Origin: Gemmatimonadota bacterium
Lineage (GTDB): Bacteria > Latescibacterota > UBA2968 > GCA-2709665
Assembly (NCBI GenBank): GCA_028873695.1
Contig: JAPPNU010000002.1
Coordinates: 13,728 to 77,727 of the forward strand
Length of the DNA: 64,000 bases
Reading direction: 5' to 3'
The notes below the pieces were generated by a model. It had not been told where the DNA came from. It searched no databases and saw only the letters and a program-made list of their open reading frames with translations. Within the stretch, counting starts at the first letter, position 1, and the number at the start of each line of letters is the position of its first letter. Below are positions 1 through 64,000 of this stretch, piece by piece. The translations under genes and the position numbers were made by a program.

Positions 1-1
1 G

Positions 2-268
2 CACTATACGATCCATTCGATGCCGGAGAAGGGCGGCACCTTCGGACGCCTCTGGGCGGGGATGGGCTCCTTGTTCCGCAGGGGCGAACGCAACCCCGAG
101 GTATCGGTATCCACGGAACAGGTCCGGGAGGAAACGGACCTGCAGGAGTATTTCGAGATGGACTTGAGGAACGCCAAGGCCGGCGTGAACCGGCTGACGG
201 TCCGCATTGAAGATCAAAACGGCAATGCGGTAGCGGAGAAGGAGGTCCTGTTCAGGTTGGAACGGTAA
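2..268 (+). CDS. C-terminal fragment of a GWxTD-domain protein (5' end outside window)
   Basis: Frame open from the window edge (HYTIHSMPEKGGTFGRL...AGVNRLTVRIEDQNGNAVAEKEVLFRLER). It resembles the C-terminus of the 7952-11737 protein (YTMGPKAGGVLSRL...PGRHYLNVKVTDLNSGRSFAKETTFVVQK). Confidence 0.7.
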   Translation, partial: HYTIHSMPEKGGTFGRLWAGMGSLFRRGERNPEVSVSTEQVREETDLQEYFEMDLRNAKAGVNRLTVRIEDQNGNAVAEKEVLFRLER

Positions 269-315
269 CGCGAAGGTACCGAGGATCGTGGCGACGGGGG
301 CTCGGCTGTTAGAGA

Positions 316-391
316 AATCCAGGGGTCGAAAGTCAGGATCAGGAAGAAAACCAGGTTTTCATTCCGGATTCTGATCACCGGCTTCTGGATT
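316..391. repeat. Imperfect intergenic hairpin built from degenerate ~7-mer units
   Basis: AATCCAG...TCAGGATCAGGAA-GAAAACC-A-GGTTTTC-A-TTCCGGATTCTGA...CTGGATT nested inverted repeats. Confidence 0.5.
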
Positions 392-560
392 CTTCATTGT
401 TGGAGGGCACTGCAGAACAAGAACCGTGGGACTCTTGGAGATTAGGTTCTATAGGTGGCTTGGACTGAGGTCTCATCGGGTTTTTGTACCGGATACCGAG
501 CTCCAGGCTGCGATTTGTTCCGGTTTGCGAACGATTTTCACCGCCGTTAATTTCCTGTAA

Positions 561-631
561 CTTCGCGCCTTTCGTAGTTTGGGTGTTGCCTTGATGCCTT
601 TTATTCGCGCCATTTCGCGTTATTCGTAGTT
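561..631. repeat. Degenerate ~9-mer tandem repeats (TTCGCGCCT/TTCGTAGTT type)
   Basis: CTTCGCGCCTTTCGTAGTT at 561-579 and TTCGCGCCATTTCGCGTTATTCGTAGTT at 604-631. Confidence 0.5.
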
Positions 632-671
632 TATTCTTTTCTGTTTTTGGACAGGTGTGGTTGGAGGGAGA

Positions 672-1889
672 ATGGCAAAACTGGCAATTGACGGAGGACC
701 GAAGGTACGAACCCGGCCGTTTCCCCAAAGGGCGCCGTTTGGAGAGCGGGAAGAGGAACTGTTGGTAGACGCCGTCCGGAGCCAGAATCTGTTCGGCAAG
801 AGCGGACGGTTCGTGAAGGAATTCGAAAGGGCGTTTGCCGATTTCTACGGCGTCGGGTTCGCGCAGAGTTCCACGGGCGGATCGGCGGCCATTCACCTTG
901 CCGTGGGGGCGGTGAACCCGGAACCGGGTGAAGAGATCATCACCGCGCCCGTAACCGATCCGGGTAGCGTGATGCCGATCCTGCAGCAGAACGCGGTGCC
1001 GGTCTTCGCCGACGTGGACCCGAGAACACTGAACATGACGCCCGAGTCCATCGAGACGGTCATTACCGACCGGACTCGGGCGATCATCCTGGTGCATCTC
1101 TTCGGGCGGCCGTGCGACGTGGAGGCGGTCGCGGACCTTGCGGATCGATACAGACTGATCCTGATCGAGGATTGCAGCCAGGCCCATGCCACCCGATTCA
1201 AGGGCAGGTACGTCGGCACCTTCGGACACATGGGGTGTTTCAGCCTGCAGCAGTCCAAGCACATGACGACCGGCGACGGGGGGATGACCGTTACCAATTG
1301 TGAGGAAACGTATGTTCGGCTGAAGCTGTTTTCGGATAAGGGATGGGACTATCAGTACATGGGGGAACGCGACCACGGTTTCCTGGCGCCTACCTATCGC
1401 ATGACGGAGATGCAGGGGGCCGTAGGCCTGGCGCAGCTGGAAAAGGTGCGGGCGGTCGTAGAGCGCCGGATCCATCTCGGACGGCTCCTGTGTGAATTGA
1501 TCGCGGCCGCGCCGGGAGTCGAGCCAGTGCCCGGGGAACCGGATCGGGAGGTCTCGTGGTGGAATTTCATCTTTCACGTGACGGGCCACGATCCGGGCCG
1601 ATTCTGCAAGGCGGTGTCCGCGGAGGGCGTCCCGATAGGCGCCCATTATATCGGTGACCCGATATTCATGCGCGGGAAATACCTGACTGACAAAATCACG
1701 TACGGAAAGAGTGGATGTCCCTTCACCTGCGGCGTGACGAACCGTGAATACCACTATGGACCCGAAACGACGCCCCAGGCCGTCGCGGGGCTGGGCACGG
1801 TTGCGGTGCGAGGCATCCATGAACATATGGACGAGTCGGACATCCAGGACATAGGGACCGCAATCAATAAGGTCGCCGCAAATCTGTAG
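672..1889 (+). CDS. DegT/DnrJ/EryC1/StrS-family PLP aminotransferase
   Basis: LAIDGG N-terminus, IEDCSQAH, FSLQQSKHMTTGDGG (PLP Lys); GGAGGG RBS before ATG 672. Confidence 0.93.
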   Translation: MAKLAIDGGPKVRTRPFPQRAPFGEREEELLVDAVRSQNLFGKSGRFVKEFERAFADFYGVGFAQSSTGGSAAIHLAVGAVNPEPGEEIITAPVTDPGSVMPILQQNAVPVFADVDPRTLNMTPESIETVITDRTRAIILVHLFGRPCDVEAVADLADRYRLILIEDCSQAHATRFKGRYVGTFGHMGCFSLQQSKHMTTGDGGMTVTNCEETYVRLKLFSDKGWDYQYMGERDHGFLAPTYRMTEMQGAVGLAQLEKVRAVVERRIHLGRLLCELIAAAPGVEPVPGEPDREVSWWNFIFHVTGHDPGRFCKAVSAEGVPIGAHYIGDPIFMRGKYLTDKITYGKSGCPFTCGVTNREYHYGPETTPQAVAGLGTVAVRGIHEHMDESDIQDIGTAINKVAANL

Positions 1890-1981
1890 CTGAGCCTACT
1901 GTCGGGACGACTCCTTTGGTTGCCGTCCAATGAACATTCCACATATTCCGCGAATCAGTTCGACTGCCAGGGGAGATATTG

Positions 1982-3595
1982 ATGGTTGAAGGGAAAGAGG
2001 TCCTCACGTCTCGCGGCGTCGTTGCAGCCGGGCCGGAAGAAGCGGCCCGGGTGGGTGCGCGCGTACTGGATCGGGGTGGGAACGCGATGGACGCGGCGGC
2101 CGCGGCCAGCATGGCATGCTGTATGCTGCAGCCGCAGTCCACGGGCGTGATGGGCTACGTCCTTTGCGCGCTGGTGCTGGACGGTCGGACAGGGAAGGTA
2201 TGGTCTCTGGATGCCAACTCAGTTTCGCCCGCGTCGGCGAGCGAGGCGATGTACGACGTGATGCCGACGGGAGACGGTCCGAAGGGGATCAACGAGAACG
2301 AGTACCTCTGTTCCGTACGGGACAACGCCAACGTGCACGGACCCCTTGCCGTGGGTCCGCCCGGAATGATGGCGGGGATGGGTGTGCTGTGGGAACGATG
2401 GGGCCGCTTGAAGTGGTCCGATGTCGTGGCGCCGTCCCTGACGCTGCTCGAGAATGGATTCCCGTTTGGGTCCACGGCCGCCGCGGTGCGAAACCTCGAG
2501 CCGGTCATCCGAGAGTTTCCGGCAACAGAGAAGCACCTGATGCCGCAGGGGCGTTTGCCCAACGCGGACGATTTATGGCATCGGCGGGATATGGAGAAAT
2601 CGTTGACGCGGGCATGTGAGGCGGGGTGGCGTGACTTTTACGATGGAGAAATCGGGCGGAAGATCGCGGACCACGTCAGCAGTACGGGCGGGGCGCTAAC
2701 CAGGGAGGATATGGCAGATTTCATGCCGCGTGTGACCGCCCCCTATGAAACGACGTACCGTGACGCGACCGTCTATGCCGCGATCTTGCCGAACGGCGGG
2801 TTGACCGCCCTGCAGATCCTCAATATGCTGGAATGCTTCGAGCCCGTTCCCGACGATACGGAAGCGTACTGGCACCGGTTGGCCGAAGTGCTGAAGCTGG
2901 CCTGGCGCGACAGGCTGCTCTATCTGGGCGATCCGGAACACGTTGACGTCCCGATCGAGCGGCTTCTGAGTAAGGACTACGCGGCAGGACGAGTCGAATC
3001 CCTGCGACAGTTTCCGGAATCAGTGGATCGGCGGTCTCCCTGGCCCGAGGGAGATTCTAAGACCGGGACGCTCCACGTTTCCACGGCGGACGCGGAAGGC
3101 AACGTGGCGTCCGTGACGATTTCCCAGGGCGGCGCATTCGGTTCTCTTGTCACCGTGCCCGGTACGGGTCTGATCCTGGGGCATGGGATGTGCCGCCTGG
3201 ATCCGCGGCCTGACCGCAGGAACTCGGTCGCTCCCCGAAAACGGCCCCTGAATAATACGGCGCCGCTGATGATTCGCCTCCCGGACCGGGACGTTGCGGC
3301 GGGGTTGCCCGGTGGGCGCCGGCTCGTTAGCGTAAATGCGCGAATCGCGCAGAAAATCGTGGATTTCGGCGCGTCTTCATTACAGGCCGTGTCCGGTCCC
3401 CGGATGCACGTCCAGATGGAGGAGCCTGTCATGGTAACGAGATCGCTGGACGAGGGCATTCAGGATGGATTGCTCGAAATGGGCCACGAACTGGATGTCG
3501 TCGGGGGCGTCGCGGGCGGCGCGCACTGCGCCGAATACCTGAAGACAGAGGGAAAGGTGCGGGCAGGTGGAAACACGTGGGCGGCGGGCGTTTAG
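1982..3595 (+). CDS. Gamma-glutamyltransferase family protein
   Basis: GGNAMDAA, catalytic-Thr motif GTLHVSTADAEGN, FGSLVTVPGTG, PRKRPL, GLPGG. Confidence 0.9.
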   Translation: MVEGKEVLTSRGVVAAGPEEAARVGARVLDRGGNAMDAAAAASMACCMLQPQSTGVMGYVLCALVLDGRTGKVWSLDANSVSPASASEAMYDVMPTGDGPKGINENEYLCSVRDNANVHGPLAVGPPGMMAGMGVLWERWGRLKWSDVVAPSLTLLENGFPFGSTAAAVRNLEPVIREFPATEKHLMPQGRLPNADDLWHRRDMEKSLTRACEAGWRDFYDGEIGRKIADHVSSTGGALTREDMADFMPRVTAPYETTYRDATVYAAILPNGGLTALQILNMLECFEPVPDDTEAYWHRLAEVLKLAWRDRLLYLGDPEHVDVPIERLLSKDYAAGRVESLRQFPESVDRRSPWPEGDSKTGTLHVSTADAEGNVASVTISQGGAFGSLVTVPGTGLILGHGMCRLDPRPDRRNSVAPRKRPLNNTAPLMIRLPDRDVAAGLPGGRRLVSVNARIAQKIVDFGASSLQAVSGPRMHVQMEEPVMVTRSLDEGIQDGLLEMGHELDVVGGVAGGAHCAEYLKTEGKVRAGGNTWAAGV

Positions 3596-3624
3596 GAATA
3601 TCCGGAAGCAGGATCAATTGAACC

Positions 3625-3653
3625 TGGACATGACTATATTCAAGTCGTATATT
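3625..3653 (+). promoter_or_regulatory. Putative sigma70 promoter for the 3721-4364 gene pair
   Basis: TGGACA-17 nt-TATATT in an AT-rich spacer. Confidence 0.5.
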
Positions 3654-3720
3654 TCTCAAGTAGATGTTTTTGTTCACATTGCTGCGAATAACGATGAAAC
3701 CATCGAACGGGAGGAGGAAA

Positions 3721-3996
3721 ATGCCAGTATCACACCCCCGTTTTAGCAAAGAAGAGTTCGCTCGGCGCGGTGATGAGATTTACGAGCGAGACATACGCCT
3801 CCGCATTGAGGCAGATAACAAAGGGAAGTTCGTTGTCATCGATATCGAGACTGGCGATTATGAAGTTGACGCGGATGAACTTGGGGCGTCAGATCGCCTT
3901 CTGTCCCGCAGGCCTGATGCGCAAATGTGGATGAGGCGAGTCGGTTCTCGCTATACCCGCCGCTTTGGACCGCGCTATCGGTCGGCAAAGACGTGA
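3721..3996 (+). CDS. Small hypothetical protein (DUF5678-like)
   Basis: EEFARRGDEIYERDIR...GKFVVIDIETGDYEVD; GGAGGAGG RBS; this type usually precedes retropepsin-like proteases. Confidence 0.75.
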   Translation: MPVSHPRFSKEEFARRGDEIYERDIRLRIEADNKGKFVVIDIETGDYEVDADELGASDRLLSRRPDAQMWMRRVGSRYTRRFGPRYRSAKT

Positions 3997-4364
3997 TAGC
4001 CGGTATCGTTACCGCCTACCGGGAGGCCGTAATTTCCGTAACGGTGCGAGGCCTTGAGAAACAGGCACAGGAGGTCGAGGCGGTGATTGATACCGGGTTC
4101 GATGGCTGGTTGACCCTGCCTGCTTCGCTGGTCGCAAACCTTCGCCTTCCCTGGCGCAGGCGAAGCAGGGCCAGGCTGGCGGACGGAAGCGAGGTCCTTT
4201 TCGACGTTTACGAAGCGACTGTTATATGGGACGGCAGTCCACGTCGTATCGCTGTGGACTGTGTGGACAGTGACCCGCTGATCGGTATGTCTTTGCTGGA
4301 CGGCTATGAGTTGACGGTACAGGTTATCGACGGCGGCAGAGTGGGCATAAAGGCACTTCCCTGA
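3993..4364 (+). CDS. Clan AA (retropepsin-like) aspartic protease
   Basis: AVIDTGFDG catalytic motif, LADGS, PLIGMSLL; GTGA overlap with the upstream stop. Confidence 0.88.
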   Translation: MIAGIVTAYREAVISVTVRGLEKQAQEVEAVIDTGFDGWLTLPASLVANLRLPWRRRSRARLADGSEVLFDVYEATVIWDGSPRRIAVDCVDSDPLIGMSLLDGYELTVQVIDGGRVGIKALP

Positions 4365-4452
4365 ACGGTAAGTCATTTCTACAACAAATCCCGTTCCCAA
4401 TGGGACCGCCAATCCCGTGACGGATTCAATTGCGATTTCGAAATAATGCACT

Positions 4453-4481
4453 TCGGGCCTGGTCGTTGGGGCCCGATTTTT
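4453..4481 (+). terminator. Intrinsic terminator
   Basis: TCGGGCC/GGCCCGA stem followed by TTTTT. Confidence 0.6.
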
Positions 4482-4634
4482 GTGTTTGTTACGTTCGTTA
4501 TGTATATTGCTGTGTCCAGGTGCACGGAGACGGCTGGTCGCTGGAGTCGTGAATATCGATTGCATCGGTCCCGGGTCTACGGTTATTACGATGGCTCACC
4601 GTATCAGGTGTCGGATGATGCGGGGAAGGGTACT

Positions 4635-6602
4635 ATGGCAGAGGGTTCAGCGGTTGCGGAATCGGCCGACATCAAGAGTAGCATCGAGACGCACGCGGTG
4701 ACGCTGCGCAGCGTTATCCTGGCGGGAGCGCTGGCGGTCGGGGTGAACGTCGTTGTGAACTACGTGGAGTACGTGGTCCACGCGTCGCGGATGACGTTGA
4801 GTCACTTTCCGATGGGCACCCTGCTGCTCTACCTTCTATTGGCGCTGGGACTGAACCCGCTCTGCAGGTTGCTCGCGAGTCGGTATGCGTTGTCGCCGAC
4901 CGAACTGCTGGTCGTGCTGGCGGGCGGTCTGGTCGGCGGGGCGATCCCGTCCGTAGGCCTGACGGGGTACTTCCTCGGGGCGATCGCGGCGCCTTTCTAC
5001 TTTGCGACACCGGAGAACCAGTGGGGAGAATTCTTCCATCCCTATATCCCCCATTGGCTGGCGCCAAGAAACACCAACGGTACGCTGGACTATCTGTTCG
5101 AAGGTCTGCCGCCCGGCGACGCCATTCCCTGGAATGCGTGGTTTATACCCGTAGTCTGCTGGATGGGGCTGATTACCGCCCTGTTTTTCGGTTCGGTCTG
5201 CCTCGCAGTAATTCTGCGAAAGCAATGGATGGAAAGCGAACGCATTTCGTTTCCAATATTGCGCCCCGTCACCGACCTTACCGAACGGGCGGAGACATCG
5301 GATTACCCACGACTATTCTGGATCGGATTCACAGTCGCGTTCGGTATTCTGGCCTGGAATATGATCAATTATTTCGTTCCCGGATTTCCACAGATTCCGA
5401 ACATCCGATGGGGCCCCTGGATCAGGTTCGAACGTTATTTCCCTGGTCTGTGGACGCGGATCAATATGTTTACGATTTCCTTCTGCTATTTCGCCAATAT
5501 AGACGTGTTATTCAGTCTCTGGTTCTTTGATCTTCTGTTCATCATTCGCAGCGGGATTCTGAACCGGCTTGGGATTAACGCCAGTTCGTGGTCCCACGCC
5601 TCCGCCGATTTCCAGTGGGTGCCTCTGGGCGCGTTTTTTGCGATGGTGGGATGGGGGTTCTGGACGTCGCGGAACCACTTGAAACTGGTCTTCATGAAGG
5701 CGCTCGGGAGGGACGCGCCCCTGGATGACAAAGACGAGATGATGTCGTTCCGGACGGCGGTATTCGGACTGATTGTGTGCGTTTTGTTCGCCGTATTCTG
5801 GTGGTGGCAGGCCGGAATGAGTCTCGTCCTGGCGTGTGCGTTTGTTCTGGCCGCGTTCATCCTGTATCTGGGCGTTTCGCGCATCGTGTCCGACGTGGGC
5901 CTGGTCTTCATCAGCATGCCGGTGGGGCCGCAGCGGTTTGTCACGTCCCTGTTCGGGTCGCGGAATCTGTCGGGATCCAGTCTGACGACGCTGGGATTCA
6001 CGAACGGCATCGCGTCCTACGGCAAGGGCCTGTTCATGCCGTCGGTCATTCACGGGGCCAAACTGGCGGACATCTGCCCCGGAAGCGGGCGGCGTCGCGT
6101 GCTTGCGGCGTTGTTGGTGGCATTCGGCGTGGGATGTGTTTTTTCCATCCTGTTCACGTTGTACCTCGGTTACACGTACGGGGCCTTTAATTTCAATGAC
6201 TATCCGTTCGCCCGCTACAGCAAGTCCGGCTTTGCCGGGGTGCTCACCCAGATGAATAACCCGGAGCCGCCCCACCGGTTGCAGTTGAGCCTGTTTGGGA
6301 TTGGCGCTGCGGTGATGTCTTTACTCACGTTTTTGAAATACAGGTTTCCGTGGTGGCCCTTCCACCCGGTTGGATTCGCACTGGCAGGTACGGGGACGTC
6401 CGTCCGGTATACCGTATTTTCGGTGTTTCTGGCCTGGGCTGTCAAGTTTCTCATCCTGCGAATCGGCGGGGCGGCGCTCTACCGGCGTTACGTGCCTTTC
6501 TTCCTGGGTGTGCTCGTGGGTTATTCCCTGGGCGTGGGCGTTTCGTTGATTGTGGACATGGTCTGGTTTCCCGGTGGCGGTCATTCAATACACGGGTATT
6601 GA
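4635..6602 (+). CDS. Multi-pass membrane protein, DUF6785/DUF6784-like (putative transporter)
   Basis: Many hydrophobic helices; PFYFATPENQW, LRKQWMESERISFP, RFPWWPFHPVG, LRIGGAALYRRYVPFFLG motifs. Confidence 0.75.
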   Translation: MAEGSAVAESADIKSSIETHAVTLRSVILAGALAVGVNVVVNYVEYVVHASRMTLSHFPMGTLLLYLLLALGLNPLCRLLASRYALSPTELLVVLAGGLVGGAIPSVGLTGYFLGAIAAPFYFATPENQWGEFFHPYIPHWLAPRNTNGTLDYLFEGLPPGDAIPWNAWFIPVVCWMGLITALFFGSVCLAVILRKQWMESERISFPILRPVTDLTERAETSDYPRLFWIGFTVAFGILAWNMINYFVPGFPQIPNIRWGPWIRFERYFPGLWTRINMFTISFCYFANIDVLFSLWFFDLLFIIRSGILNRLGINASSWSHASADFQWVPLGAFFAMVGWGFWTSRNHLKLVFMKALGRDAPLDDKDEMMSFRTAVFGLIVCVLFAVFWWWQAGMSLVLACAFVLAAFILYLGVSRIVSDVGLVFISMPVGPQRFVTSLFGSRNLSGSSLTTLGFTNGIASYGKGLFMPSVIHGAKLADICPGSGRRRVLAALLVAFGVGCVFSILFTLYLGYTYGAFNFNDYPFARYSKSGFAGVLTQMNNPEPPHRLQLSLFGIGAAVMSLLTFLKYRFPWWPFHPVGFALAGTGTSVRYTVFSVFLAWAVKFLILRIGGAALYRRYVPFFLGVLVGYSLGVGVSLIVDMVWFPGGGHSIHGY

Positions 6603-6683
6603 CCCGCATTGTTCAGAAGAGGCCTTTAGCACGAATCATGCGTCGTTCGAAGCTCGAAAAGGGGTTTATTCAGGAGGTGGTTC

Positions 6684-7910
6684 ATGGAAACGGCAGTTGA
6701 GCGATCGGTTGCCCGTTCGTGGGCGTTGTACGACCAGGCGCAGGAGGTCATCCCGCTGGGCACGCAGACGCATTCCAAGGCCCCGAGAGAGGCGCTGCGG
6801 GGAGTGGAGCCCTGCTACCTGGTTCGGGGCGATGGTTGCCGGGTATGGGATGCCGATGGCAATGAATACATAGATTTCAGGAACGGGCTTGGCCCCATAA
6901 CTCTGGGGTACCGTTACCCGGCGGTGGATGAGGCCGTCAGGGAACAACTGCAAAGTGGTATCGTATTCAGTTACCCGCACCCGCTGGAAGTCGAGGTTGC
7001 GCGGCGGCTGGTGGAGGTACTCCCCTGCGCGGAACGGGTCCGGTTCCTGAAGACAGGCGGTGAGGCCATGGCGGCGGCGCACCGCCTCTCGAGGGCGTTC
7101 ACGGAACGGGAACTCATCCTGACCTGCGGGTATCACGGTTGGGTTAATACGATGGCCAGGGGCGGGGTGCCGGAGGCGACACGCAAGACCTATGCCACAA
7201 TGCCGTGGGGCGACGTCGGGCCGTATGCCGAGGCATTTGAGTCTGCTCCCGGTGAGATTGCTGCCGTAAGCGTGGCGTGCGGTTACGCGGAAATCGAACA
7301 GGGGCGTTCCTTTCTGAGGGAACTGCGGACGTTAACACGGCAGCATGGCGCCGTCCTCATTTTCGATGAAATCGTAACCGGGTTCCGGCTGAGCCGGGCG
7401 GGCGCGCAGGAATATTTCGGGGTGGTTCCCGATATGGCGGTGTTTGCGAAGGGACTGTCGAACGGCGTGCCTCTTTCCTGTTTCGTGGGAAGGGCGGATG
7501 TGATGGAGACGGTGGCGGATTGCGTCGTGTCGTCAACCTTCGGAGGTGATACGCTCGGGCTCGCCGCGGCGCGGGCCGTGCTGGACGTGTATGAACGTGA
7601 GGATGTAATCGGCACGCTGTGGAAGCGCGGCGAACAGCTTCACGAAGGCTTCAACGCGTGCAGCGGGAGACTGGGCCTGCCTGCGCGCTTCGTTGGCGCG
7701 CCCCCCGTCGGGCAACTGGTATTCGACCATCCCGACGCGGCACGGCTGTTCCTCAGGTTCAACGAGGAAGTACTCAGGCGTGGGATCATCGTCTATTCCG
7801 TCTGCTATACCAATTACTCGCACTCGGAGGCGGATATCGACGAGGCTGTGGATGCGATGGGCGAGGCATTGGAAGTAATCGCAACAGAAGGGTTGTTCGA
7901 CAGGGGGTAA
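6684..7910 (+). CDS. Class III aminotransferase (GSA-aminomutase-like)
   Basis: WDADGNEYID, RFLKTGGEA, GYHGW, FDEIVTGFR, FAKGLSNG. Confidence 0.9.
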   Translation: METAVERSVARSWALYDQAQEVIPLGTQTHSKAPREALRGVEPCYLVRGDGCRVWDADGNEYIDFRNGLGPITLGYRYPAVDEAVREQLQSGIVFSYPHPLEVEVARRLVEVLPCAERVRFLKTGGEAMAAAHRLSRAFTERELILTCGYHGWVNTMARGGVPEATRKTYATMPWGDVGPYAEAFESAPGEIAAVSVACGYAEIEQGRSFLRELRTLTRQHGAVLIFDEIVTGFRLSRAGAQEYFGVVPDMAVFAKGLSNGVPLSCFVGRADVMETVADCVVSSTFGGDTLGLAAARAVLDVYEREDVIGTLWKRGEQLHEGFNACSGRLGLPARFVGAPPVGQLVFDHPDAARLFLRFNEEVLRRGIIVYSVCYTNYSHSEADIDEAVDAMGEALEVIATEGLFDRG

Positions 7911-7951
7911 TGTACTTATCTTACAGGTATTCCCTGTAACCGCACCTTGAA

Positions 7952-10900
7952 TTGACGCGCATTCATCCGTCGGATCCGGAGGAGCGTTTGTTGAGATACG
8001 CCGCAATTGCAGCAACCTTGTTCGGCCTTGCTACCGTGGCTGTAGCGGCGCCGCCTGCGAGTGACTCGCGTGACGGTGAACGGGTTGTTTGGCTCATACC
8101 TTCCGGGAAACCCATGGTTTTGCTGACCCAGGTCTGGCGGGGCAGAACCGACGGGACGATGCCCGAAAGGGTGGGTATCTACCTGGGGCCGCCTGGTGAC
8201 GTGGGTTTCCTCCCGGACGGCGGGCTGGTCTACCTGGAGCGGGCGCTGGACCACGTTGCGTTCGGCACGACGCCGCTGGGCAGACTCACGTCCGATTCGC
8301 GCAAACAGCGTCGCCTTCCCCTGGCGCGCAATCGGATATGGCGAATTGACGCTTCCGGCGAGTCCCTCTGGCCGTTGCCCGACGAAATGGACCCCATCGA
8401 TCTGGCGGTTGCGCCGGACGGAAGCCGACTGGCCGTAACGGACCGGGAGGGATTGTGGCTCGTCGATGCATTCGGGCGCGCCAGGCTGCTCGTGCGCGGA
8501 CACGTCCGCGGTCCCCTGGAGTGGTCTCAAGGCGCCAACGCAGTTGCGGCGGTTGTGGAAGGCGAATCGACGTATGTCGGTGTGGACGGCTCCATCGTTC
8601 CGCCGTGGCGAAGCACGAGCGATATATCCGATGGCAGGCCGTTCCAGCCGGCACAGGAAACAGAGATTGACGCCTTGATGCTCATGGTTCACCAGGCGCT
8701 GAACTGGTGGGTCAGGGGTCATCACGCCATGCACCGGGGGGAGTACCGTAGCGCGAGGGATGCCTACCGTGAATCGGTCAGCGGTTTCAAGGAAATTCGA
8801 AAGACGTATGCTTCGCTGGGCCTGTCCCGGGGTAGCTGTCAGGGTTATATCGATGCGATTCGACGCCGTATCAGAAACGACGAGGCGCTGAAGGAAGCGG
8901 TATGCTCGGAACGCCTTCTCGTAGTCGGCGACCTGATTTCAGAGTTCAATTCGGCGCGCGCCAATGTAACAACAACTGGCTTGAGCGCGCTCCTTTCATG
9001 GGCTTCCGCCGAACTGAAGGAACGGCGGTCGGACGCGTCCTCGAGAGCACGGGATCTGGCGCAGCTCAGGCATCTTTTCCAATGTCCTGCAACCGACGAA
9101 CCCCATATGCCTGAAATCGGATACCATTTCCGGCCTGCCGTTCACGCCCCCGGCCCCGTGTTGACGTGCTACTGGCACCGGGGGCGGGTGCAATATCTGC
9201 TGGGAGGTACCGGCGGATACGCGGTGGAGGCGCAGGATGTGCCGCGCGCCGTGGTCGATTCACTCTTTGACCTGGGCGTGGCGCGGCTAAGCAGAGATGA
9301 AGTTGACGAATCGATCTTTCCTCTGCGCGTCGTTGCCCACCAGCGTCCCCGAAATAAAGATGCACACCTGAAACTGGGATATGCGTTTCTGGAGGACAAA
9401 TACTACAGGGGCGCGAAATGGGCATTCAGAAAGGCTGCGGCGCTCCCGGGCAACGACGCCGAAGCCTACTACGGCCTGGGCCTCGTGTTGATGGAACTTC
9501 ACAACGAGCGCTACCAGGCGATAGCCTATTTCAGAAAAGCATTGATGCGCGACCGGGACTACGTGGATGCCCAGTACAAGATCGCACTCGTGAGATATAT
9601 GCTCAACGAACACGACGTGAAGCCGGAGTTGGACCGGGTGCTGAAGACGGATCCGGAGTACGCCGACGCCTATCTGTTGATGGGAGATTGGTACGCCAAC
9701 TTCATGGAGGATTACGAAGAGGCCATTGTCTGGTACACCCGGTATCTGGCGATGCGTCCGGCCGACCAGAAAGTGGGGAGGCGGCTGGGCCATGCGTACC
9801 TGAAAGTGAAGGACTACGACCGGATTCTGGAGAAAGTCCGGGCGTTTACGGACGAGTACCCCGATGCAATCGAACTGATGCCGATCGTGGCTCAGGCCTG
9901 CGCGAAGCGCAACAAATACGATATGGCGATGGGGTTTTTCTCAACGTACATCTCGCGGCTGAATCCGGACCAGCGCGCGCTTTACAAAGATATCGGTCTG
10001 ATTGCTTCATCGGAAGAAATGGCCGAATACGAACAGACGTCGGGCGCTACGCGGGAAGCGTATCTGGAAAGCTTCTGGAACGTAAGGGACCCCGACATAG
10101 GCACGCCGGTAAACGAGCGGTTGCTGGAGCATTACCGCAGGGTCTGGTATGCCAGCCTGGAGTTTTCCAACGGCAAGAAACCCTGGGACCGCCGGGGCGA
10201 GGTGTATATTCGGTTCGGCGACCCGGACCACGTGACGAGTTCACGGAACGTGAATTTTCAGCATAGCTTGCCCGTGCTGCGCGTGAAGGAACGACTCGCC
10301 AGACAGCTATATGGAACCGAGGCGATCGGCACGTCGTTTATGGGTCCTGTTTTTCCCATCCGTAATTTCGCTCTGGAGCGCGACATCCTCGGATTCGAAA
10401 GCGCCGCGGCCGACCTGGGCATCGAGGGCGAGCGCGACGCCTTCACGGGAGGGGACCCGGATGGTTCCGATGCCAATCTGAGGCAGATGACAACGTCGGA
10501 GGGAAGCCGGGACGGGGGCTCGTCGACCGACCGCAATAACACGGAACGTCCCAGCAGCGCAGGTACAATCGGCGAGGGCGGAGATATCGGCCAGACTGAA
10601 CTCGCAAGCGCGGTGACTGGGCCCCTGCCGTCCGGCATCAGCACGGAGATTTTCGCGGGATCGGGATTCAGTCCGGTACTGGGCGCGGGGGCCGACCTCG
10701 GTTCGACGCCGTGGGAGTCGTGGGTCTACCTCAATGTCGATGGCGGGATCGAGATTACGTTTACGGACGAGTTCAACTCGCAGGTATTTGATTTTGCACC
10801 GGTACCGGATGCGCCTGATCTGAATATCGATCAGGTTTCGAAGTTTCGTCGTTTTTCGCCAGAGAAGGTATTCACGCAGGCGGTCGCTCTGACTCCCGAT

Positions 10901-11737
10901 ACCTTCACACCCGAATACGCTGAAGCGCCTTTTGACTTCTACTATACATTGGCCGACTTCAAAGGGCCGGACGGCAAAAGCGCTCTGGAGATCTACTATG
11001 GCATTCCGTGCGCCTCGACCAACTATCTGCCCGAACATAATGTCACACAGGTGGCCGTCCGCCGGCAACTGGCGCTGCTCTCGCCGCATTCGGAAAAAGT
11101 CTACCGGAAGACTGCCGAAATGTTTTACAAGAGGCCGGGGAATCGAACGGGCCCGGACGTCGTCCTCCCGGACGTGGTCAGGCTTGAAGTGCCGCCCGGC
11201 GTCTACAGGTTGGAAGTCAAGGCTCGCGATCGAATGACGGGCCGGCTTGGGATATACCGGCAGCAGGTGGTCGTTGAGTCTTACCATAGAGAGGGTCTCC
11301 GCGTGAGCGACCTGGCATTGGCGTATAATGTCAGCGAGTCCGCCGCTGATCCTGGCAAATTCGGAAAAAACGGTCTGAACGTGATTCCGATGCCGTCACG
11401 AACCTTCGGAACCGGCCAGAATGTGTTTGTCTATTACGAGATTTACAACTTGAAGCGTGACGAGTTCGGCCAGACCCGGTACCGGGTCGAGTATACGATG
11501 GGGCCTAAGGCAGGCGGCGTGCTTTCGAGGCTGGCACAGACGCTAACGGGGAAGTCGAAAAAGCAGGGCGTGGCGATCGGATATGAACAACTCGGGCTGC
11601 ACGAGTCTGAAGTGGCGTATACGGAGCTGGAACTCGGAGAGGCACGACCGGGACGGCACTACCTCAACGTGAAGGTAACGGATTTAAACAGTGGTAGATC
11701 CTTCGCGAAGGAAACCACGTTTGTCGTGCAGAAATAA
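7952..11737 (+). CDS. Large secreted TPR + GWxTD-domain protein
   Basis: Signal-like segment, TPR-like repeats (AEAYYGLG, YADAYLLMG), FWNVRDPD..TPVNERLLEHYRRV..WDRRGEVYIRFGDPD; start codon uncertain (TTG 7952 or ~7991). Confidence 0.85.
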   Translation: MTRIHPSDPEERLLRYAAIAATLFGLATVAVAAPPASDSRDGERVVWLIPSGKPMVLLTQVWRGRTDGTMPERVGIYLGPPGDVGFLPDGGLVYLERALDHVAFGTTPLGRLTSDSRKQRRLPLARNRIWRIDASGESLWPLPDEMDPIDLAVAPDGSRLAVTDREGLWLVDAFGRARLLVRGHVRGPLEWSQGANAVAAVVEGESTYVGVDGSIVPPWRSTSDISDGRPFQPAQETEIDALMLMVHQALNWWVRGHHAMHRGEYRSARDAYRESVSGFKEIRKTYASLGLSRGSCQGYIDAIRRRIRNDEALKEAVCSERLLVVGDLISEFNSARANVTTTGLSALLSWASAELKERRSDASSRARDLAQLRHLFQCPATDEPHMPEIGYHFRPAVHAPGPVLTCYWHRGRVQYLLGGTGGYAVEAQDVPRAVVDSLFDLGVARLSRDEVDESIFPLRVVAHQRPRNKDAHLKLGYAFLEDKYYRGAKWAFRKAAALPGNDAEAYYGLGLVLMELHNERYQAIAYFRKALMRDRDYVDAQYKIALVRYMLNEHDVKPELDRVLKTDPEYADAYLLMGDWYANFMEDYEEAIVWYTRYLAMRPADQKVGRRLGHAYLKVKDYDRILEKVRAFTDEYPDAIELMPIVAQACAKRNKYDMAMGFFSTYISRLNPDQRALYKDIGLIASSEEMAEYEQTSGATREAYLESFWNVRDPDIGTPVNERLLEHYRRVWYASLEFSNGKKPWDRRGEVYIRFGDPDHVTSSRNVNFQHSLPVLRVKERLARQLYGTEAIGTSFMGPVFPIRNFALERDILGFESAAADLGIEGERDAFTGGDPDGSDANLRQMTTSEGSRDGGSSTDRNNTERPSSAGTIGEGGDIGQTELASAVTGPLPSGISTEIFAGSGFSPVLGAGADLGSTPWESWVYLNVDGGIEITFTDEFNSQVFDFAPVPDAPDLNIDQVSKFRRFSPEKVFTQAVALTPDTFTPEYAEAPFDFYYTLADFKGPDGKSALEIYYGIPCASTNYLPEHNVTQVAVRRQLALLSPHSEKVYRKTAEMFYKRPGNRTGPDVVLPDVVRLEVPPGVYRLEVKARDRMTGRLGIYRQQVVVESYHREGLRVSDLALAYNVSESAADPGKFGKNGLNVIPMPSRTFGTGQNVFVYYEIYNLKRDEFGQTRYRVEYTMGPKAGGVLSRLAQTLTGKSKKQGVAIGYEQLGLHESEVAYTELELGEARPGRHYLNVKVTDLNSGRSFAKETTFVVQK

Positions 11738-11776
11738 CTCGTCGCCAGGAAACTGACGAGATGGGGAAAAACGCCG

Positions 11777-12937
11777 GTGAAGGAGTATGCGCATATGGCG
11801 CGGGTGTTGTTATGTTTTTCACTTTTTTTTGTGCTCGCATTTGTACCTGCGCGTGCGTGGGCGGAAAGGGTCACTATTGAAGACGTGGACTTCGACGGCA
11901 ATGGAACCATCGATCTGACCGACTTCGTCCTGTTCGCGCGAGCGTATCAGTCGGACGACCCGATATACGATCTGGACGGCAGTCGCGCGGTGGACCTGCC
12001 CGACTTTTTAATTTTCGCATCCTTCTTCGGGCAGATCGTGGTCGAATTTCCGGTGGTACCGATACTGAAGCATGAACTTCTGGATGTGCCGGCCGGCGAA
12101 TTCACCATGGGGACCGACCGTGGAGGGCTGCCGCCGGACGGGCCTGAACACGTCGTCTACCTGGACGCGTTCAAGATAGACAAATACGAGGTAAACAACG
12201 CGCAATACATCGCCTTTCTGAATGACAGAAACCGGAATACCAAAACTGTGGGTCGCACGGCGCCCTGGCAGACGGACGAAGATATCGCATACGAGAACGC
12301 GGTGAACCGCAATCGGGACCCGGAAGACAACGTACTCTACAATCTGAATTCGAGAAGAGCGGACATTCGGATTTCGATAGACGTTCTGGCCGGACGCGAA
12401 GGGGACGAAGACGGGGAAGACGAGGAATTGGGGCGTACCATCAAGGATGAGTACGTGCTGAAAGCGTTCTACCTGGCCAACCGGGCGGTGACGAACGTGA
12501 CCTGGTACGGCGCAAAGGCGTACTGTGAATGGGCCGGAATGCGGCTTCCCACGGAAGCGGAGTGGGAAAAGGCGGCGCGGGGCACAGACAAGCGGCCCTA
12601 TCCCTGGGGTTCCGCCACGCCCACCCCTGAACACGCGAATATTGCCGATCTTGTGGGTCGTACGGTGGACGTCGGCAGCCACCCGAGGGGCGCGAGCCCA
12701 TACGGGGCGCACGATATGTCGGGCAATGCCTGGGAGTGGTGCGAAGACTGGTTCAATCCGGATTACTATAACGACACGCCAAAGGAAAATCCGAAAGGGC
12801 CTGAAATCGGGCTGAACCGCGTTATGCGGGGCGGTTCATGGAAATTTCGGGACCTTGCCGACACGACCACCAGGTGGTTCGACGCGCCGTTTGCCACGGA
12901 CGAACAAATCGGTTTCCGGTGTGCGAGTGATTTCTGA
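11777..12937 (+). CDS. Secreted FGE/SUMF1-domain protein with an N-terminal EF-hand/dockerin-like pair
   Basis: DFDGNGTIDLTDF and DLDGSRAVDLPDF; VPAGEFTMG, RLPTEAEWEKAARG, DMSGNAWEW, RGGSW, IGFRCA. Confidence 0.88.
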   Translation: MKEYAHMARVLLCFSLFFVLAFVPARAWAERVTIEDVDFDGNGTIDLTDFVLFARAYQSDDPIYDLDGSRAVDLPDFLIFASFFGQIVVEFPVVPILKHELLDVPAGEFTMGTDRGGLPPDGPEHVVYLDAFKIDKYEVNNAQYIAFLNDRNRNTKTVGRTAPWQTDEDIAYENAVNRNRDPEDNVLYNLNSRRADIRISIDVLAGREGDEDGEDEELGRTIKDEYVLKAFYLANRAVTNVTWYGAKAYCEWAGMRLPTEAEWEKAARGTDKRPYPWGSATPTPEHANIADLVGRTVDVGSHPRGASPYGAHDMSGNAWEWCEDWFNPDYYNDTPKENPKGPEIGLNRVMRGGSWKFRDLADTTTRWFDAPFATDEQIGFRCASDF

Positions 12938-13025
12938 CGTTCCTGACGTGCGGCGGCAAACGACGCTGGTAATGGGAGGAACCGGCAGGCCGGTCAAATG
13001 GGACCAGGTGTGAGGGTAAGCGAAG

Positions 13026-14267
13026 ATGCGGATTGGAATTGATCGTGTGTGGCGGTGTAGCATATGGTTTGTCTTCGGATTGCTTGCCTGTTTTCTCCTG
13101 GCGTGCGGTGACGACAACCCCGTCGAATCCGACGACGACGAGGAACCGATTGCACCGCCTTCGCTGTGTTCGGATACGCCGGGGACGATCTGCACGTGGG
13201 CGGGCACCGGGGATGCGGGTTGGGACGGCGACGGCAACGTATTGCTGTTGTCGACGTTTTACTGGCCCGTGGACGTGATGGTTACCCATGAGGGCCGGGT
13301 TTACGTTCTGGATTGGGCGAACCATCGCGTGCGGCGAGCGGCCCTGGGCGACAGCACGCTGGAGACGGCGATCGGAAGCGGACTCATGGGCGACGGATCC
13401 TACGCGCAGTCCGAGCGTATTCCGCCGGGGGCGCCCGGGAGGTCCGTCAATTTAAGTCACCCCACGCATCTCCTCCAGTTGTCAGGCGGGGCGTATCTGC
13501 TCACGGCCTGGCGAAACCACAAGCTGCGGATATTCGATCCCGTCAGCGGCAGGGTGAGGGTATTCCTGGGAGACACGCCGGGGTTTTCCGGTGACGGCGG
13601 CGCTGCGGAGGACGCGCTCTTGAACCTTCCTTCGCAGACGGTGCTCGCACCCGACAACACGCTGTACGTACTGGACCAGCGAAACCTGCGGGTAAGGAAG
13701 ATCGATGCAGGCAGCGTCATTACCACGGTGATAGGATCGGGAACGGCCGGATTCAGCGGCGACGGCGGCCCGCCCCGCCTGGCGCAACTGAACCTCCCGG
13801 CGGGAAACAATCCACGGCCAGCGGGCGGATTGGCTCTGGGGCCCGACGGAGACCTCTATATTTCCGACACACTCAACCAGCGGATTCGGCGGGTGGACTT
13901 CGAAAGGGATCTGATCGACACCGTCGCGGGCACGGGCCTGGCCGGATTCAGCGGGGACGGCGGTCCGGCCACGCAGGCGAACTTGAACAACCCGCGGGAC
14001 ATTCAGTTCGGTCCGGACGGGCGGCTGTACATCGCCGATGAGATGAACCATCGCGTCCGGGCGATCGACCTGGCTACCGGGACGATTACAACGGTGGCAG
14101 GAAACGGGCAACCGGGATTCAGTGGAGACGGAGGCCCGGCGACGTCGGCCGCATTGAACCGGCCCGCGGGCGTCGCGTTCGATGAGGCAGACGGTCACCT
14201 CTACATTGCCGATACGTACAACCATCGCATCCGGCTCGTAACGCTCTCGGGACCGGGAAGGCTCTGA
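13026..14267 (+). CDS. NHL-repeat lipoprotein
   Basis: Lipobox LLAC; repeated GFSGDGGPA..A.LN.P and LYIAD..NHRIR units. Confidence 0.9.
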   Translation: MRIGIDRVWRCSIWFVFGLLACFLLACGDDNPVESDDDEEPIAPPSLCSDTPGTICTWAGTGDAGWDGDGNVLLLSTFYWPVDVMVTHEGRVYVLDWANHRVRRAALGDSTLETAIGSGLMGDGSYAQSERIPPGAPGRSVNLSHPTHLLQLSGGAYLLTAWRNHKLRIFDPVSGRVRVFLGDTPGFSGDGGAAEDALLNLPSQTVLAPDNTLYVLDQRNLRVRKIDAGSVITTVIGSGTAGFSGDGGPPRLAQLNLPAGNNPRPAGGLALGPDGDLYISDTLNQRIRRVDFERDLIDTVAGTGLAGFSGDGGPATQANLNNPRDIQFGPDGRLYIADEMNHRVRAIDLATGTITTVAGNGQPGFSGDGGPATSAALNRPAGVAFDEADGHLYIADTYNHRIRLVTLSGPGRL

Positions 14268-14278
14268 GATAAACGGAC

Positions 14279-15775
14279 GTGACTGACGGACAGGAGGCGA
14301 GGAGGCCCGTCTTGCCCGACCAACCCAATTTCCTGGTGATCATGTCGGACCAGCACAACCGGAACTACATGGGTTGTGCCGGAGATCCGGTCGTCCGAAC
14401 GCCGCACCTCGACGCCCTGGCGGACCGCGGCGTGCTGTTCGAGAATACCTACTGCGGGTCGCCGCTTTGCGTGCCGTCGCGGATGACCTTTCTCACGGGA
14501 CGACATGCGTCTGATATCGAAGTATGGTCCAATGCGTGTCCTCTCAGGTCGGATATTCCAACATTCGCACACGGTCTGGGGCTGGCGGGATACGAGACGG
14601 TCCTGGGCGGCAGGATGCACTTCGTCGGACCGGACCAGCTTCACGGATTCGAGAGGCGCATCATTGGAGACGTTTCGGGTCCGCTTCCGGGCGGACCGGG
14701 CCCCGATCTGGGACCTATTCCGACGGGTACGACCGGCCAGTCCCGTCGCTCGGTTGAAATCTCCGGACCGGGCCGAACGGCCTACCAGGCTTACGACGTG
14801 GCGGTAACCGAGGCGTGTCGTGAGTTTCTCGAAAGCCGCGACCGGTCCGGCCCCGGGCGACCCTTTTGCCTGGTAACGGGCTATGTGCTGCCGCATTGCC
14901 CGTTTATCTGTCCCGGGGATTTATACCGTGATTATTACGATCGGGTGGCACTGCCGGCCGTTCCCGATGGCTACCTGGATGGGCTGCATCCGGCGATGCG
15001 TCTCTGGCGCGAGAAGCGCGGTGTCAACGGTTTGGACGATGACGCGGTGCGCCGTGCACGCGCAGCCTACTACGGCCTTGTCACGTTCCTGGATGACCTG
15101 ATCGGGCGGTTGCTCGAAACACTGGCTTCGACGTCGTTCGCGGACAACACCGTGGTGATCTATCTCTCGGACCACGGCGAGATGGCCGGTGAGCACGGGA
15201 TGTGGTGGAAGAGCAGCTTTTACGAGGGGTCCGCCGGCGTGCCGATGATTGCGTCGTTCCCGGGCCGATTCGAAGAGGGTCGGCGTGTCGATGCCGTGAC
15301 CAGCCTGCTGGACGTCGGCCCCACGCTGATCGATCTGGCCGGCGGAGATCCCCTGCCGGAGGTCGCTGGCCGCAGCCTCCGGTTTTTCCTCGAGGGCGAC
15401 GGACGGGCGCCGGGTTGGTCGAATGAGGTGTTTTCCGAGAATTACAGCGGAGCCGACGAACCGCCCGGCCGGATGGTCCGCCAGGGTCCCTGGAAGTTGA
15501 ATTGTTACCATGGGTTCGATGAGCCGCAGTTGTTCAATCTGGTCGACGATCCCCATGAATTCAACGACCTGGCGCGAGATCCGGGTTGCGAGGAGGTGAG
15601 GGAGGCTCTCCTGGAGCGGGTCCGGGGGGCATGGTGCGGGGGCGCGATCGGGCCGACGCTGCAACGACGGGCCGACGGGCGGGGTGTGTTGCGAAGGTGG
15701 GCCGGCGCGGTAGAACACGATCTGGCGGGTTACTGGAAGGCGCCGCCCGGGTGTAACGTATTTCCGGAAGAATGA
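14279..15775 (+). CDS. Cys-type sulfatase (choline-sulfatase-like)
   Basis: PNFLVIMSDQH, CVPSR, SDHGEMAGEHGMWWK. Confidence 0.92.
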   Translation: MTDGQEARRPVLPDQPNFLVIMSDQHNRNYMGCAGDPVVRTPHLDALADRGVLFENTYCGSPLCVPSRMTFLTGRHASDIEVWSNACPLRSDIPTFAHGLGLAGYETVLGGRMHFVGPDQLHGFERRIIGDVSGPLPGGPGPDLGPIPTGTTGQSRRSVEISGPGRTAYQAYDVAVTEACREFLESRDRSGPGRPFCLVTGYVLPHCPFICPGDLYRDYYDRVALPAVPDGYLDGLHPAMRLWREKRGVNGLDDDAVRRARAAYYGLVTFLDDLIGRLLETLASTSFADNTVVIYLSDHGEMAGEHGMWWKSSFYEGSAGVPMIASFPGRFEEGRRVDAVTSLLDVGPTLIDLAGGDPLPEVAGRSLRFFLEGDGRAPGWSNEVFSENYSGADEPPGRMVRQGPWKLNCYHGFDEPQLFNLVDDPHEFNDLARDPGCEEVREALLERVRGAWCGGAIGPTLQRRADGRGVLRRWAGAVEHDLAGYWKAPPGCNVFPEE

Positions 15776-15955
15776 ACCGCTGAAGAGGATGTCGGATCAA
15801 CAGGCCCTGCCGGGAGGCTGTTTGGACGAAAAACAGCTTACCCGCGCAGGGCGGTTTTCTGCCGGTCGTTGCACGGACAGACCCCGATGCCCCGAAGGGC
15901 GGATTACATTAACGTCCCTTATCCTCAATTCAAAGAAAGACGACAATCAAATCGT

Positions 15956-15983
15956 CCACAAAAGGCACAAAAACACAGAAGGG
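15956..15983 (+). repeat. CCACAAAAGGCACA-type short repeat; inverted copy at 35014-35032
   Basis: CCACAAAAGGCACAAAAACACAGAAGGG vs the reverse complement of CCTTCTGTGCCTTTTGTGG. Confidence 0.5.
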
Positions 15984-16129
15984 ACCGGTGCGAAGCGAGG
16001 TATCGAGGTCGTCAACAAGGATGATATTTCCGTTCACGTCAAAGGACCTGGTGTATCCTGGTAATCCGCAGTTTAATCGCCTTTATCTACTTGCACATAT
16101 ACGAATTAACCTCCCCGAAAAATGACGAA

Positions 16130-17866
16130 TCACGGTCGGTCTTCCAAAACGGGCAGGACGACGTACGACGGCCGGTTCGCGTCGTGGAAGACGGTGTTGA
16201 CGGCGATCTGGCCGGTGACTTCCTCGCCGAAGGGACCCCCTGTGTTGAGGTTTCGATCGTACCGGGGGTAATCGCTGCTGGTAATCTCTATGCGCATCCG
16301 GTGCCCCGGTAGAAATACCTGTGCCGTGGCGGACATGTCTATTTCATACCTGTAGATCTTTCCCGGCGTCAGCAGTTCCTGCCGTTGCAGGGAGTTCCGG
16401 AATCGCGCTCTCAGGATGCCGTCGCAGACGGGCATGGAACGGCCGTCCGGCCAGACGTCGCAGAGCCTGACCACCCAGTCCGTATCCGGCGCCGACGAGA
16501 GGCCGTGCAGGATGGCTTTGACGGGTCCGATGACGGTCAGGTCGCGTTTTAATTCACTGGAGGTGTAGGTGAGCATTTCGCCTTCCAGTCCCCTGTGGTC
16601 AACGGGACCCAGCGTTGGATAGAAGCGCAGCCCGGGCATGGGGTTGTTCGGATCGTACGCAAAGCTGTCCGGATGTTCGGCGTTGTCGGGCGGATCGAAG
16701 GTCAGCCCGCCGTTGTTGAGCGAGGTTTCGTCTTTTCCGGAACCCGCTCGAAAATACGCAGACCGGTACGTGATTCCCGGAGGCGGCCAGTCGTCGAAAT
16801 CCAGCCACTCATTCTTGCCCATCAGGAAAATGCGTACCGGCGGCCCCTCCATGATGCCGTTGTCTATACCCTTCAGCCAGTAATCGTACCACTGCAGACG
16901 GTGCGCACTCATGTCGAACACCGCCTGAGGGCCGAAGTCGAGTTCGCCGACGACACGTTTTGCGGCGTTGCCCGGTCCGTGGATCCAGGGTCCGATGAGC
17001 AGGCGTTGCCCTTGCCGGCAGGCCCGGGTTCGACCGTATTTTCGGATTCCCTGGAAGGCCTGCAGCGTGCCGTCCAGGAAGACGTCGAACCACGCGCCGA
17101 AGTGCAGCATGGGGGTGTCGACGTCGCCGAATCTCGAGGCGATATTGGTGGGCCACCAGTAGGGACCGTCTTCGGGGTGGTCCAGGTATTCGAAGTACCA
17201 GTCGAGCAGTCCTTCCAGGGGCGGGAAAGACTTCAATGGAAGGTGCCGCTCCCAGTCTTCGTATTCATCGAATGCGCTTGCCAGACGCGCCGTCGCGGCT
17301 TCAAGGCCCTGTGGCGCGCTTTCGTGTTTCAGCTGGGCCAGCAGCGTCTGCATCGCCCACTTTTGGAAGGGTAGCGAGAAGGCGCCGTACCGGTACCAGA
17401 AGCCGCTGTAATAGTCCGCGCCGCCCTGGCGCACATAGAGCGCCGTCAGGTGCGGAGGCCGGGTCGGGGCGACCATGTACTGGGAGAATCCGGAATAGGA
17501 GCCGTCGGCCATCCCGACGCGGCCGTTGGACCAGGGCTGCACGCCCGCCCATTCGATGGTATCGTACCCGTCGCGGTTGGCGCCCCAGCCGTCGTCCAGG
17601 AAGGGTCGCCACTCGCCCTCGGAGGCGAAGGTGCCCCGAACGTTCTGGCCAACGAAGACGTAACCCCGGCTTGCGAAGAACTCGCCGTTCGACGTGCACC
17701 GGCCGACCAGCTCGTAGGCAACCCGTTCCACGATGACGGGATATCTGCCATCGGCTTCGGGGCGGTAGACGTCGGCACGCAGGACGACGCCGTCTCGCAT
17801 CTTTATGGGTATATTGCGTTCTACGCGTACTGAATGTCGCGGTTCGGACAGCGCCGTATCAGACAT
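16130..17866 (-). CDS. CocE/NonD family (X-Pro dipeptidyl peptidase S15-like) hydrolase
   Basis: MRDGVVLRADVYRP, QPWSNGRVG, GSYSG nucleophile elbow, IGPWIH, YPRYDRNLNTG. Confidence 0.92.
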   Translation of the reverse strand: MSDTALSEPRHSVRVERNIPIKMRDGVVLRADVYRPEADGRYPVIVERVAYELVGRCTSNGEFFASRGYVFVGQNVRGTFASEGEWRPFLDDGWGANRDGYDTIEWAGVQPWSNGRVGMADGSYSGFSQYMVAPTRPPHLTALYVRQGGADYYSGFWYRYGAFSLPFQKWAMQTLLAQLKHESAPQGLEAATARLASAFDEYEDWERHLPLKSFPPLEGLLDWYFEYLDHPEDGPYWWPTNIASRFGDVDTPMLHFGAWFDVFLDGTLQAFQGIRKYGRTRACRQGQRLLIGPWIHGPGNAAKRVVGELDFGPQAVFDMSAHRLQWYDYWLKGIDNGIMEGPPVRIFLMGKNEWLDFDDWPPPGITYRSAYFRAGSGKDETSLNNGGLTFDPPDNAEHPDSFAYDPNNPMPGLRFYPTLGPVDHRGLEGEMLTYTSSELKRDLTVIGPVKAILHGLSSAPDTDWVVRLCDVWPDGRSMPVCDGILRARFRNSLQRQELLTPGKIYRYEIDMSATAQVFLPGHRMRIEITSSDYPRYDRNLNTGGPFGEEVTGQIAVNTVFHDANRPSYVVLPVLEDRP

Positions 17867-18103
17867 GAGAATCTCCTCTATAGGGTTTCTTTCACGTTGT
17901 CCCAGTCTGCCACACGTCCCGATGAACATTTGACGCGGTGTCAACTTCGGCGGAGGAAACCGACCGCCCGGTGTCGACGCATCGAATCTTCATCGATGTT
18001 CAATATACCGACAGAGTCGTTCCATGGCCGGTTCCAACACAGACGGATCCGGACGCGCCACCGGGCTTCGCCCGCTCTATCGGGATTCCCTCGCAATGTC
18101 TCC

Positions 18104-18132
18104 TTGCAAAGGATCCGGGTTCGCAGTATCAT
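18104..18132 (+). promoter_or_regulatory. Putative sigma70 promoter upstream of the ADH gene
   Basis: TTGCAA-17 nt-TATCAT. Confidence 0.5.
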
Positions 18133-18394
18133 GGCTGCGTCGTTGCGGCGATGGTCCACGACTCGGTTTCTCGGACACGGGCGTGCGATGAACCGCAGCC
18201 GAAAACCGACGTGGCCGTTCGCACACGGCATCATCTCGGCAGGGTTCAAAGATAGGGAATCAGTCAGGGGAATCCAATTGCAGACTGCCGCCCGGCATCG
18301 AAATGCGGATAGCGGAAACGCGCAATGGCGGTCGTCTGCGTGCGACGGAATCGGATGAATTCACAATGGCATCCAGTCGGTGGGAGATGAGGGT

Positions 18395-19432
18395 ATGAGG
18401 GGCGTCGTCTATCTCGGCGAGAGTGAAGTGGAAGTCAGGGAATTCGATCGGCCAGAACCCGGGCCCGGTCAGGTGGTCATCGAAATGAAGGTCGCGGGAT
18501 TGTGTGGCAGCGATCTGCACAAGTACCATAGCAGCCGGGCGTGGGCGAGCGAGCGGAAGGACATGATTTCCGGACACGAGCCGGCGGGTGTCGTGGCCGA
18601 AGTCGGTAAGGACGTCGTCAATGTATCCGAAGGCGACAGGGTCTGCGTCTATCACACGGTAGGGTGCGGTCATTGCGCGGTCTGTCTGTCCGGTACGCCG
18701 GTGTTCTGTTCGGACCAGGGTGCATTCGGCAGGACTCGCGACGGGTCCCACGCGGATTTCATGGTCACGGGCTCAAGGTACTGCATGCCGCTGCCCGATA
18801 GGGTCTCGTTTACGGTCGGCACGCAACTGGCATGTACCGCCGGGACAGCCTTTTCCGCCGTGAGCAAGGTTTCGAAACGTCACGGCGATCCGCTTGTGGT
18901 GTTCGGATTGGGTCCGGTGGGACTGACGACGCTATTGATGGGTGAGGCGATGGGATACAGGACGTTTGGCGTGGACATCAGTCCGTACAGGATTGATCTT
19001 GCGGGCCGTATCGGCGGCGGGGTTGTCATTGACGCAATGGAGAACGACCCGGTTGAAGCGGTCAGGGATCTGACGGGTGGAGATGGAGCGGCCGGGGTTG
19101 TGGAGTGCTCCGGGAGCGGCCTCGCACGCACGCAGGCGGCGTCGGTCGCAGGATTGCACGGGACGGTGGTCTACGTGGGCGCCGGCGCGTCAGCGCTCGA
19201 GATCGATTTTACGGATATTCTTCGGAAGGAACTGACGCTCAGGGGCAATTCTGTGTATTCGATGGGCGCCTATTTCGATGCCGTCGCCTTTCTGCAGACC
19301 CACCGGGTGCCGCTGGACGAAATCGTGACCCATCGCTTTCACATTGAACAGGCCAGGGAAGCATTCGAAATCTTCGATCGCGGTGACACGGGAAAAGTGG
19401 TTTTTGAATGGGACGACGGGATGGGTTCGTGA
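18395..19432 (+). CDS. Zn-dependent alcohol dehydrogenase (MDR family)
   Basis: GLCGSDLH, GHEPAG, CGHCAVC..C structural Zn, GLGPVG. Confidence 0.93.
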   Translation: MRGVVYLGESEVEVREFDRPEPGPGQVVIEMKVAGLCGSDLHKYHSSRAWASERKDMISGHEPAGVVAEVGKDVVNVSEGDRVCVYHTVGCGHCAVCLSGTPVFCSDQGAFGRTRDGSHADFMVTGSRYCMPLPDRVSFTVGTQLACTAGTAFSAVSKVSKRHGDPLVVFGLGPVGLTTLLMGEAMGYRTFGVDISPYRIDLAGRIGGGVVIDAMENDPVEAVRDLTGGDGAAGVVECSGSGLARTQAASVAGLHGTVVYVGAGASALEIDFTDILRKELTLRGNSVYSMGAYFDAVAFLQTHRVPLDEIVTHRFHIEQAREAFEIFDRGDTGKVVFEWDDGMGS

Positions 19433-19573
19433 GAACGGCTGCACGGCGACGTCCTTGATGGGATTCCCGTATTGTGCGTTAACCCACAGGGATATCGAGA
19501 TGTCGTGTCAAGACAGGCGCCGTGGTTCACGAGGAACTGGAATCCGGTAGTACAGGGAATGGAGGAAAGGAAA

Positions 19574-20623
19574 ATGCCAGAGAAAACGAGGGTGGGTATT
19601 ATCGGATGCGGCGGCATGGCCCGGTCGCATGCCAGCCGGATGAGCGAGGTGCTTCACCGGGTGGAGATTGCGGCCGTGGTGGACATCGATCTCGATCGGG
19701 CGCGGGCGGTCGCCGGACACTTTCCCAATAACCCCGTGGTTGCCGCCGATTTTGAGAAGGTCCTGGATCATGTCGACGCCGTTCTCGTGGTACTGCCCCA
19801 TCATCTTCACCACCCGGTTACGGTACGCTGCCTGGACGCGGGCAAGCACGTGCTGGTGGAAAAGCCGATGGCCAACAGCGAGCGGGAGTGCCTGGAGATG
19901 ATTGAAGCGGCGCAGCGGAACGACCGAGTGCTCATGGTGGCCTACTGCATGCGGTTTCATCCCCTGATACTGAAGTTCAAGGAAGTGGTGGACAAACGGA
20001 CGTTCGGCGAGGTCTTCCAGCTATCGATCTGGACCGAGCAGCATACGCAGCGTGAGCCGGATAGCTGGCACTGCCGGGCGGGTACTCTGGGCGGCGGTCA
20101 GTTCTTCAGCCATGGCTGTCACTACGTCGATCTGATGTTGTGGATGCTGGGTCGACCGGTGAAGGGCGTGCATCTGGGAACCAATCGAGGCACGCCGTGG
20201 ATGGAGCGGGAGGGGACCAGCAACGTGTGCCTGGAGTTCGAAGGCGGCATCCTGGGCTATCATTTCGGCACCTGGGGGGCTCGGGGCACCCGGCTCGGTT
20301 ACTCCTTTCACGCGCACTGCGAGAAGGGGATGGTGGAACTGCATCTGGCCACGGGGCGGGTGACTTACCTGGGCGACGTTGAAAAACACGTGCCCGGCGA
20401 ACACGATCCCGGGCAGCGGGAGATCGTATTGATGGAAGAAAAACACGCCAAGCCTACGGAAGTGGAGATGGCGCACTTTATCGATTGTATCGAGACCGGC
20501 CGGAAACCGCTGACCGACCCCGTATCCAGCCTTGAGGGACTGAAGGTAATATGGAAACTGTACGAGGCGGAGGAAAGCAACACGGTCGCAGACCTCAGGG
20601 GACTGGGGCTCGCAGTCCGTTGA
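19574..20623 (+). CDS. Gfo/Idh/MocA oxidoreductase
   Basis: IIGCGGMA, GKHVLVEKPMA, GCHYVD. Confidence 0.92.
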   Translation: MPEKTRVGIIGCGGMARSHASRMSEVLHRVEIAAVVDIDLDRARAVAGHFPNNPVVAADFEKVLDHVDAVLVVLPHHLHHPVTVRCLDAGKHVLVEKPMANSERECLEMIEAAQRNDRVLMVAYCMRFHPLILKFKEVVDKRTFGEVFQLSIWTEQHTQREPDSWHCRAGTLGGGQFFSHGCHYVDLMLWMLGRPVKGVHLGTNRGTPWMEREGTSNVCLEFEGGILGYHFGTWGARGTRLGYSFHAHCEKGMVELHLATGRVTYLGDVEKHVPGEHDPGQREIVLMEEKHAKPTEVEMAHFIDCIETGRKPLTDPVSSLEGLKVIWKLYEAEESNTVADLRGLGLAVR

Positions 20624-20773
20624 TAAAGTCGCTCTGCAGGCGAGGCGGAGCCATTGCGGTCGAAGACAAGGCGCGCGACCGAGTCCCATCCCTCGATTCG
20701 GCGAGGGAGCGCAACGCAGTATTTCGACCGCAATGGCCGGCCGTAGCCCGGATGGGCTTTATCAACGGGCTGC
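20612..20773. mobile_element. MITE-like element (162 bp) with terminal and internal inverted repeats
   Basis: GCAGTCCGTTGATAAAG / CTTTATCAACGGGCTGC (16 of 17 complementary); internal perfect 15-bp IR GCCATTGCGGTCGAA (20650-20664 / 20723-20737). Confidence 0.7.
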
Positions 20774-20887
20774 CAGGTACGATGGATGAAACGGGCGTCC
20801 GCGCGGCCGATTGACGAGTGTGCCGCGCCCTGTGCGGATTTCGCTGCAAAGAATCAGAACAAACTTCAATCAGGGGAGAAATTGCAT

Positions 20888-21856
20888 ATGGACCGTGTCG
20901 TGCTTGGGGAGAGCGGCCTTTCGGTATCTCCGATCGCCGTCGGCACCTGGCAGCTCAGTCCCCGGTTCTGGGGGCCGCAGTCGAAGGACGACGCGATGGC
21001 CGCGATGAAGTTCGCGTTTGATCGCGGGATCAACTTTTTCGATACGGCGGAAGCCTATGGCGATGGCTATGCCGAGACGGTTCTGGGTGAGGTCGTACGG
21101 GACCTGCCGAGGGACGAACTCGTGCTGGCAACCAAGGTATTCAACCATTTTAATCCCGACGGCTCCCGGTATCCCGATCTTTCGCCCGATCACATTACAG
21201 CGCGGTGCGACGTGTCGCTCGAACGGATGGGGGTCGAGACAATCGACCTGTATCTGCTGCACATGTACGACCCGCTGACGCCGCTTGCCGATATTGCCGG
21301 AACGCTGGAAAGACTTCGCGATCAGGGCAGGATTCGGTGCTATGGTCTCAGCAACCATACGGTGGAACAATGCCGGGCGCAGCGGCGCTTCGGCAGGTAC
21401 GACGTCGTGCAGCCTCCGTACAGCCTGATTGAACCGGCCGGAGAGAACGATCTGTTGCCCTGGTGCCAAACGGAGAATGTCGGCGTGATGATCTATTCGC
21501 CCATGCACAAGGGGCTGCTGAGCGGGAAATACACCGGAGAAGAGACCTTTGACGACTTCCGGATGAACCATCCCGATTTTCAGGGAGACCGGTTCAGGGA
21601 ACTGTGTGCGAAGGTGCAGAGCCTGAAGCCGATCGCGGAACGCAACGAGCTGACGATTTACCAGTTGGCGCTGTCCGCCACCCTGATGCATCCGGCGATT
21701 CACGTCGCCATCTGTGGCATCAAGACGCCGGATCAGATTGCCGAGGCCGTGGGAGCGGCGGGGAAGCGATTGTCACGCGAAGATTATTTCGCGGTGAGAA
21801 ATACGGTGGGGCCGGGCAGCCCGAAAATTGCAGATGCCAGCGGAAAGCGGAAGTGA
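20888..21856 (+). CDS. Aldo/keto reductase
   Basis: GINFFDTAEAYG, LATK, IDLYLLH, YSPMHKGLLSGK. Confidence 0.93.
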   Translation: MDRVVLGESGLSVSPIAVGTWQLSPRFWGPQSKDDAMAAMKFAFDRGINFFDTAEAYGDGYAETVLGEVVRDLPRDELVLATKVFNHFNPDGSRYPDLSPDHITARCDVSLERMGVETIDLYLLHMYDPLTPLADIAGTLERLRDQGRIRCYGLSNHTVEQCRAQRRFGRYDVVQPPYSLIEPAGENDLLPWCQTENVGVMIYSPMHKGLLSGKYTGEETFDDFRMNHPDFQGDRFRELCAKVQSLKPIAERNELTIYQLALSATLMHPAIHVAICGIKTPDQIAEAVGAAGKRLSREDYFAVRNTVGPGSPKIADASGKRK

Positions 21857-21931
21857 TTGCCGTCTTGTTCGGCGCGTTTGGGACGTCATAGCCATTGGTG
21901 AGCGGATTGTCGCGAGCGGTCCAGCGATATC

Positions 21932-24445
21932 CTACACCTCGATACAGATCGGCCCGCTCCCGGTTTGCCCCGGCAGCCGGGCTTCTGTTTTCCTGCCCCC
22001 GCGCGCGCGGTCGGGCGTGAGTTCGATACGGACGTCGACGTCCTGGCCGATATTATACACCGGTCGGCCTTCCAGCGTTTGATAGGCCACAGGTGGACAG
22101 GAGACCATTCGGATCGTGTCATCGTCGAAGACGGCCGACAGCGTCACCGGCCGTCCCGAACGGATGCGCATTCCGCGGCAACGGAATTCCGTCGCGTGGA
22201 CCAGGATGATGCTGCAGGGCTGTCCGGATGCGTTGCGGGAGACCGATGCAAAGCGCCCGGCCAGCATCAGACCGTCCGGGCCCGATCCGGTCTCGTAAAT
22301 CGCCTGCCTGCTGCCGCCATCGGCGTGTGCGATATGGACGGCCGCGACGGCATCTCCCGGAAGCGTCCGAACGTCCGAGACAACCGGTTCTTCGATGTAG
22401 GCCTCGTGGACGGCCACAAAGGGCGCGTCCGACTTCCGATGGCGAACCATCAGGCTGTGCCTTCCCGGATCGGGATAGGTGTTCAACAAAAAAGCGGACT
22501 GCCCGGGCGATCCTGACACCGTGACCCGGTTGAATGCGTCGTTTCGGCTGGCGCCGTTTCCCGCTTCAGATTCGGCCGGAACCCGCCAGGTCACCGAAAA
22601 CGTCTCCTCCGCAAGCCCCTCCATGTATCCCGGTTGACCTCGCATGACATAATCCGCCGGTTCGAATCCGGTCCTGTCATTCATTGCCAGACCGATCTGC
22701 GGCGCCTCTCCGATTCCGTGGTATAACCAATCGTGTATGTGCCCGCCCCGGACGCGGAAGATATCCAATAGGTACGCGTCGAATTGGATCAGGATCCGAC
22801 GGTAGACGTCGGTCTGCTCATACACCCGGTCGCCGTGGGCTTCGGCCACCTGACCCGCGGGCAGATCGACGAATGTGTGGATGCGCGGGACCTGTTCATC
22901 CCGAAGCTGGTCTCCGTGAACCTGTGAGATTTCATCTACGGTAACCGTATTGTGGGCGTACGAGGCGCCGCTGTAGATGCGTTGATCCGGGTCCTCGTAG
23001 CGGGTACGCTTTTCGCCGGTAAGCATCCGTCGGTGCGAGTAGGTGATCAGGTTAAGCCGGTCCGCGTGCGCGTGTCCGGAGCCTGGCAGAAGGGCGTTCA
23101 ACCCGGCGTACAGGCGGTTTGCGCCGGCTTCCCGCTTCAATGCCACGTACCCGCTGGAGAGGTTGGCGCTTCTGTAGGGTACGGGTCTCTTCTCGATATG
23201 GTCCGCGCCGAACAGGAGTCCGGTCAGTCCCCGGTCACCCTCCCGAAGCACGCGGTACGATCCCGTTTCTTCGATGTCCAGATAGCGATACCCGATTTCG
23301 GCCGTCAGCGGATAGCTGGCAAGGCTGGCGCGCCCTCCCATGTCTCCCGTCGGCGCTACGGTCAGATCCGGAAATGCCTGGGTCGTGAACCATTTGATGG
23401 CGCGGCGCACGGCGCGGTAACTGCTGTTCGTGGCGTCCAGTTCGTCATAGATCTCCGGGGGAAACAGGTCCGGCATCTGACGCGACAGCCTGTGGCCGAG
23501 TACGAGCGCGCGGCAGTTCGGACCGAGAGCGTAGAGATGGTACGCGCTGCACAGCCCCCAGAATCCCCCGTCCGCCAGATAGTTGTTGCGCGTCAGCCAG
23601 CGGATGCCGGAGTGGTTGGGTCGCCGTTCGAAAGCGTAATCCCGGTGACCGAACGCCCAGTCCACGTAGTCCGTGTCCTCGATCGCGCAGCCGACCATGG
23701 CGACCGAACTGAGATAGGCGAACATACCGTTGTGGCGCGGGCTGCTGTCCGCTTCGACGCGGAAGACCGCGTCCGCCCAGTGCTTGAGGAGGTCCTGCCG
23801 GATCCGCAGGCGTTCCTCAGCGGTGAAGAGGTCGTGCGTGGACCTGAGGAGTTCGTATGCCTCCGACAGTGCGAGAACGATGACGCAGTCGCCCTCCATG
23901 TTGTAGGTCCAGATCACATGCTGCGTGCCGCTCCCCTGCACGGGCAGGGCCTGGATGTGTCTGGCGAACAGATTCAGAATGCCCGCGCTCTTTTCGGCGT
24001 ACGAGCGGTCCCCGCCAAGTGCATACAAGAGCGCGAGGTGTTGCGCCGTGGTCGCCATGGCCTGGACGTAGGAGCAGCCCCAGCCTTCGTACAGGGTTCC
24101 GGAATACGCGCCGGTCAGATGTACCGCCGTGGACTGCTGATGCAGCGCGTGGGCGACGTCGCACCGGAGGCACCTGGCTTCACGGTCGTTGAACGGTTCA
24201 AACCTGAGCCTCTCCTGGCAGACCGGACAGATCATCAACCAGTAAACCTGCATCTTCCGTTTCGGCATCAGACTCTCGATTCGTTCGATCGGCTGCTCGA
24301 GCCACGGCTGCACGCTCGCGCGCAGTTCCTTCACGGCCTTCCTTGCCCAGTCGTGTCGTCGGACCTTCTGCCTGATCTCTTCAAGGGTTGCCACGTCCAC
24401 GAATCCGGCAGGGTGGATCCACGTTCGCATTTCAGAGCCTCCCAT
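21932..24445 (-). CDS. Heparinase II/III-family polysaccharide-lyase-like protein
   Basis: DGGFW..SAYH, GHAHAD, AHNTVTVDE, DIFRVRGG; N-terminal CPVC..CLRC. Confidence 0.8.
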   Translation of the reverse strand: MGGSEMRTWIHPAGFVDVATLEEIRQKVRRHDWARKAVKELRASVQPWLEQPIERIESLMPKRKMQVYWLMICPVCQERLRFEPFNDREARCLRCDVAHALHQQSTAVHLTGAYSGTLYEGWGCSYVQAMATTAQHLALLYALGGDRSYAEKSAGILNLFARHIQALPVQGSGTQHVIWTYNMEGDCVIVLALSEAYELLRSTHDLFTAEERLRIRQDLLKHWADAVFRVEADSSPRHNGMFAYLSSVAMVGCAIEDTDYVDWAFGHRDYAFERRPNHSGIRWLTRNNYLADGGFWGLCSAYHLYALGPNCRALVLGHRLSRQMPDLFPPEIYDELDATNSSYRAVRRAIKWFTTQAFPDLTVAPTGDMGGRASLASYPLTAEIGYRYLDIEETGSYRVLREGDRGLTGLLFGADHIEKRPVPYRSANLSSGYVALKREAGANRLYAGLNALLPGSGHAHADRLNLITYSHRRMLTGEKRTRYEDPDQRIYSGASYAHNTVTVDEISQVHGDQLRDEQVPRIHTFVDLPAGQVAEAHGDRVYEQTDVYRRILIQFDAYLLDIFRVRGGHIHDWLYHGIGEAPQIGLAMNDRTGFEPADYVMRGQPGYMEGLAEETFSVTWRVPAESEAGNGASRNDAFNRVTVSGSPGQSAFLLNTYPDPGRHSLMVRHRKSDAPFVAVHEAYIEEPVVSDVRTLPGDAVAAVHIAHADGGSRQAIYETGSGPDGLMLAGRFASVSRNASGQPCSIILVHATEFRCRGMRIRSGRPVTLSAVFDDDTIRMVSCPPVAYQTLEGRPVYNIGQDVDVRIELTPDRARGGRKTEARLPGQTGSGPICIEV

Positions 24446-24638
24446 CCCGCCACCTCCTTTGGTCTCAAGCGCCTTCTCCGGCTTTCCCGTTAGAAGACAA
24501 GATAACATCTGCGTGCCTTTCGGAAAGGACTATCCGATTCCGGGCGGGGACCCTTCGAAGGGCGTTTGCGCGACAATGGCGTTTGCATATATTTCGGTAG
24601 ACTGGGCTGATGACGAACCCTACTCCGGAGGAATTGAA

Positions 24639-25448
24639 ATGGGTATAACGGATGAAGAGAAGTTCAGGTTTGACCTGACGGGATTTCTCGTGCGACCCGC
24701 CATTCTGAGTCAGAGTGAGATTGAACCCATCGTCCGGCAGATCGATCGCATCGTTCACGATCCGGGCGCACTGCCGGCCGAACATCGCACGGTCCCGGGA
24801 GGTCCGTCGAGCGTACTGATCGATCACCCGAAAGTCGTGGAGGTGCTGCACGAGATTATCGGGCCCGAGGTCCGGATGGAAGGCTGTTACTGCGTCTGGC
24901 GAAAAAAAGGTCAGTCCCACGGCGGGGGCCTTCACGGCGGCGGTCCCAGCCAGATCGATCCGATATTCGGATACCGTTGCCAGAACGGGCGGATTCACGC
25001 GGGGATGGTACGCGTGGTCTTCGAGTTGACGGAAGTGCGTCCGGAAGATGGGGGCACGCATTTCATCGCTGGCAGCCATAAGTCGAATTTCGATATGCAT
25101 CCCGATCACCTTTCCATGGAGCCGGGAAAGCGAAGCCCGTTCCTGATGGGGTATGGATGCCCGGCAGGCAGCGCCGTGTTCTTCACGGAGAACGTGTGCC
25201 ACGTTGGACCGGAGTGGACCAGCGACAGTCCGCGCGTCGCCGTGCTGCATGCCTATTCGCACCTGGCAACGCACTGGCACCGGCTGAATGTGCCGCCCGA
25301 CGTACTCGACAGTCTGCCGCGAGAGAAACAGGCCTGGTTTCGCGAGCCGTGGATCGCCGATTTCCGTACCCGGCCGGCAACCCGGAATACACTGGACCAC
25401 TATATGGATTCGCAAGATCCAATGATGCGTACTTCCGTCGGGGATTGA
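24639..25448 (+). CDS. PhyH-like Fe(II)/2OG oxygenase (HxG variant)
   Basis: EKFRFDLTGFLV, LHGGG, DGGTHFIAGSHK, FFTENVCH; GGAGG RBS. Confidence 0.85.
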   Translation: MGITDEEKFRFDLTGFLVRPAILSQSEIEPIVRQIDRIVHDPGALPAEHRTVPGGPSSVLIDHPKVVEVLHEIIGPEVRMEGCYCVWRKKGQSHGGGLHGGGPSQIDPIFGYRCQNGRIHAGMVRVVFELTEVRPEDGGTHFIAGSHKSNFDMHPDHLSMEPGKRSPFLMGYGCPAGSAVFFTENVCHVGPEWTSDSPRVAVLHAYSHLATHWHRLNVPPDVLDSLPREKQAWFREPWIADFRTRPATRNTLDHYMDSQDPMMRTSVGD

Positions 25449-25550
25449 TGTGTCTTCCCGACTGGTCTTACTGTGAGCAGATGCCGGGCCGCCTGGCATA
25501 CGAGTGTCCCCAATGCCTGCGACCGTGCAAAGCGCGGCACGTAAGCCCGC

Positions 25551-26456
25551 ATGGTGCAAACGACGTTAAATGAAAGCGATACTACAATGGAAGATTATTC
25601 ACACGTTCGGAAGCCGGACACGGGATATCAGTACGAGTTTGAGGTAGAGGATCTGGATTCGATGAGCGAATGCCTGGAAGCCCACGGATTCGCGGTCATC
25701 AGAGACGTTCTGCCGCCGGAATGGGTTGAGAAGCTCAAGCAGGCGGTGTGGGACGGCACGGACCCGGACGGCGCGATTGCGTCGGGTCAGAGCCGTACGC
25801 GCCATGCGTGGATCGAGTCCGGACCGGGGGCATGGGCGCTCTTGGAGTACGAACCGTTCTTGGAAATTCACCGGCACTTGATCGGTACGGATGAACTGAC
25901 CGTACATCGGTCGGCTGCAATCATCCGGATGCCGGGATCCCAACCCGTGTCATGGCACACGGATTGGTGCGGTTATTCGACGGAGATTAGGAATTCGGGC
26001 GATATCCTGAATCGAGGTCTCTGGCCGTCGGGCAAGTGGTTTTATCTGACCGGATCCCGACCCGAACATGGCGGTTTGTGCGTCATCGAAGATTCTCACG
26101 TGGCAAACTGGGAAGGGCCGGAGGGGTTCAGGATGACGGCGGACAGGCGGTCATTCTATCCCGATGGCGAGGAAGAGCGACCGTATGCCGGGTTTGACAT
26201 TCCCGGACTCGTGCCGCTGTTCACACAGGGCGGCGATATGATCGTATTCGCCCACCGGACGTACCACGGCGCGTATCCAAACCGGACGGGGGAGTCGAGG
26301 CTGTCGTGTGCCATCGGATTCAGAGACCGCAGGCACAGAATCGACGTACCGTGGGAGATCCCGAAGTCGGGAAGATGGTTTCTGGAAAACCTGCCGGACC
26401 ATCTGGAGAAATATACGCATGGCTATACGAGCATCGACCTGGATTGGCGCGGATAG
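25551..26456 (+). CDS. PhyH-like Fe(II)/2OG oxygenase (canonical HxD)
   Basis: HGFAVIRDVL, WHTD, GGLCVIEDSH, FAHRTYHG..N...R; start may be ATG 25587. Confidence 0.85.
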   Translation: MVQTTLNESDTTMEDYSHVRKPDTGYQYEFEVEDLDSMSECLEAHGFAVIRDVLPPEWVEKLKQAVWDGTDPDGAIASGQSRTRHAWIESGPGAWALLEYEPFLEIHRHLIGTDELTVHRSAAIIRMPGSQPVSWHTDWCGYSTEIRNSGDILNRGLWPSGKWFYLTGSRPEHGGLCVIEDSHVANWEGPEGFRMTADRRSFYPDGEEERPYAGFDIPGLVPLFTQGGDMIVFAHRTYHGAYPNRTGESRLSCAIGFRDRRHRIDVPWEIPKSGRWFLENLPDHLEKYTHGYTSIDLDWRG

Positions 26457-26519
26457 AGGCAGGCAATTGTTGTCGCGCAGGAGTTACAACGGTCATGCCG
26501 CGTTGGGCCGAGGTGCGAC

Positions 26520-27428
26520 TTGAGGACGGTCTACGTGCTGCTGACGATGGACTGCGAGACCGCCAGGTCAGACCTGACGCCCTACGCGATCCGGATGTCC
26601 GGCAGCGGCCCGGCGGAATACAGGGAGAGCGCACGGTCCATTTGCGGCTATGCGGAGACGGCGGCGACGTATGGATATCCCGTCACCTTTCTGGCGCATC
26701 CCGAGGTGGCCGTCGAGAACGCCGACCTGCTCCTGGACCTGCGGGGTCGCGGCGCATGTCTGGGGCTTCATGTCCACCCGTACAAGCTCGGTTACCGGGA
26801 ATACAGGTACGACCTCGGGGCGTATTCCGCCGGAGAACAGACACGGATAATCAGCAACGCGATGCAGGTGTGGGAATCCGCGCTTGGCCATCCACCCCGT
26901 TATTTCAGGGCCGGATACTTTTCGGCAAGTGATGAGACGCCAGGCGTGCTGGAAGAACTGGGCTTTGCCGGGGGCAGTTTGTCCAACCCGGGGCGGGTCC
27001 TCCCCGGACACCACAGCGTATGGGCGGGAGCCGAGCCATATCCCCACCGGGCCCATCGGAATTGTCGCCTGATCAAGGGAGATCGCGATTTCATCAATGT
27101 GCCGGTGTCCGTGGCTTTCGGGAGACCGGTTCGACGGGGGCACGCGGGCGAGCGCGGCTACGAATGGTCGTACGTCCCTCATTCGTACGATCACCGTGCC
27201 GTCATTGAAAACGTGCTGGATCGTTTCCGTGTCGACGAACCCCGGTTTCCCGTGATTGTGACCGACAGCCACAACGACCGGGAATATCTCGATCCCGAAC
27301 ACCCGGCACGGTTGAATCTCGAGTTGATACTCAGTACGGTACGGGACACCTGCAGGCAGATGGGGATGCGTCCGGAGGGTGTAACCCTGGACGCATTGTG
27401 CAGGCTCGTCTTGGAGGACTCGCGGTGA
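26520..27428 (+). CDS. Polysaccharide deacetylase-like (CE4/NodB fold) protein
   Basis: LTMDCE, GLHVHP, FRAGYFS. Confidence 0.75.
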   Translation: MRTVYVLLTMDCETARSDLTPYAIRMSGSGPAEYRESARSICGYAETAATYGYPVTFLAHPEVAVENADLLLDLRGRGACLGLHVHPYKLGYREYRYDLGAYSAGEQTRIISNAMQVWESALGHPPRYFRAGYFSASDETPGVLEELGFAGGSLSNPGRVLPGHHSVWAGAEPYPHRAHRNCRLIKGDRDFINVPVSVAFGRPVRRGHAGERGYEWSYVPHSYDHRAVIENVLDRFRVDEPRFPVIVTDSHNDREYLDPEHPARLNLELILSTVRDTCRQMGMRPEGVTLDALCRLVLEDSR

Positions 27429-27454
27429 ATGAATAGATCGGACTTGTATCCAGA

Positions 27455-28294
27455 TTGGAGGAACCAGTGCGAATCGACTCTCACGTGCACGTGTGGACGA
27501 TGGGTTCGCCGCCGTTTACGCACAACGATGAAATGTCAACCAGTCGGCCGGAGTATCCGGGTCTGGTGGAGGATCTCATCAGATATATGGACCTGAACGG
27601 CATCGACCGGACCGTACTCATTCAGTGCATGTACCATGGTTACGACAACAGCTACATGTGTGACTGCATGAGGAGATTCCCAGATCGCCTGCACGGCGTG
27701 GCGCTGATCGACCCCGTTAGACCGGACGCGGCCGAAAAGCTGGAACGGCTCCACGGCGAGCACGGGGTGCAGGGGATGCGGTTGTATCCCATTAAGGATA
27801 AGGACGCATCCTGGTTGTACCGTGAGGATCAGACGGCGCTCTGGGAAACCGCGCAGCGGTTGGGCGTTCCGTTTACCTGGTTCGGTCGCTGCCAGCAGAT
27901 TCCGCTGCTGGAGCCGATGCTGGATCGATTCCCTGAGGTAAATGTCATTGTGGATCACCTGGGTGAACCCGTACTTGCGGAAGGCCCGGGCGGGAGTTTC
28001 CGGTACCTGCTCCAGGCCGCAAAGTATCCGAATCTCTACGTGAAGGCCACAAGGATCGACGGGATATCCACAAGACCCTGGCCGCACGAGGACGTTCATC
28101 CTTACGTTGAAGCCGTCTACAATGCTTTCGGGTCCCGCCGGATGCTGGGATGCACCGGGTTTCCCGAGGATCCCCAGCGGGGCGAGGCCGTCGGCTTCCG
28201 CGTGGTTGAAGAAGCGATGGATTTTCTTTCCGACGAAGACAAGGCATGGATATTGGGATTGACGGCGGATTCGCTCTACGGCCGCAATGTATAG
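27455..28294 (+). CDS. Amidohydrolase family 2 protein
   Basis: IDSHVHVW, GYDNSY, VDHLG, FGSRRMLG. Confidence 0.88.
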   Translation: MEEPVRIDSHVHVWTMGSPPFTHNDEMSTSRPEYPGLVEDLIRYMDLNGIDRTVLIQCMYHGYDNSYMCDCMRRFPDRLHGVALIDPVRPDAAEKLERLHGEHGVQGMRLYPIKDKDASWLYREDQTALWETAQRLGVPFTWFGRCQQIPLLEPMLDRFPEVNVIVDHLGEPVLAEGPGGSFRYLLQAAKYPNLYVKATRIDGISTRPWPHEDVHPYVEAVYNAFGSRRMLGCTGFPEDPQRGEAVGFRVVEEAMDFLSDEDKAWILGLTADSLYGRNV

Positions 28295-28305
28295 GAGAAA
28301 TCGCG

Positions 28306-31287
28306 ATGTGGCAGCTAAGCGTCTCAGGTCTGGGGTCGATGGCAGGGTTGGTTGCAATACCGGGCGTACAGTCTGCGATGATCGACCTGTGGTTCTCGAG
28401 AATCCATATGCTGGTGTTCCTGCTGGTCCTTCCCGCATTTCTTCTGGCTGCGTCCAGGCGCGCGTACGCCGGTCCCCGCACGCTGTACAAAACCGCGGAT
28501 ATCGAAAACGCTCGCCGGAACGTCGCCCGCTTCGATTGGGCGAAGGATATTGTGGGTGGATGGGAAAGAAACGTCGCGCTGGCGATGCAGCAGGACCGCG
28601 CTTTTTTCGATGCGTTGATTCCGGAGTTGACGCCGGGGACCCATTACGGTCAGAACTGTCCCCACTGCGTGGGTACGCTGTCGCTGATGGGTGGGGGACG
28701 GTTCAACTGGAATATCAAGCGGCCTGATGAGATCTCCTGCAGCGCCTGCGGGACGGTTTACCCGAACGCGCGTTATCCGGAAACCGGCGTTCTCGAATGC
28801 CCTCGCATGGGGCAGCGGTTTACGTACTACCAGACGCCAGAGGAAGTGGCCGATCCCGAAAACAGGGCGAAACATGCGCTCAAGTGGCTCGGCGAACGTC
28901 CCACGATGACGAGTTTCACGGGTCAGATTCGGGACCGGAAGGTGGGTTGGGCAACGGGTCAGGCGCTGACCATGGCAAAGTTGTACGCCGTTACCGGCGA
29001 GATCGGTTACGCCGAGCGGGTGGTCTGGATCCTGGACCGGATGGCTCGTGCTTTCCCGAAGTATCTCTACCACTCGTACGATGGCAGCATCGCGGATCTT
29101 CCACCCGCGGAAGTGGCAGCCAATATGGGCGCGGAGGAGTCGGCCGGGGGACCTTCAGGCGGGCGTTTTCCCCCCGGCGCGATCCGCCACGCTTACGACC
29201 TGCACCAGTTCGATACGTATTCCACGATGAACAACGGGTTCTGGGGCGCGGGACGGATGAACGTCCACGGCAAGGGAAGCGATGCCGGCCCGCTCTTCTC
29301 GATGCTCGTCGCGTATGACCTGGTCCGCGAAGCGTCGTACCCGGACGGTCGCCGCGTTCTGGATAACGTCACGGAGCGCCGCATTGTGGATGATCTGATA
29401 CTGGCCGGTTGCACGGATATGGAACACTGGAACTCTCTCTCCAACAAGGGCACCGCCGTCTTTGTATTAAGCGCCGGCGCAGGGATGCTCTTCGGGCAGG
29501 CGGACCGCGTCCGGCACGCGCTGGACGGCTTCCGCCGGATGCTGGATGAGCGCTATCACCACGATGGATTCTACGCCGAGTGTCCGTCCTATTCGGCCCA
29601 CAACCTTTCGAACGTGCACGAACTGGCCGACCTGCTGCATGGGTACAGCGACCCGCCCGGATATGCGCCGGATGAAGGAGAGCGGATCGAGTCTCTGGAT
29701 ATGTTCTCGAGTGGGCGTTTCCATGATTCCCTCGTGTCGCTGGTCAGAATGCTGGCGCCCGGAAACCGGATGCCTGTAATTGGAGATACGAGATACGGTA
29801 CCACTGCGGATGTGCTTTCCCTGGAGGTTCTTGCCGCTCGCGTCGGCGGGCCCTACGCGGGACTGCTGGAGGCTGTTCAGGGCGCGGCATTATCGGAAAG
29901 AGGCAGAGAATACGGGTTGTGGTATCTTCCCCCCGATCTCAGCGTGGATGCCACGGAACTGCCGCTTCGCTCCGAGTGGTTTCCGGGCTGGCACGTGGGA
30001 GTATTGCGCGGCGATCGGGGTGCGAACGATACCGCTCTCTATCTGAACGGCAACGAGCATGAGTGGACGGTGGATACCGGCCATCGGCATCAGGATGTGT
30101 TGAGTCTGAGCCTGTATGCGTTCGGAGAGGAAATGGTATCGGACCGCGGGTATTTTTCCGGCAGCGACCAGCGACTCCCCGACGGCAGGAGCGGGCAGCG
30201 TTGGATGCGGAGCACCCTGTCTCACAATCTCGTGGTTGTCGATGAAGGGGAGCAGGGGCGGAACGAGTGCGGGTCCAATCTGGAGCTTTTCGGTCTGGCG
30301 CCGGGCATCGAGGTCGTGCAGGCTTCGGGGGTAAACGTCTATCCGCAGTGCGACGTCTATCAGCGTCTCTGCGTTATGGTGGATGCTCCTGAGGGTCAGA
30401 CTTATGCCGTTGACATCTTCCGGGTCAGCGGAGGAAAAATCCATCAGTACGGCTTTCAGTGCAACGGAACGCTGGCGGGCGGCGTGCCCGACTTTTCCAC
30501 GTCCGATTCGGTAAGCCTCTCGGATGTCTGGGCCGAGTGGCTTGAGAATCCACGGGCGATTTCACCGGAGAATACAACCGCTATTACATGGCAACATCGG
30601 GGGATAAACCTTGACTTGATGGTGCTCAATACACCGCAACGATTGGTGATCGCCGATGCTCCGGGCTGGCGGGTATTTACGACCGAAGAGTTGAGACAGC
30701 CGGCTATTAACCACGTATTGGCGGAAAATCGCGCTGCTGACGGCGAGAAGTCGATTTCAAGCCAATATGCCGCGTTAATCGTTCCATACGTTTCGGGTAA
30801 TTCGCCGGTGGCAAGTGCGCGATTGATCGAAGACGATCCGGAGTCCGGCGTAGTGGCCATTGAGGTCAAGTTGGACGGCCGAACCGATTACATCATATCC
30901 ACGTTGGACCGGGAGCAGCGCCGCTATGGCCCTGTCAGTCTGGCGGGTCGATTCGGATTTGCATCGGTGGACGAGCAGGGACGCGCCGTCCGGGCGTATC
31001 TGCTGAATGGAACAAAGTTGACCTGCGGCGATCTGTCCATTTCGCTGCCGGCGCCAAGTACGACACTGAACGTCCGATCCGTGAGCGGCCGGACGTTCCT
31101 TCTTTCGGAACCGGTGCCCGATCCCGAGCGCGTTGCCGGCTTCTATCTGCTTGCCGGTGAATCGCCTCAAACGGGTTTCGAGATCGAATCGGCCACTGAA
31201 GACGCGATAACCGTGCGGGATTATTCGGCGATTCCATCCGAAACGCTAACCATATTGAACTCCGGCTGGGCAGGAACGGTGCGTTAA
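28306..31287 (+). CDS. Secreted heparinase II/III-family protein
   Basis: CPHC..CSAC, DGFYAE..SY, GHRHQD, DRGY, SHNLVVVDE, DIFRVSGG; the signal peptide fits a start at ATG 28408, so the start is uncertain. Confidence 0.82.
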   Translation: MWQLSVSGLGSMAGLVAIPGVQSAMIDLWFSRIHMLVFLLVLPAFLLAASRRAYAGPRTLYKTADIENARRNVARFDWAKDIVGGWERNVALAMQQDRAFFDALIPELTPGTHYGQNCPHCVGTLSLMGGGRFNWNIKRPDEISCSACGTVYPNARYPETGVLECPRMGQRFTYYQTPEEVADPENRAKHALKWLGERPTMTSFTGQIRDRKVGWATGQALTMAKLYAVTGEIGYAERVVWILDRMARAFPKYLYHSYDGSIADLPPAEVAANMGAEESAGGPSGGRFPPGAIRHAYDLHQFDTYSTMNNGFWGAGRMNVHGKGSDAGPLFSMLVAYDLVREASYPDGRRVLDNVTERRIVDDLILAGCTDMEHWNSLSNKGTAVFVLSAGAGMLFGQADRVRHALDGFRRMLDERYHHDGFYAECPSYSAHNLSNVHELADLLHGYSDPPGYAPDEGERIESLDMFSSGRFHDSLVSLVRMLAPGNRMPVIGDTRYGTTADVLSLEVLAARVGGPYAGLLEAVQGAALSERGREYGLWYLPPDLSVDATELPLRSEWFPGWHVGVLRGDRGANDTALYLNGNEHEWTVDTGHRHQDVLSLSLYAFGEEMVSDRGYFSGSDQRLPDGRSGQRWMRSTLSHNLVVVDEGEQGRNECGSNLELFGLAPGIEVVQASGVNVYPQCDVYQRLCVMVDAPEGQTYAVDIFRVSGGKIHQYGFQCNGTLAGGVPDFSTSDSVSLSDVWAEWLENPRAISPENTTAITWQHRGINLDLMVLNTPQRLVIADAPGWRVFTTEELRQPAINHVLAENRAADGEKSISSQYAALIVPYVSGNSPVASARLIEDDPESGVVAIEVKLDGRTDYIISTLDREQRRYGPVSLAGRFGFASVDEQGRAVRAYLLNGTKLTCGDLSISLPAPSTTLNVRSVSGRTFLLSEPVPDPERVAGFYLLAGESPQTGFEIESATEDAITVRDYSAIPSETLTILNSGWAGTVR

Positions 31288-31355
31288 GACATCGAGACAT
31301 CGGCTGCTTCATTCAGGATATCGAGAGCAATGAGATGAGAACAGGGAGGGACTTT

Positions 31356-32393
31356 ATGCGGATCTTCGATCGATATTCGGATCTATTGAATTGTGTCGAG
31401 AAACAGGGCTTTCGCCCGGAAATACTGGGATGTGCCCCGGACGGCGCGCCGGTCGTGTGTCTGAGAACCGGGGGAGAAAAACTGCCGGCGGTATTTATCA
31501 GCGCGGGCAGCCACTCGACGGAACAGGCGGGCGTAGGATCTGCCCTCGGGCTCCTGAAAGAACTCGACACCGAGCATCAGGTCTACGTGATCCCCAGTCG
31601 GGATCCGATGGGGATGAATGGGTACGGGTACGCGTTGAGTCTGAGTTTGGGCGAAGAGCCGGATTTGGGTTCGGTCGAGGATGTGCGGAAGCTTCTCAGG
31701 GACCGGGGCGAGGTACTTTACGAGCAGGACGATACGCTTCTCGCGATTATTGGCGAGTACGGGTATTCCACGACGGGTCTACTCGGGCGTTTCGAGGTGG
31801 GGGCCGGATTTCTGGAACCCCTGTTTGGACGGCGGATCTTCTATCCGTCGAGCGAAAAGGGCATCGAAGGCACGGCCCCCTGCCAGAGAGCCTATACGCT
31901 GATCGTCAGCCCGGAAGGGGAGGTATTGCACATCAACCGGTTTCACGATACGCCCTGGGCGCCGGTTGAATCGCGTTGCGCGCGGGATCTGATGGCGCGG
32001 ATTGACCCGGGCCTTACGCTGGACCTGCACGAGTATGGCGGCGACGGCTTCTGGTTTTCGGCGCGGCATCAGCGAAATGACGACGACGAGGCGTGGGAAA
32101 AACGAATGGCCGATTCGATGATTCGGGCCGTTGCCGATTCGGGTGCGCAGCTTGCGCCGCAGGGGTACGCGCCAGGTCCGTTTTTCGAGACGCCTGAGCG
32201 CGGCGTACTCTGGCTGATCGCCGCGGAACGCGGCGAAGGGCTGAATCTGGCCGACTACGGAGCGGACAGATACGGGCCCGCGTTCACCATAGAGACCGGG
32301 ATGACGATGAAGGGCGGCTACCGCGAGCGCGTGGAGACGTCCATGCTGGCTGCGCGTACCGCGATTTCCGTATTCGAGGAACGCTGGCGTTGA
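31356..32393 (+). CDS. M14/succinylglutamate desuccinylase-like Zn hydrolase
   Basis: AGSHSTE (HxxE), INRF, LDLHE, TIET. Confidence 0.75.
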   Translation: MRIFDRYSDLLNCVEKQGFRPEILGCAPDGAPVVCLRTGGEKLPAVFISAGSHSTEQAGVGSALGLLKELDTEHQVYVIPSRDPMGMNGYGYALSLSLGEEPDLGSVEDVRKLLRDRGEVLYEQDDTLLAIIGEYGYSTTGLLGRFEVGAGFLEPLFGRRIFYPSSEKGIEGTAPCQRAYTLIVSPEGEVLHINRFHDTPWAPVESRCARDLMARIDPGLTLDLHEYGGDGFWFSARHQRNDDDEAWEKRMADSMIRAVADSGAQLAPQGYAPGPFFETPERGVLWLIAAERGEGLNLADYGADRYGPAFTIETGMTMKGGYRERVETSMLAARTAISVFEERWR

Positions 32394-32395
32394 GA

Positions 32396-32583
32396 AGAAG
32401 CTGTTTTAAATTTACCGGTGATTTCCCGAGCGCGAGCGAAAAAGTGGCGGTCAAGGCGGGAAAATCCGGCTATGAGAGGCGAGCAAGCGCAGCCTCGATC
32501 TCGTAAGACGGGTGGATCTGACCAACGCCGACCGGCGCGTTTGCAGCCGCGCGAAGACCGCTGGGGATTTTAAGACTGCTTCT
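32396..32583. mobile_element. MITE-like element (188 bp); related partial copy at 49336-49464
   Basis: AGAAGCTGTTTTAAAT / TTTTAAGACTGCTTCT terminal IRs (13 of 16); shares TTCCCGAGCGCGAGCGAAAAAG and ACGGGTGG.TCTGACCAA with the 49.3 kb copy. Confidence 0.7.
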
Positions 32584-32596
32584 AAGGGAGATACCG

Positions 32597-33769
32597 GTGC
32601 CGGAGCCCCATGACGCGTGCGAATCCCTGCTTCAGGCGATGGTGGGATTCGACACTGTGAATTCCGCGATTTCGGGGAAACCCGACGCGGAGCGGGCGCT
32701 GTCGGTTTATCTGGAAGCGCAGGCTGAAGCGATGGGGCTGGATACGCGCCGGCTGCCGGTGACGGGGGAAGGATTCAATCTACTGGTCACTCGCCAGGTG
32801 GACGGCCAGGCGCCATGGCTGTTGTTTGAGAGCCACCTCGATACCGTAAGCGTGGACGGGATGACGATAGATCCGTTCGGGGGGCGGGTTGCGGACGGGA
32901 GAATGTACGGCCGGGGGACGTGCGATACGAAGGGAACCGGCGCGGCGATGCTCTGGGCGCTTTCGCGATACAGCCGGGGAAGCGGACCGAATAACGTGGC
33001 GATCCTGTTCACCCTGGACGAAGAGATCGGGAAGACGGGTGTACGTACGTTCGTGGCGTCACAGTTGCCGGACCTGGACTGGCGGCCGGCGGGTGTGATC
33101 GTGGGTGAGCCCACGCGCCTTCAAGCCGTAGTTGCGCACAACGGCGTGGTACGCTGGCGGATTCGGACGGAGGGCGTGGCGGCTCACTCTTCGGACCCCT
33201 CCCGCGGGCAGTCCGCCATTCGCGCGATGATGGAGGTGATCGAGGCGCTGGAGGAGCGCTATATTGCCCGGCTGGCGTCAGAACATCCGTTGACAGGCCG
33301 GGCACAGTGCAGCATCAATCTCATACGTGGCGGCGCCCAGATCAACATGATACCGGAACACTGCGAGATCCACGTGGACCGGCGCGTTGTGCCGGGCGAG
33401 GACCCGGACACGGTCATTCCTGCGGTCGAAGGTGTGCTGGAGGAACTTCGGACGAGAAGTCCGCATCTGACGGTCGTTCAGAAAGCGCCCGATATGGTGG
33501 ACAGCCCGCTGGATCCGGCCGGAGGGAAAGCCTTCGGCGTGTTTGTGGCTTCGGTCTTGAAGTCGATGGGACTGCCGGACGAACTGACCGGCGTCGGCTA
33601 TGGTACGGATGCCAGCAGTTTCAGCCGTGCGGGAATCCCCGCGGTCGTCCTCGGACCGGGCGACATTGCGCAGGGACACACGGCAAACGAGTGGATCGAG
33701 TTGGAACAGCTGCGAGCGGGCGTAGACGTTTATTTCAATCTGATGATGAGCAGAGAGCTAACGCATTGA
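32597..33769 (+). CDS. M20 family (ArgE/DapE-like) deacylase
   Basis: SHLDTV, GRGTCDTKG, DEEIG, VGEPT, AAHSS, GPGDIAQGH. Confidence 0.92.
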   Translation: MPEPHDACESLLQAMVGFDTVNSAISGKPDAERALSVYLEAQAEAMGLDTRRLPVTGEGFNLLVTRQVDGQAPWLLFESHLDTVSVDGMTIDPFGGRVADGRMYGRGTCDTKGTGAAMLWALSRYSRGSGPNNVAILFTLDEEIGKTGVRTFVASQLPDLDWRPAGVIVGEPTRLQAVVAHNGVVRWRIRTEGVAAHSSDPSRGQSAIRAMMEVIEALEERYIARLASEHPLTGRAQCSINLIRGGAQINMIPEHCEIHVDRRVVPGEDPDTVIPAVEGVLEELRTRSPHLTVVQKAPDMVDSPLDPAGGKAFGVFVASVLKSMGLPDELTGVGYGTDASSFSRAGIPAVVLGPGDIAQGHTANEWIELEQLRAGVDVYFNLMMSRELTH

Positions 33770-33783
33770 TTTCACCGGAAGCA

Positions 33784-34746
33784 TCATGACATGCACAACC
33801 GCCGTTCAATCATGTCCACGAACGCGGGCTTGATTTCAATCCCAACCCACCTTCGCCCGAGTTCACGCGCCGCCAGAAGCGTTGTTCCCGAACCCGCATA
33901 CGGATCGAGTACGATACTGTCATCGCGGCTTGTAATGGCAACACAGCATCGAGCAAGCGACAGAGGCATCATCGCGGGATGGTCATCTGCTTTCCCATTG
34001 ACGCGTTTCACCGGTTCAGTGGGCATCTCCCAAACCGTACGCAGGCGACGGTCACGCGGCCCTTTGACGATTTCGTGGTTGTAGTAGTATTGCTTGTCTT
34101 TTGACAGGAGAAAAACGGTCTCGTGAGCTCTCGTTGGACGGTCTCGAACTGACTCCGGATGGGCATTCGGCTTGTGCCAGATGACTTCACTGCGAATCCA
34201 CCAACCCGCGTCTTGTAAAGCGAAGGCCAATCGCCACGGTACACCTATCAAGTCCTTTGGCTTGAGTCCCTCCGGCGTCGGTGGTCGCACATCCATGGCG
34301 CGTGCACGGTTCTTCCGATCCGGCGCCCGATATCTCCGGTTGCCGGATGTGTAGGAATCACCTACGTTCAGCCAAACAGTGCCATCGTCGCGCAAGGCGC
34401 GCTTTATCTGCTCAAAGGCGCAAACAATACTCTCGACATAACCTCGTAGGCTGTCGTCGCGCCCAATCTGTTCCTCAACCCCGTAATCGCGCAGTGACCA
34501 GTAGGGCGGTGACGTGACAACCGTTTGAATGGACTTTTCAGGGAGAAGCTTCAGAGCTTGCGTGGCATCTCCACAGATCACCAATGGGCGAGTTATCGCC
34601 TGGAATGGCGCTCTGTTCAGCGTGTCAACTCGAACATGGGGTTCCTGGGATTCGTTCCCTGCATGTGCACGCGGATGTACGGAACGCGCAAAAAGCGCAA
34701 GTTGGTGACTATCCGGTGATCTCACCGGTAGATTCTCGTCGCTCAC
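33784..34746 (-). CDS. DNA methyltransferase, beta-class N4-cytosine/N6-adenine
   Basis: TSPPY (motif IV) before LDPYAGSGTT (motif I). Confidence 0.92.
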   Translation of the reverse strand: MSDENLPVRSPDSHQLALFARSVHPRAHAGNESQEPHVRVDTLNRAPFQAITRPLVICGDATQALKLLPEKSIQTVVTSPPYWSLRDYGVEEQIGRDDSLRGYVESIVCAFEQIKRALRDDGTVWLNVGDSYTSGNRRYRAPDRKNRARAMDVRPPTPEGLKPKDLIGVPWRLAFALQDAGWWIRSEVIWHKPNAHPESVRDRPTRAHETVFLLSKDKQYYYNHEIVKGPRDRRLRTVWEMPTEPVKRVNGKADDHPAMMPLSLARCCVAITSRDDSIVLDPYAGSGTTLLAARELGRRWVGIEIKPAFVDMIERRLCMS

Positions 34747-34904
34747 GTACCGCCCAAATTTGGATGGTTTGAAGGTTTCGCGAACAATTTTGGATACTTT
34801 TTTTGCGTTATTAATCGGGCGTTACTTACCTTGATTCGAAATTACACTGGGACCTGAATGTCGAATATATACAGAAGAACAAGGTCGAATTGATGTCAAA
34901 GTTC

Positions 34905-34931
34905 CCTGTCTGTCTACGTTCGACAGGCAGG
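34905..34931. repeat. REP-like hairpin (CCTGCCTG...CAGGCAGG type)
   Basis: CCTGTCTGTC-TACGTTC-GACAGGCAGG. Confidence 0.45.
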
Positions 34932-35223
34932 CCGGATACGTGAGGTCACTGGACGCGAGCGGTAGTTCATCCACTTGTACGACCACGAAGTCTCTCCCGC
35001 TTCTGCGCTGATACCTTCTGTGCCTTTTGTGGCAATTGTTGCCGTTGCCCTTTTTTAGTTTGAGGCTGATGTGCTTAGCAACGCCGGAGGGTGTTCCGCC
35101 CAATACTGTGAGTTGACCCTATCGTCGGGCAAACGATCCTGACGGGTCTTAATGAGAACGAGAATTGGTGTGGATCCTGGAGCGTCGACAAGAAGTCTGG
35201 ATTGGAAGTCTGTGGGTTGGAGA

Positions 35224-35445
35224 TCACGATTCGACGATCAACGATCGTAGCGCTCTGTTCACGGACTCGGAATCCGGGAAATGCTGTTTCACGTCGGGGT
35301 CTAACATGACATATCCGTCTTCCTGAGTAAAGCGGTGGGTTACGATTGATCCGTCCTGCGCAGTTATCTCAACCGTGTGTCCCGCACGGTAAGCTCTGAA
35401 ATGCCTGCCCCGAACCCCGTCGGAGAAATCATATTCCGATCGCAT
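35224..35445 (-). CDS. BrnA-like antitoxin
   Basis: MRSEYDFS.G.RG, LDPDV...FPDSESVNRALR; lies directly downstream of brnT. Confidence 0.8.
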   Translation of the reverse strand: MRSEYDFSDGVRGRHFRAYRAGHTVEITAQDGSIVTHRFTQEDGYVMLDPDVKQHFPDSESVNRALRSLIVES

Positions 35446-35449
35446 CTTG

Positions 35450-35734
35450 CTATCTCTCCTCCCCGTCGTATTTGCGTCGCTCCCGCCTGGTGGCTACCCT
35501 GCCACTAATGATCCGGATCTTTTCCCCTCTATCTGCATAGCTGACAACCAGACATCTTCCGTTTGAGGAAAGTCCCAGGTCGATATACCGGTCTTCGGCT
35601 ATTGAATGATCCGGATCATAGATCGTAATGGCAAGGGGATCGTTAAAAACCGTCTTTGCTTCCTGGAAACTGACACCATGCTTTCTCAGATTATCCCTGG
35701 ATTTCCTCTCATCCCACTCGAATAGAAGTGACAA
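35450..35734 (-). CDS. brnT: BrnT (DUF497) ribonuclease toxin
   Basis: FEWDERK...NLRKHGVSFQEA..VF.DP, HS..EDR, IRIIS.R.AT..E. Confidence 0.92.
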   Translation of the reverse strand: MSLLFEWDERKSRDNLRKHGVSFQEAKTVFNDPLAITIYDPDHSIAEDRYIDLGLSSNGRCLVVSYADRGEKIRIISGRVATRRERRKYDGEER

Positions 35735-36043
35735 ATCTCGACCGACTCCATTCTTCTTTTGCCGTTAGATCCTTATCATTACCAAAAAATAGGCAAATTT
35801 CAATCGTACAACAAGGGAAGAAATCCGAACCAACCCCTGGAAATCGGCGTCAACGTCATAAATAAAACTAGCCGCCACACCTGTCCGAACCCGTCGTTCC
35901 TGGATAATCTCATTGCGGACCTGGAATCTTCTCGTTACGGGTGGACGCGGAACCTGGTAAAGCCCGAAGTCGCTACAACGGCCGCGAGCGCCCTGCGACC
36001 GAAGGCAATCTTCCCGCTATCACGACATGATCCACCAATATCC

Positions 36044-36192
36044 GGAGCGAGGGCATCCTGCCCTCGAACTTCGTGCGACCCATCAATTCCCGAATCAAGG
36101 GCTTATTGTTTCCCTTGCATCCGAGATCAATTTGGAAATGACGGCGCGAGAGCCTCGCGAATCAGCCGCCGACGGCAGGATGCCCTCGCTCC
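36044..36192. repeat. Inverted REP doublet (REPIN-like)
   Basis: GGAGCGAGGGCATCCTGCC (36044-36062) and its perfect reverse complement (36174-36192). Confidence 0.7.
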
Positions 36193-36260
36193 CGGTAACG
36201 CCGACCACACTGATCCCAGATCGGTTGCTGTAATGGAAAGCCGTCACATGCCATTATACG

Positions 36261-38990
36261 TTAATTCCCGACTCCGGGCTCGCCGGTTTCGGGAACCGCG
36301 TCCTCCTGATGTTCGGGGAGCGCGAACACGATGCGCTGGCTCATCCAAACGGGGACGGGCTTGCCACCGATCTCGGCAGGTTTGAACCGGAATTGACTAA
36401 CTGCATCAATCGCCGGTTGGCGGAATACCTCATCGCCCTTCAACACCTTTGCGTCGCTGACGGATCCGTCTAAATTGATCTTGAATTTCAGGAAGACGTT
36501 GCCTGTCAACCCTGCCTTTTTTGCGTGATCCGGATATACCGGCCGTACGGTACTCAAGTTCACGTTGACAGGTTTCACGTCGACGTCCCAGAACTCGAAG
36601 ACCTTGTCATTGCCAATTTCGCTTCTGTCGGTAGACGCTTCGTCCTGGTGTTCTGAGGGCGCGAACGCAAAATGGTGTGTCATCCGCACTGCGACGGCCT
36701 CGCCATCGTGTTCAGCTGGTCTGTAAAGGAACTGTTTAACCGCAACGATCGCAGGTTTACGAAATATCTCACCGCCCTTCAGGACAAATGCGTCTACGTC
36801 GCTCACGGTACCATCCACGTTGACCTTGAACTTCAAGGCCACGTCTCCCGCCAGGCCTGCTTCTTTCGCGATGTCGGGGTAAACCGGTTGAACTGAATGA
36901 ATGACGACGGGCTTTGCGTCTACCGACCGCAACTCAAACACATTCTCGCTGGCGGCGTCGCCTGCGCCGGGAGACGAAGTGGACATCGGTTTGGGCGGGC
37001 TGAAACTGATCCGGTGCGTCATCCACACTGGCACAGGCTTGCCATCACGTTCCCCTGGTTGGAACCTGAATTGTGAAATGGCATCAATGGCAGATTTTAC
37101 AAATACCGATCGACCATTGCCGACACGTACGTCGGTCACTGATCCATCCACGTTGACTTTGAACTTCAAGCTCACAACTCCCTTGTCCCCCCCGGTAAAT
37201 CGTGCCCATTCGGGATAGACCGGTGGAACGGAATGTATGACGATTGGCTTTACGTCTACCGACGAAATATCAAACACCTTCTCACCGTCGGCATCGCTTG
37301 AGTCAGGAGGCGGCATGGCCTTTGGTTTGGGTCGCCCAAACCTGATCACGTGCGTCATCCACACGGGGACAGGCTCGCCGTCCTGCTGGGCAGGTGCGAA
37401 CCGAAATTTGGAAATGGCAATGATCGCGTCTTCGTGAAATACCGCCTTGCCTTTCACGACTTTGATGTGGCTTGTCGTTCCATCTACGTTTACGACAAAT
37501 CTCAAGAACACGTTTCCGACTTCACCCGCTTTTCGCGCCCTTTCGGGATAAACTGATTCAACATGATTTTTTAGTACCGGTTTGACGTCGACCGACCAGA
37601 ATTCCAAGACGTTGTCTGGTTCAGAAGAGAAGCGAACGGGTGTTGACAAGGATACCGGCACGACTCTTCCCTCGTGTACCGCCGGCCTGAAACGCCACTG
37701 TAGTACAGCATCCGAAGCGGCTTTGTGAAATATCTCAGGTCCTTTCAGGACGGCCACCTCGCTGACCGAACCGTCGACATTGACGATAATCTTCAGGAGC
37801 AAATCACCTTCTATTTTGCCACTACGTGCTTCTTCAGGGTATTCGGGTCCGATAATCTTAAGGGGATGTGGTTTCTCGTCGACCTCCTCTATGTCGTATA
37901 CGACGGAGACAACCTCGTTACTGTCAACATGACCAGATGCAGACTCGGCGGTTTGGGGTTTTGCAGGACTCGCGGTCTCGTCGAGTACGGCCGAATTTGA
38001 CGACTGAGGTCCACGTTCATCCTGCGTATATGCCTCTCGGATCGAGAACGGCACGATCGCCAGTCCGACGAGAACGAGCGCAGCCAACTTCCGTTTCGAA
38101 CGCTTCATATCAACCTCCTTGAAATTGAGGACGTGCTCGAGTCGTTTCCTCAACGTCGTTCCCCGGTCCGAGAAAAACACGGTCAGCGCGCGGGGCGCCA
38201 ATCTCCTGTCGACAAATCCCAGCAGCAGACGTCCGTATTCGGCAGGTGTCAGCCTGGTTTCGCGTAAAACCGCTTCGTCGCAGCGCAGTTCCCGGATCAA
38301 CATCAGGCGGCGGTTCAACAGCCAGACCAGCGGGTTTACGCCAAAAAGAGCCGTTGCGATGGCTTGCAGAATGAGGACGTGAATGTCGCGTTTTTCAAAA
38401 TGCGCCAGTTCGTGCCTGACGACGCCTTGCAGCTCTTCGGGCGACCAGGAAGACCACTTCGAGGGCAAGATCAGGCGTGGCCGTGTCAGACCCACCAGTA
38501 CGGGAGATGGCAAGTCTGCCTTGGAATAGACATCCAGGTTGCGGGGCGCATTCAGTGAGGGAACTTCGCTTGCCAGATCCACCGGGTTTGCCGATCTCAG
38601 CGTACGTCGGAAGGCCGCGTTCTTCCACAGCGCCACCCCGGTCCAGACCGATACTGAGAGAATCCAGACGCAGAACAGATAGAACGCGAGCGGAAAGGGG
38701 TTCGCTGGTCCAGGCGAGACAGCGACAGCGTCGGATACCACTCCGGAATAGACGGCCGCCTCCACTGCGACACCCGGTGGAGAATCCAGAAACGAGGGTA
38801 TCGGAATGGCAAGAACCGGCGGTACAAACACCTTCGCCAGCGCAAGCAGATAAAGCGTGTATCGAAACCGCGTCTCAAGCGTCAGCCACCGGTCCAACAC
38901 CCACACCAGAACAATGAAAAGCGAGATCTCGACCATGTGTACCGCGTAGAGGGGCAGCCACGTTTCGGCCAGATTGATTAAGGCGTTCAT
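36261..38990 (-). CDS. BlaR1/MecR1-type M56 metallopeptidase fused to five TonB C-terminal domains
   Basis: TM helices, SP...G..RP.L.LP, HELAH, NPLVW, RELRCDE; five YP..A...G.V.L...VN.DG...F.PA...G..V.V repeats. Confidence 0.92.
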   Translation of the reverse strand: MNALINLAETWLPLYAVHMVEISLFIVLVWVLDRWLTLETRFRYTLYLLALAKVFVPPVLAIPIPSFLDSPPGVAVEAAVYSGVVSDAVAVSPGPANPFPLAFYLFCVWILSVSVWTGVALWKNAAFRRTLRSANPVDLASEVPSLNAPRNLDVYSKADLPSPVLVGLTRPRLILPSKWSSWSPEELQGVVRHELAHFEKRDIHVLILQAIATALFGVNPLVWLLNRRLMLIRELRCDEAVLRETRLTPAEYGRLLLGFVDRRLAPRALTVFFSDRGTTLRKRLEHVLNFKEVDMKRSKRKLAALVLVGLAIVPFSIREAYTQDERGPQSSNSAVLDETASPAKPQTAESASGHVDSNEVVSVVYDIEEVDEKPHPLKIIGPEYPEEARSGKIEGDLLLKIIVNVDGSVSEVAVLKGPEIFHKAASDAVLQWRFRPAVHEGRVVPVSLSTPVRFSSEPDNVLEFWSVDVKPVLKNHVESVYPERARKAGEVGNVFLRFVVNVDGTTSHIKVVKGKAVFHEDAIIAISKFRFAPAQQDGEPVPVWMTHVIRFGRPKPKAMPPPDSSDADGEKVFDISSVDVKPIVIHSVPPVYPEWARFTGGDKGVVSLKFKVNVDGSVTDVRVGNGRSVFVKSAIDAISQFRFQPGERDGKPVPVWMTHRISFSPPKPMSTSSPGAGDAASENVFELRSVDAKPVVIHSVQPVYPDIAKEAGLAGDVALKFKVNVDGTVSDVDAFVLKGGEIFRKPAIVAVKQFLYRPAEHDGEAVAVRMTHHFAFAPSEHQDEASTDRSEIGNDKVFEFWDVDVKPVNVNLSTVRPVYPDHAKKAGLTGNVFLKFKINLDGSVSDAKVLKGDEVFRQPAIDAVSQFRFKPAEIGGKPVPVWMSQRIVFALPEHQEDAVPETGEPGVGN

Positions 38991-39385
38991 TCCGGACCTC
39001 CTTCCTTCGTTTTCTCCCGTTCCTCGATCAATGCGCGCAATTCATCCAGTTCTTGCTTCGAAAGCTCGCCCGAATCCACGAGATATGTCGCCAGGGCGCC
39101 AAAGGAGCCCTCGAACATCCGCGACACCAGGGTTCGCGTTTCAGCCTTTGCGACGTCTTCCCTCGACACCGCCGGGTTGTACACATTGACCGGGCCGATC
39201 TTTTCCCGATCCAGCACGCCTTTTTCGGACAGGATATTCATGATCGTCTGCACGGTCGTGTATGCCTTCTCGCCGTTGGGATAGAGGCGATTTACAACGT
39301 CCCGAACGGTGACCTGACGTTCGAACTGCCAGACGCCGTCCATCACCTCCCACTCGACCTCGGCCAGCCTGCGTTTTTTGGCCAT
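38987..39385 (-). CDS. BlaI/MecI/CopY family repressor
   Basis: EWEVM..VW, AYTTVQTIM..L..KG, FEGS; ATGA overlap with the M56 gene. Confidence 0.95.
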   Translation of the reverse strand: MAKKRRLAEVEWEVMDGVWQFERQVTVRDVVNRLYPNGEKAYTTVQTIMNILSEKGVLDREKIGPVNVYNPAVSREDVAKAETRTLVSRMFEGSFGALATYLVDSGELSKQELDELRALIEEREKTKEGGPE

Positions 39386-39466
39386 AAAAATTTCCTTTCG
39401 TCTTTGCCGCATTTCCAGTCGTCAAACGCGATTGTGCGTTCTGTTCCGCGGTTGGTTGTCGACCGG

Positions 39467-39492
39467 CGGGCGCCCACAAGGGACGCCCCTAC
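39467..39492 (-). repeat. GTAG-type REP
   Basis: Minus strand reads GTAG-GGGCGTCC-CTTGT-GGGCGCCC-G. Confidence 0.7.
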
Positions 39493-39570
39493 GTGCTACG
39501 AGTCCTGTCCGATACCGCAATGCCCGGTGGAGGGGGTTTCCACTTCCGTCCATTGAACTTTTCGATGTCG

Positions 39571-39590
39571 ATTACTAAGTATTTAGTAAT
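39571..39590. promoter_or_regulatory. Putative BlaI-family operator
   Basis: Perfect dyad ATTACTAA-GTAT-TTAGTAAT overlapping the -10/TSS of the blaI promoter. Confidence 0.75.
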
Positions 39591-39616
39591 ATGACGAATT
39601 AATTAGGAAATGTCAA
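39588..39616 (-). promoter_or_regulatory. Sigma70 promoter of the blaI-M56 operon
   Basis: Minus strand TTGACA-17 nt-CATATT. Confidence 0.65.
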
Positions 39617-39649
39617 GGGGTGATGATGGTTTTTTTGTTTTTGCAATCG

Positions 39650-39674
39650 CATTTATTGCTTGAAGCAATAAATG
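39650..39674. promoter_or_regulatory. Perfect AT-rich palindrome, possible regulator site
   Basis: CATTTATTGCTT-G-AAGCAATAAATG. Confidence 0.5.
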
Positions 39675-39722
39675 GCTGACATCTATTGTGCCCGTTTATC
39701 GGCACCCCATCTCCTTCGCCGA

Positions 39723-39776
39723 CCTTTCGACAACCCTTCGGCAGGCTCAGGACAACGGCTAAGGGAGCGGCTCAGG
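39723..39776 (+). repeat. Nested CCCTTCGACAGGCTCAGG-type REP-like repeat
   Basis: CCTTTCGACA-A-CCCTTCGGCAGGCTCAGG...GGCTCAGG. Confidence 0.5.
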
Positions 39777-40102
39777 ATGCCGGGGCAATTTAGCGGAAAA
39801 AGGGTAAACTATCGGGTGGTACCCGTAATAGGTACAATGCGACGATTCGTCGTCAGCAAATCGACTCGAGGTGGCGTGGATTCCGCTATATGGATCCTGA
39901 AAGCAGTACTATTCACAATATCCGCCGCACGATGTGAATCGCGTCAAAGGTGTGTCTGGACTTCGATTTGCGGCCGTCGTATATTTCGTCTTCCGCCGCC
40001 GATCGCGGGTCGGTGTGACGTTGGCGTTTGTCGTCGGGCGGACGTGCGTTTGGCGTTTTGGGACGGGACGTGATCTTTCCGCCCGCTGCCGGAGTACCTG
40101 GA

Positions 40103-43100
40103 ATGTCGAATAAGGATCTCACAAGACGGGAGTTTCTGCGAGGCGCCGGAATGGGAACGATGGTTCTGGCAGCGGGATGCGATCCGGCTATATGGAGGAG
40201 CGATATGGGGATCGAACGTATCGACTGTTCGAGAGAATCGCGGTACTGGGAAGGTGAACGGCCGTTTCCCAGAGGCGTGGCGCACCCGCTGTTCTATACC
40301 CGGGAGCAGATCGAGCGCGCCCGGCGGCGAGTGGAATCGTACGGCTGGGCGAAGCAGTTCCGGGATGCGCGCCTACGTTGGATTGCCCGCCGGGGGATTC
40401 TGGAGATGCCGGACGACGTGATACGCGCGGGTATTTCCGAGCAGGTCAACTTTCCGCTTCCTCGCTGTCCCGTGGACCGCCGCAAGCGAAGCTGGCGGAT
40501 CCATTTCTGGCAGTGGACTCCCGAGGATCCGGGCCAGGTCAAATGCAAAATCTGCGGAAATGTGTTCCCGGGACCGGAGCATCAGCCCGTGGGAGAGGTC
40601 GAAGTGGTCGGACCCGCCGGCGGTACGGTCCGGTACCGGTATTGGGAGGATGAAGAGGGGATGCGGTATTTTTTCGAAAATATGCTGCTGAACTACACCC
40701 AGTACCAGATGGTCCGAATGGCGGATCCCCTGGCGATGGCTTACGTCTTTACGGAAGAGGCAGCGTACGCGGAAAAGGCCGCTGTGATTCTGGATCGGCT
40801 GTCACAAGTCTACAAGAACTACCCGGTACACGGTTTGGGCCGGTCGTATCTTCACGCCGACCGAAAGGGTTTTTACGAGAACCACTTCTACAAGGATCCG
40901 CCGTTCCCATTTGTTTCCGCTCGCATGGGGAATTTCCACGCCAGCCCCTTTTCAGACGCGAGCAACGCGTTCCGACTCGCCCAGGTTTACGACCTGATTG
41001 CCGACAGCGGCGCGATCGAGAAACGCTCCGAGGCCGAGGGCCGGGACGTGCGCGCGGCAATCGAGCGGGACCTGCTGTACGAGGCGATTCGGCATACGCT
41101 GGAGGTCCCCCATGGTTCCACGAATTACGACGGTGGGAGGATCAACGGGCTGGCCCTCGTCGGGCGAGTCCTGGACGAGGCGGATTTCGTGGCGGAAGCG
41201 TATGGGCTGTATCGGACGTTGATCGATAACTGTTACAATTACGACGGGTACTGGCACGAGGATACGGTGAATTATTTCAATATGATCACCAGCGGAACGC
41301 TGCGCGTGCCTGACGTCATCAGTGGGCCGGGCGGCATCGACGTCTATGGAGAGATGCCGTTTCTGCAGCGGATCTTTACGGCGCCGATGGGTTTGTTTAT
41401 GCCGGACGGACGCACGTTCATGGCCAACGATACGTGGGGGATCAGTACGGGTTTCGCCCGCGTTTCGAGCCGGATTGCATCGATGGGCAAATTCGTGGAG
41501 GCGGCGGATGAAATCAGGGGTACCTCGCGGATTCCGGTGGCCGACGTGGAATATGCGCTGTTTCGACGGACTTCGGAAGCCGACAGGCGCGTCACGGAGG
41601 AGGACCTGCTGGCGCTGGTGCCATCGAACTATCTGCTGCCGGGTGCGGGCGATGTCATCCTGGGAGTCGGGAGGACATCAAAAGCCATTCGGGCGACGTT
41701 GTGTTACGGTCCCTGGGGCGGGCACCACCATTACGATACGCTCGCGATGGGCATGGACGTCTTCGGTCAGGAATTGCTCTCGGACATTGGATATACCCAT
41801 ACCCGTTACCGGGAGTGGGCGACGACGGTTGGCAGCCACAATACCGTGGTCGTCGACGGGCAGGAGCAGACACGGGACAGCGGGCGGCTGCGATGCTATC
41901 GTCCGGCGTCTCCCACGCGGACGGGGATCGTCTGTGCGGAGGCCCCGGGCGCGTTCGAGAATACGGAAGTCTATCGCCGGACGATGATGCTGGTTCCAAC
42001 GGGGCCCGAGAGCGGGTACGTGGTGGACATGTTCGAGGTGAAGGGCGGGAACGTGCACGACTATCTGCTGCACGGATCGGCCGATTTCGATCAGACGCTC
42101 TCGGCGGCGCCCGACCTGAGCCCGGCGGAAGGCGAGATGATATTGAGCGGCGACGGGACCCGCGGCGCGCTTTACGGATATTTTCATCGTACGCGGGGGA
42201 CGAACGTATCCGAAGACTTCAAGGTCCGGTTCGAAGGAGAGGGCACGTTCGTTGATGTCAGGTTCGCCGGCGTCCAGGCGGGTCGATTGCTGGTCAGCGA
42301 GGCGCCGTCCATCCGACGGACGCGGGAGGATGACGGCAAGCTGGACGAATTCTGGCTTCGTACGGTCTGTCTACGGCACAGAAACGATTCCAGTCTGTTC
42401 GTATCCGTCATAGAGGCGCATACCGGTACAGGCGTTGTCAAAGATGCAAGGGTGGTGGCGCGGGACGGGTCCGGGGTGGTGCTGCGGGTGGAGGAAACCG
42501 GCAGGGTCCGGACCATTGCGATGGATCCCGAAGGCGCGGGCCTGGTCGCGAGCCTGCCGGATGGAAGGCGCCTCGAACTCAGGGGGCGGGCGGGCGTGAT
42601 GAGCGAGTCCTCGTCGGACGTCGACCTCGACGTGATAGACGGGTCGGCATTACGCGTGGGCGAAGCGGAGGTTCATCGGACTCGCGACTACGTTGGGACG
42701 GTAACCGGGCTGGCTGGGGATATCTCAGGGGAACCGGGGCGCAGCGAACTCGTGCTTGACGTTGCATTGCCGGAAGATGGATCGCTGGACGGCAAGGTGG
42801 TCTACGTCCGGCATCCATCGGGACTGGAAACGGTATACATGGCGAAGCGAATCGTACGCGAGGCCGGCCGCAGCCGCGTCTTCCTCGCCGGTATGCCCCG
42901 TTTTGTCAGGGGCAGGGGCGAGGTGACGTCCGGAAAGCGATCCAGGTTCGACAGCAAGGTCGATCACCCGAAAGAAGGGGCGTATCCGGGATGCCGGCTA
43001 CGGATCGGGGACCGGGTGTTCACGATTCGTAGAGTGCGACGTCGCAAGGCTTTTTTCGTAGAGGAAACGTTTGATTTTTCGAAGGTTATCGGCGCGACAT

Positions 43101-43150
43101 TCGAAGTGTATTCAACGGCCGTTGGCGATACCGTCAGAATTGTGGCGTAG
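40103..43150 (+). CDS. Tat-exported (lipo)protein, heparinase II/III family
   Basis: TRREFL Tat motif and LAAGC lipobox; CPVD..CKIC; DGYWHE, GHHHYD, DIGY, SHNTVVVDG, DMFEVKGG. Confidence 0.85.
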   Translation: MSNKDLTRREFLRGAGMGTMVLAAGCDPAIWRSDMGIERIDCSRESRYWEGERPFPRGVAHPLFYTREQIERARRRVESYGWAKQFRDARLRWIARRGILEMPDDVIRAGISEQVNFPLPRCPVDRRKRSWRIHFWQWTPEDPGQVKCKICGNVFPGPEHQPVGEVEVVGPAGGTVRYRYWEDEEGMRYFFENMLLNYTQYQMVRMADPLAMAYVFTEEAAYAEKAAVILDRLSQVYKNYPVHGLGRSYLHADRKGFYENHFYKDPPFPFVSARMGNFHASPFSDASNAFRLAQVYDLIADSGAIEKRSEAEGRDVRAAIERDLLYEAIRHTLEVPHGSTNYDGGRINGLALVGRVLDEADFVAEAYGLYRTLIDNCYNYDGYWHEDTVNYFNMITSGTLRVPDVISGPGGIDVYGEMPFLQRIFTAPMGLFMPDGRTFMANDTWGISTGFARVSSRIASMGKFVEAADEIRGTSRIPVADVEYALFRRTSEADRRVTEEDLLALVPSNYLLPGAGDVILGVGRTSKAIRATLCYGPWGGHHHYDTLAMGMDVFGQELLSDIGYTHTRYREWATTVGSHNTVVVDGQEQTRDSGRLRCYRPASPTRTGIVCAEAPGAFENTEVYRRTMMLVPTGPESGYVVDMFEVKGGNVHDYLLHGSADFDQTLSAAPDLSPAEGEMILSGDGTRGALYGYFHRTRGTNVSEDFKVRFEGEGTFVDVRFAGVQAGRLLVSEAPSIRRTREDDGKLDEFWLRTVCLRHRNDSSLFVSVIEAHTGTGVVKDARVVARDGSGVVLRVEETGRVRTIAMDPEGAGLVASLPDGRRLELRGRAGVMSESSSDVDLDVIDGSALRVGEAEVHRTRDYVGTVTGLAGDISGEPGRSELVLDVALPEDGSLDGKVVYVRHPSGLETVYMAKRIVREAGRSRVFLAGMPRFVRGRGEVTSGKRSRFDSKVDHPKEGAYPGCRLRIGDRVFTIRRVRRRKAFFVEETFDFSKVIGATFEVYSTAVGDTVRIVA

Positions 43151-43293
43151 CCACTGTTTTCGCGCGAATATTCGAAGACCATTCCGGCGAATGTGGGTCC
43201 TGTGGGTCCATCTGCCGCGCGTGGTGTGCGCCTCGCCGGGTTTGAAATGATCCTCTTGGCGGGTCCGGACCCTGACAGTGACCAAATGGCGAA

Positions 43294-44025
43294 TCAGCTT
43301 CCCTCTTCCTCTTCGGCGTAGGCATGCCCGCCCATGATTGCCCGGACTTCGACGGCTGAAGAGGCTCTCAGCAGGGCGCCCATACGCTCCTCCTCTTCCT
43401 TCTGCAGGGCACTCACGTTGTTGAGCACGGGCTCCAGTTTGTCGGCGGGAAACTTGCAGGCGCCGTTCTCGTCCATATGGATGATTTCGCCCGGCGCCAC
43501 GTCCATGCCGCCTACGGAAACCGGCACATTCACCGCGTGAACGGCCATGCCTCCGTGCCCTGCCGTGACCCCGCTGAGCATGTACTGAAATTTCATGGGT
43601 CGGATCTCGTCAATGTCCCTGGACGGCCCGTTGGAGATGGCGCCCACGCACCCGACGGCCTTCATCGCAGAGGTCATGTTTCCACCCGCCAGCCCGACCT
43701 TTGCCGCGAGTTCAGGCGGGAATTTCTGCTGGAAGACGAGGACGCTGGGTTTCGGTGAAGCGTCCAGCGCGTCGATCACGTCCATAAATGACAGAGAGTT
43801 GTAATCCGGATCGGGCAGTCCGAAGACGCACGTCACCGCGTAACCCACCGTGCGGCCCAGTTCGGGATACATGCAACGGATGGATTGGTCCGTGTACCAG
43901 TTTTCCGTCCAGGGATTGTAGAGACTCAGGCAGAGCGGGTTGCCCGGATACGTGGCCACGACGTTCGTGATCGAGGGGGTGTCGAAGTTCTTCAGTTCGT
44001 CCAGCATCTCCTGAGCGGTCGTCAT
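43294..44025 (-). CDS. RraA/HMG-aldolase family protein
   Basis: DTPSITN, GYAVT, GGNM, GAISNGPSRD, VGGMDVAPGEIIHMDENG. Confidence 0.88.
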   Translation of the reverse strand: MTTAQEMLDELKNFDTPSITNVVATYPGNPLCLSLYNPWTENWYTDQSIRCMYPELGRTVGYAVTCVFGLPDPDYNSLSFMDVIDALDASPKPSVLVFQQKFPPELAAKVGLAGGNMTSAMKAVGCVGAISNGPSRDIDEIRPMKFQYMLSGVTAGHGGMAVHAVNVPVSVGGMDVAPGEIIHMDENGACKFPADKLEPVLNNVSALQKEEEERMGALLRASSAVEVRAIMGGHAYAEEEEGS

Positions 44026-44103
44026 TTGCTCCTCCTTCGGCCTTGAACGGGATTGAAATAAGCGCGTCAACCCCTGTAGTTTCGCCTGTTACGCGGGCTC
44101 GGC

Positions 44104-44925
44104 TTAATCCTGCGGTTCTCGAGGCAGGAGTTGCTGCGGCTGTACGATCCGGCGCCGTTGCGGCGTCAACCTCTGCAGGAGTTCGGGTGACGGTTGGTAG
44201 CCGTGACGGAAGTTGCCCCACGAAGGCCCGTACCGGTAGACAACCACGCGTCGGGTACCCGGGTTGGACCGCCGGGCGGACCCATGTGAGATACCGTCTA
44301 CGAACAGGAGCGCATCCCCGGCCGCCATATGAATTTCGATGGCGCCCTCGATGCCTTCGACGGTTGCATTTCGGGACATCCGGTGTCTGTCGAAGTGCGG
44401 GTGTTTGAAGTTGGATTTGTGGCTTCCGGGTATGACCATTGTGCCTCCGTCGCCGGGACCGACGTCGGTCAGTGCCATAAGGATGTTGATCTGGCCGCAC
44501 ATGAAGCGCCCGCCATGGTAGCGAAACTGGTTCCTCAGTATGGGCGGAAATCCACCGGAATGCAGCCCGATGGCTTCGCCGGGCTCGCGAAAATTGGCGA
44601 AATTCTCGTCGATGAACAGGGGACCGTGGTGGTAGTCGAAACTGCCCTCGCCTCCCACAAAGTGCTTCACCCTTTCGAACCAGGAAGGATGATCGATCAG
44701 GTTCTCGAAGGGCCGCCCGGCTTCATAGATCTGCTGGAGGTTCAGTCCGGAGGTGTCGTCGCCGTACGTGTGGGCATGAATGCGGCCGTGCCATTCCCCG
44801 GGCGCGAGTGGGGGGATCTCATCCAGGCAGGCATTGAGTTCGCCGACTTCTTCGCTGGAGAGCGCGTTTTCGAGATGTAGATAACCGCGAAGGTCGAACA
44901 GGTACGTTTCCAGGTCGGTATCCAT
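44104..44925 (-). CDS. PhyH-like Fe(II)/2OG enzyme (HSG variant)
   Basis: YLFDLRGYL, LHSGG, DGGTMVIPGSHK, LFVDGISHG, RRVVVYRY. Confidence 0.88.
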   Translation of the reverse strand: MDTDLETYLFDLRGYLHLENALSSEEVGELNACLDEIPPLAPGEWHGRIHAHTYGDDTSGLNLQQIYEAGRPFENLIDHPSWFERVKHFVGGEGSFDYHHGPLFIDENFANFREPGEAIGLHSGGFPPILRNQFRYHGGRFMCGQINILMALTDVGPGDGGTMVIPGSHKSNFKHPHFDRHRMSRNATVEGIEGAIEIHMAAGDALLFVDGISHGSARRSNPGTRRVVVYRYGPSWGNFRHGYQPSPELLQRLTPQRRRIVQPQQLLPREPQD

Positions 44926-45022
44926 GGGTGTCCCTATGGAGTGTATTGATACCCGGCGAGGGAACGCCGTCGCTGGTCGATCGGATCAGACTTGGCGCGC
45001 CGTGAGGACGATAGGGCTTCCT

Positions 45023-45886
45023 TCAGCGTTCGATGCGGACGTTTCCACTGTCATCCACGGCAAGGAACGGAACTTCGCCGCGGTGGTTGGAGTAGGGCCC
45101 GAACATGACCGCGCGCTGCTCATCGGTCATTTCCGCCACGACGTCTTCGCCCCAGTAGATTTCAGGGGACGCCAGGTCCTGTGCGGGACCGCCCCTAACG
45201 CATGACCTCGCGGCGTACTTGAAGAGGATGGAGCGGCGGGGACGTTGGCTCTGCCACGGGCGAGTCCCATGGGTCTGCGCGCCGTCCATGAAGAAGAGGA
45301 CGTCTCCGGCCCCAAGGGCCGGCTGAACGACGGTACCCATATCGTCGTCACAGGTACGCACGCCCGGGGGCATCTGATATCCCGATTTGTGGCTTCCCGG
45401 AACGCAGACGAAGCCGCCGTCACCGGGATTCACGTCGGCGAGTTGCCAGCTCACCGTGACACCCCCGCAGTAGGATTGACCGTTCTGATGGTTGTAGGCG
45501 ACCTGGGGCCTGTGCGGTTCGCCCGAACCGTGCATGGTAAGGCCCTCGGTGCCTTTCACGCCGGCAATCAGCAGCGGACCGTGATCCAGGCGAAAACCGC
45601 TGCCGCACATCGCGTTCAGACGGGAAACGACGGCGGGGTGGACCAGCATCCGCCGGAACGGCTCGCAATGCGGGCGTTCCATTTCGAGCAGACCGTGCAT
45701 GGTTGGACGGCCGGTTCCCCTCAGCGAGTGCGAGTCGCCCGCTCCGAGATTGTCGTCGGCTATCCGCATCCGGTCCTGGTGCAGGTCGATGGCTTCGTTC
45801 GCGGCGAGGAGTTCCCCGGAAGCGAGTACCCGGCGGGCAACCAGGTAGCCGGTGAGATCCCACAGGTAGCGTTCCTCTGCGTTCAT
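45023..45886 (-). CDS. PhyH-like Fe(II)/2OG enzyme (HGS variant)
   Basis: YLWDLTGYL, MHGSG, DGGFVCVPGSHK, FFMDGAQTHG, RRSILFKY. Confidence 0.88.
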   Translation of the reverse strand: MNAEERYLWDLTGYLVARRVLASGELLAANEAIDLHQDRMRIADDNLGAGDSHSLRGTGRPTMHGLLEMERPHCEPFRRMLVHPAVVSRLNAMCGSGFRLDHGPLLIAGVKGTEGLTMHGSGEPHRPQVAYNHQNGQSYCGGVTVSWQLADVNPGDGGFVCVPGSHKSGYQMPPGVRTCDDDMGTVVQPALGAGDVLFFMDGAQTHGTRPWQSQRPRRSILFKYAARSCVRGGPAQDLASPEIYWGEDVVAEMTDEQRAVMFGPYSNHRGEVPFLAVDDSGNVRIER

Positions 45887-45929
45887 GGTTTTCTCCGGGC
45901 GCGTGTGTCTTGCCTTTGGTTGGGTTTGC

Positions 45930-46805
45930 TCAGACGATCCAGGTCTTTTCGCCGTCCGAATCCAGCCGGGGAAAGTCATTACCGGTATGGACGCCCGGTC
46001 CGTAGAGAACGGCCCTTTGTTCGGGGCTGAGGTCCCGGACCCAGTCTCCCCAGCGGGCCTCCGGCGTAAAATGACGCCCCGTTGCGCGGGCGGCGGCTCG
46101 AGAAGCGTATTTGTAGAGTACGGATCGTCGTTCGTGTTCGCCCGTCCAGGGCAGGGTGCCGTGCGTGGCGGATTCGGCGAAAAACAGGACGTCGCCCGCG
46201 TCCATAACAGGCTGCACAATCAGGTCCACGTGGTCTTCGACGGACCGGACGCCCGCCGGGGTGGGTTCGCGTGTCTTGTGGCTTCCTGGTACGATACAGA
46301 AGCCGCCGTCGCCTTCGTTGACATCCGTCAATTGCCAGGCTACCGTGACGCCCCTGCAGTACATCCTGCCGTTCTGCTGGTGGTACCACACGGAAGGACT
46401 GAAAGGTTCGCCCGCGCCGTGCAACCGGTGGCCTTCGGCCCCGGCATCGGCGCCAATTAACAGGGGGCCATGGTCCAGCCGGAAGCCCTTTCCGGACATT
46501 TCATTCAAACGCGAGACCACAACGGGATGGACAAGCAGCCGGCGAAATGGCTCCCTGTAGGTCGCCGGCCAGCCCAGCATCCCCGTGAGTTCCTTTCGTC
46601 CCTGCGCGCCTTGCAGGGCGGATGACCCGCCGGCGAGGCTGGCGGCATCGACGGAGCGTGTGGAGACGCGTTCCGTGAAGTGATCGATGGCGGCATTGCA
46701 TTCGGCGACCTCGTCGGACGTGAGCGCGTTGCGTACGACCAGGTATCCGCGCAGGTCGAAGAAGTATCGTTCTTCAGCTGACATTTCATATTTTCTCGCG
46801 CCCAT
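45930..46805 (-). CDS. PhyH-like Fe(II)/2OG enzyme (HGA variant)
   Basis: YFFDLRGYL, LHGAG, DGGFCIVPGSHK, FFAESATHG, RRSVLYKY. Confidence 0.88.
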   Translation of the reverse strand: MGARKYEMSAEERYFFDLRGYLVVRNALTSDEVAECNAAIDHFTERVSTRSVDAASLAGGSSALQGAQGRKELTGMLGWPATYREPFRRLLVHPVVVSRLNEMSGKGFRLDHGPLLIGADAGAEGHRLHGAGEPFSPSVWYHQQNGRMYCRGVTVAWQLTDVNEGDGGFCIVPGSHKTREPTPAGVRSVEDHVDLIVQPVMDAGDVLFFAESATHGTLPWTGEHERRSVLYKYASRAAARATGRHFTPEARWGDWVRDLSPEQRAVLYGPGVHTGNDFPRLDSDGEKTWIV

Positions 46806-46843
46806 CGTGCCTCCTGAAACAACGAATAACGGTCGTTCGTCAC

Positions 46844-47839
46844 CTACGAAGCGCTGGGTTCCGGCCCCCGCCGGCGCGTCTCCCGCTCCGCCTTCCAGTC
46901 CGCCATCACTTCGGCGGTCCGGCGCAGAAGTTGCTCATCCTTTTCAGTTCGGATCTGGTGCGGGTTGTTGCCCGTCCAGTTGTAATAGCCATTCCCCGAT
47001 TCCAGGCCCGTTGCGCCAGTGGCGACCAGCTTCTGAAGATATGCGAGCGGCTGCTCCCACCCGCCGAGGGTCTTCCACAGGTGGGAGGCGACGCGGACGT
47101 GCATGGACAGGCCGTTGATGTCGCGTTGCTCCAGCGGACCCGCGGTGGTGAATCTGGGCGCCAGTCCCAGCCGGAAGGCAGCGTCGATGTCCTCTGCTGA
47201 AGCGACACCGGACGCCAGAAGATCGACGGCCTCTCGGATGAGGGCATGCTGAAGTCGGTTGACGAGGAATCCGGGTACGTCTTTGTTTACACGAAGTGGA
47301 AAACAGCCCAGCCGCTGCCAGATTCCGGTGACACGGTCCATCGTCTCGTTCGAGGTCTGTCGGCCGCGGACGATTTCGGCTACGGGGACGACGTGGGCCG
47401 GCTGGACGAAATGAGAGCCGGCAATGCGATCCATGTGCCGGGCTTTTTCCGCGAGCCTGGTAATGGGCAGTCCGGACGTATTGCTGACAAGGGGCGCATC
47501 TCTTGTCGCGAGGGCGTCCAGGCGATGGAAGAGCGCCTGTTTGGACGCCAGGTCTTCCGTGATGGATTCCACGACAAAGACGGATTCGCCCACAGCGGCC
47601 TCCAGGTCCGTCGTGGTGTGGATGCGTTTGAGAACGGTGTCTGGAGATTCACCTCGAAGCCGGTTGTGCCGCCCGAGATCCCGTGCGTACCGTTCAAGAT
47701 TTCTTCGGGCATTGGCCAGGCTTTCCGGCCGGCGGCTGATCAGCCAGGTTTCCCGGCTTCCGAGCGCCAGAACCAAAGCGATCTGACCGCCCATAAGACC
47801 GGCGCCGACAACGGTGGACTTGCCCAGGAAAAGGTCCAT
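46844..47839 (-). CDS. 3-hydroxyacyl-CoA dehydrogenase family protein
   Basis: GAGLMG, VVESITEDL..K, SNTSG, GSHF..P, PGFLVNRLQ. Confidence 0.9.
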   Translation of the reverse strand: MDLFLGKSTVVGAGLMGGQIALVLALGSRETWLISRRPESLANARRNLERYARDLGRHNRLRGESPDTVLKRIHTTTDLEAAVGESVFVVESITEDLASKQALFHRLDALATRDAPLVSNTSGLPITRLAEKARHMDRIAGSHFVQPAHVVPVAEIVRGRQTSNETMDRVTGIWQRLGCFPLRVNKDVPGFLVNRLQHALIREAVDLLASGVASAEDIDAAFRLGLAPRFTTAGPLEQRDINGLSMHVRVASHLWKTLGGWEQPLAYLQKLVATGATGLESGNGYYNWTGNNPHQIRTEKDEQLLRRTAEVMADWKAERETRRRGPEPSAS

Positions 47840-47933
47840 ATATTGGAATCAAGATTGAAGGTGGGCTGGAGTTTCAGGGAACATTTTTAAGCGACGCCCC
47901 GGCAGACGCATCATGGCGTACCTCCCGCCGCGG

Positions 47934-49229
47934 CTACAGATCGACGCGAACCCGCTGGAGGGCTGTTTCAGCGACCTCCAGCGTCCGGTCGATATCCTCT
48001 TCGGTGTGGACCAGCGAGAAATAGAGCTTGCCGCCAGGATTGAAGAAGATGCCCCGTTTTATCATTTCGATGCCGAACTGTCTGGCGGCGCCGGCGTCGG
48101 CCTTGAGCGTGTCGGCGTAGTTTCGGATTTCGACGTCCGTGAAATAGGGCTGCAACACCGGACCTTCACCCAGGACCTGGAGCGGCAGTCCCATCTTTGC
48201 GCCAAGCGCTTCCAGGCCGTGTCCGAGGCGGGCGGGGACGTCGTAGAGCCTCTTATAGACGCCCTCGGTTTCCAGTACGTCCAACGTTGCCAGTCCGGCG
48301 GCGGCGCTGACGGGATTGCCATTCGTCGTGCCGCTCACGAAGGTGTACGGCGCACTTCCCTTGCGGCGGGGGTCGGCGCACGCGAGAACATCCGCGCGCC
48401 CGCACACTGCGGCCATGGGGTAACCGCCGCTGATTGTCTTTCCATAGACGGCAACGTCGGGAACAACGCCGTAGCGCTCCTGTGCGCCGCCCCAGGCGAT
48501 GCGGAAGCCGGTAACGACTTCATCGAAAACGAGGATGACGCCGTGATCGATTGAGGCCTGGCGGACGGCCTCAAGGAAGCCCGGTTCGGGCCGAAGGGTG
48601 CGCTGTAAGGGTTCAACGATAACGGCCGCGAGGTCGTCCGCATAGGATTCGATCAGCTCTACGGCGGCGTCGGCCTTGTTGAAGGGGGCAACCAGAACCG
48701 ACCGACCGACGGCTTTCGGTATTCCCTGGGAGTCCGGGACAGCCACGGGTCCGTCCGTGGGACCTGGGGGTGTCGTGCTTTGCTGGGCGTAATCGTGCGC
48801 GCCGTGCCAGCCGCCCTCGAATTTGAGGATCTTTTCCCGGCCCGTGAATGCCCGCGCCATTCGCAGGGCCGAGAACGTGCCCTCGGTGCCCGATGACGTG
48901 AAGCGGATGGACTCCCCGCAGGGCGAGGCTTCGACAATGCGCCCGGCCAGGTGGATGACGGGCTCATTGAGGGCATAGAAGGTTGAACCCAGCGCAACCT
49001 GGCGCTGAACGGCCTCGACAACCGCGGGATGGGCGTGACCCAGAATGAGCGGTCCGGAACCGAGGATGTAGTCTACGTATTCCCCGCCGTCGGTGTCGTA
49101 GATCCGGCAGCCGTTTCCACGCCGGATCACGGTTGCGACTTCGTCCGGCATCCGAAAGCTGCCGAGACAGCCGCCTGCAAGGTACCGGTCGGCCTTTTCG
49201 AGCAGATCGCGCATCGGCTGGTGTTCCAT
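47934..49229 (-). CDS. Class III aminotransferase (GSA-aminomutase-like)
   Basis: GPLILGH, SSGTEG, GGWHG, FDEVVTGFR, YGKTISGG, SGTTNGNP. Confidence 0.9.
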   Translation of the reverse strand: MEHQPMRDLLEKADRYLAGGCLGSFRMPDEVATVIRRGNGCRIYDTDGGEYVDYILGSGPLILGHAHPAVVEAVQRQVALGSTFYALNEPVIHLAGRIVEASPCGESIRFTSSGTEGTFSALRMARAFTGREKILKFEGGWHGAHDYAQQSTTPPGPTDGPVAVPDSQGIPKAVGRSVLVAPFNKADAAVELIESYADDLAAVIVEPLQRTLRPEPGFLEAVRQASIDHGVILVFDEVVTGFRIAWGGAQERYGVVPDVAVYGKTISGGYPMAAVCGRADVLACADPRRKGSAPYTFVSGTTNGNPVSAAAGLATLDVLETEGVYKRLYDVPARLGHGLEALGAKMGLPLQVLGEGPVLQPYFTDVEIRNYADTLKADAGAARQFGIEMIKRGIFFNPGGKLYFSLVHTEEDIDRTLEVAETALQRVRVDL

Positions 49230-49335
49230 GGAAGGTTCCCTGAGAATCCGGGATCGGGATCGTTCCTGCGTCTGACGAAGCCATAAGATATCCTCGTGGA
49301 CGCATTCTGTCACGCCTTTTTGCAGTGCGATCGCA

Positions 49336-49464
49336 GGAAGTTGTTTTGAAATTACCCGTGAGTTCCCGAGCGCGAGCGAAAAAGCGGCGGTTATGAGGCG
49401 CGAGGGGCGCGCAGCGCCGACGGAAAAATCGCCCATATCTGTCTTTACGGGTGGGTCTGACCAA
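49336..49464. repeat. Partial second copy of the 32396 MITE-like element
   Basis: GGAAGTTGTTTTGAAATTACCCGTGAGTTCCCGAGCGCGAGCGAAAAAGCGGCGGT closely matches 32396-32451; no clear right TIR. Confidence 0.7.
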
Positions 49465-49574
49465 TGGCCGCCCGAATATCGGTGCGGGCGGAGACACCGA
49501 GCAGCACATGCAGTGCGGGCGGTGCCGGAGTTTGGTGTAAATCGTTCCGGAAAACAACACAGTCGGAGGTCGCA

Positions 49575-50939
49575 ATGGTCGAACGCGTAACCGGGAAGCC
49601 GAACGTCGTGGTGTTCTATACCGATCAACAGCGGTGGGATACCACCGGCGTTCACGGGAATCCGCTGGGCCTGACGTCCAATTTCGATCGGATGGCGCAA
49701 CGGGGCACCCATGTTTTCAATTCATTCACGTGCCAACCCGTTTGCGGGCCCGCGCGTTCCTGTCTGCAGACAGGGTTGTACGCGACGACAACGGGTTGCT
49801 TTCGCAACGGAATCCCTCTTCCACCGGACAGCCGGACCCTCGCCCACCATTTCAGAGACGCGGGTTACCGCACGGCGTACATAGGCAAATGGCATTTGCA
49901 CGGAAGGGGAACGACGGGTCCGGTGCCGCCGGAGGGTCGCGGAGGTTATGAATATTGGCTGGCGTCAAACGTACTCGAATTCACGTCCGAGGCCTATCGG
50001 ACGGTCCTGTACGACAACCAGGGAGAACCCGTGGATCTGCCGGGATACAGGGTCGATGCCGTGACGGATGCGGCGATCCGGTATATCCACGCGAACCGTG
50101 AACGTCCTTTCTTTCTGTTCATCTCCTATATTGAGCCGCACCACCAGAACCATATCGACGACTATCCGGCGCCGGACGGGTACCGCGAGCGGTATGACGG
50201 ACGATGGATACCGCCCGATCTGGCCGCCCTCGGGGGTTCCGCCCATCGCCATCTGGGCGGGTACTACGGGATGGTAAAACGGTTGGATGAGGCCCTGGGA
50301 AGGATGCTGGACGCGCTGAGAAGTACGGGTCTCTCGGAACGAACCGTTGTCTTGTTTACGTCGGATCACGGTTGCCACTTCAAGACCCGTAATGCCGAAT
50401 ACAAGCGGTCCTGCCACGAGAGTTCGATTCGTGTGCCAACGGCTCTTCAGGGACCGGGGTTCGACGGCGGGGGGCGCGTTGAGGAACTGGTAAACACGGT
50501 GGACCTGACGCCCACGTTACTGGATGCGGCCGGGATACCGGTACCGGATGCAATACAGGGCCGGTCGATCCTGCCGCTGACGGTCGGAAACAGGGACGGA
50601 TGGCCTGAGGAAACGTTCGTGCAGGTCAGCGAAGCTCAGGTGGGGAGGGCCGTGCGCACACATCGGTGGAAATACGGTGTAGACGCACCGGAAAGCCATG
50701 GCGTGAACAGCGCCGGGTCGGACCGTTACGTGGAGCAATACCTGTACGATCTGGAGGCGGATCCGCACGAGTTGTGCAACCTGATCGGTTTGACTTCGCA
50801 TCAGGATGTGGCGCGGATCATGAGACAGCGGCTGGTCCGGCGGATGGTTGAGGCCGGCGAGGATGCGCCGGAAATCCAGCCGGCGGAAACCAGGGAAGGC
50901 GGTCAGCGAAGGGTATCGCCGATTGAAGCACGCAGCTGA
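49575..50939 (+). CDS. Cys-type sulfatase
   Basis: PNVVVFYTDQQR, CGPAR, GKWHL, SDHG; GGAGG RBS. Confidence 0.92.
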   Translation: MVERVTGKPNVVVFYTDQQRWDTTGVHGNPLGLTSNFDRMAQRGTHVFNSFTCQPVCGPARSCLQTGLYATTTGCFRNGIPLPPDSRTLAHHFRDAGYRTAYIGKWHLHGRGTTGPVPPEGRGGYEYWLASNVLEFTSEAYRTVLYDNQGEPVDLPGYRVDAVTDAAIRYIHANRERPFFLFISYIEPHHQNHIDDYPAPDGYRERYDGRWIPPDLAALGGSAHRHLGGYYGMVKRLDEALGRMLDALRSTGLSERTVVLFTSDHGCHFKTRNAEYKRSCHESSIRVPTALQGPGFDGGGRVEELVNTVDLTPTLLDAAGIPVPDAIQGRSILPLTVGNRDGWPEETFVQVSEAQVGRAVRTHRWKYGVDAPESHGVNSAGSDRYVEQYLYDLEADPHELCNLIGLTSHQDVARIMRQRLVRRMVEAGEDAPEIQPAETREGGQRRVSPIEARS

Positions 50940-51068
50940 TCCGGTCGAGCCTGATACACGTGATGAATCCGTGAATGACGCAGCCGAACAGGCCCAATCG
51001 CTCGGCGGTACGGGAACCGGATCCGTTTCCCTCATGGGCGAAGATCCGGGAAATCATCCCCGGCGAAA

Positions 51069-52966
<1,898 letters not shown>

Positions 52967-52978
52967 ATCTCAACTTAG

Positions 52979-53007
52979 AAGATAAAGGCGAGCAAACGAT
53001 CTGTCAA
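52979..53007 (-). promoter_or_regulatory. Sigma70 promoter of thiC
   Basis: TTGACA-17 nt-TATCTT; the -35 contains the TGA stop of the upstream transglutaminase gene. Confidence 0.65.
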
Positions 53008-53912
53008 GGGCAGAATTGAAGATCGGTCAGAGGACGCATCCTGACGTCGACTTCGAGCCGCGTCTCGCCGCCGCCCTGCCGGACGCCGCGGGTGGGAGAT
53101 ACGTCGAGGTAGTCGCGTCCGGTAGCAATCCGGACGTGTCGATCGTCGGCAGGGCTCCGGTTGGTAGGATCAAAACCCACCCACCCGAGTTCCGGCAGCA
53201 GGCATTCCACCCAGGCGTGGCTGGCATTGCTCCATGCCTGTCCGTCGGGAGAACCGGAGACGTAAAGATAGCCCGAGACATAGCGTGCCGGAACGCCCCA
53301 GGTACGGGCGATCGCGATCATGACGTGGGCGTAGTCCTGGCAGACGCCCTGGCCAGATCTCAGAATTTCTTCAATTGGAGAAACGGCCGACGTGCTTCCC
53401 GGCGTATATTGAAACACGCTGTGCAGTTTGTCTGCAAGCTGGATCAGGTCGCTGAGCGGGTCGTTCCCGCGCGCAATGCCGTTCTTTCGGGTGAAATCGG
53501 CCAGCGCGGGCGAAGGATAAGCCATTGCGCTGGGATGCGAATAGTCCCAATGCAGAAAAGCCTCCCGCCAGGCGTCGATCTCCTTCCATGCATCGGCTCC
53601 GAGATCGGATGGAAGCGGCCCGGAGGAAGCCGGGATTACGGTGGATCGAGCCGTAATTTCCAGGGATTCGTGCTCCGGGTGCACGCTGAGGACGTGCCGC
53701 GTGTTGCCGAAGGGATCTGTTTCAGAACTCAGGGAGCCCGGCGGCCGGGTCTCGATTTCGAAACGAACGAGATGCTGATCGGCATTCTCGAGCGGCTTCA
53801 GGCAAAGCAGCATGACGCACTCGCGCGCGGGCGATGCGTACTCATAGCGCGAGACGTGCCTGATTTCGTATTGAATCGTTCCGGCCAAGGTATCTGCACA
53901 CCCGGAAGTCAA
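53004..53912 (-). CDS. Transglutaminase-like protein with Bact_transglu_N domain
   Basis: YEIRHVSRYEY, DPFGN, GVCQDYAH, ARYVSGY, SHAWVE, GFDPTN, GRDY.DV.P. Confidence 0.93.
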   Translation of the reverse strand: MTSGCADTLAGTIQYEIRHVSRYEYASPARECVMLLCLKPLENADQHLVRFEIETRPPGSLSSETDPFGNTRHVLSVHPEHESLEITARSTVIPASSGPLPSDLGADAWKEIDAWREAFLHWDYSHPSAMAYPSPALADFTRKNGIARGNDPLSDLIQLADKLHSVFQYTPGSTSAVSPIEEILRSGQGVCQDYAHVMIAIARTWGVPARYVSGYLYVSGSPDGQAWSNASHAWVECLLPELGWVGFDPTNRSPADDRHVRIATGRDYLDVSPTRGVRQGGGETRLEVDVRMRPLTDLQFCP

Positions 53913-54892
53913 TAGGCGGCGGCGTAGTCAATATATGAGGCGGTAACGAGATCGTGAAGATTCCGGCAGTAATCGGCCAGGTCTCCAAGAAGGGCCTCAC
54001 GGTCGTCGCGATCGGGCCAATCGTAATGGATCAGCGCGCACATGCGTCCGGCCAGCCGCAGGGCGACTGCACTGGATTGGGCATCGGACCCGGTTCCGAT
54101 GGCATTCAGTTCCGAGGCCACCGCGTCGAGCGAATAGCATAGAGAGCCGTGCAGCAGTGGATCGGTAACGAGAAGGTCGAGAACCCGACGCGGCTGAACG
54201 TCGACGCTGTAGTTGCGCCCGTACGCGTCATACGCCTGGCAGACCTGCAGGAGGTTCGTCCAGTCCGCGTCGGAAGACTCGTCCATAAGTTCGTCCATCG
54301 AGAGTTGCGATAGAAACAACGAAGCCGAACATTGGGCGCGTTCGATATGCCTTCCGAGCCGCAGAAAATGCCACCCTTCGTCACGGTACATCGTTGCTTC
54401 CGCCACACCGGCAAACGTGTTGATATCGCCTGCCGTTTCAGCATAGAAGTTCTCGGGTGACGGCTTCCAGATGTCCCGAATGCTCAGTTGCCTGAGCCGA
54501 AGGTACGCGAGGTTAAGACAGGTCCACATTTCCCCGCTGATGCAGTGGCGCATCTGCCGGGCATTCTCGCGGCCGAGCGAGAAACAGTTCCAGACGGAGT
54601 CGGGATTCGAGCGTTCGAACGTCAGATCGTCGGCAAGCGTAAAGGAATCGGCCAGCGTGAAGTCGTCGTTCCCGACCATCGCTATACTGCCGCCGGGCGG
54701 ACGACGGTTCAGGCTCATGTAGATTCGACTCCATCCGAAATAAATCTCCCGGATCGGCCGGTCCACCAGCGCTTCCACCTGGAATCGCAGCAGTCGACAG
54801 AGATGCTCCGCACGCTCCAGATAGCGGCCCATCCAGTAGAGTCCCTGGGCGCTGCGCGCAAGCAATCTGGGATTTCCGGGAATCGCCGCCAT
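53909..54892 (-). CDS. Alpha-E domain protein (DUF403)
   Basis: LYWMGRYLERAE, RENARQMR, EGWHFLRLGRHIERA. Confidence 0.92.
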   Translation of the reverse strand: MAAIPGNPRLLARSAQGLYWMGRYLERAEHLCRLLRFQVEALVDRPIREIYFGWSRIYMSLNRRPPGGSIAMVGNDDFTLADSFTLADDLTFERSNPDSVWNCFSLGRENARQMRHCISGEMWTCLNLAYLRLRQLSIRDIWKPSPENFYAETAGDINTFAGVAEATMYRDEGWHFLRLGRHIERAQCSASLFLSQLSMDELMDESSDADWTNLLQVCQAYDAYGRNYSVDVQPRRVLDLLVTDPLLHGSLCYSLDAVASELNAIGTGSDAQSSAVALRLAGRMCALIHYDWPDRDDREALLGDLADYCRNLHDLVTASYIDYAAAY

Positions 54893-56277
54893 CAATCCTC
54901 ATCTGCTTCTTCAGGGTTGAGCACAAATTCGGGATAGGCCTCGATTCCCAGTTCGCCGACGTCCTGGCCCAACCGCTCGACTTTGTCGGATACGCGGACC
55001 TGGATGGTCGCTGCGAACACCCGCCAGACCACCCACGAAATCGAGAATACGAAGACGCCGACCGCGACGCAACCCAGCAACTGAACGCCGAAATTGCCGC
55101 CCGCGGCGATGCAGACCGCCAGTGTACCCCAAACGCCGGCGAAGAGGTGCGCGGGTACCGCGCCGACGACGTCGTCGATCTTCAACTTCTCCAGCAGCCG
55201 GATTCCGGCCGTGCAAAGGACAGCACCCACGCCGCCGATAACGACTGCCCAATAGTGCTGGACGATGTCAGGACCGGCCGTGATCGACACCAGCCCGGCT
55301 ATAGCGCCGTTAAGACTGGCGAACAGGTCCATTCTTCCAAGGATCGGCTTGGAGACGACGAGAGCCATCACCACCCCGGCCGCCGCAGCAAGATTCGTGT
55401 TTACCAGCACGTGGCTCATGGCCACCGCGTCGGCTGCGCTCCCCAACGCGAGCTGGGACCCGCCGTTGAAGCCCAGCCAACCAAACCACAGAATGAACAC
55501 GCCCAGCGTCACCGCCACGATATTGGACGGCGGCGTATTCTTCACACTGCCGTCCTTTCGATACTTGCCCAACCGCGGTCCGACGACGAGGATCCCGGCA
55601 AGCGCGGCCCAGCCACCGGTACTGTGGACGATGGTCGAACCCGCGAAGTCCTTGAAACCCATTGCGCTCAACCAACCGCCGCCCCAGGTCCATGCGCCAA
55701 TCACAGGGTAGATGACAGCCGTCAGGAGCAGCGTAAACAGAAAGAAGGACAGCATTTTGACCCGTTCGGCCAATGCGCCGGACACAATCGAGGCGGCCGT
55801 CGCCACGAAGACCATCTGGAAGAACCAGTCGGACATGGTGGAATATTTGTTCGCGATGACCTTGGCCTTTGCCGACTCCTGCCCGGCGACCAGAGCAAGG
55901 TCTGCGGCGGACGGCCCGTAGAGAAGTTTAAATGAGCCGATGAATTTCCCAACTTCCGTGTACATCAGATTGTAGCCGATGAAGTAATAGGCGAGGCCGG
56001 CTATCGAGTACAGGCCGATGTTCTTCATGCAGATCATCGATGCGTTCTTGGTGCGCACCGAACCCGACTCGAGCATTGTGAATCCGGCGCACATCCACAT
56101 GATCAGCGCGCCCCAGATCAGAAACGCGAAGGTGTTGAAGACGAACATCGTCTCCTGGTCAACCGCCGCGTACGCGGCCGTGGTCCCGCAAAGCAGACAA
56201 CCAAGCAACAGTAGAGCGATCCTCAAGCGAGAACCGCCGGCGCGCTTGTAGAACGGCAATTTCGTGGAGCCTTTCAT
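54892..56277 (-). CDS. amt: Ammonium transporter (Amt)
   Basis: AGFTMLESGSVRTKN, FFQMVF, DFAGSTIVH, LWFGWLGFNGGS, DDVVGAVPAH (both pore His present). Confidence 0.96.
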   Translation of the reverse strand: MKGSTKLPFYKRAGGSRLRIALLLLGCLLCGTTAAYAAVDQETMFVFNTFAFLIWGALIMWMCAGFTMLESGSVRTKNASMICMKNIGLYSIAGLAYYFIGYNLMYTEVGKFIGSFKLLYGPSAADLALVAGQESAKAKVIANKYSTMSDWFFQMVFVATAASIVSGALAERVKMLSFFLFTLLLTAVIYPVIGAWTWGGGWLSAMGFKDFAGSTIVHSTGGWAALAGILVVGPRLGKYRKDGSVKNTPPSNIVAVTLGVFILWFGWLGFNGGSQLALGSAADAVAMSHVLVNTNLAAAAGVVMALVVSKPILGRMDLFASLNGAIAGLVSITAGPDIVQHYWAVVIGGVGAVLCTAGIRLLEKLKIDDVVGAVPAHLFAGVWGTLAVCIAAGGNFGVQLLGCVAVGVFVFSISWVVWRVFAATIQVRVSDKVERLGQDVGELGIEAYPEFVLNPEEADED

Positions 56278-56351
56278 ACCCTCTCCTTTCGTGGTTGTTC
56301 GACGTCTGTGAAACGCGTTACCTTCTCGACAGACGGGTCCAGTGCGACTGC

Positions 56352-57785
56352 TCAGTCTCCAAGGACCCAGAGGTCTTTGCCGCCGCCGCCCTGACTCGAA
56401 TTGACGACGATGCTGCCTCGGCGCAATGCAACACGACAGAACGCCCCCGGCACCATCCGGGTCTTCCGCCCGTGCAGCACAAAGGGACGCAGGTCGACGT
56501 GCCGCGGTTCGAACCGGTCGTCGATAAGACACGGCGCCCGGGACAGCGGCAGGACCGGCTGCGATATGAAGTCAGCCGGGTTGGCGCGCAATTGAACGGC
56601 GTATTCCTCCCGCTCGGCCGGCGTGGCGTGAGGGCCGACCAGCATTCCGTAACCGCCGGACTCACCGACCCGCTTTACAATCAGGTTCTCGAGATTATCG
56701 AGTGTGTACTCGAGGTGTTCCGGTCTGCGGCAGAGGTAGGTCTCGACGCTGGCCAGAAGGGGCTCTTCGCCAAGGTAGTAGCGGATGATATCGGGTACGT
56801 AGGCATAGACGCTCTTGTCATCGGCCACGCCCGTACCGGGCGCGTTCACGAGTGTCACGTTGCCGAGTCTGTAGGCGTGCATCAGTCCCGGCACGCCGAG
56901 AAGCGAATCCGCGCGAAAGACGAGGGGGTCGATAAAGTCGTCGTCGACACGCCTGTAGACAACGTCGACGCGGCGAAGGCCGGTGGTGGTGCGCATGTAG
57001 ACAATGCCCTCGTTCACGAGGAGGTCCCGACCCTCTACAAGCGCGGCGCCGATCTCACGAGCCAGGAACATGTGCTCGTAGAAAGCCGAATTGTACACGC
57101 CGGGCGTCAGGAGCACGATGCAAGGATCGGACCGGCCGCCGGGGGCAAGTTCTACAAGGGTTTGGCGCAACATCCTTCCGTAGTGTTCCACGTCCTGTAC
57201 CCGCGAGTGCCTGTAGAGGCGCCGAAGACCTGCCTTTACCGCCTTGCGGTTCGCCACCATATACGATACACCCGAGGGGACGCGCAGGTTGTCTTCCAGG
57301 ACGAGAAAGCCGTCGTTGGTTCGCACGAGGTCGGTCCCGCAGATGGATACCCACGCGCCATGCGGCGGGGAGGCGCCGCGCATTTCCACCCGGTACTGCG
57401 GACAGGTTTTCACCATGTCCGCCGGGATCACGCCGTCCGCGATGATGCGTTCCTCGTTGTAGATGTCCTGGAGAAACCGGTTGAGGGCATTGAGCCGTTG
57501 CGTGAGGCCCCTGACGAGTTCAGCCCACTCAGCGCCGGATAATACCCTTGGCAGGCAGTCGACGGGAATAATGCGTTCAGTGGCCTCCTCATCGCCGTAG
57601 ACGGTAAAGGTGATGCCCTCATTCGAAAACGAACGTGTCACGCGTTCCTGGATGCTTGAAAGTTCGTCGTTTGAGAGTTCGCCCAGCGCTTCGAATAGCG
57701 GTCGGAAATGTTCCCTGGGTGTCCCGTCCGGAAGGAACATCTCGTCGTAGTAAGTCGGATCGAGGGGGTAGGCTTCGAATTCCAT
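56352..57785 (-). CDS. Circularly permuted type 2 ATP-grasp protein
   Basis: YDEMF, GITFTVYG, VLEDNLRVPSGVSY, NSAFYEH, YRRVDDDFIDP, GVADDK, VVNSSQGGGGKD. Confidence 0.95.
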   Translation of the reverse strand: MEFEAYPLDPTYYDEMFLPDGTPREHFRPLFEALGELSNDELSSIQERVTRSFSNEGITFTVYGDEEATERIIPVDCLPRVLSGAEWAELVRGLTQRLNALNRFLQDIYNEERIIADGVIPADMVKTCPQYRVEMRGASPPHGAWVSICGTDLVRTNDGFLVLEDNLRVPSGVSYMVANRKAVKAGLRRLYRHSRVQDVEHYGRMLRQTLVELAPGGRSDPCIVLLTPGVYNSAFYEHMFLAREIGAALVEGRDLLVNEGIVYMRTTTGLRRVDVVYRRVDDDFIDPLVFRADSLLGVPGLMHAYRLGNVTLVNAPGTGVADDKSVYAYVPDIIRYYLGEEPLLASVETYLCRRPEHLEYTLDNLENLIVKRVGESGGYGMLVGPHATPAEREEYAVQLRANPADFISQPVLPLSRAPCLIDDRFEPRHVDLRPFVLHGRKTRMVPGAFCRVALRRGSIVVNSSQGGGGKDLWVLGD

Positions 57786-57875
57786 ATCCAGTGTCTTGAT
57801 TTACGGGCGAATCGGGGCTATGAGTCCGGCGCCGACGGCAGACGCGGACGTGTCGGCGATGCCGTCGGCGGGCGA

Positions 57876-59465
57876 TCAATTCCCGAGCGTTTCGAATCTG
57901 CCGTTCCTGACCACCTGCAGGACGGCCGGATACGTCGGGTCGCCATTTGCATCGAACGCGAATTGCCCGACGACGGTGGGCAACTCGATGGTCGCCAGCG
58001 CATCCCTGACCGGCTCCGACCGCGTTGAGCCGGCCCCTACAAGCGCGGCCGCGAGGATCTGTACACAAACATATCCTTCCGCTGCGAAAAGATCGGGTTC
58101 GTCACCGAATCTGACGCGGTAATTCTCAATGAACGCCCGATTTTCAGGCGTCTCGATTGTATGAGACCAGAACGTCCCCGTAATCAAACCTTCCGCAGCA
58201 GGGCCTGCCTGTTCGATCTGGCTTGAAGCGAAGCCGAAAACAAGAAACGGTATCTCGTAAGGAATTCCAAGCTGGCGGCCCTGTACGGGGATTGCGACTC
58301 TCTCCAAAGGACGGGTCCAGACAAGAATGACATCGGGTTTCAGATTGTCTATTCGCGTCAGTGCGGCGGTAAAATCGGTCTGACCGGTTGCGAATGCCTC
58401 GGCCCCAAGCATCTCGACGCCCAGTTCAGCAAGTGCCTTCACTGTTTCCACGTAACCGCTCGCAGAGAATACGTCCGTGCTGTCGTATATGACGGCAATC
58501 CGGTTCAACCGCAGTTCCGACGTTACAACCTCAAGTGTGCTTTGCGCGATCCGGCTCACAGGCGCCGGGACCCGGAACACGAAGTCGCCGATCGCGCCCA
58601 ATCCGGCGGCTGCAGCGGTCGGGCTGAAGGCCACCACACGGTTTTCCTGGGCAATCGGAAATGCCATGGCAGCTGAGGATGAGTAACCGGGACCCAGAAT
58701 AACCGTGACGTTGTCCTCGTAAATCAGCTTTTCGAAGGCCGTTGCCGCGACTTCCGGCGTACTCTCACTGTCTTCAACGATGAATTGAAGTGTCGACGAG
58801 CCCAGTTCATACCGGTTGGCCTCGTCTCGCGCGAGTTCCATCCCGTTTCTTACGATTTGGCCGAGGGGCCCGCCATCGCCGGTAAGTGGCAGAACGACAC
58901 CGACCCGAATTTCCGCAGGAAGGCCCCCGGACGCGAGAAAGGACGCGCCGGTCACCCTCGCCGTTTCCCCAATCGGCAGGTCGACCGTTACGCTATGCCC
59001 GCCGTTGATTGGAATGCTCGACCACGAACCGAGGTGATTGCCGGCACGCGTAGCCCGGACCTGATAGTAGCCTCCCGCTGCGCCGATGTCCACGCGCGCT
59101 CGGCCATTTGCATCCGTTGTGTCGGACCACGAGAAAACCGGGGCCCGTCCGGAAATGGAACGCGCGAATGCGACGGCGACGCCTCCCAATGGCACGCCGT
59201 CTCCAATCACGGTTGCCACCACAACCGCCGTCGCCGCCTTGTCATCCACCGCGAGTTTGCCCAGCGGCTGTTCAGACGTTTCCGCCCTGTCGGGCGTCCC
59301 GGGAGCAACCGCGCGCTCCCCGCCGCAACTCCACGTCATACAGGCCGCACACGCCAGCAGGAATGCGCTTCGAAGACTTGTTTTCATTTCAGCCGGGCCT
59401 CGTTTCCGCCCCGCAGCAGCGTTCAGAACCGAAGGAATGGGTAAATCCTCCCGAGATGACTTCAT
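57876..59465 (-). CDS. LivJ-type substrate-binding lipoprotein with an extra N-terminal beta domain
   Basis: Lipobox TWSC; IRVGVVLPLTG, ILGP..S, VFR, TDF...L, G.F.FD.NGD; start ATG 59465 (ATGA overlap) or 59387. Confidence 0.85.
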   Translation of the reverse strand: MKSSREDLPIPSVLNAAAGRKRGPAEMKTSLRSAFLLACAACMTWSCGGERAVAPGTPDRAETSEQPLGKLAVDDKAATAVVVATVIGDGVPLGGVAVAFARSISGRAPVFSWSDTTDANGRARVDIGAAGGYYQVRATRAGNHLGSWSSIPINGGHSVTVDLPIGETARVTGASFLASGGLPAEIRVGVVLPLTGDGGPLGQIVRNGMELARDEANRYELGSSTLQFIVEDSESTPEVAATAFEKLIYEDNVTVILGPGYSSSAAMAFPIAQENRVVAFSPTAAAAGLGAIGDFVFRVPAPVSRIAQSTLEVVTSELRLNRIAVIYDSTDVFSASGYVETVKALAELGVEMLGAEAFATGQTDFTAALTRIDNLKPDVILVWTRPLERVAIPVQGRQLGIPYEIPFLVFGFASSQIEQAGPAAEGLITGTFWSHTIETPENRAFIENYRVRFGDEPDLFAAEGYVCVQILAAALVGAGSTRSEPVRDALATIELPTVVGQFAFDANGDPTYPAVLQVVRNGRFETLGN

Positions 59466-61660
59466 GTCGCTTCTTCACCGGACGCCGGCTCCGCCACCGG
59501 TGCGGGAGCTTCGAGGGGTATTTCAACAACCATTTCGGTAAACTCGCCGGGTTCGGTCTCGACCCGAATGCTCCCTCCGTGCTCACGCACAATATCGTTC
59601 GAAAGGGCGAGACCCAGCCCGGTGCCCTGGTCCGTAGGCTTGGTCGTGAAAAAGGGATTGAAAATCTTGTCCACGACGTCGGGCGGAATGCCCTTACCGT
59701 TGTCCTTGATCCGTACTTCGAGCTGTTCGGGGCCGCGACGGGTCGTCAGCCAAAGCGTAGGCATATACGGCTCGTCGTTGCCCGATTCTACATTCTCGCG
59801 TCGTCTTTCGTCGGTCGCGTGGCAGGCATTGCTGACCATGTTCAGAAACACGCGGCCCAGATCCTGAGGTACTACTTCGACTTCGCCCACCGACGGATCC
59901 AGATCCTGCTGGATATCGAGCTGGAATTCCGTGTCGCTCGCCCGTGCGCTGTGGTACGCGAGCCTGGCATGTTCGTCAAGAAGATTGTTGATGTTGGTGG
60001 CCTGTCGCTGGGCGGAACCCCGGCCCATCGACAGCATATCCTGGACAATTCGGTTGGCGCGCTCGCCGTGTTCCCGGATGCGCGCGAGGTTGTCGGTGAG
60101 GTCCTGGCAGATTTCCTGGACGAGCTCGCGCCCTTCTTCGTCGAGTTCCCCGCCTTCTTCGCTGAGCGTGTCCTCGAGTTCTTCACCGAGTTCCTCCAGA
60201 AGTTCCTGGGAGACCTCGGAGAAATTCTTGACGAAATTCAGCGGGTTTTTGATTTCGTGGGCGACGCCTGCGGTGAGTTCGCCAAGCGCCGCCAGCTTTT
60301 CACGCATCACGATCTGGTCCTGAGCCCGTCGGAGGTCCTGCAGCACGGATTCAAGCTGTTCGTTTTTCTCCCTCAACTCCTCGGCCAGCTTTTCGACGAG
60401 GTTAAGGCGCTGGACTTCGAGGGCATGCCTTCGGAATACTTCCAGCGCCGCCGCCATATCGGCGACTTCATCGTGCCCGCTGATATCAACCCTGGCTTCC
60501 AGGTCGCCGTCGGCCATGGCGCGCATCCGGTCCGACAGGCGTTCCAGCCGGCGCAGCAACACCCGGCCCACGAAGAGCCACGCGATGAGCACGGCTCCGC
60601 TGATGCTGACCACGTTCAGCCCCAGCAAGACGCTGCGGCCCGTCCCGATTGCCTGGGTGGATGCCAGAGTGGCCTCTCGCGTGCGTTCGCGGGCGGCGCC
60701 CACGAGACCCTCTACTTCCGCACCGAGACTGATTTCGAGTCTCAGGTTGTCCTGGAGAAGGTTTCGCTGCCGGTCAGTGAGTTCGAATTCGCGAACGATC
60801 AGATCGAATCCACCCTGCTTTCCCAGCCCCAGCTCGAAGAGCCGATTCAGGTGCGGGGCGATCTGATCGCGCCAGGGTGACGTGCCGAGTGCCGACAAAC
60901 TCCGTTCGATGCGGCCGGCAGCGGCCTCAAAGCGCTCCCGCAATGGCTCGAGCAGGAGTGCGTCGGAAAGGTTGAAAGAACTTGACAGGAGTTGCGTTGC
61001 AATGGTGGCATCGGCTTTCAAGTCGGCCAGGTGGCGGTACCGATCGAATTCTTCGTCCGAAAAATGCCGCTCGCGGGGCGCGGGCGGCTGGCCAATTTTA
61101 CTGTAGCCTGTCATCGCGTAGAAGAGTTGATCGTCGATCGCCGGAATCAGCATGCCGAACAGTTTGCCACGCAGTTCGGACAGTTCCACACGAAGCGCTT
61201 CGCTGCGTGCGCTTACCTCGAACAACTCGGCGACCTCACGTTCAATCGCTTCGATGTTTGACGTGAGCGCTGCCGCAAATTCGTGTATTCTGCTGAAACG
61301 CTCCTCGTCTTCCGTTCTGGTGTCCCTCTGCATCAGGGCCGCCAACTGTGATTCGAAGGCCCTGCGCTCTTCAGCGATATCCGCCTTGACGCGGTCGAAA
61401 TCGTCCACGGTTGCCGCCGAGGTCAGCCGCGGCGCCGCCGCGACGAGGGTGCCGCTTTGCTGAGCAACCCCGAAGGCGGCCGCCATTTCCGGGACGCTGC
61501 CCTCGTTCACGCGGTTCTGGATGTCGCCTACGAGATCGAACGAAAGCCACCCGACCAGGCTGGCGACCATGGTGATGGCGACCGCGCCTCCAATTCCCAG
61601 ATAGAGCTGCGTGGCGATGCGGAAGCGGCCTTTGAGCAGCAATTTCACTTTGCTGATCAC
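59462..61660 (-). CDS. Membrane sensor histidine kinase (periplasmic helical sensor, HAMP, HisKA, HATPase)
   Basis: Two TMs, GHDEVADMA HAMP, AGVAHEIKNPLNF, DNGKG, FFTTKP..QGTGLGL. Confidence 0.95.
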   Translation of the reverse strand: MISKVKLLLKGRFRIATQLYLGIGGAVAITMVASLVGWLSFDLVGDIQNRVNEGSVPEMAAAFGVAQQSGTLVAAAPRLTSAATVDDFDRVKADIAEERRAFESQLAALMQRDTRTEDEERFSRIHEFAAALTSNIEAIEREVAELFEVSARSEALRVELSELRGKLFGMLIPAIDDQLFYAMTGYSKIGQPPAPRERHFSDEEFDRYRHLADLKADATIATQLLSSSFNLSDALLLEPLRERFEAAAGRIERSLSALGTSPWRDQIAPHLNRLFELGLGKQGGFDLIVREFELTDRQRNLLQDNLRLEISLGAEVEGLVGAARERTREATLASTQAIGTGRSVLLGLNVVSISGAVLIAWLFVGRVLLRRLERLSDRMRAMADGDLEARVDISGHDEVADMAAALEVFRRHALEVQRLNLVEKLAEELREKNEQLESVLQDLRRAQDQIVMREKLAALGELTAGVAHEIKNPLNFVKNFSEVSQELLEELGEELEDTLSEEGGELDEEGRELVQEICQDLTDNLARIREHGERANRIVQDMLSMGRGSAQRQATNINNLLDEHARLAYHSARASDTEFQLDIQQDLDPSVGEVEVVPQDLGRVFLNMVSNACHATDERRRENVESGNDEPYMPTLWLTTRRGPEQLEVRIKDNGKGIPPDVVDKIFNPFFTTKPTDQGTGLGLALSNDIVREHGGSIRVETEPGEFTEMVVEIPLEAPAPVAEPASGEEAT

Positions 61661-62838
61661 GGTTCCGCTTCCTTGAGCGTATCGATGGGATAGTACCGGC
61701 CGTCGCGACCGATCATAGTCAGGAACACGGCATCCGACCCCTGATTGTCCCTGGCGCCGTATTGCAGCTCAAATCCGTCTAAATCGACCATCTCTGTGCT
61801 GCGGAGGCTGTTGAGAAAGGACGTCCGATTGACCTCCGCGCCGCAGCGTTGGAGGGCGGCAATGGCGAGGCGTCCGGCCAGGTACCCTTCGAAGGACACG
61901 AACCCCGGTGCAGCATCGGGATCGAAGGCAGACAGAGCGCGGCGGAAGGCTGACGCAACGGGGAAGTAGTCTTCGGTTGGAAAGGGTACGACCTGTGTGA
62001 CGTAGACGCCGGCTCCTGCCGGGCCAAGCTGTCTGGCCAGCGCGTTGCTCCCCACAAAAGAAATTGTGATGAAAACGGGGTCCATGCCGATATGCCGCGC
62101 CCATGCGATAAAGGTCGCGACCGGTTCGTACGCGCCGACCAGGATCACCGCTTCGGGGTCGGCCATGCGCAGGTCGAGCAGCGCGGTCTTCACCGCCGTT
62201 GTATTGCGCGGATACAGCCCCACGGCCACGGCCTCCATTCCGCGCCGTTCGAGCGCACGTCGTGCGCCGCGGTAGCCGGCCCTGCCGAAGGAGTCGTCCT
62301 GATACATGACGGCGATTCGTTTGATACCCAGGTCGCCGGTCAGGCGCGCGACCATTTCCTCCGTTTCCTGGTTGTACGACGCCCTCAGGTTGATCACGAT
62401 GTTCCAGTCCAGGTCCCGAAGGAACGCCGCACCCGTGAACGGGGCGATATACGGAATATTGGCTTCCGCGGCGACCGGGGTGGCTGAACGTGACGTGGGC
62501 GTGCCCACGGCGCCGATGAGCGCGAACACCCGGGCCTCATTGATGAGGTAGAGGGTGTTTGCGATTGCGGCCTCCGGTTCGTACGCGTCATCGCGGGAAA
62601 CGAGTTCCAACCGGCGGCCATGGACGCCTCCGCGTCGATTGACCTCGTGAAACGCGGCTTCTATTCCTCGTTTCATGTCGGTTCCGAGTTGCGCGGCGGG
62701 GCCGCTGAAGGCGGCGGACTGGCCGAAGAGAATGCGCTCTTCCGTGACACCGTTCTCGACCTCGTTGCCTTCAACACTGCACAAAAACGCCGCCCAGACG
62801 GCGAGCAGCCACAACCCCTGGCGAAGGGTCGATCTCAT
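61657..62838 (-). CDS. Periplasmic substrate-binding protein (PBP type 1, LivJ-like)
   Basis: FGQSAAFSGPAA.LG, DDAYEP, VGTPT, RASY..E, YQDDSFG, SFEGYLAG. Confidence 0.9.
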   Translation of the reverse strand: MRSTLRQGLWLLAVWAAFLCSVEGNEVENGVTEERILFGQSAAFSGPAAQLGTDMKRGIEAAFHEVNRRGGVHGRRLELVSRDDAYEPEAAIANTLYLINEARVFALIGAVGTPTSRSATPVAAEANIPYIAPFTGAAFLRDLDWNIVINLRASYNQETEEMVARLTGDLGIKRIAVMYQDDSFGRAGYRGARRALERRGMEAVAVGLYPRNTTAVKTALLDLRMADPEAVILVGAYEPVATFIAWARHIGMDPVFITISFVGSNALARQLGPAGAGVYVTQVVPFPTEDYFPVASAFRRALSAFDPDAAPGFVSFEGYLAGRLAIAALQRCGAEVNRTSFLNSLRSTEMVDLDGFELQYGARDNQGSDAVFLTMIGRDGRYYPIDTLKEAEP

Positions 62839-63254
62839 CCGGACCTCCGCTTCACCAGCGTCAGGTGGTTCCGCCCGTTTTCCCGCTTGTAGTGCATTTC
62901 GTCCATCATTGTTAGAACGAGATGAATACCGAGCCCCCCGATGGGCCTGTCCTCGAGCGCAGCTTCCACGTCGGGCTCGGGCGCGTCTTCCAGGGGGTTG
63001 AAAGGACGGCCGTCGTCCACGATCTCGAGCGTGATCCGTTCGTCGTCAGAGGTCAAAGTGATCTCGATTTCTCCGGGACCGCCATCGAAACCATGTCGGA
63101 CGACGTTATTGCCGAGTTCTTCTATAGCAAGGTCGATCTGATGAACCAGCGCGGGCGACCAGTCTTCCTGCAGCCCCAGCTCTTCGGCTGCCGCGGCGAC
63201 CCGTCGGAGTTCGTCGAGATCGGCTTCTATGCGAAAGGATTGTCTGGTGCTCAC
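62835..63254 (-). CDS. RsbW-like anti-sigma factor / Ser kinase
   Basis: LAIEELGNNVVRHG, DDGRPFNP, IGGLGIHLV, GRNHLTL. Confidence 0.92.
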   Translation of the reverse strand: MSTRQSFRIEADLDELRRVAAAAEELGLQEDWSPALVHQIDLAIEELGNNVVRHGFDGGPGEIEITLTSDDERITLEIVDDGRPFNPLEDAPEPDVEAALEDRPIGGLGIHLVLTMMDEMHYKRENGRNHLTLVKRRSG

Positions 63255-64000
63255 GCTTCCGATCCTCGGTATCGAAACGTAACGCAGGTAATGTCGTCGA
63301 ATTGGGGCGTTTCGCCAACAAATCCGCTCACGGCGCTGAAAATCGCGTCGTTGGCTTCTCGGGCGTCCTGCGGGGGCTTGTCCGTGAAGACATGCTGAAG
63401 GCGATCCATTCCGAACTCTTCCTCGACGTCGTTTATGGCTTCCGTGACACCGTCCGTATACAGAACGACTGTATCTCCCGGTGCGAGCGTGACCGAATTG
63501 TACCCGTATTCGATGTCCGGCAACATCGCAAGGGCAACGCCGCCGGTCAACGGCAGCGCGCTGGCCTCCCCGTCTGCGTTTACGATGAGCGGCGTATTGT
63601 GTCCGCCGTTGGCGTAGACGAATTGACGGTTTTCGGGATCGAATACGGCATAGAACACCGTGACGAACATCGCGGCTTCGTTGTTTTCGTAAAGCGCATT
63701 GTTCATTTCGTACAGCACTTCGCCGGGGCTCGTCGTCCCTATTGCCGCGCCACGCAGCACGGTCCTGCTGGACATCATGAACAGGGCCGCGGGTACGCCC
63801 TTGTCAGAGACATCGGCGATAGCGATGCCGATGCGTCCGCCGTCGAGCCGGATGATGTCGAAGAAGTCGCCGCCGACGTTGCGGGCGGGCTCCATGCTTC
63901 CGTATGCGTGATAGGCCGGATTCTCGGGGAATCTCGTGGGCAGAATAGACTGCTGCATCTTGCTGGCCACGTCAAGTTCGTTTTGCAGAGCGATCAGCTT
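63251..64000 (-). CDS. SpoIIE/RsbU-like PP2C phosphatase (5' end outside window)
   Basis: ELDVASKMQQSILP, VGGDFFD, IADVSDKG, ANGGH, LYTDGVTEA, DDIT. Confidence 0.93.
   Translation of the reverse strand, partial: KLIALQNELDVASKMQQSILPTRFPENPAYHAYGSMEPARNVGGDFFDIIRLDGGRIGIAIADVSDKGVPAALFMMSSRTVLRGAAIGTTSPGEVLYEMNNALYENNEAAMFVTVFYAVFDPENRQFVYANGGHNTPLIVNADGEASALPLTGGVALAMLPDIEYGYNSVTLAPGDTVVLYTDGVTEAINDVEEEFGMDRLQHVFTDKPPQDAREANDAIFSAVSGFVGETPQFDDITCVTFRYRGSEA

Follow-up and report, generated by a model that had tools for sequence, protein, structure and literature searches.

Three adjacent genes of the PhyH family of Fe(II)/2-oxoglutarate (2OG) oxygenases, here called A, B and C, lie on the minus strand of the window, the 64,000-nucleotide stretch of bacterial DNA under analysis. 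Gene A (P0001; 44104..44925) encodes 273 aa and is of the HygX type discussed below, gene B (P0002 minus its first residue; 45023..45886) encodes 287 aa, and gene C (P0003; 45930..46805) encodes 291 aa. Family membership follows from the translations and from Pfam, where PhyH (PF05721) is matched at 73.3 bits by A, 37.9 bits by B and 58.9 bits by C against a gathering cut-off of 22, spanning positions 1-213, 2-212 and 1-212, respectively, of the 213 in the profile. B and C are 51% identical (BLASTP) and A and C 30% (pairwise). The list of open reading frames gives B as 398 aa from a TTG codon, overlapping C; the ATG at 45886, with the stop at 45023, is the likely start because the N-terminus MNAEERYLWDL is conserved and GGAG is found upstream. 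The ATG of C is preceded by AGGAGG at 5 nt.

All three proteins carry an HxA/HxG-type replacement of the HxD/E motif, namely HSG in A, HGS in B and HGA in C. The translations contain GLHSGG, PGSHKS, FVDGISHGS and GTRRV (A), TMHGSG, PGSHKS, FMDGAQTHGT and RPRRS (B), and RLHGAG, PGSHKT, FAESATHGT and HERRS (C). By residue, these correspond to proximal His122-Ser-Gly124, GSHK167-170, Asp210-x3-His214 and Arg225/226 in A (alignment A2), to His120-Gly-Ser122, GSHK, Asp202-x4-His207 and Arg218/219 in B (P0002 numbering), and to His129-Gly-Ala131, GSHK174-177, Glu211-x3-His215 and Arg226/227 in C. The 2OG-binding arginine stands about 11 residues past the distal histidine (R225, R218 and R226), and neither this arginine nor the distal histidine varies in alignments A1 and A2. 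The spacing between the acid and the distal histidine is one residue longer in B than in A and C (D-x4-H versus x3), and in the BLASTP alignment Asp202 of B falls on Glu211 of C and is followed by a gap of one residue. The codons of these proposed relocated iron ligands lie, on the minus strand, at 44296..44298 (Asp210 of A, computed from the start at 44925), 45284..45286 (Asp202 of B, P0002 numbering, -5 register) and 46173..46175 (Glu211 of C, conserved and aligned with the HygX Glu). The translations reproduce exactly what the initial annotation had read from the DNA: LHSGG, MHGSG and LHGAG at the HxD position, GSHK, a distal His and a downstream Arg in all three, and an Asp or Glu 4-5 residues before the distal His (FVDGISH, FMDGAQTH, FAESATH). 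The downstream Arg belongs in each case to an Arg-Arg pair.

The neighbouring genes run in the same direction. Downstream of A, and probably in the same operon, is an RraA/aldolase-like gene (43294..44025, minus strand; Pfam RraA-like, 72.8 bits) with a likely ATG at 44025 and GGAGG upstream; its weak NCBIfam matches are to 4-carboxy-4-hydroxy-2-oxoadipate aldolase/oxaloacetate decarboxylase (45 bits versus a cut-off of 179). Upstream of C, across a 38-nt gap, is a gene of the 3-hydroxyacyl-CoA dehydrogenase family (46844..47839, minus strand; Pfam 3HCDH_N 152 bits and 3HCDH 55 bits), for which every NCBIfam match is under cut-off. Beyond it lies a class-III aminotransferase resembling glutamate-1-semialdehyde aminomutase (47934..49229, minus strand; likely start Met at 49229), with Aminotran_3 at 187 bits in Pfam and PRK00062 at 359 bits versus a cut-off of 398 in NCBIfam. 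In NCBIfam, neither A, B and C nor the genes around them score above the cut-off of any family.

The order heparinase-like gene, RraA-like gene, A, B, C, 3-hydroxyacyl-CoA dehydrogenase, transaminase, sulfatase is kept within the genus, in 10/10 short and 4/4 long loci, where the transaminase entries denote synteny of the DNA only and not protein identity. The RraA-like gene adjoins A in all ten same-genus loci, and the dehydrogenase-family gene is syntenic in all four extended ones. Five genomes of other genera carry the A orthologue apart from B, C and these neighbours, so the operon is young and its synteny is weak functional evidence. An O-methyltransferase is among the co-directional neighbours at the relatives' loci. 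Speculatively, and with low confidence, these neighbours, together with the many sulfatases and heparinase-like genes of the region, suggest that a small polar metabolite derived from a sugar or an amine is oxidized step by step.

In the homologues of these proteins, absence of the acid at the proximal motif goes with presence of an acid near the distal histidine, a pattern that is not due to chance. Among the 120 matches listed for homologues of C, Glu occupies the -4 position relative to the distal His in 120/120, and D/E is found at His+2 in none, the residue there being Ala, Gly, Ser or, once, Gln. For A, the 58 cluster representatives that span both motifs all lack D/E at His+2; 45 of them show the pattern H ... 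D/E ... H, the remaining 13 having odd letters in a motif column that mark them as fragments or misaligned. The column of Asp210 of A is D/E in 30/30 family members of alignment A2. A same-genus orthologue of B reads MHGAG, with Ala where B has Ser at His+2, and its FMDGAQTH is identical.

This arrangement has a structurally characterized counterpart. HygX is the Fe/2OG oxygenase of Streptomyces hygroscopicus that forms the orthoester of hygromycin B (PDB 4XC9, 4XCA, 4XCB, 4ZPI), and it is the only solved member of the relocated-carboxylate subgroup. A section of a 2026 review gives its iron triad as 'H-X-G ... E-X3-H', in which the acid has changed position and Gly stands where it used to be, and reports that HygX turns hygromycin C into hygromycin B in vitro (PMC13374393). 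When the family profile (alignment A2; 30 members, 275 positions) is searched against all PDB sequences, HygX is the best match at 102 bits (E 3e-28, profile positions 8-235 of 275), followed by EctD at 56.8 bits and human PhyH at 55.8 bits. In the alignment LHsgg stands against LHGGN, PGSHKsnfp against QGSHKANFP and FaEalTHG against LNEALMHG, so that the conserved acid falls on the Glu of LNEALMH; phmmer with C alone gives the same Glu-Glu pairing. HygX and A, B and C share the PhyH-type fold and an N-terminal Y-x-FD-x-x-G-[FY]-L, and HygX shares with the family an LHGG-type proximal motif in which a small residue replaces Asp/Glu, as well as GSHK and the downstream Arg. Its acid, four residues ahead of the distal His, is matched by A and C; B has D-x4-H rather than E-x3-H. 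A and C accordingly combine the small His+2 residue with the Glu/Asp-x3-His that together define the HygX type, B being a one-residue variant, and no solved structure with the -5 register of B was found.

The relationship is specific but distant. Identity to HygX is low (20-24%), and Lys137 of HygX, the proposed filler of the gap left by Gly, is Asn in A, Thr in B and Thr154 in C (invariant in alignment A1), so the active sites of A, B and C differ from that of HygX. Their neighbourhood lacks an aminoglycoside cluster, unlike the setting of HygX. An AlphaFold2 model of C (pLDDT 86.3, pTM 0.88) retrieves HygX chains at all of ranks 1-10 in Foldseek (E 1e-15 to 1e-13). In VIA-align the best HygX chain reaches Z 19.8 at rank 27, in a tie with AndA and PrhA at 20.6; the fold therefore cannot tell members of the PhyH superfamily apart, and the specific link to HygX rests on sequence. 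The 50 entries that VIA-align listed include no halogenase chain, which carries no weight either way.

Taken with the conservation above, this places A, B and C very probably among the cytoplasmic Fe(II)/2OG oxygenases of the PhyH superfamily, in the HygX subgroup with a relocated carboxylate, for which halogenation is not expected. In the proposed site, the carboxylate of the triad would no longer stand at proximal His+2, which is occupied by a small residue (Gly, Ala or Ser), and the Asp or Glu that closes the strand immediately preceding the distal His would supply it instead (A, D210-x3-H214; B, D202-x4-H207; C, E211-x3-H215). Ligation by this acid is predicted from its conservation and from an alignment to HygX at 20-24% identity, least surely for B with its -5 register. 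2OG would bind the iron in bidentate fashion, with the conserved Arg-Arg pair anchoring its C5 carboxylate. Two histidines, one carboxylate and bidentate 2OG would leave a single iron site, for O2, and with that site taken no halogenation would be anticipated. The enzymes would be expected to hydroxylate their substrates or to carry out an oxidation akin to hydroxylation, such as a HygX-style oxidative cyclization.

Fe/2OG halogenases, by contrast, bind iron via two histidines only, and the initial annotation had offered two alternatives for the locus, a cluster of free-standing radical halogenases or a PhyH subfamily with a relocated carboxylate. For the three genes to be free-standing radical halogenases, chloride or bromide would have to bind in the space left open by the small His+2 residue, with the nearby acid playing no part in holding the iron. 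The HxG/S/A at the proximal His is indeed shared with the carrier-dependent SyrB2 and CytC3 and with the free-standing WelO5 and BesD, and the DNA is probably of sponge-symbiont origin, the only sequencing run that fully contains it being labelled a sponge metagenome; sponges are rich in halogenated metabolites. No RNA run was listed among those that contain the DNA. SyrB2 and CytC3 also belong to the same broad cupin/PhyH-like superfamily, but they score only 26.8 and 26.5 bits with the A2 profile versus 102 for HygX, and the halogenases differ from A, B and C in that the latter have, at -4 or -5, a conserved substitute acid that aligns with the HygX Glu, a comparison made at the level of sequence. 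The NCBIfam model for chlorinating enzymes (TIGR01762, cut-off 226.3) gives 15.6 bits for A, 11.6 for C and no match for B; across the whole genome it has 23 matches, the best at 38.9 bits, every one of them in a canonical HxD paralogue. WelO5 and BesD are absent from the results of every search run. The Ser in B and the drift among Ala, Gly and Ser at His+2 suggest that a small residue is needed there rather than a tuned halide pocket, and the neighbours are of catabolic type, with carrier proteins and NRPS/PKS absent from the neighbourhood by Pfam. Halogenation by these three enzymes is thus very unlikely: the relocated-carboxylate half of the earlier proposal gains from the HygX profile match, the position of the acid on the HygX Glu and its invariance, and the halogenase half loses with the scores of TIGR01762, SyrB2 and CytC3.

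The HxG motif alone is not diagnostic of halogenation, because human aspartate/asparagine beta-hydroxylase (AspH) hydroxylates with an HXG...H motif (PMC12816917, in the portion of that article that treats it); a halogenase-annotation study likewise states, in one of its parts, that searches for HXA/G motifs yield false positives (PMC13519999). AspH, which has no substitute carboxylate, is a member of another 2OG-oxygenase family and is absent from the PDB searches with the C sequence and with the A2 profile. Its example nevertheless raises the prospect that A, B and C are two-His hydroxylases, with iron held by the histidine pair and the acid serving in the second sphere or in substrate binding. 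The shifted register of the acid in B would fit such a site, as would P0274 (contig C53, 23469-25052), a paralogue of the same clade that reads HGG ... YPGTTTH, has an acid at neither position and is yet kept at 96-97% in 11 same-genus genomes, which implies that this fold can accommodate an iron site of two histidines. Against this stand HygX, the closest solved relative, whose triad includes the relocated acid in the account given by the review section cited above, and the Glu found in 120/120 listed homologues of C, as expected of a ligand; a two-His hydroxylase is improbable here. A gene family this large (77 matches in the genome) could also hold redundant copies, and A, B and C might be decayed or non-catalytic paralogues. 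However, neither histidine has been lost, nor has GSHK, the Arg-Arg pair or the acid; the window copies are free of stops and frameshifts, synteny is kept within the genus, and an orthologue of A occurs in 29/31 related genomes (its own counted) at 75-95% identity, which makes decay scarcely credible. With the substitute acid conserved at the position of the iron-binding Glu of HygX, the likeliest identity of A, B and C is that of ordinary oxygenases, of a variant type already known, rather than halogenases.

The PhyH matches number 77 in the 5.28-Mb genome. The iron site is canonical in 59 of them and lacks HxD/E in 18, and among the latter D/E stands at -4 in 13, Asp at -5 through a one-residue insertion in four, and neither in one. 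An acid at -4 is found in just 1/59 canonical copies; another 13 have Asp at -5 in a different register (FFDxxxxH), where it is presumably not a ligand. The 77 paralogues are related, so these counts do not represent independent events. In a quick maximum-likelihood tree (LG+G4), the non-HxD label needs two changes, and 17 of the 18 non-canonical copies cluster together, at a deep node that is weak in this quick search (SH-aLRT 69). Close homologues of C carry the name Candidatus Poribacteria, and a study of poribacterial genomes reports that PhyH outnumbers every other Pfam domain in them, at >1.9% of genes and mostly of unknown function (Kamke et al. 2014, PMC3909097). The passages of that paper on the expansion do not mention a split between canonical and HygX-type iron sites such as is seen in the present genome, and no published description of a non-canonical site in about a quarter of such an expansion was found in the literature searched. 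The ESM Atlas returned generic PhyH clusters only.

The iron site of A, B and C is most likely a known variant, found here in uncharacterized enzymes of a probable sponge symbiont. The initial annotation had held that either of its alternatives would be uncharacterized chemistry; for the relocated carboxylate this is wrong, given the HygX structures and in vitro activity. By the standard for novelty set in the initial annotation, a characterized homologue does exist in HygX, though at 20-24% identity it is a distant one. HxG/HxA at the proximal His is a widely used flag for Fe/2OG halogenases, and the present locus is a clear case in which it misleads, since the carboxylate has probably been moved, as in HygX, and not lost. 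The occurrence of the non-canonical site in about a quarter (18/77) of the PhyH expansion is useful for annotation and for the choice of targets. On sequence grounds the acid-less P0274 would be a better candidate than A, B or C for a two-His site or a halogenase, and would be the preferable object of a search for halogenases.

A wider and unlikely extension is that the HygX-type clade, 17 of the 77 copies, forms a reservoir of oxygenases that carry out reactions other than hydroxylation on sponge-derived sugars or amines, some being free-standing halogenases of a new lineage. Were this so, the clade might yield oxidative cyclization as in HygX, or the formation of C-O or C-X bonds, and members with a shifted acid (B, D-x4-H) or no acid (P0274) might possess a true two-His iron site that accepts halide.

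Recurring among the neighbours of 14 other non-canonical paralogues, at 13 loci, are GFO/IDH/MocA oxidoreductases, sulfatases, a heparinase-like gene, DUF6785/6784 proteins, PALP enzymes, GNAT proteins and aminotransferases; this list covers non-canonical paralogues only, and recurrence in it does not mean enrichment. A fourth HygX-type PhyH paralogue lies within the window on the plus strand (24639..25448; motifs LHGGG, AGSHKS and FFTENVCH, and Pfam), its approximate start being taken as Met61 of an ORF opening at 24459. A heparinase II/III-like gene adjoins it.

The genes A (44104-44925, minus strand, 273 aa), B (45023-45886, minus strand, 287 aa from its ATG) and C (45930-46805, minus strand, 291 aa) are neighbouring members of the PhyH family of Fe/2OG oxygenases, with Pfam PhyH scores of 73.3, 37.9 and 58.9 bits, respectively, all above the 22-bit cut-off. 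B and C share 51% identity, and A and C 30%. The longest reading frame of B spans 398 aa from a TTG start overlapping C; its start was placed at 45886 on the basis of the conserved N-terminus and a GGAG. Translation yields GLHSGG, PGSHKS, FVDGISHGS and GTRRV for A, TMHGSG, PGSHKS, FMDGAQTHGT and RPRRS for B, and RLHGAG, PGSHKT, FAESATHGT and HERRS for C. The motifs reported at 44104-46805 in the initial annotation, with no carboxylate in the proximal HxD position and an Asp or Glu shortly before the distal His, are thus correct in every detail.

A ligand relocated to four or five residues before the distal His (-4/-5) predicts a small, drifting residue two positions after the proximal His (His+2) together with a fixed acid, and this is the pattern seen. 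Among the 120 homologues of C listed out of 555 with E ≤ 1e-5 (59-92% identity), His+2 is never Asp or Glu but Ala, Gly or Ser, with a single Gln; the proximal His is absent from one, and -4 is Glu in all 120. The acid column is likewise Asp or Glu in 30/30 sequences of an alignment of diverse family members. For A, 58 of the best 150 cluster representatives cover both motifs; none has Asp or Glu at His+2, 45 show the order H ... D/E ... H, and the other 13, being fragments or misaligned, carry unexpected letters in one of the motif columns. A B orthologue in one same-genus genome reads MHGAG in place of MHGSG, with FMDGAQTH identical.

The closest solved relative is HygX. It is the top match of C in a phmmer search of all PDB sequences (E 2e-7), with FAESATHGT opposite LNEALMHGT, Glu on Glu. 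A profile of the 30 diverse members matches HygX at 102 bits (E 3e-28) over nearly the full protein length, pairing LHsgg with LHGGN, PGSHK with QGSHK and FaEalTHG with LNEALMHG; the next-best scores are 56.8 bits for EctD and 55.8 for human PhyH. With the AF2 structure predicted for C (pLDDT 86.3, pTM 0.88) as query, Foldseek lists HygX chains at all of ranks 1-10. VIA-align places HygX at rank 27 (Z 19.8), tied with AndA and PrhA (Z 20.6), so the specific link to HygX rests on sequence rather than fold. A passage of a 2026 review gives the HygX triad as H-X-G ... E-X3-H, the acid relocated and a glycine in its former place, calls it "reminiscent" of halogenases, and reports that HygX makes hygromycin B from hygromycin C in vitro (PMC13374393). 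Lys137 of HygX is replaced by Thr in B and C and by Asn in A in the alignments, and the mechanistic proposal specific to HygX therefore need not apply here.

In the most likely iron site, the proximal His, the distal His and the relocated Asp/Glu would form the facial triad, the acid being a probable ligand in A and C and a less certain one in B. 2OG would bind the iron in bidentate fashion, held by the Arg-Arg pair, and O2 would take the single remaining site. Such an arrangement would imply hydroxylation or a similar oxidation rather than halogenation. The initial annotation had offered free-standing radical halogenases as one reading, which finds no support: the NCBIfam chlorinating-enzyme model (cut-off 226.3 bits) scores A at 15.6 and C at 11.6 bits and does not match B, and the family profile reaches SyrB2 and CytC3 at only 26.8 and 26.5 bits. 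Genome-wide, the model's best score is 38.9 bits and its 23 matches are all canonical HxD paralogues, with 0/18 non-canonical paralogues (without HxD/E) matched. Nor does HxG alone signify halogenation, since AspH is described as a hydroxylase with HXG...H (PMC12816917) and part of a halogenase-annotation study warns of false positives from HXA/G motif searches (PMC13519999). The other reading, a relocated carboxylate, is supported by the HygX alignment and the fixed acid; its supposed novelty is not, as this ligand arrangement is known from HygX. A, B and C are new, uncharacterised enzymes of this known kind.

P0274, a 528-aa protein of two PhyH-like halves encoded outside the window (contig C53:23469-25052; locus L026:4152-5735), is by its motifs a stronger candidate than A, B or C for halogenase-like or AspH-like chemistry. 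It belongs to the B/C clade, and its C-terminal half retains LHGG, PGSHKA and RERR; in IMYPGTTTHG, there is no acid at -4 or -5. The acid-less state recurs in 12/12 same-genus copies, own genome counted (the 11 others at 96-97% identity), in seven database clusters with identity down to 67%, and in two more distant two-domain relatives, suggesting a two-His-only site that is stable across relatives.

The genome (5.28 Mb, 80 contigs) holds 77 PhyH matches, and a joint alignment finds HxD/E in 59 and not in 18. Among these 18, Asp/Glu stands at -4 in 13, Asp at -5 in four of the B type (FMDGxQxH, with a one-residue insertion), and neither in one. In the canonical set of 59, an acid at -4 occurs once, and 13 further copies have Asp at -5 in another register (FFDxxxxH). 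A quick ML tree groups 17/18 non-canonical copies together at a weak node (SH-aLRT 69; subclades 97 and 82), gives a five-member clade including B and C a support of 99, and requires two changes of the iron-motif label. As the paralogues are kin, these counts amount to one or two evolutionary events rather than 17. A non-HxD paralogue at C1:55728-56300 (YWHSGEE ... NDCCFH) lies inside a canonical HxD clade, adjoining a canonical copy, and is a second, independent iron-motif change. Some C homologues are named Candidatus Poribacteria; part of one study reports that no Pfam domain is more abundant in poribacterial genomes than PhyH, whose functions are mostly unknown (PMC3909097). The sole sequencing run with a full DNA match is labelled sponge metagenome.

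C, B and A lie in a co-directional run with gaps of 38-97 nt, preceded by a class-III transaminase (GSA-aminomutase-like) and a 3-hydroxyacyl-CoA-dehydrogenase-family gene and followed by an RraA-like gene; a 1040-aa heparinase II/III-like protein and a sulfatase flank it. From these neighbours, a small polar, sugar- or amine-derived substrate is tentatively proposed. The block is kept within the genus in 10/10 short and 4/4 long loci, the transaminase by DNA synteny only. The A-B gap is 97 nt here (44926-45022), about 1 kb in 8/9 short same-genus loci and 4/4 long ones, and roughly 0.7 kb in locus L003. In the one same-genus genome examined inside the gap, a 329-aa O-methyltransferase (PF00891 plus dimerisation domain) fills it at L016:9126-10115; given the short gap here, this gene appears to have been lost here or gained in relatives. 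A is present in 29/31 related genomes, own genome counted, and in five genomes of other genera it stands apart from B, C and the run neighbours.

The window contains five PhyH genes, three heparinase-like genes, two sulfatases and one FGE-type sulfatase maturase. The fourth HygX-type PhyH gene (about 24639-25448, plus strand; LHGGG ... FFTENVCH) and a canonical one (25551-26456, plus strand; WHTDW, with IEDSHVA instead of the family PGSH[KR]) lie beside the 858-aa heparinase-like gene (21932-24508, minus strand). This protein and those of 1013 aa (28246-31284, plus strand) and 1040 aa (40028-43150, plus strand) each have a weak heparinase II/III C-terminal match (35-45 bits) as sole Pfam match, and at least one carries a twin-arginine-like signal, RREFLRGAG. 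In this genome, PhyH genes have DUF6785 + DUF6784 proteins as neighbours at three loci (window 4446-6599, plus strand; L024:8280-10262; L029:1863-3851). In a 909-aa protein (36261-38990, minus strand), five TonB C-terminal domains are fused to a BlaR1-type M56 peptidase domain, and its gene adjoins a BlaI/penicillinase-repressor gene (38987-39412, minus strand). Extra tblastn pieces suggest that the number of repeats differs among relatives.
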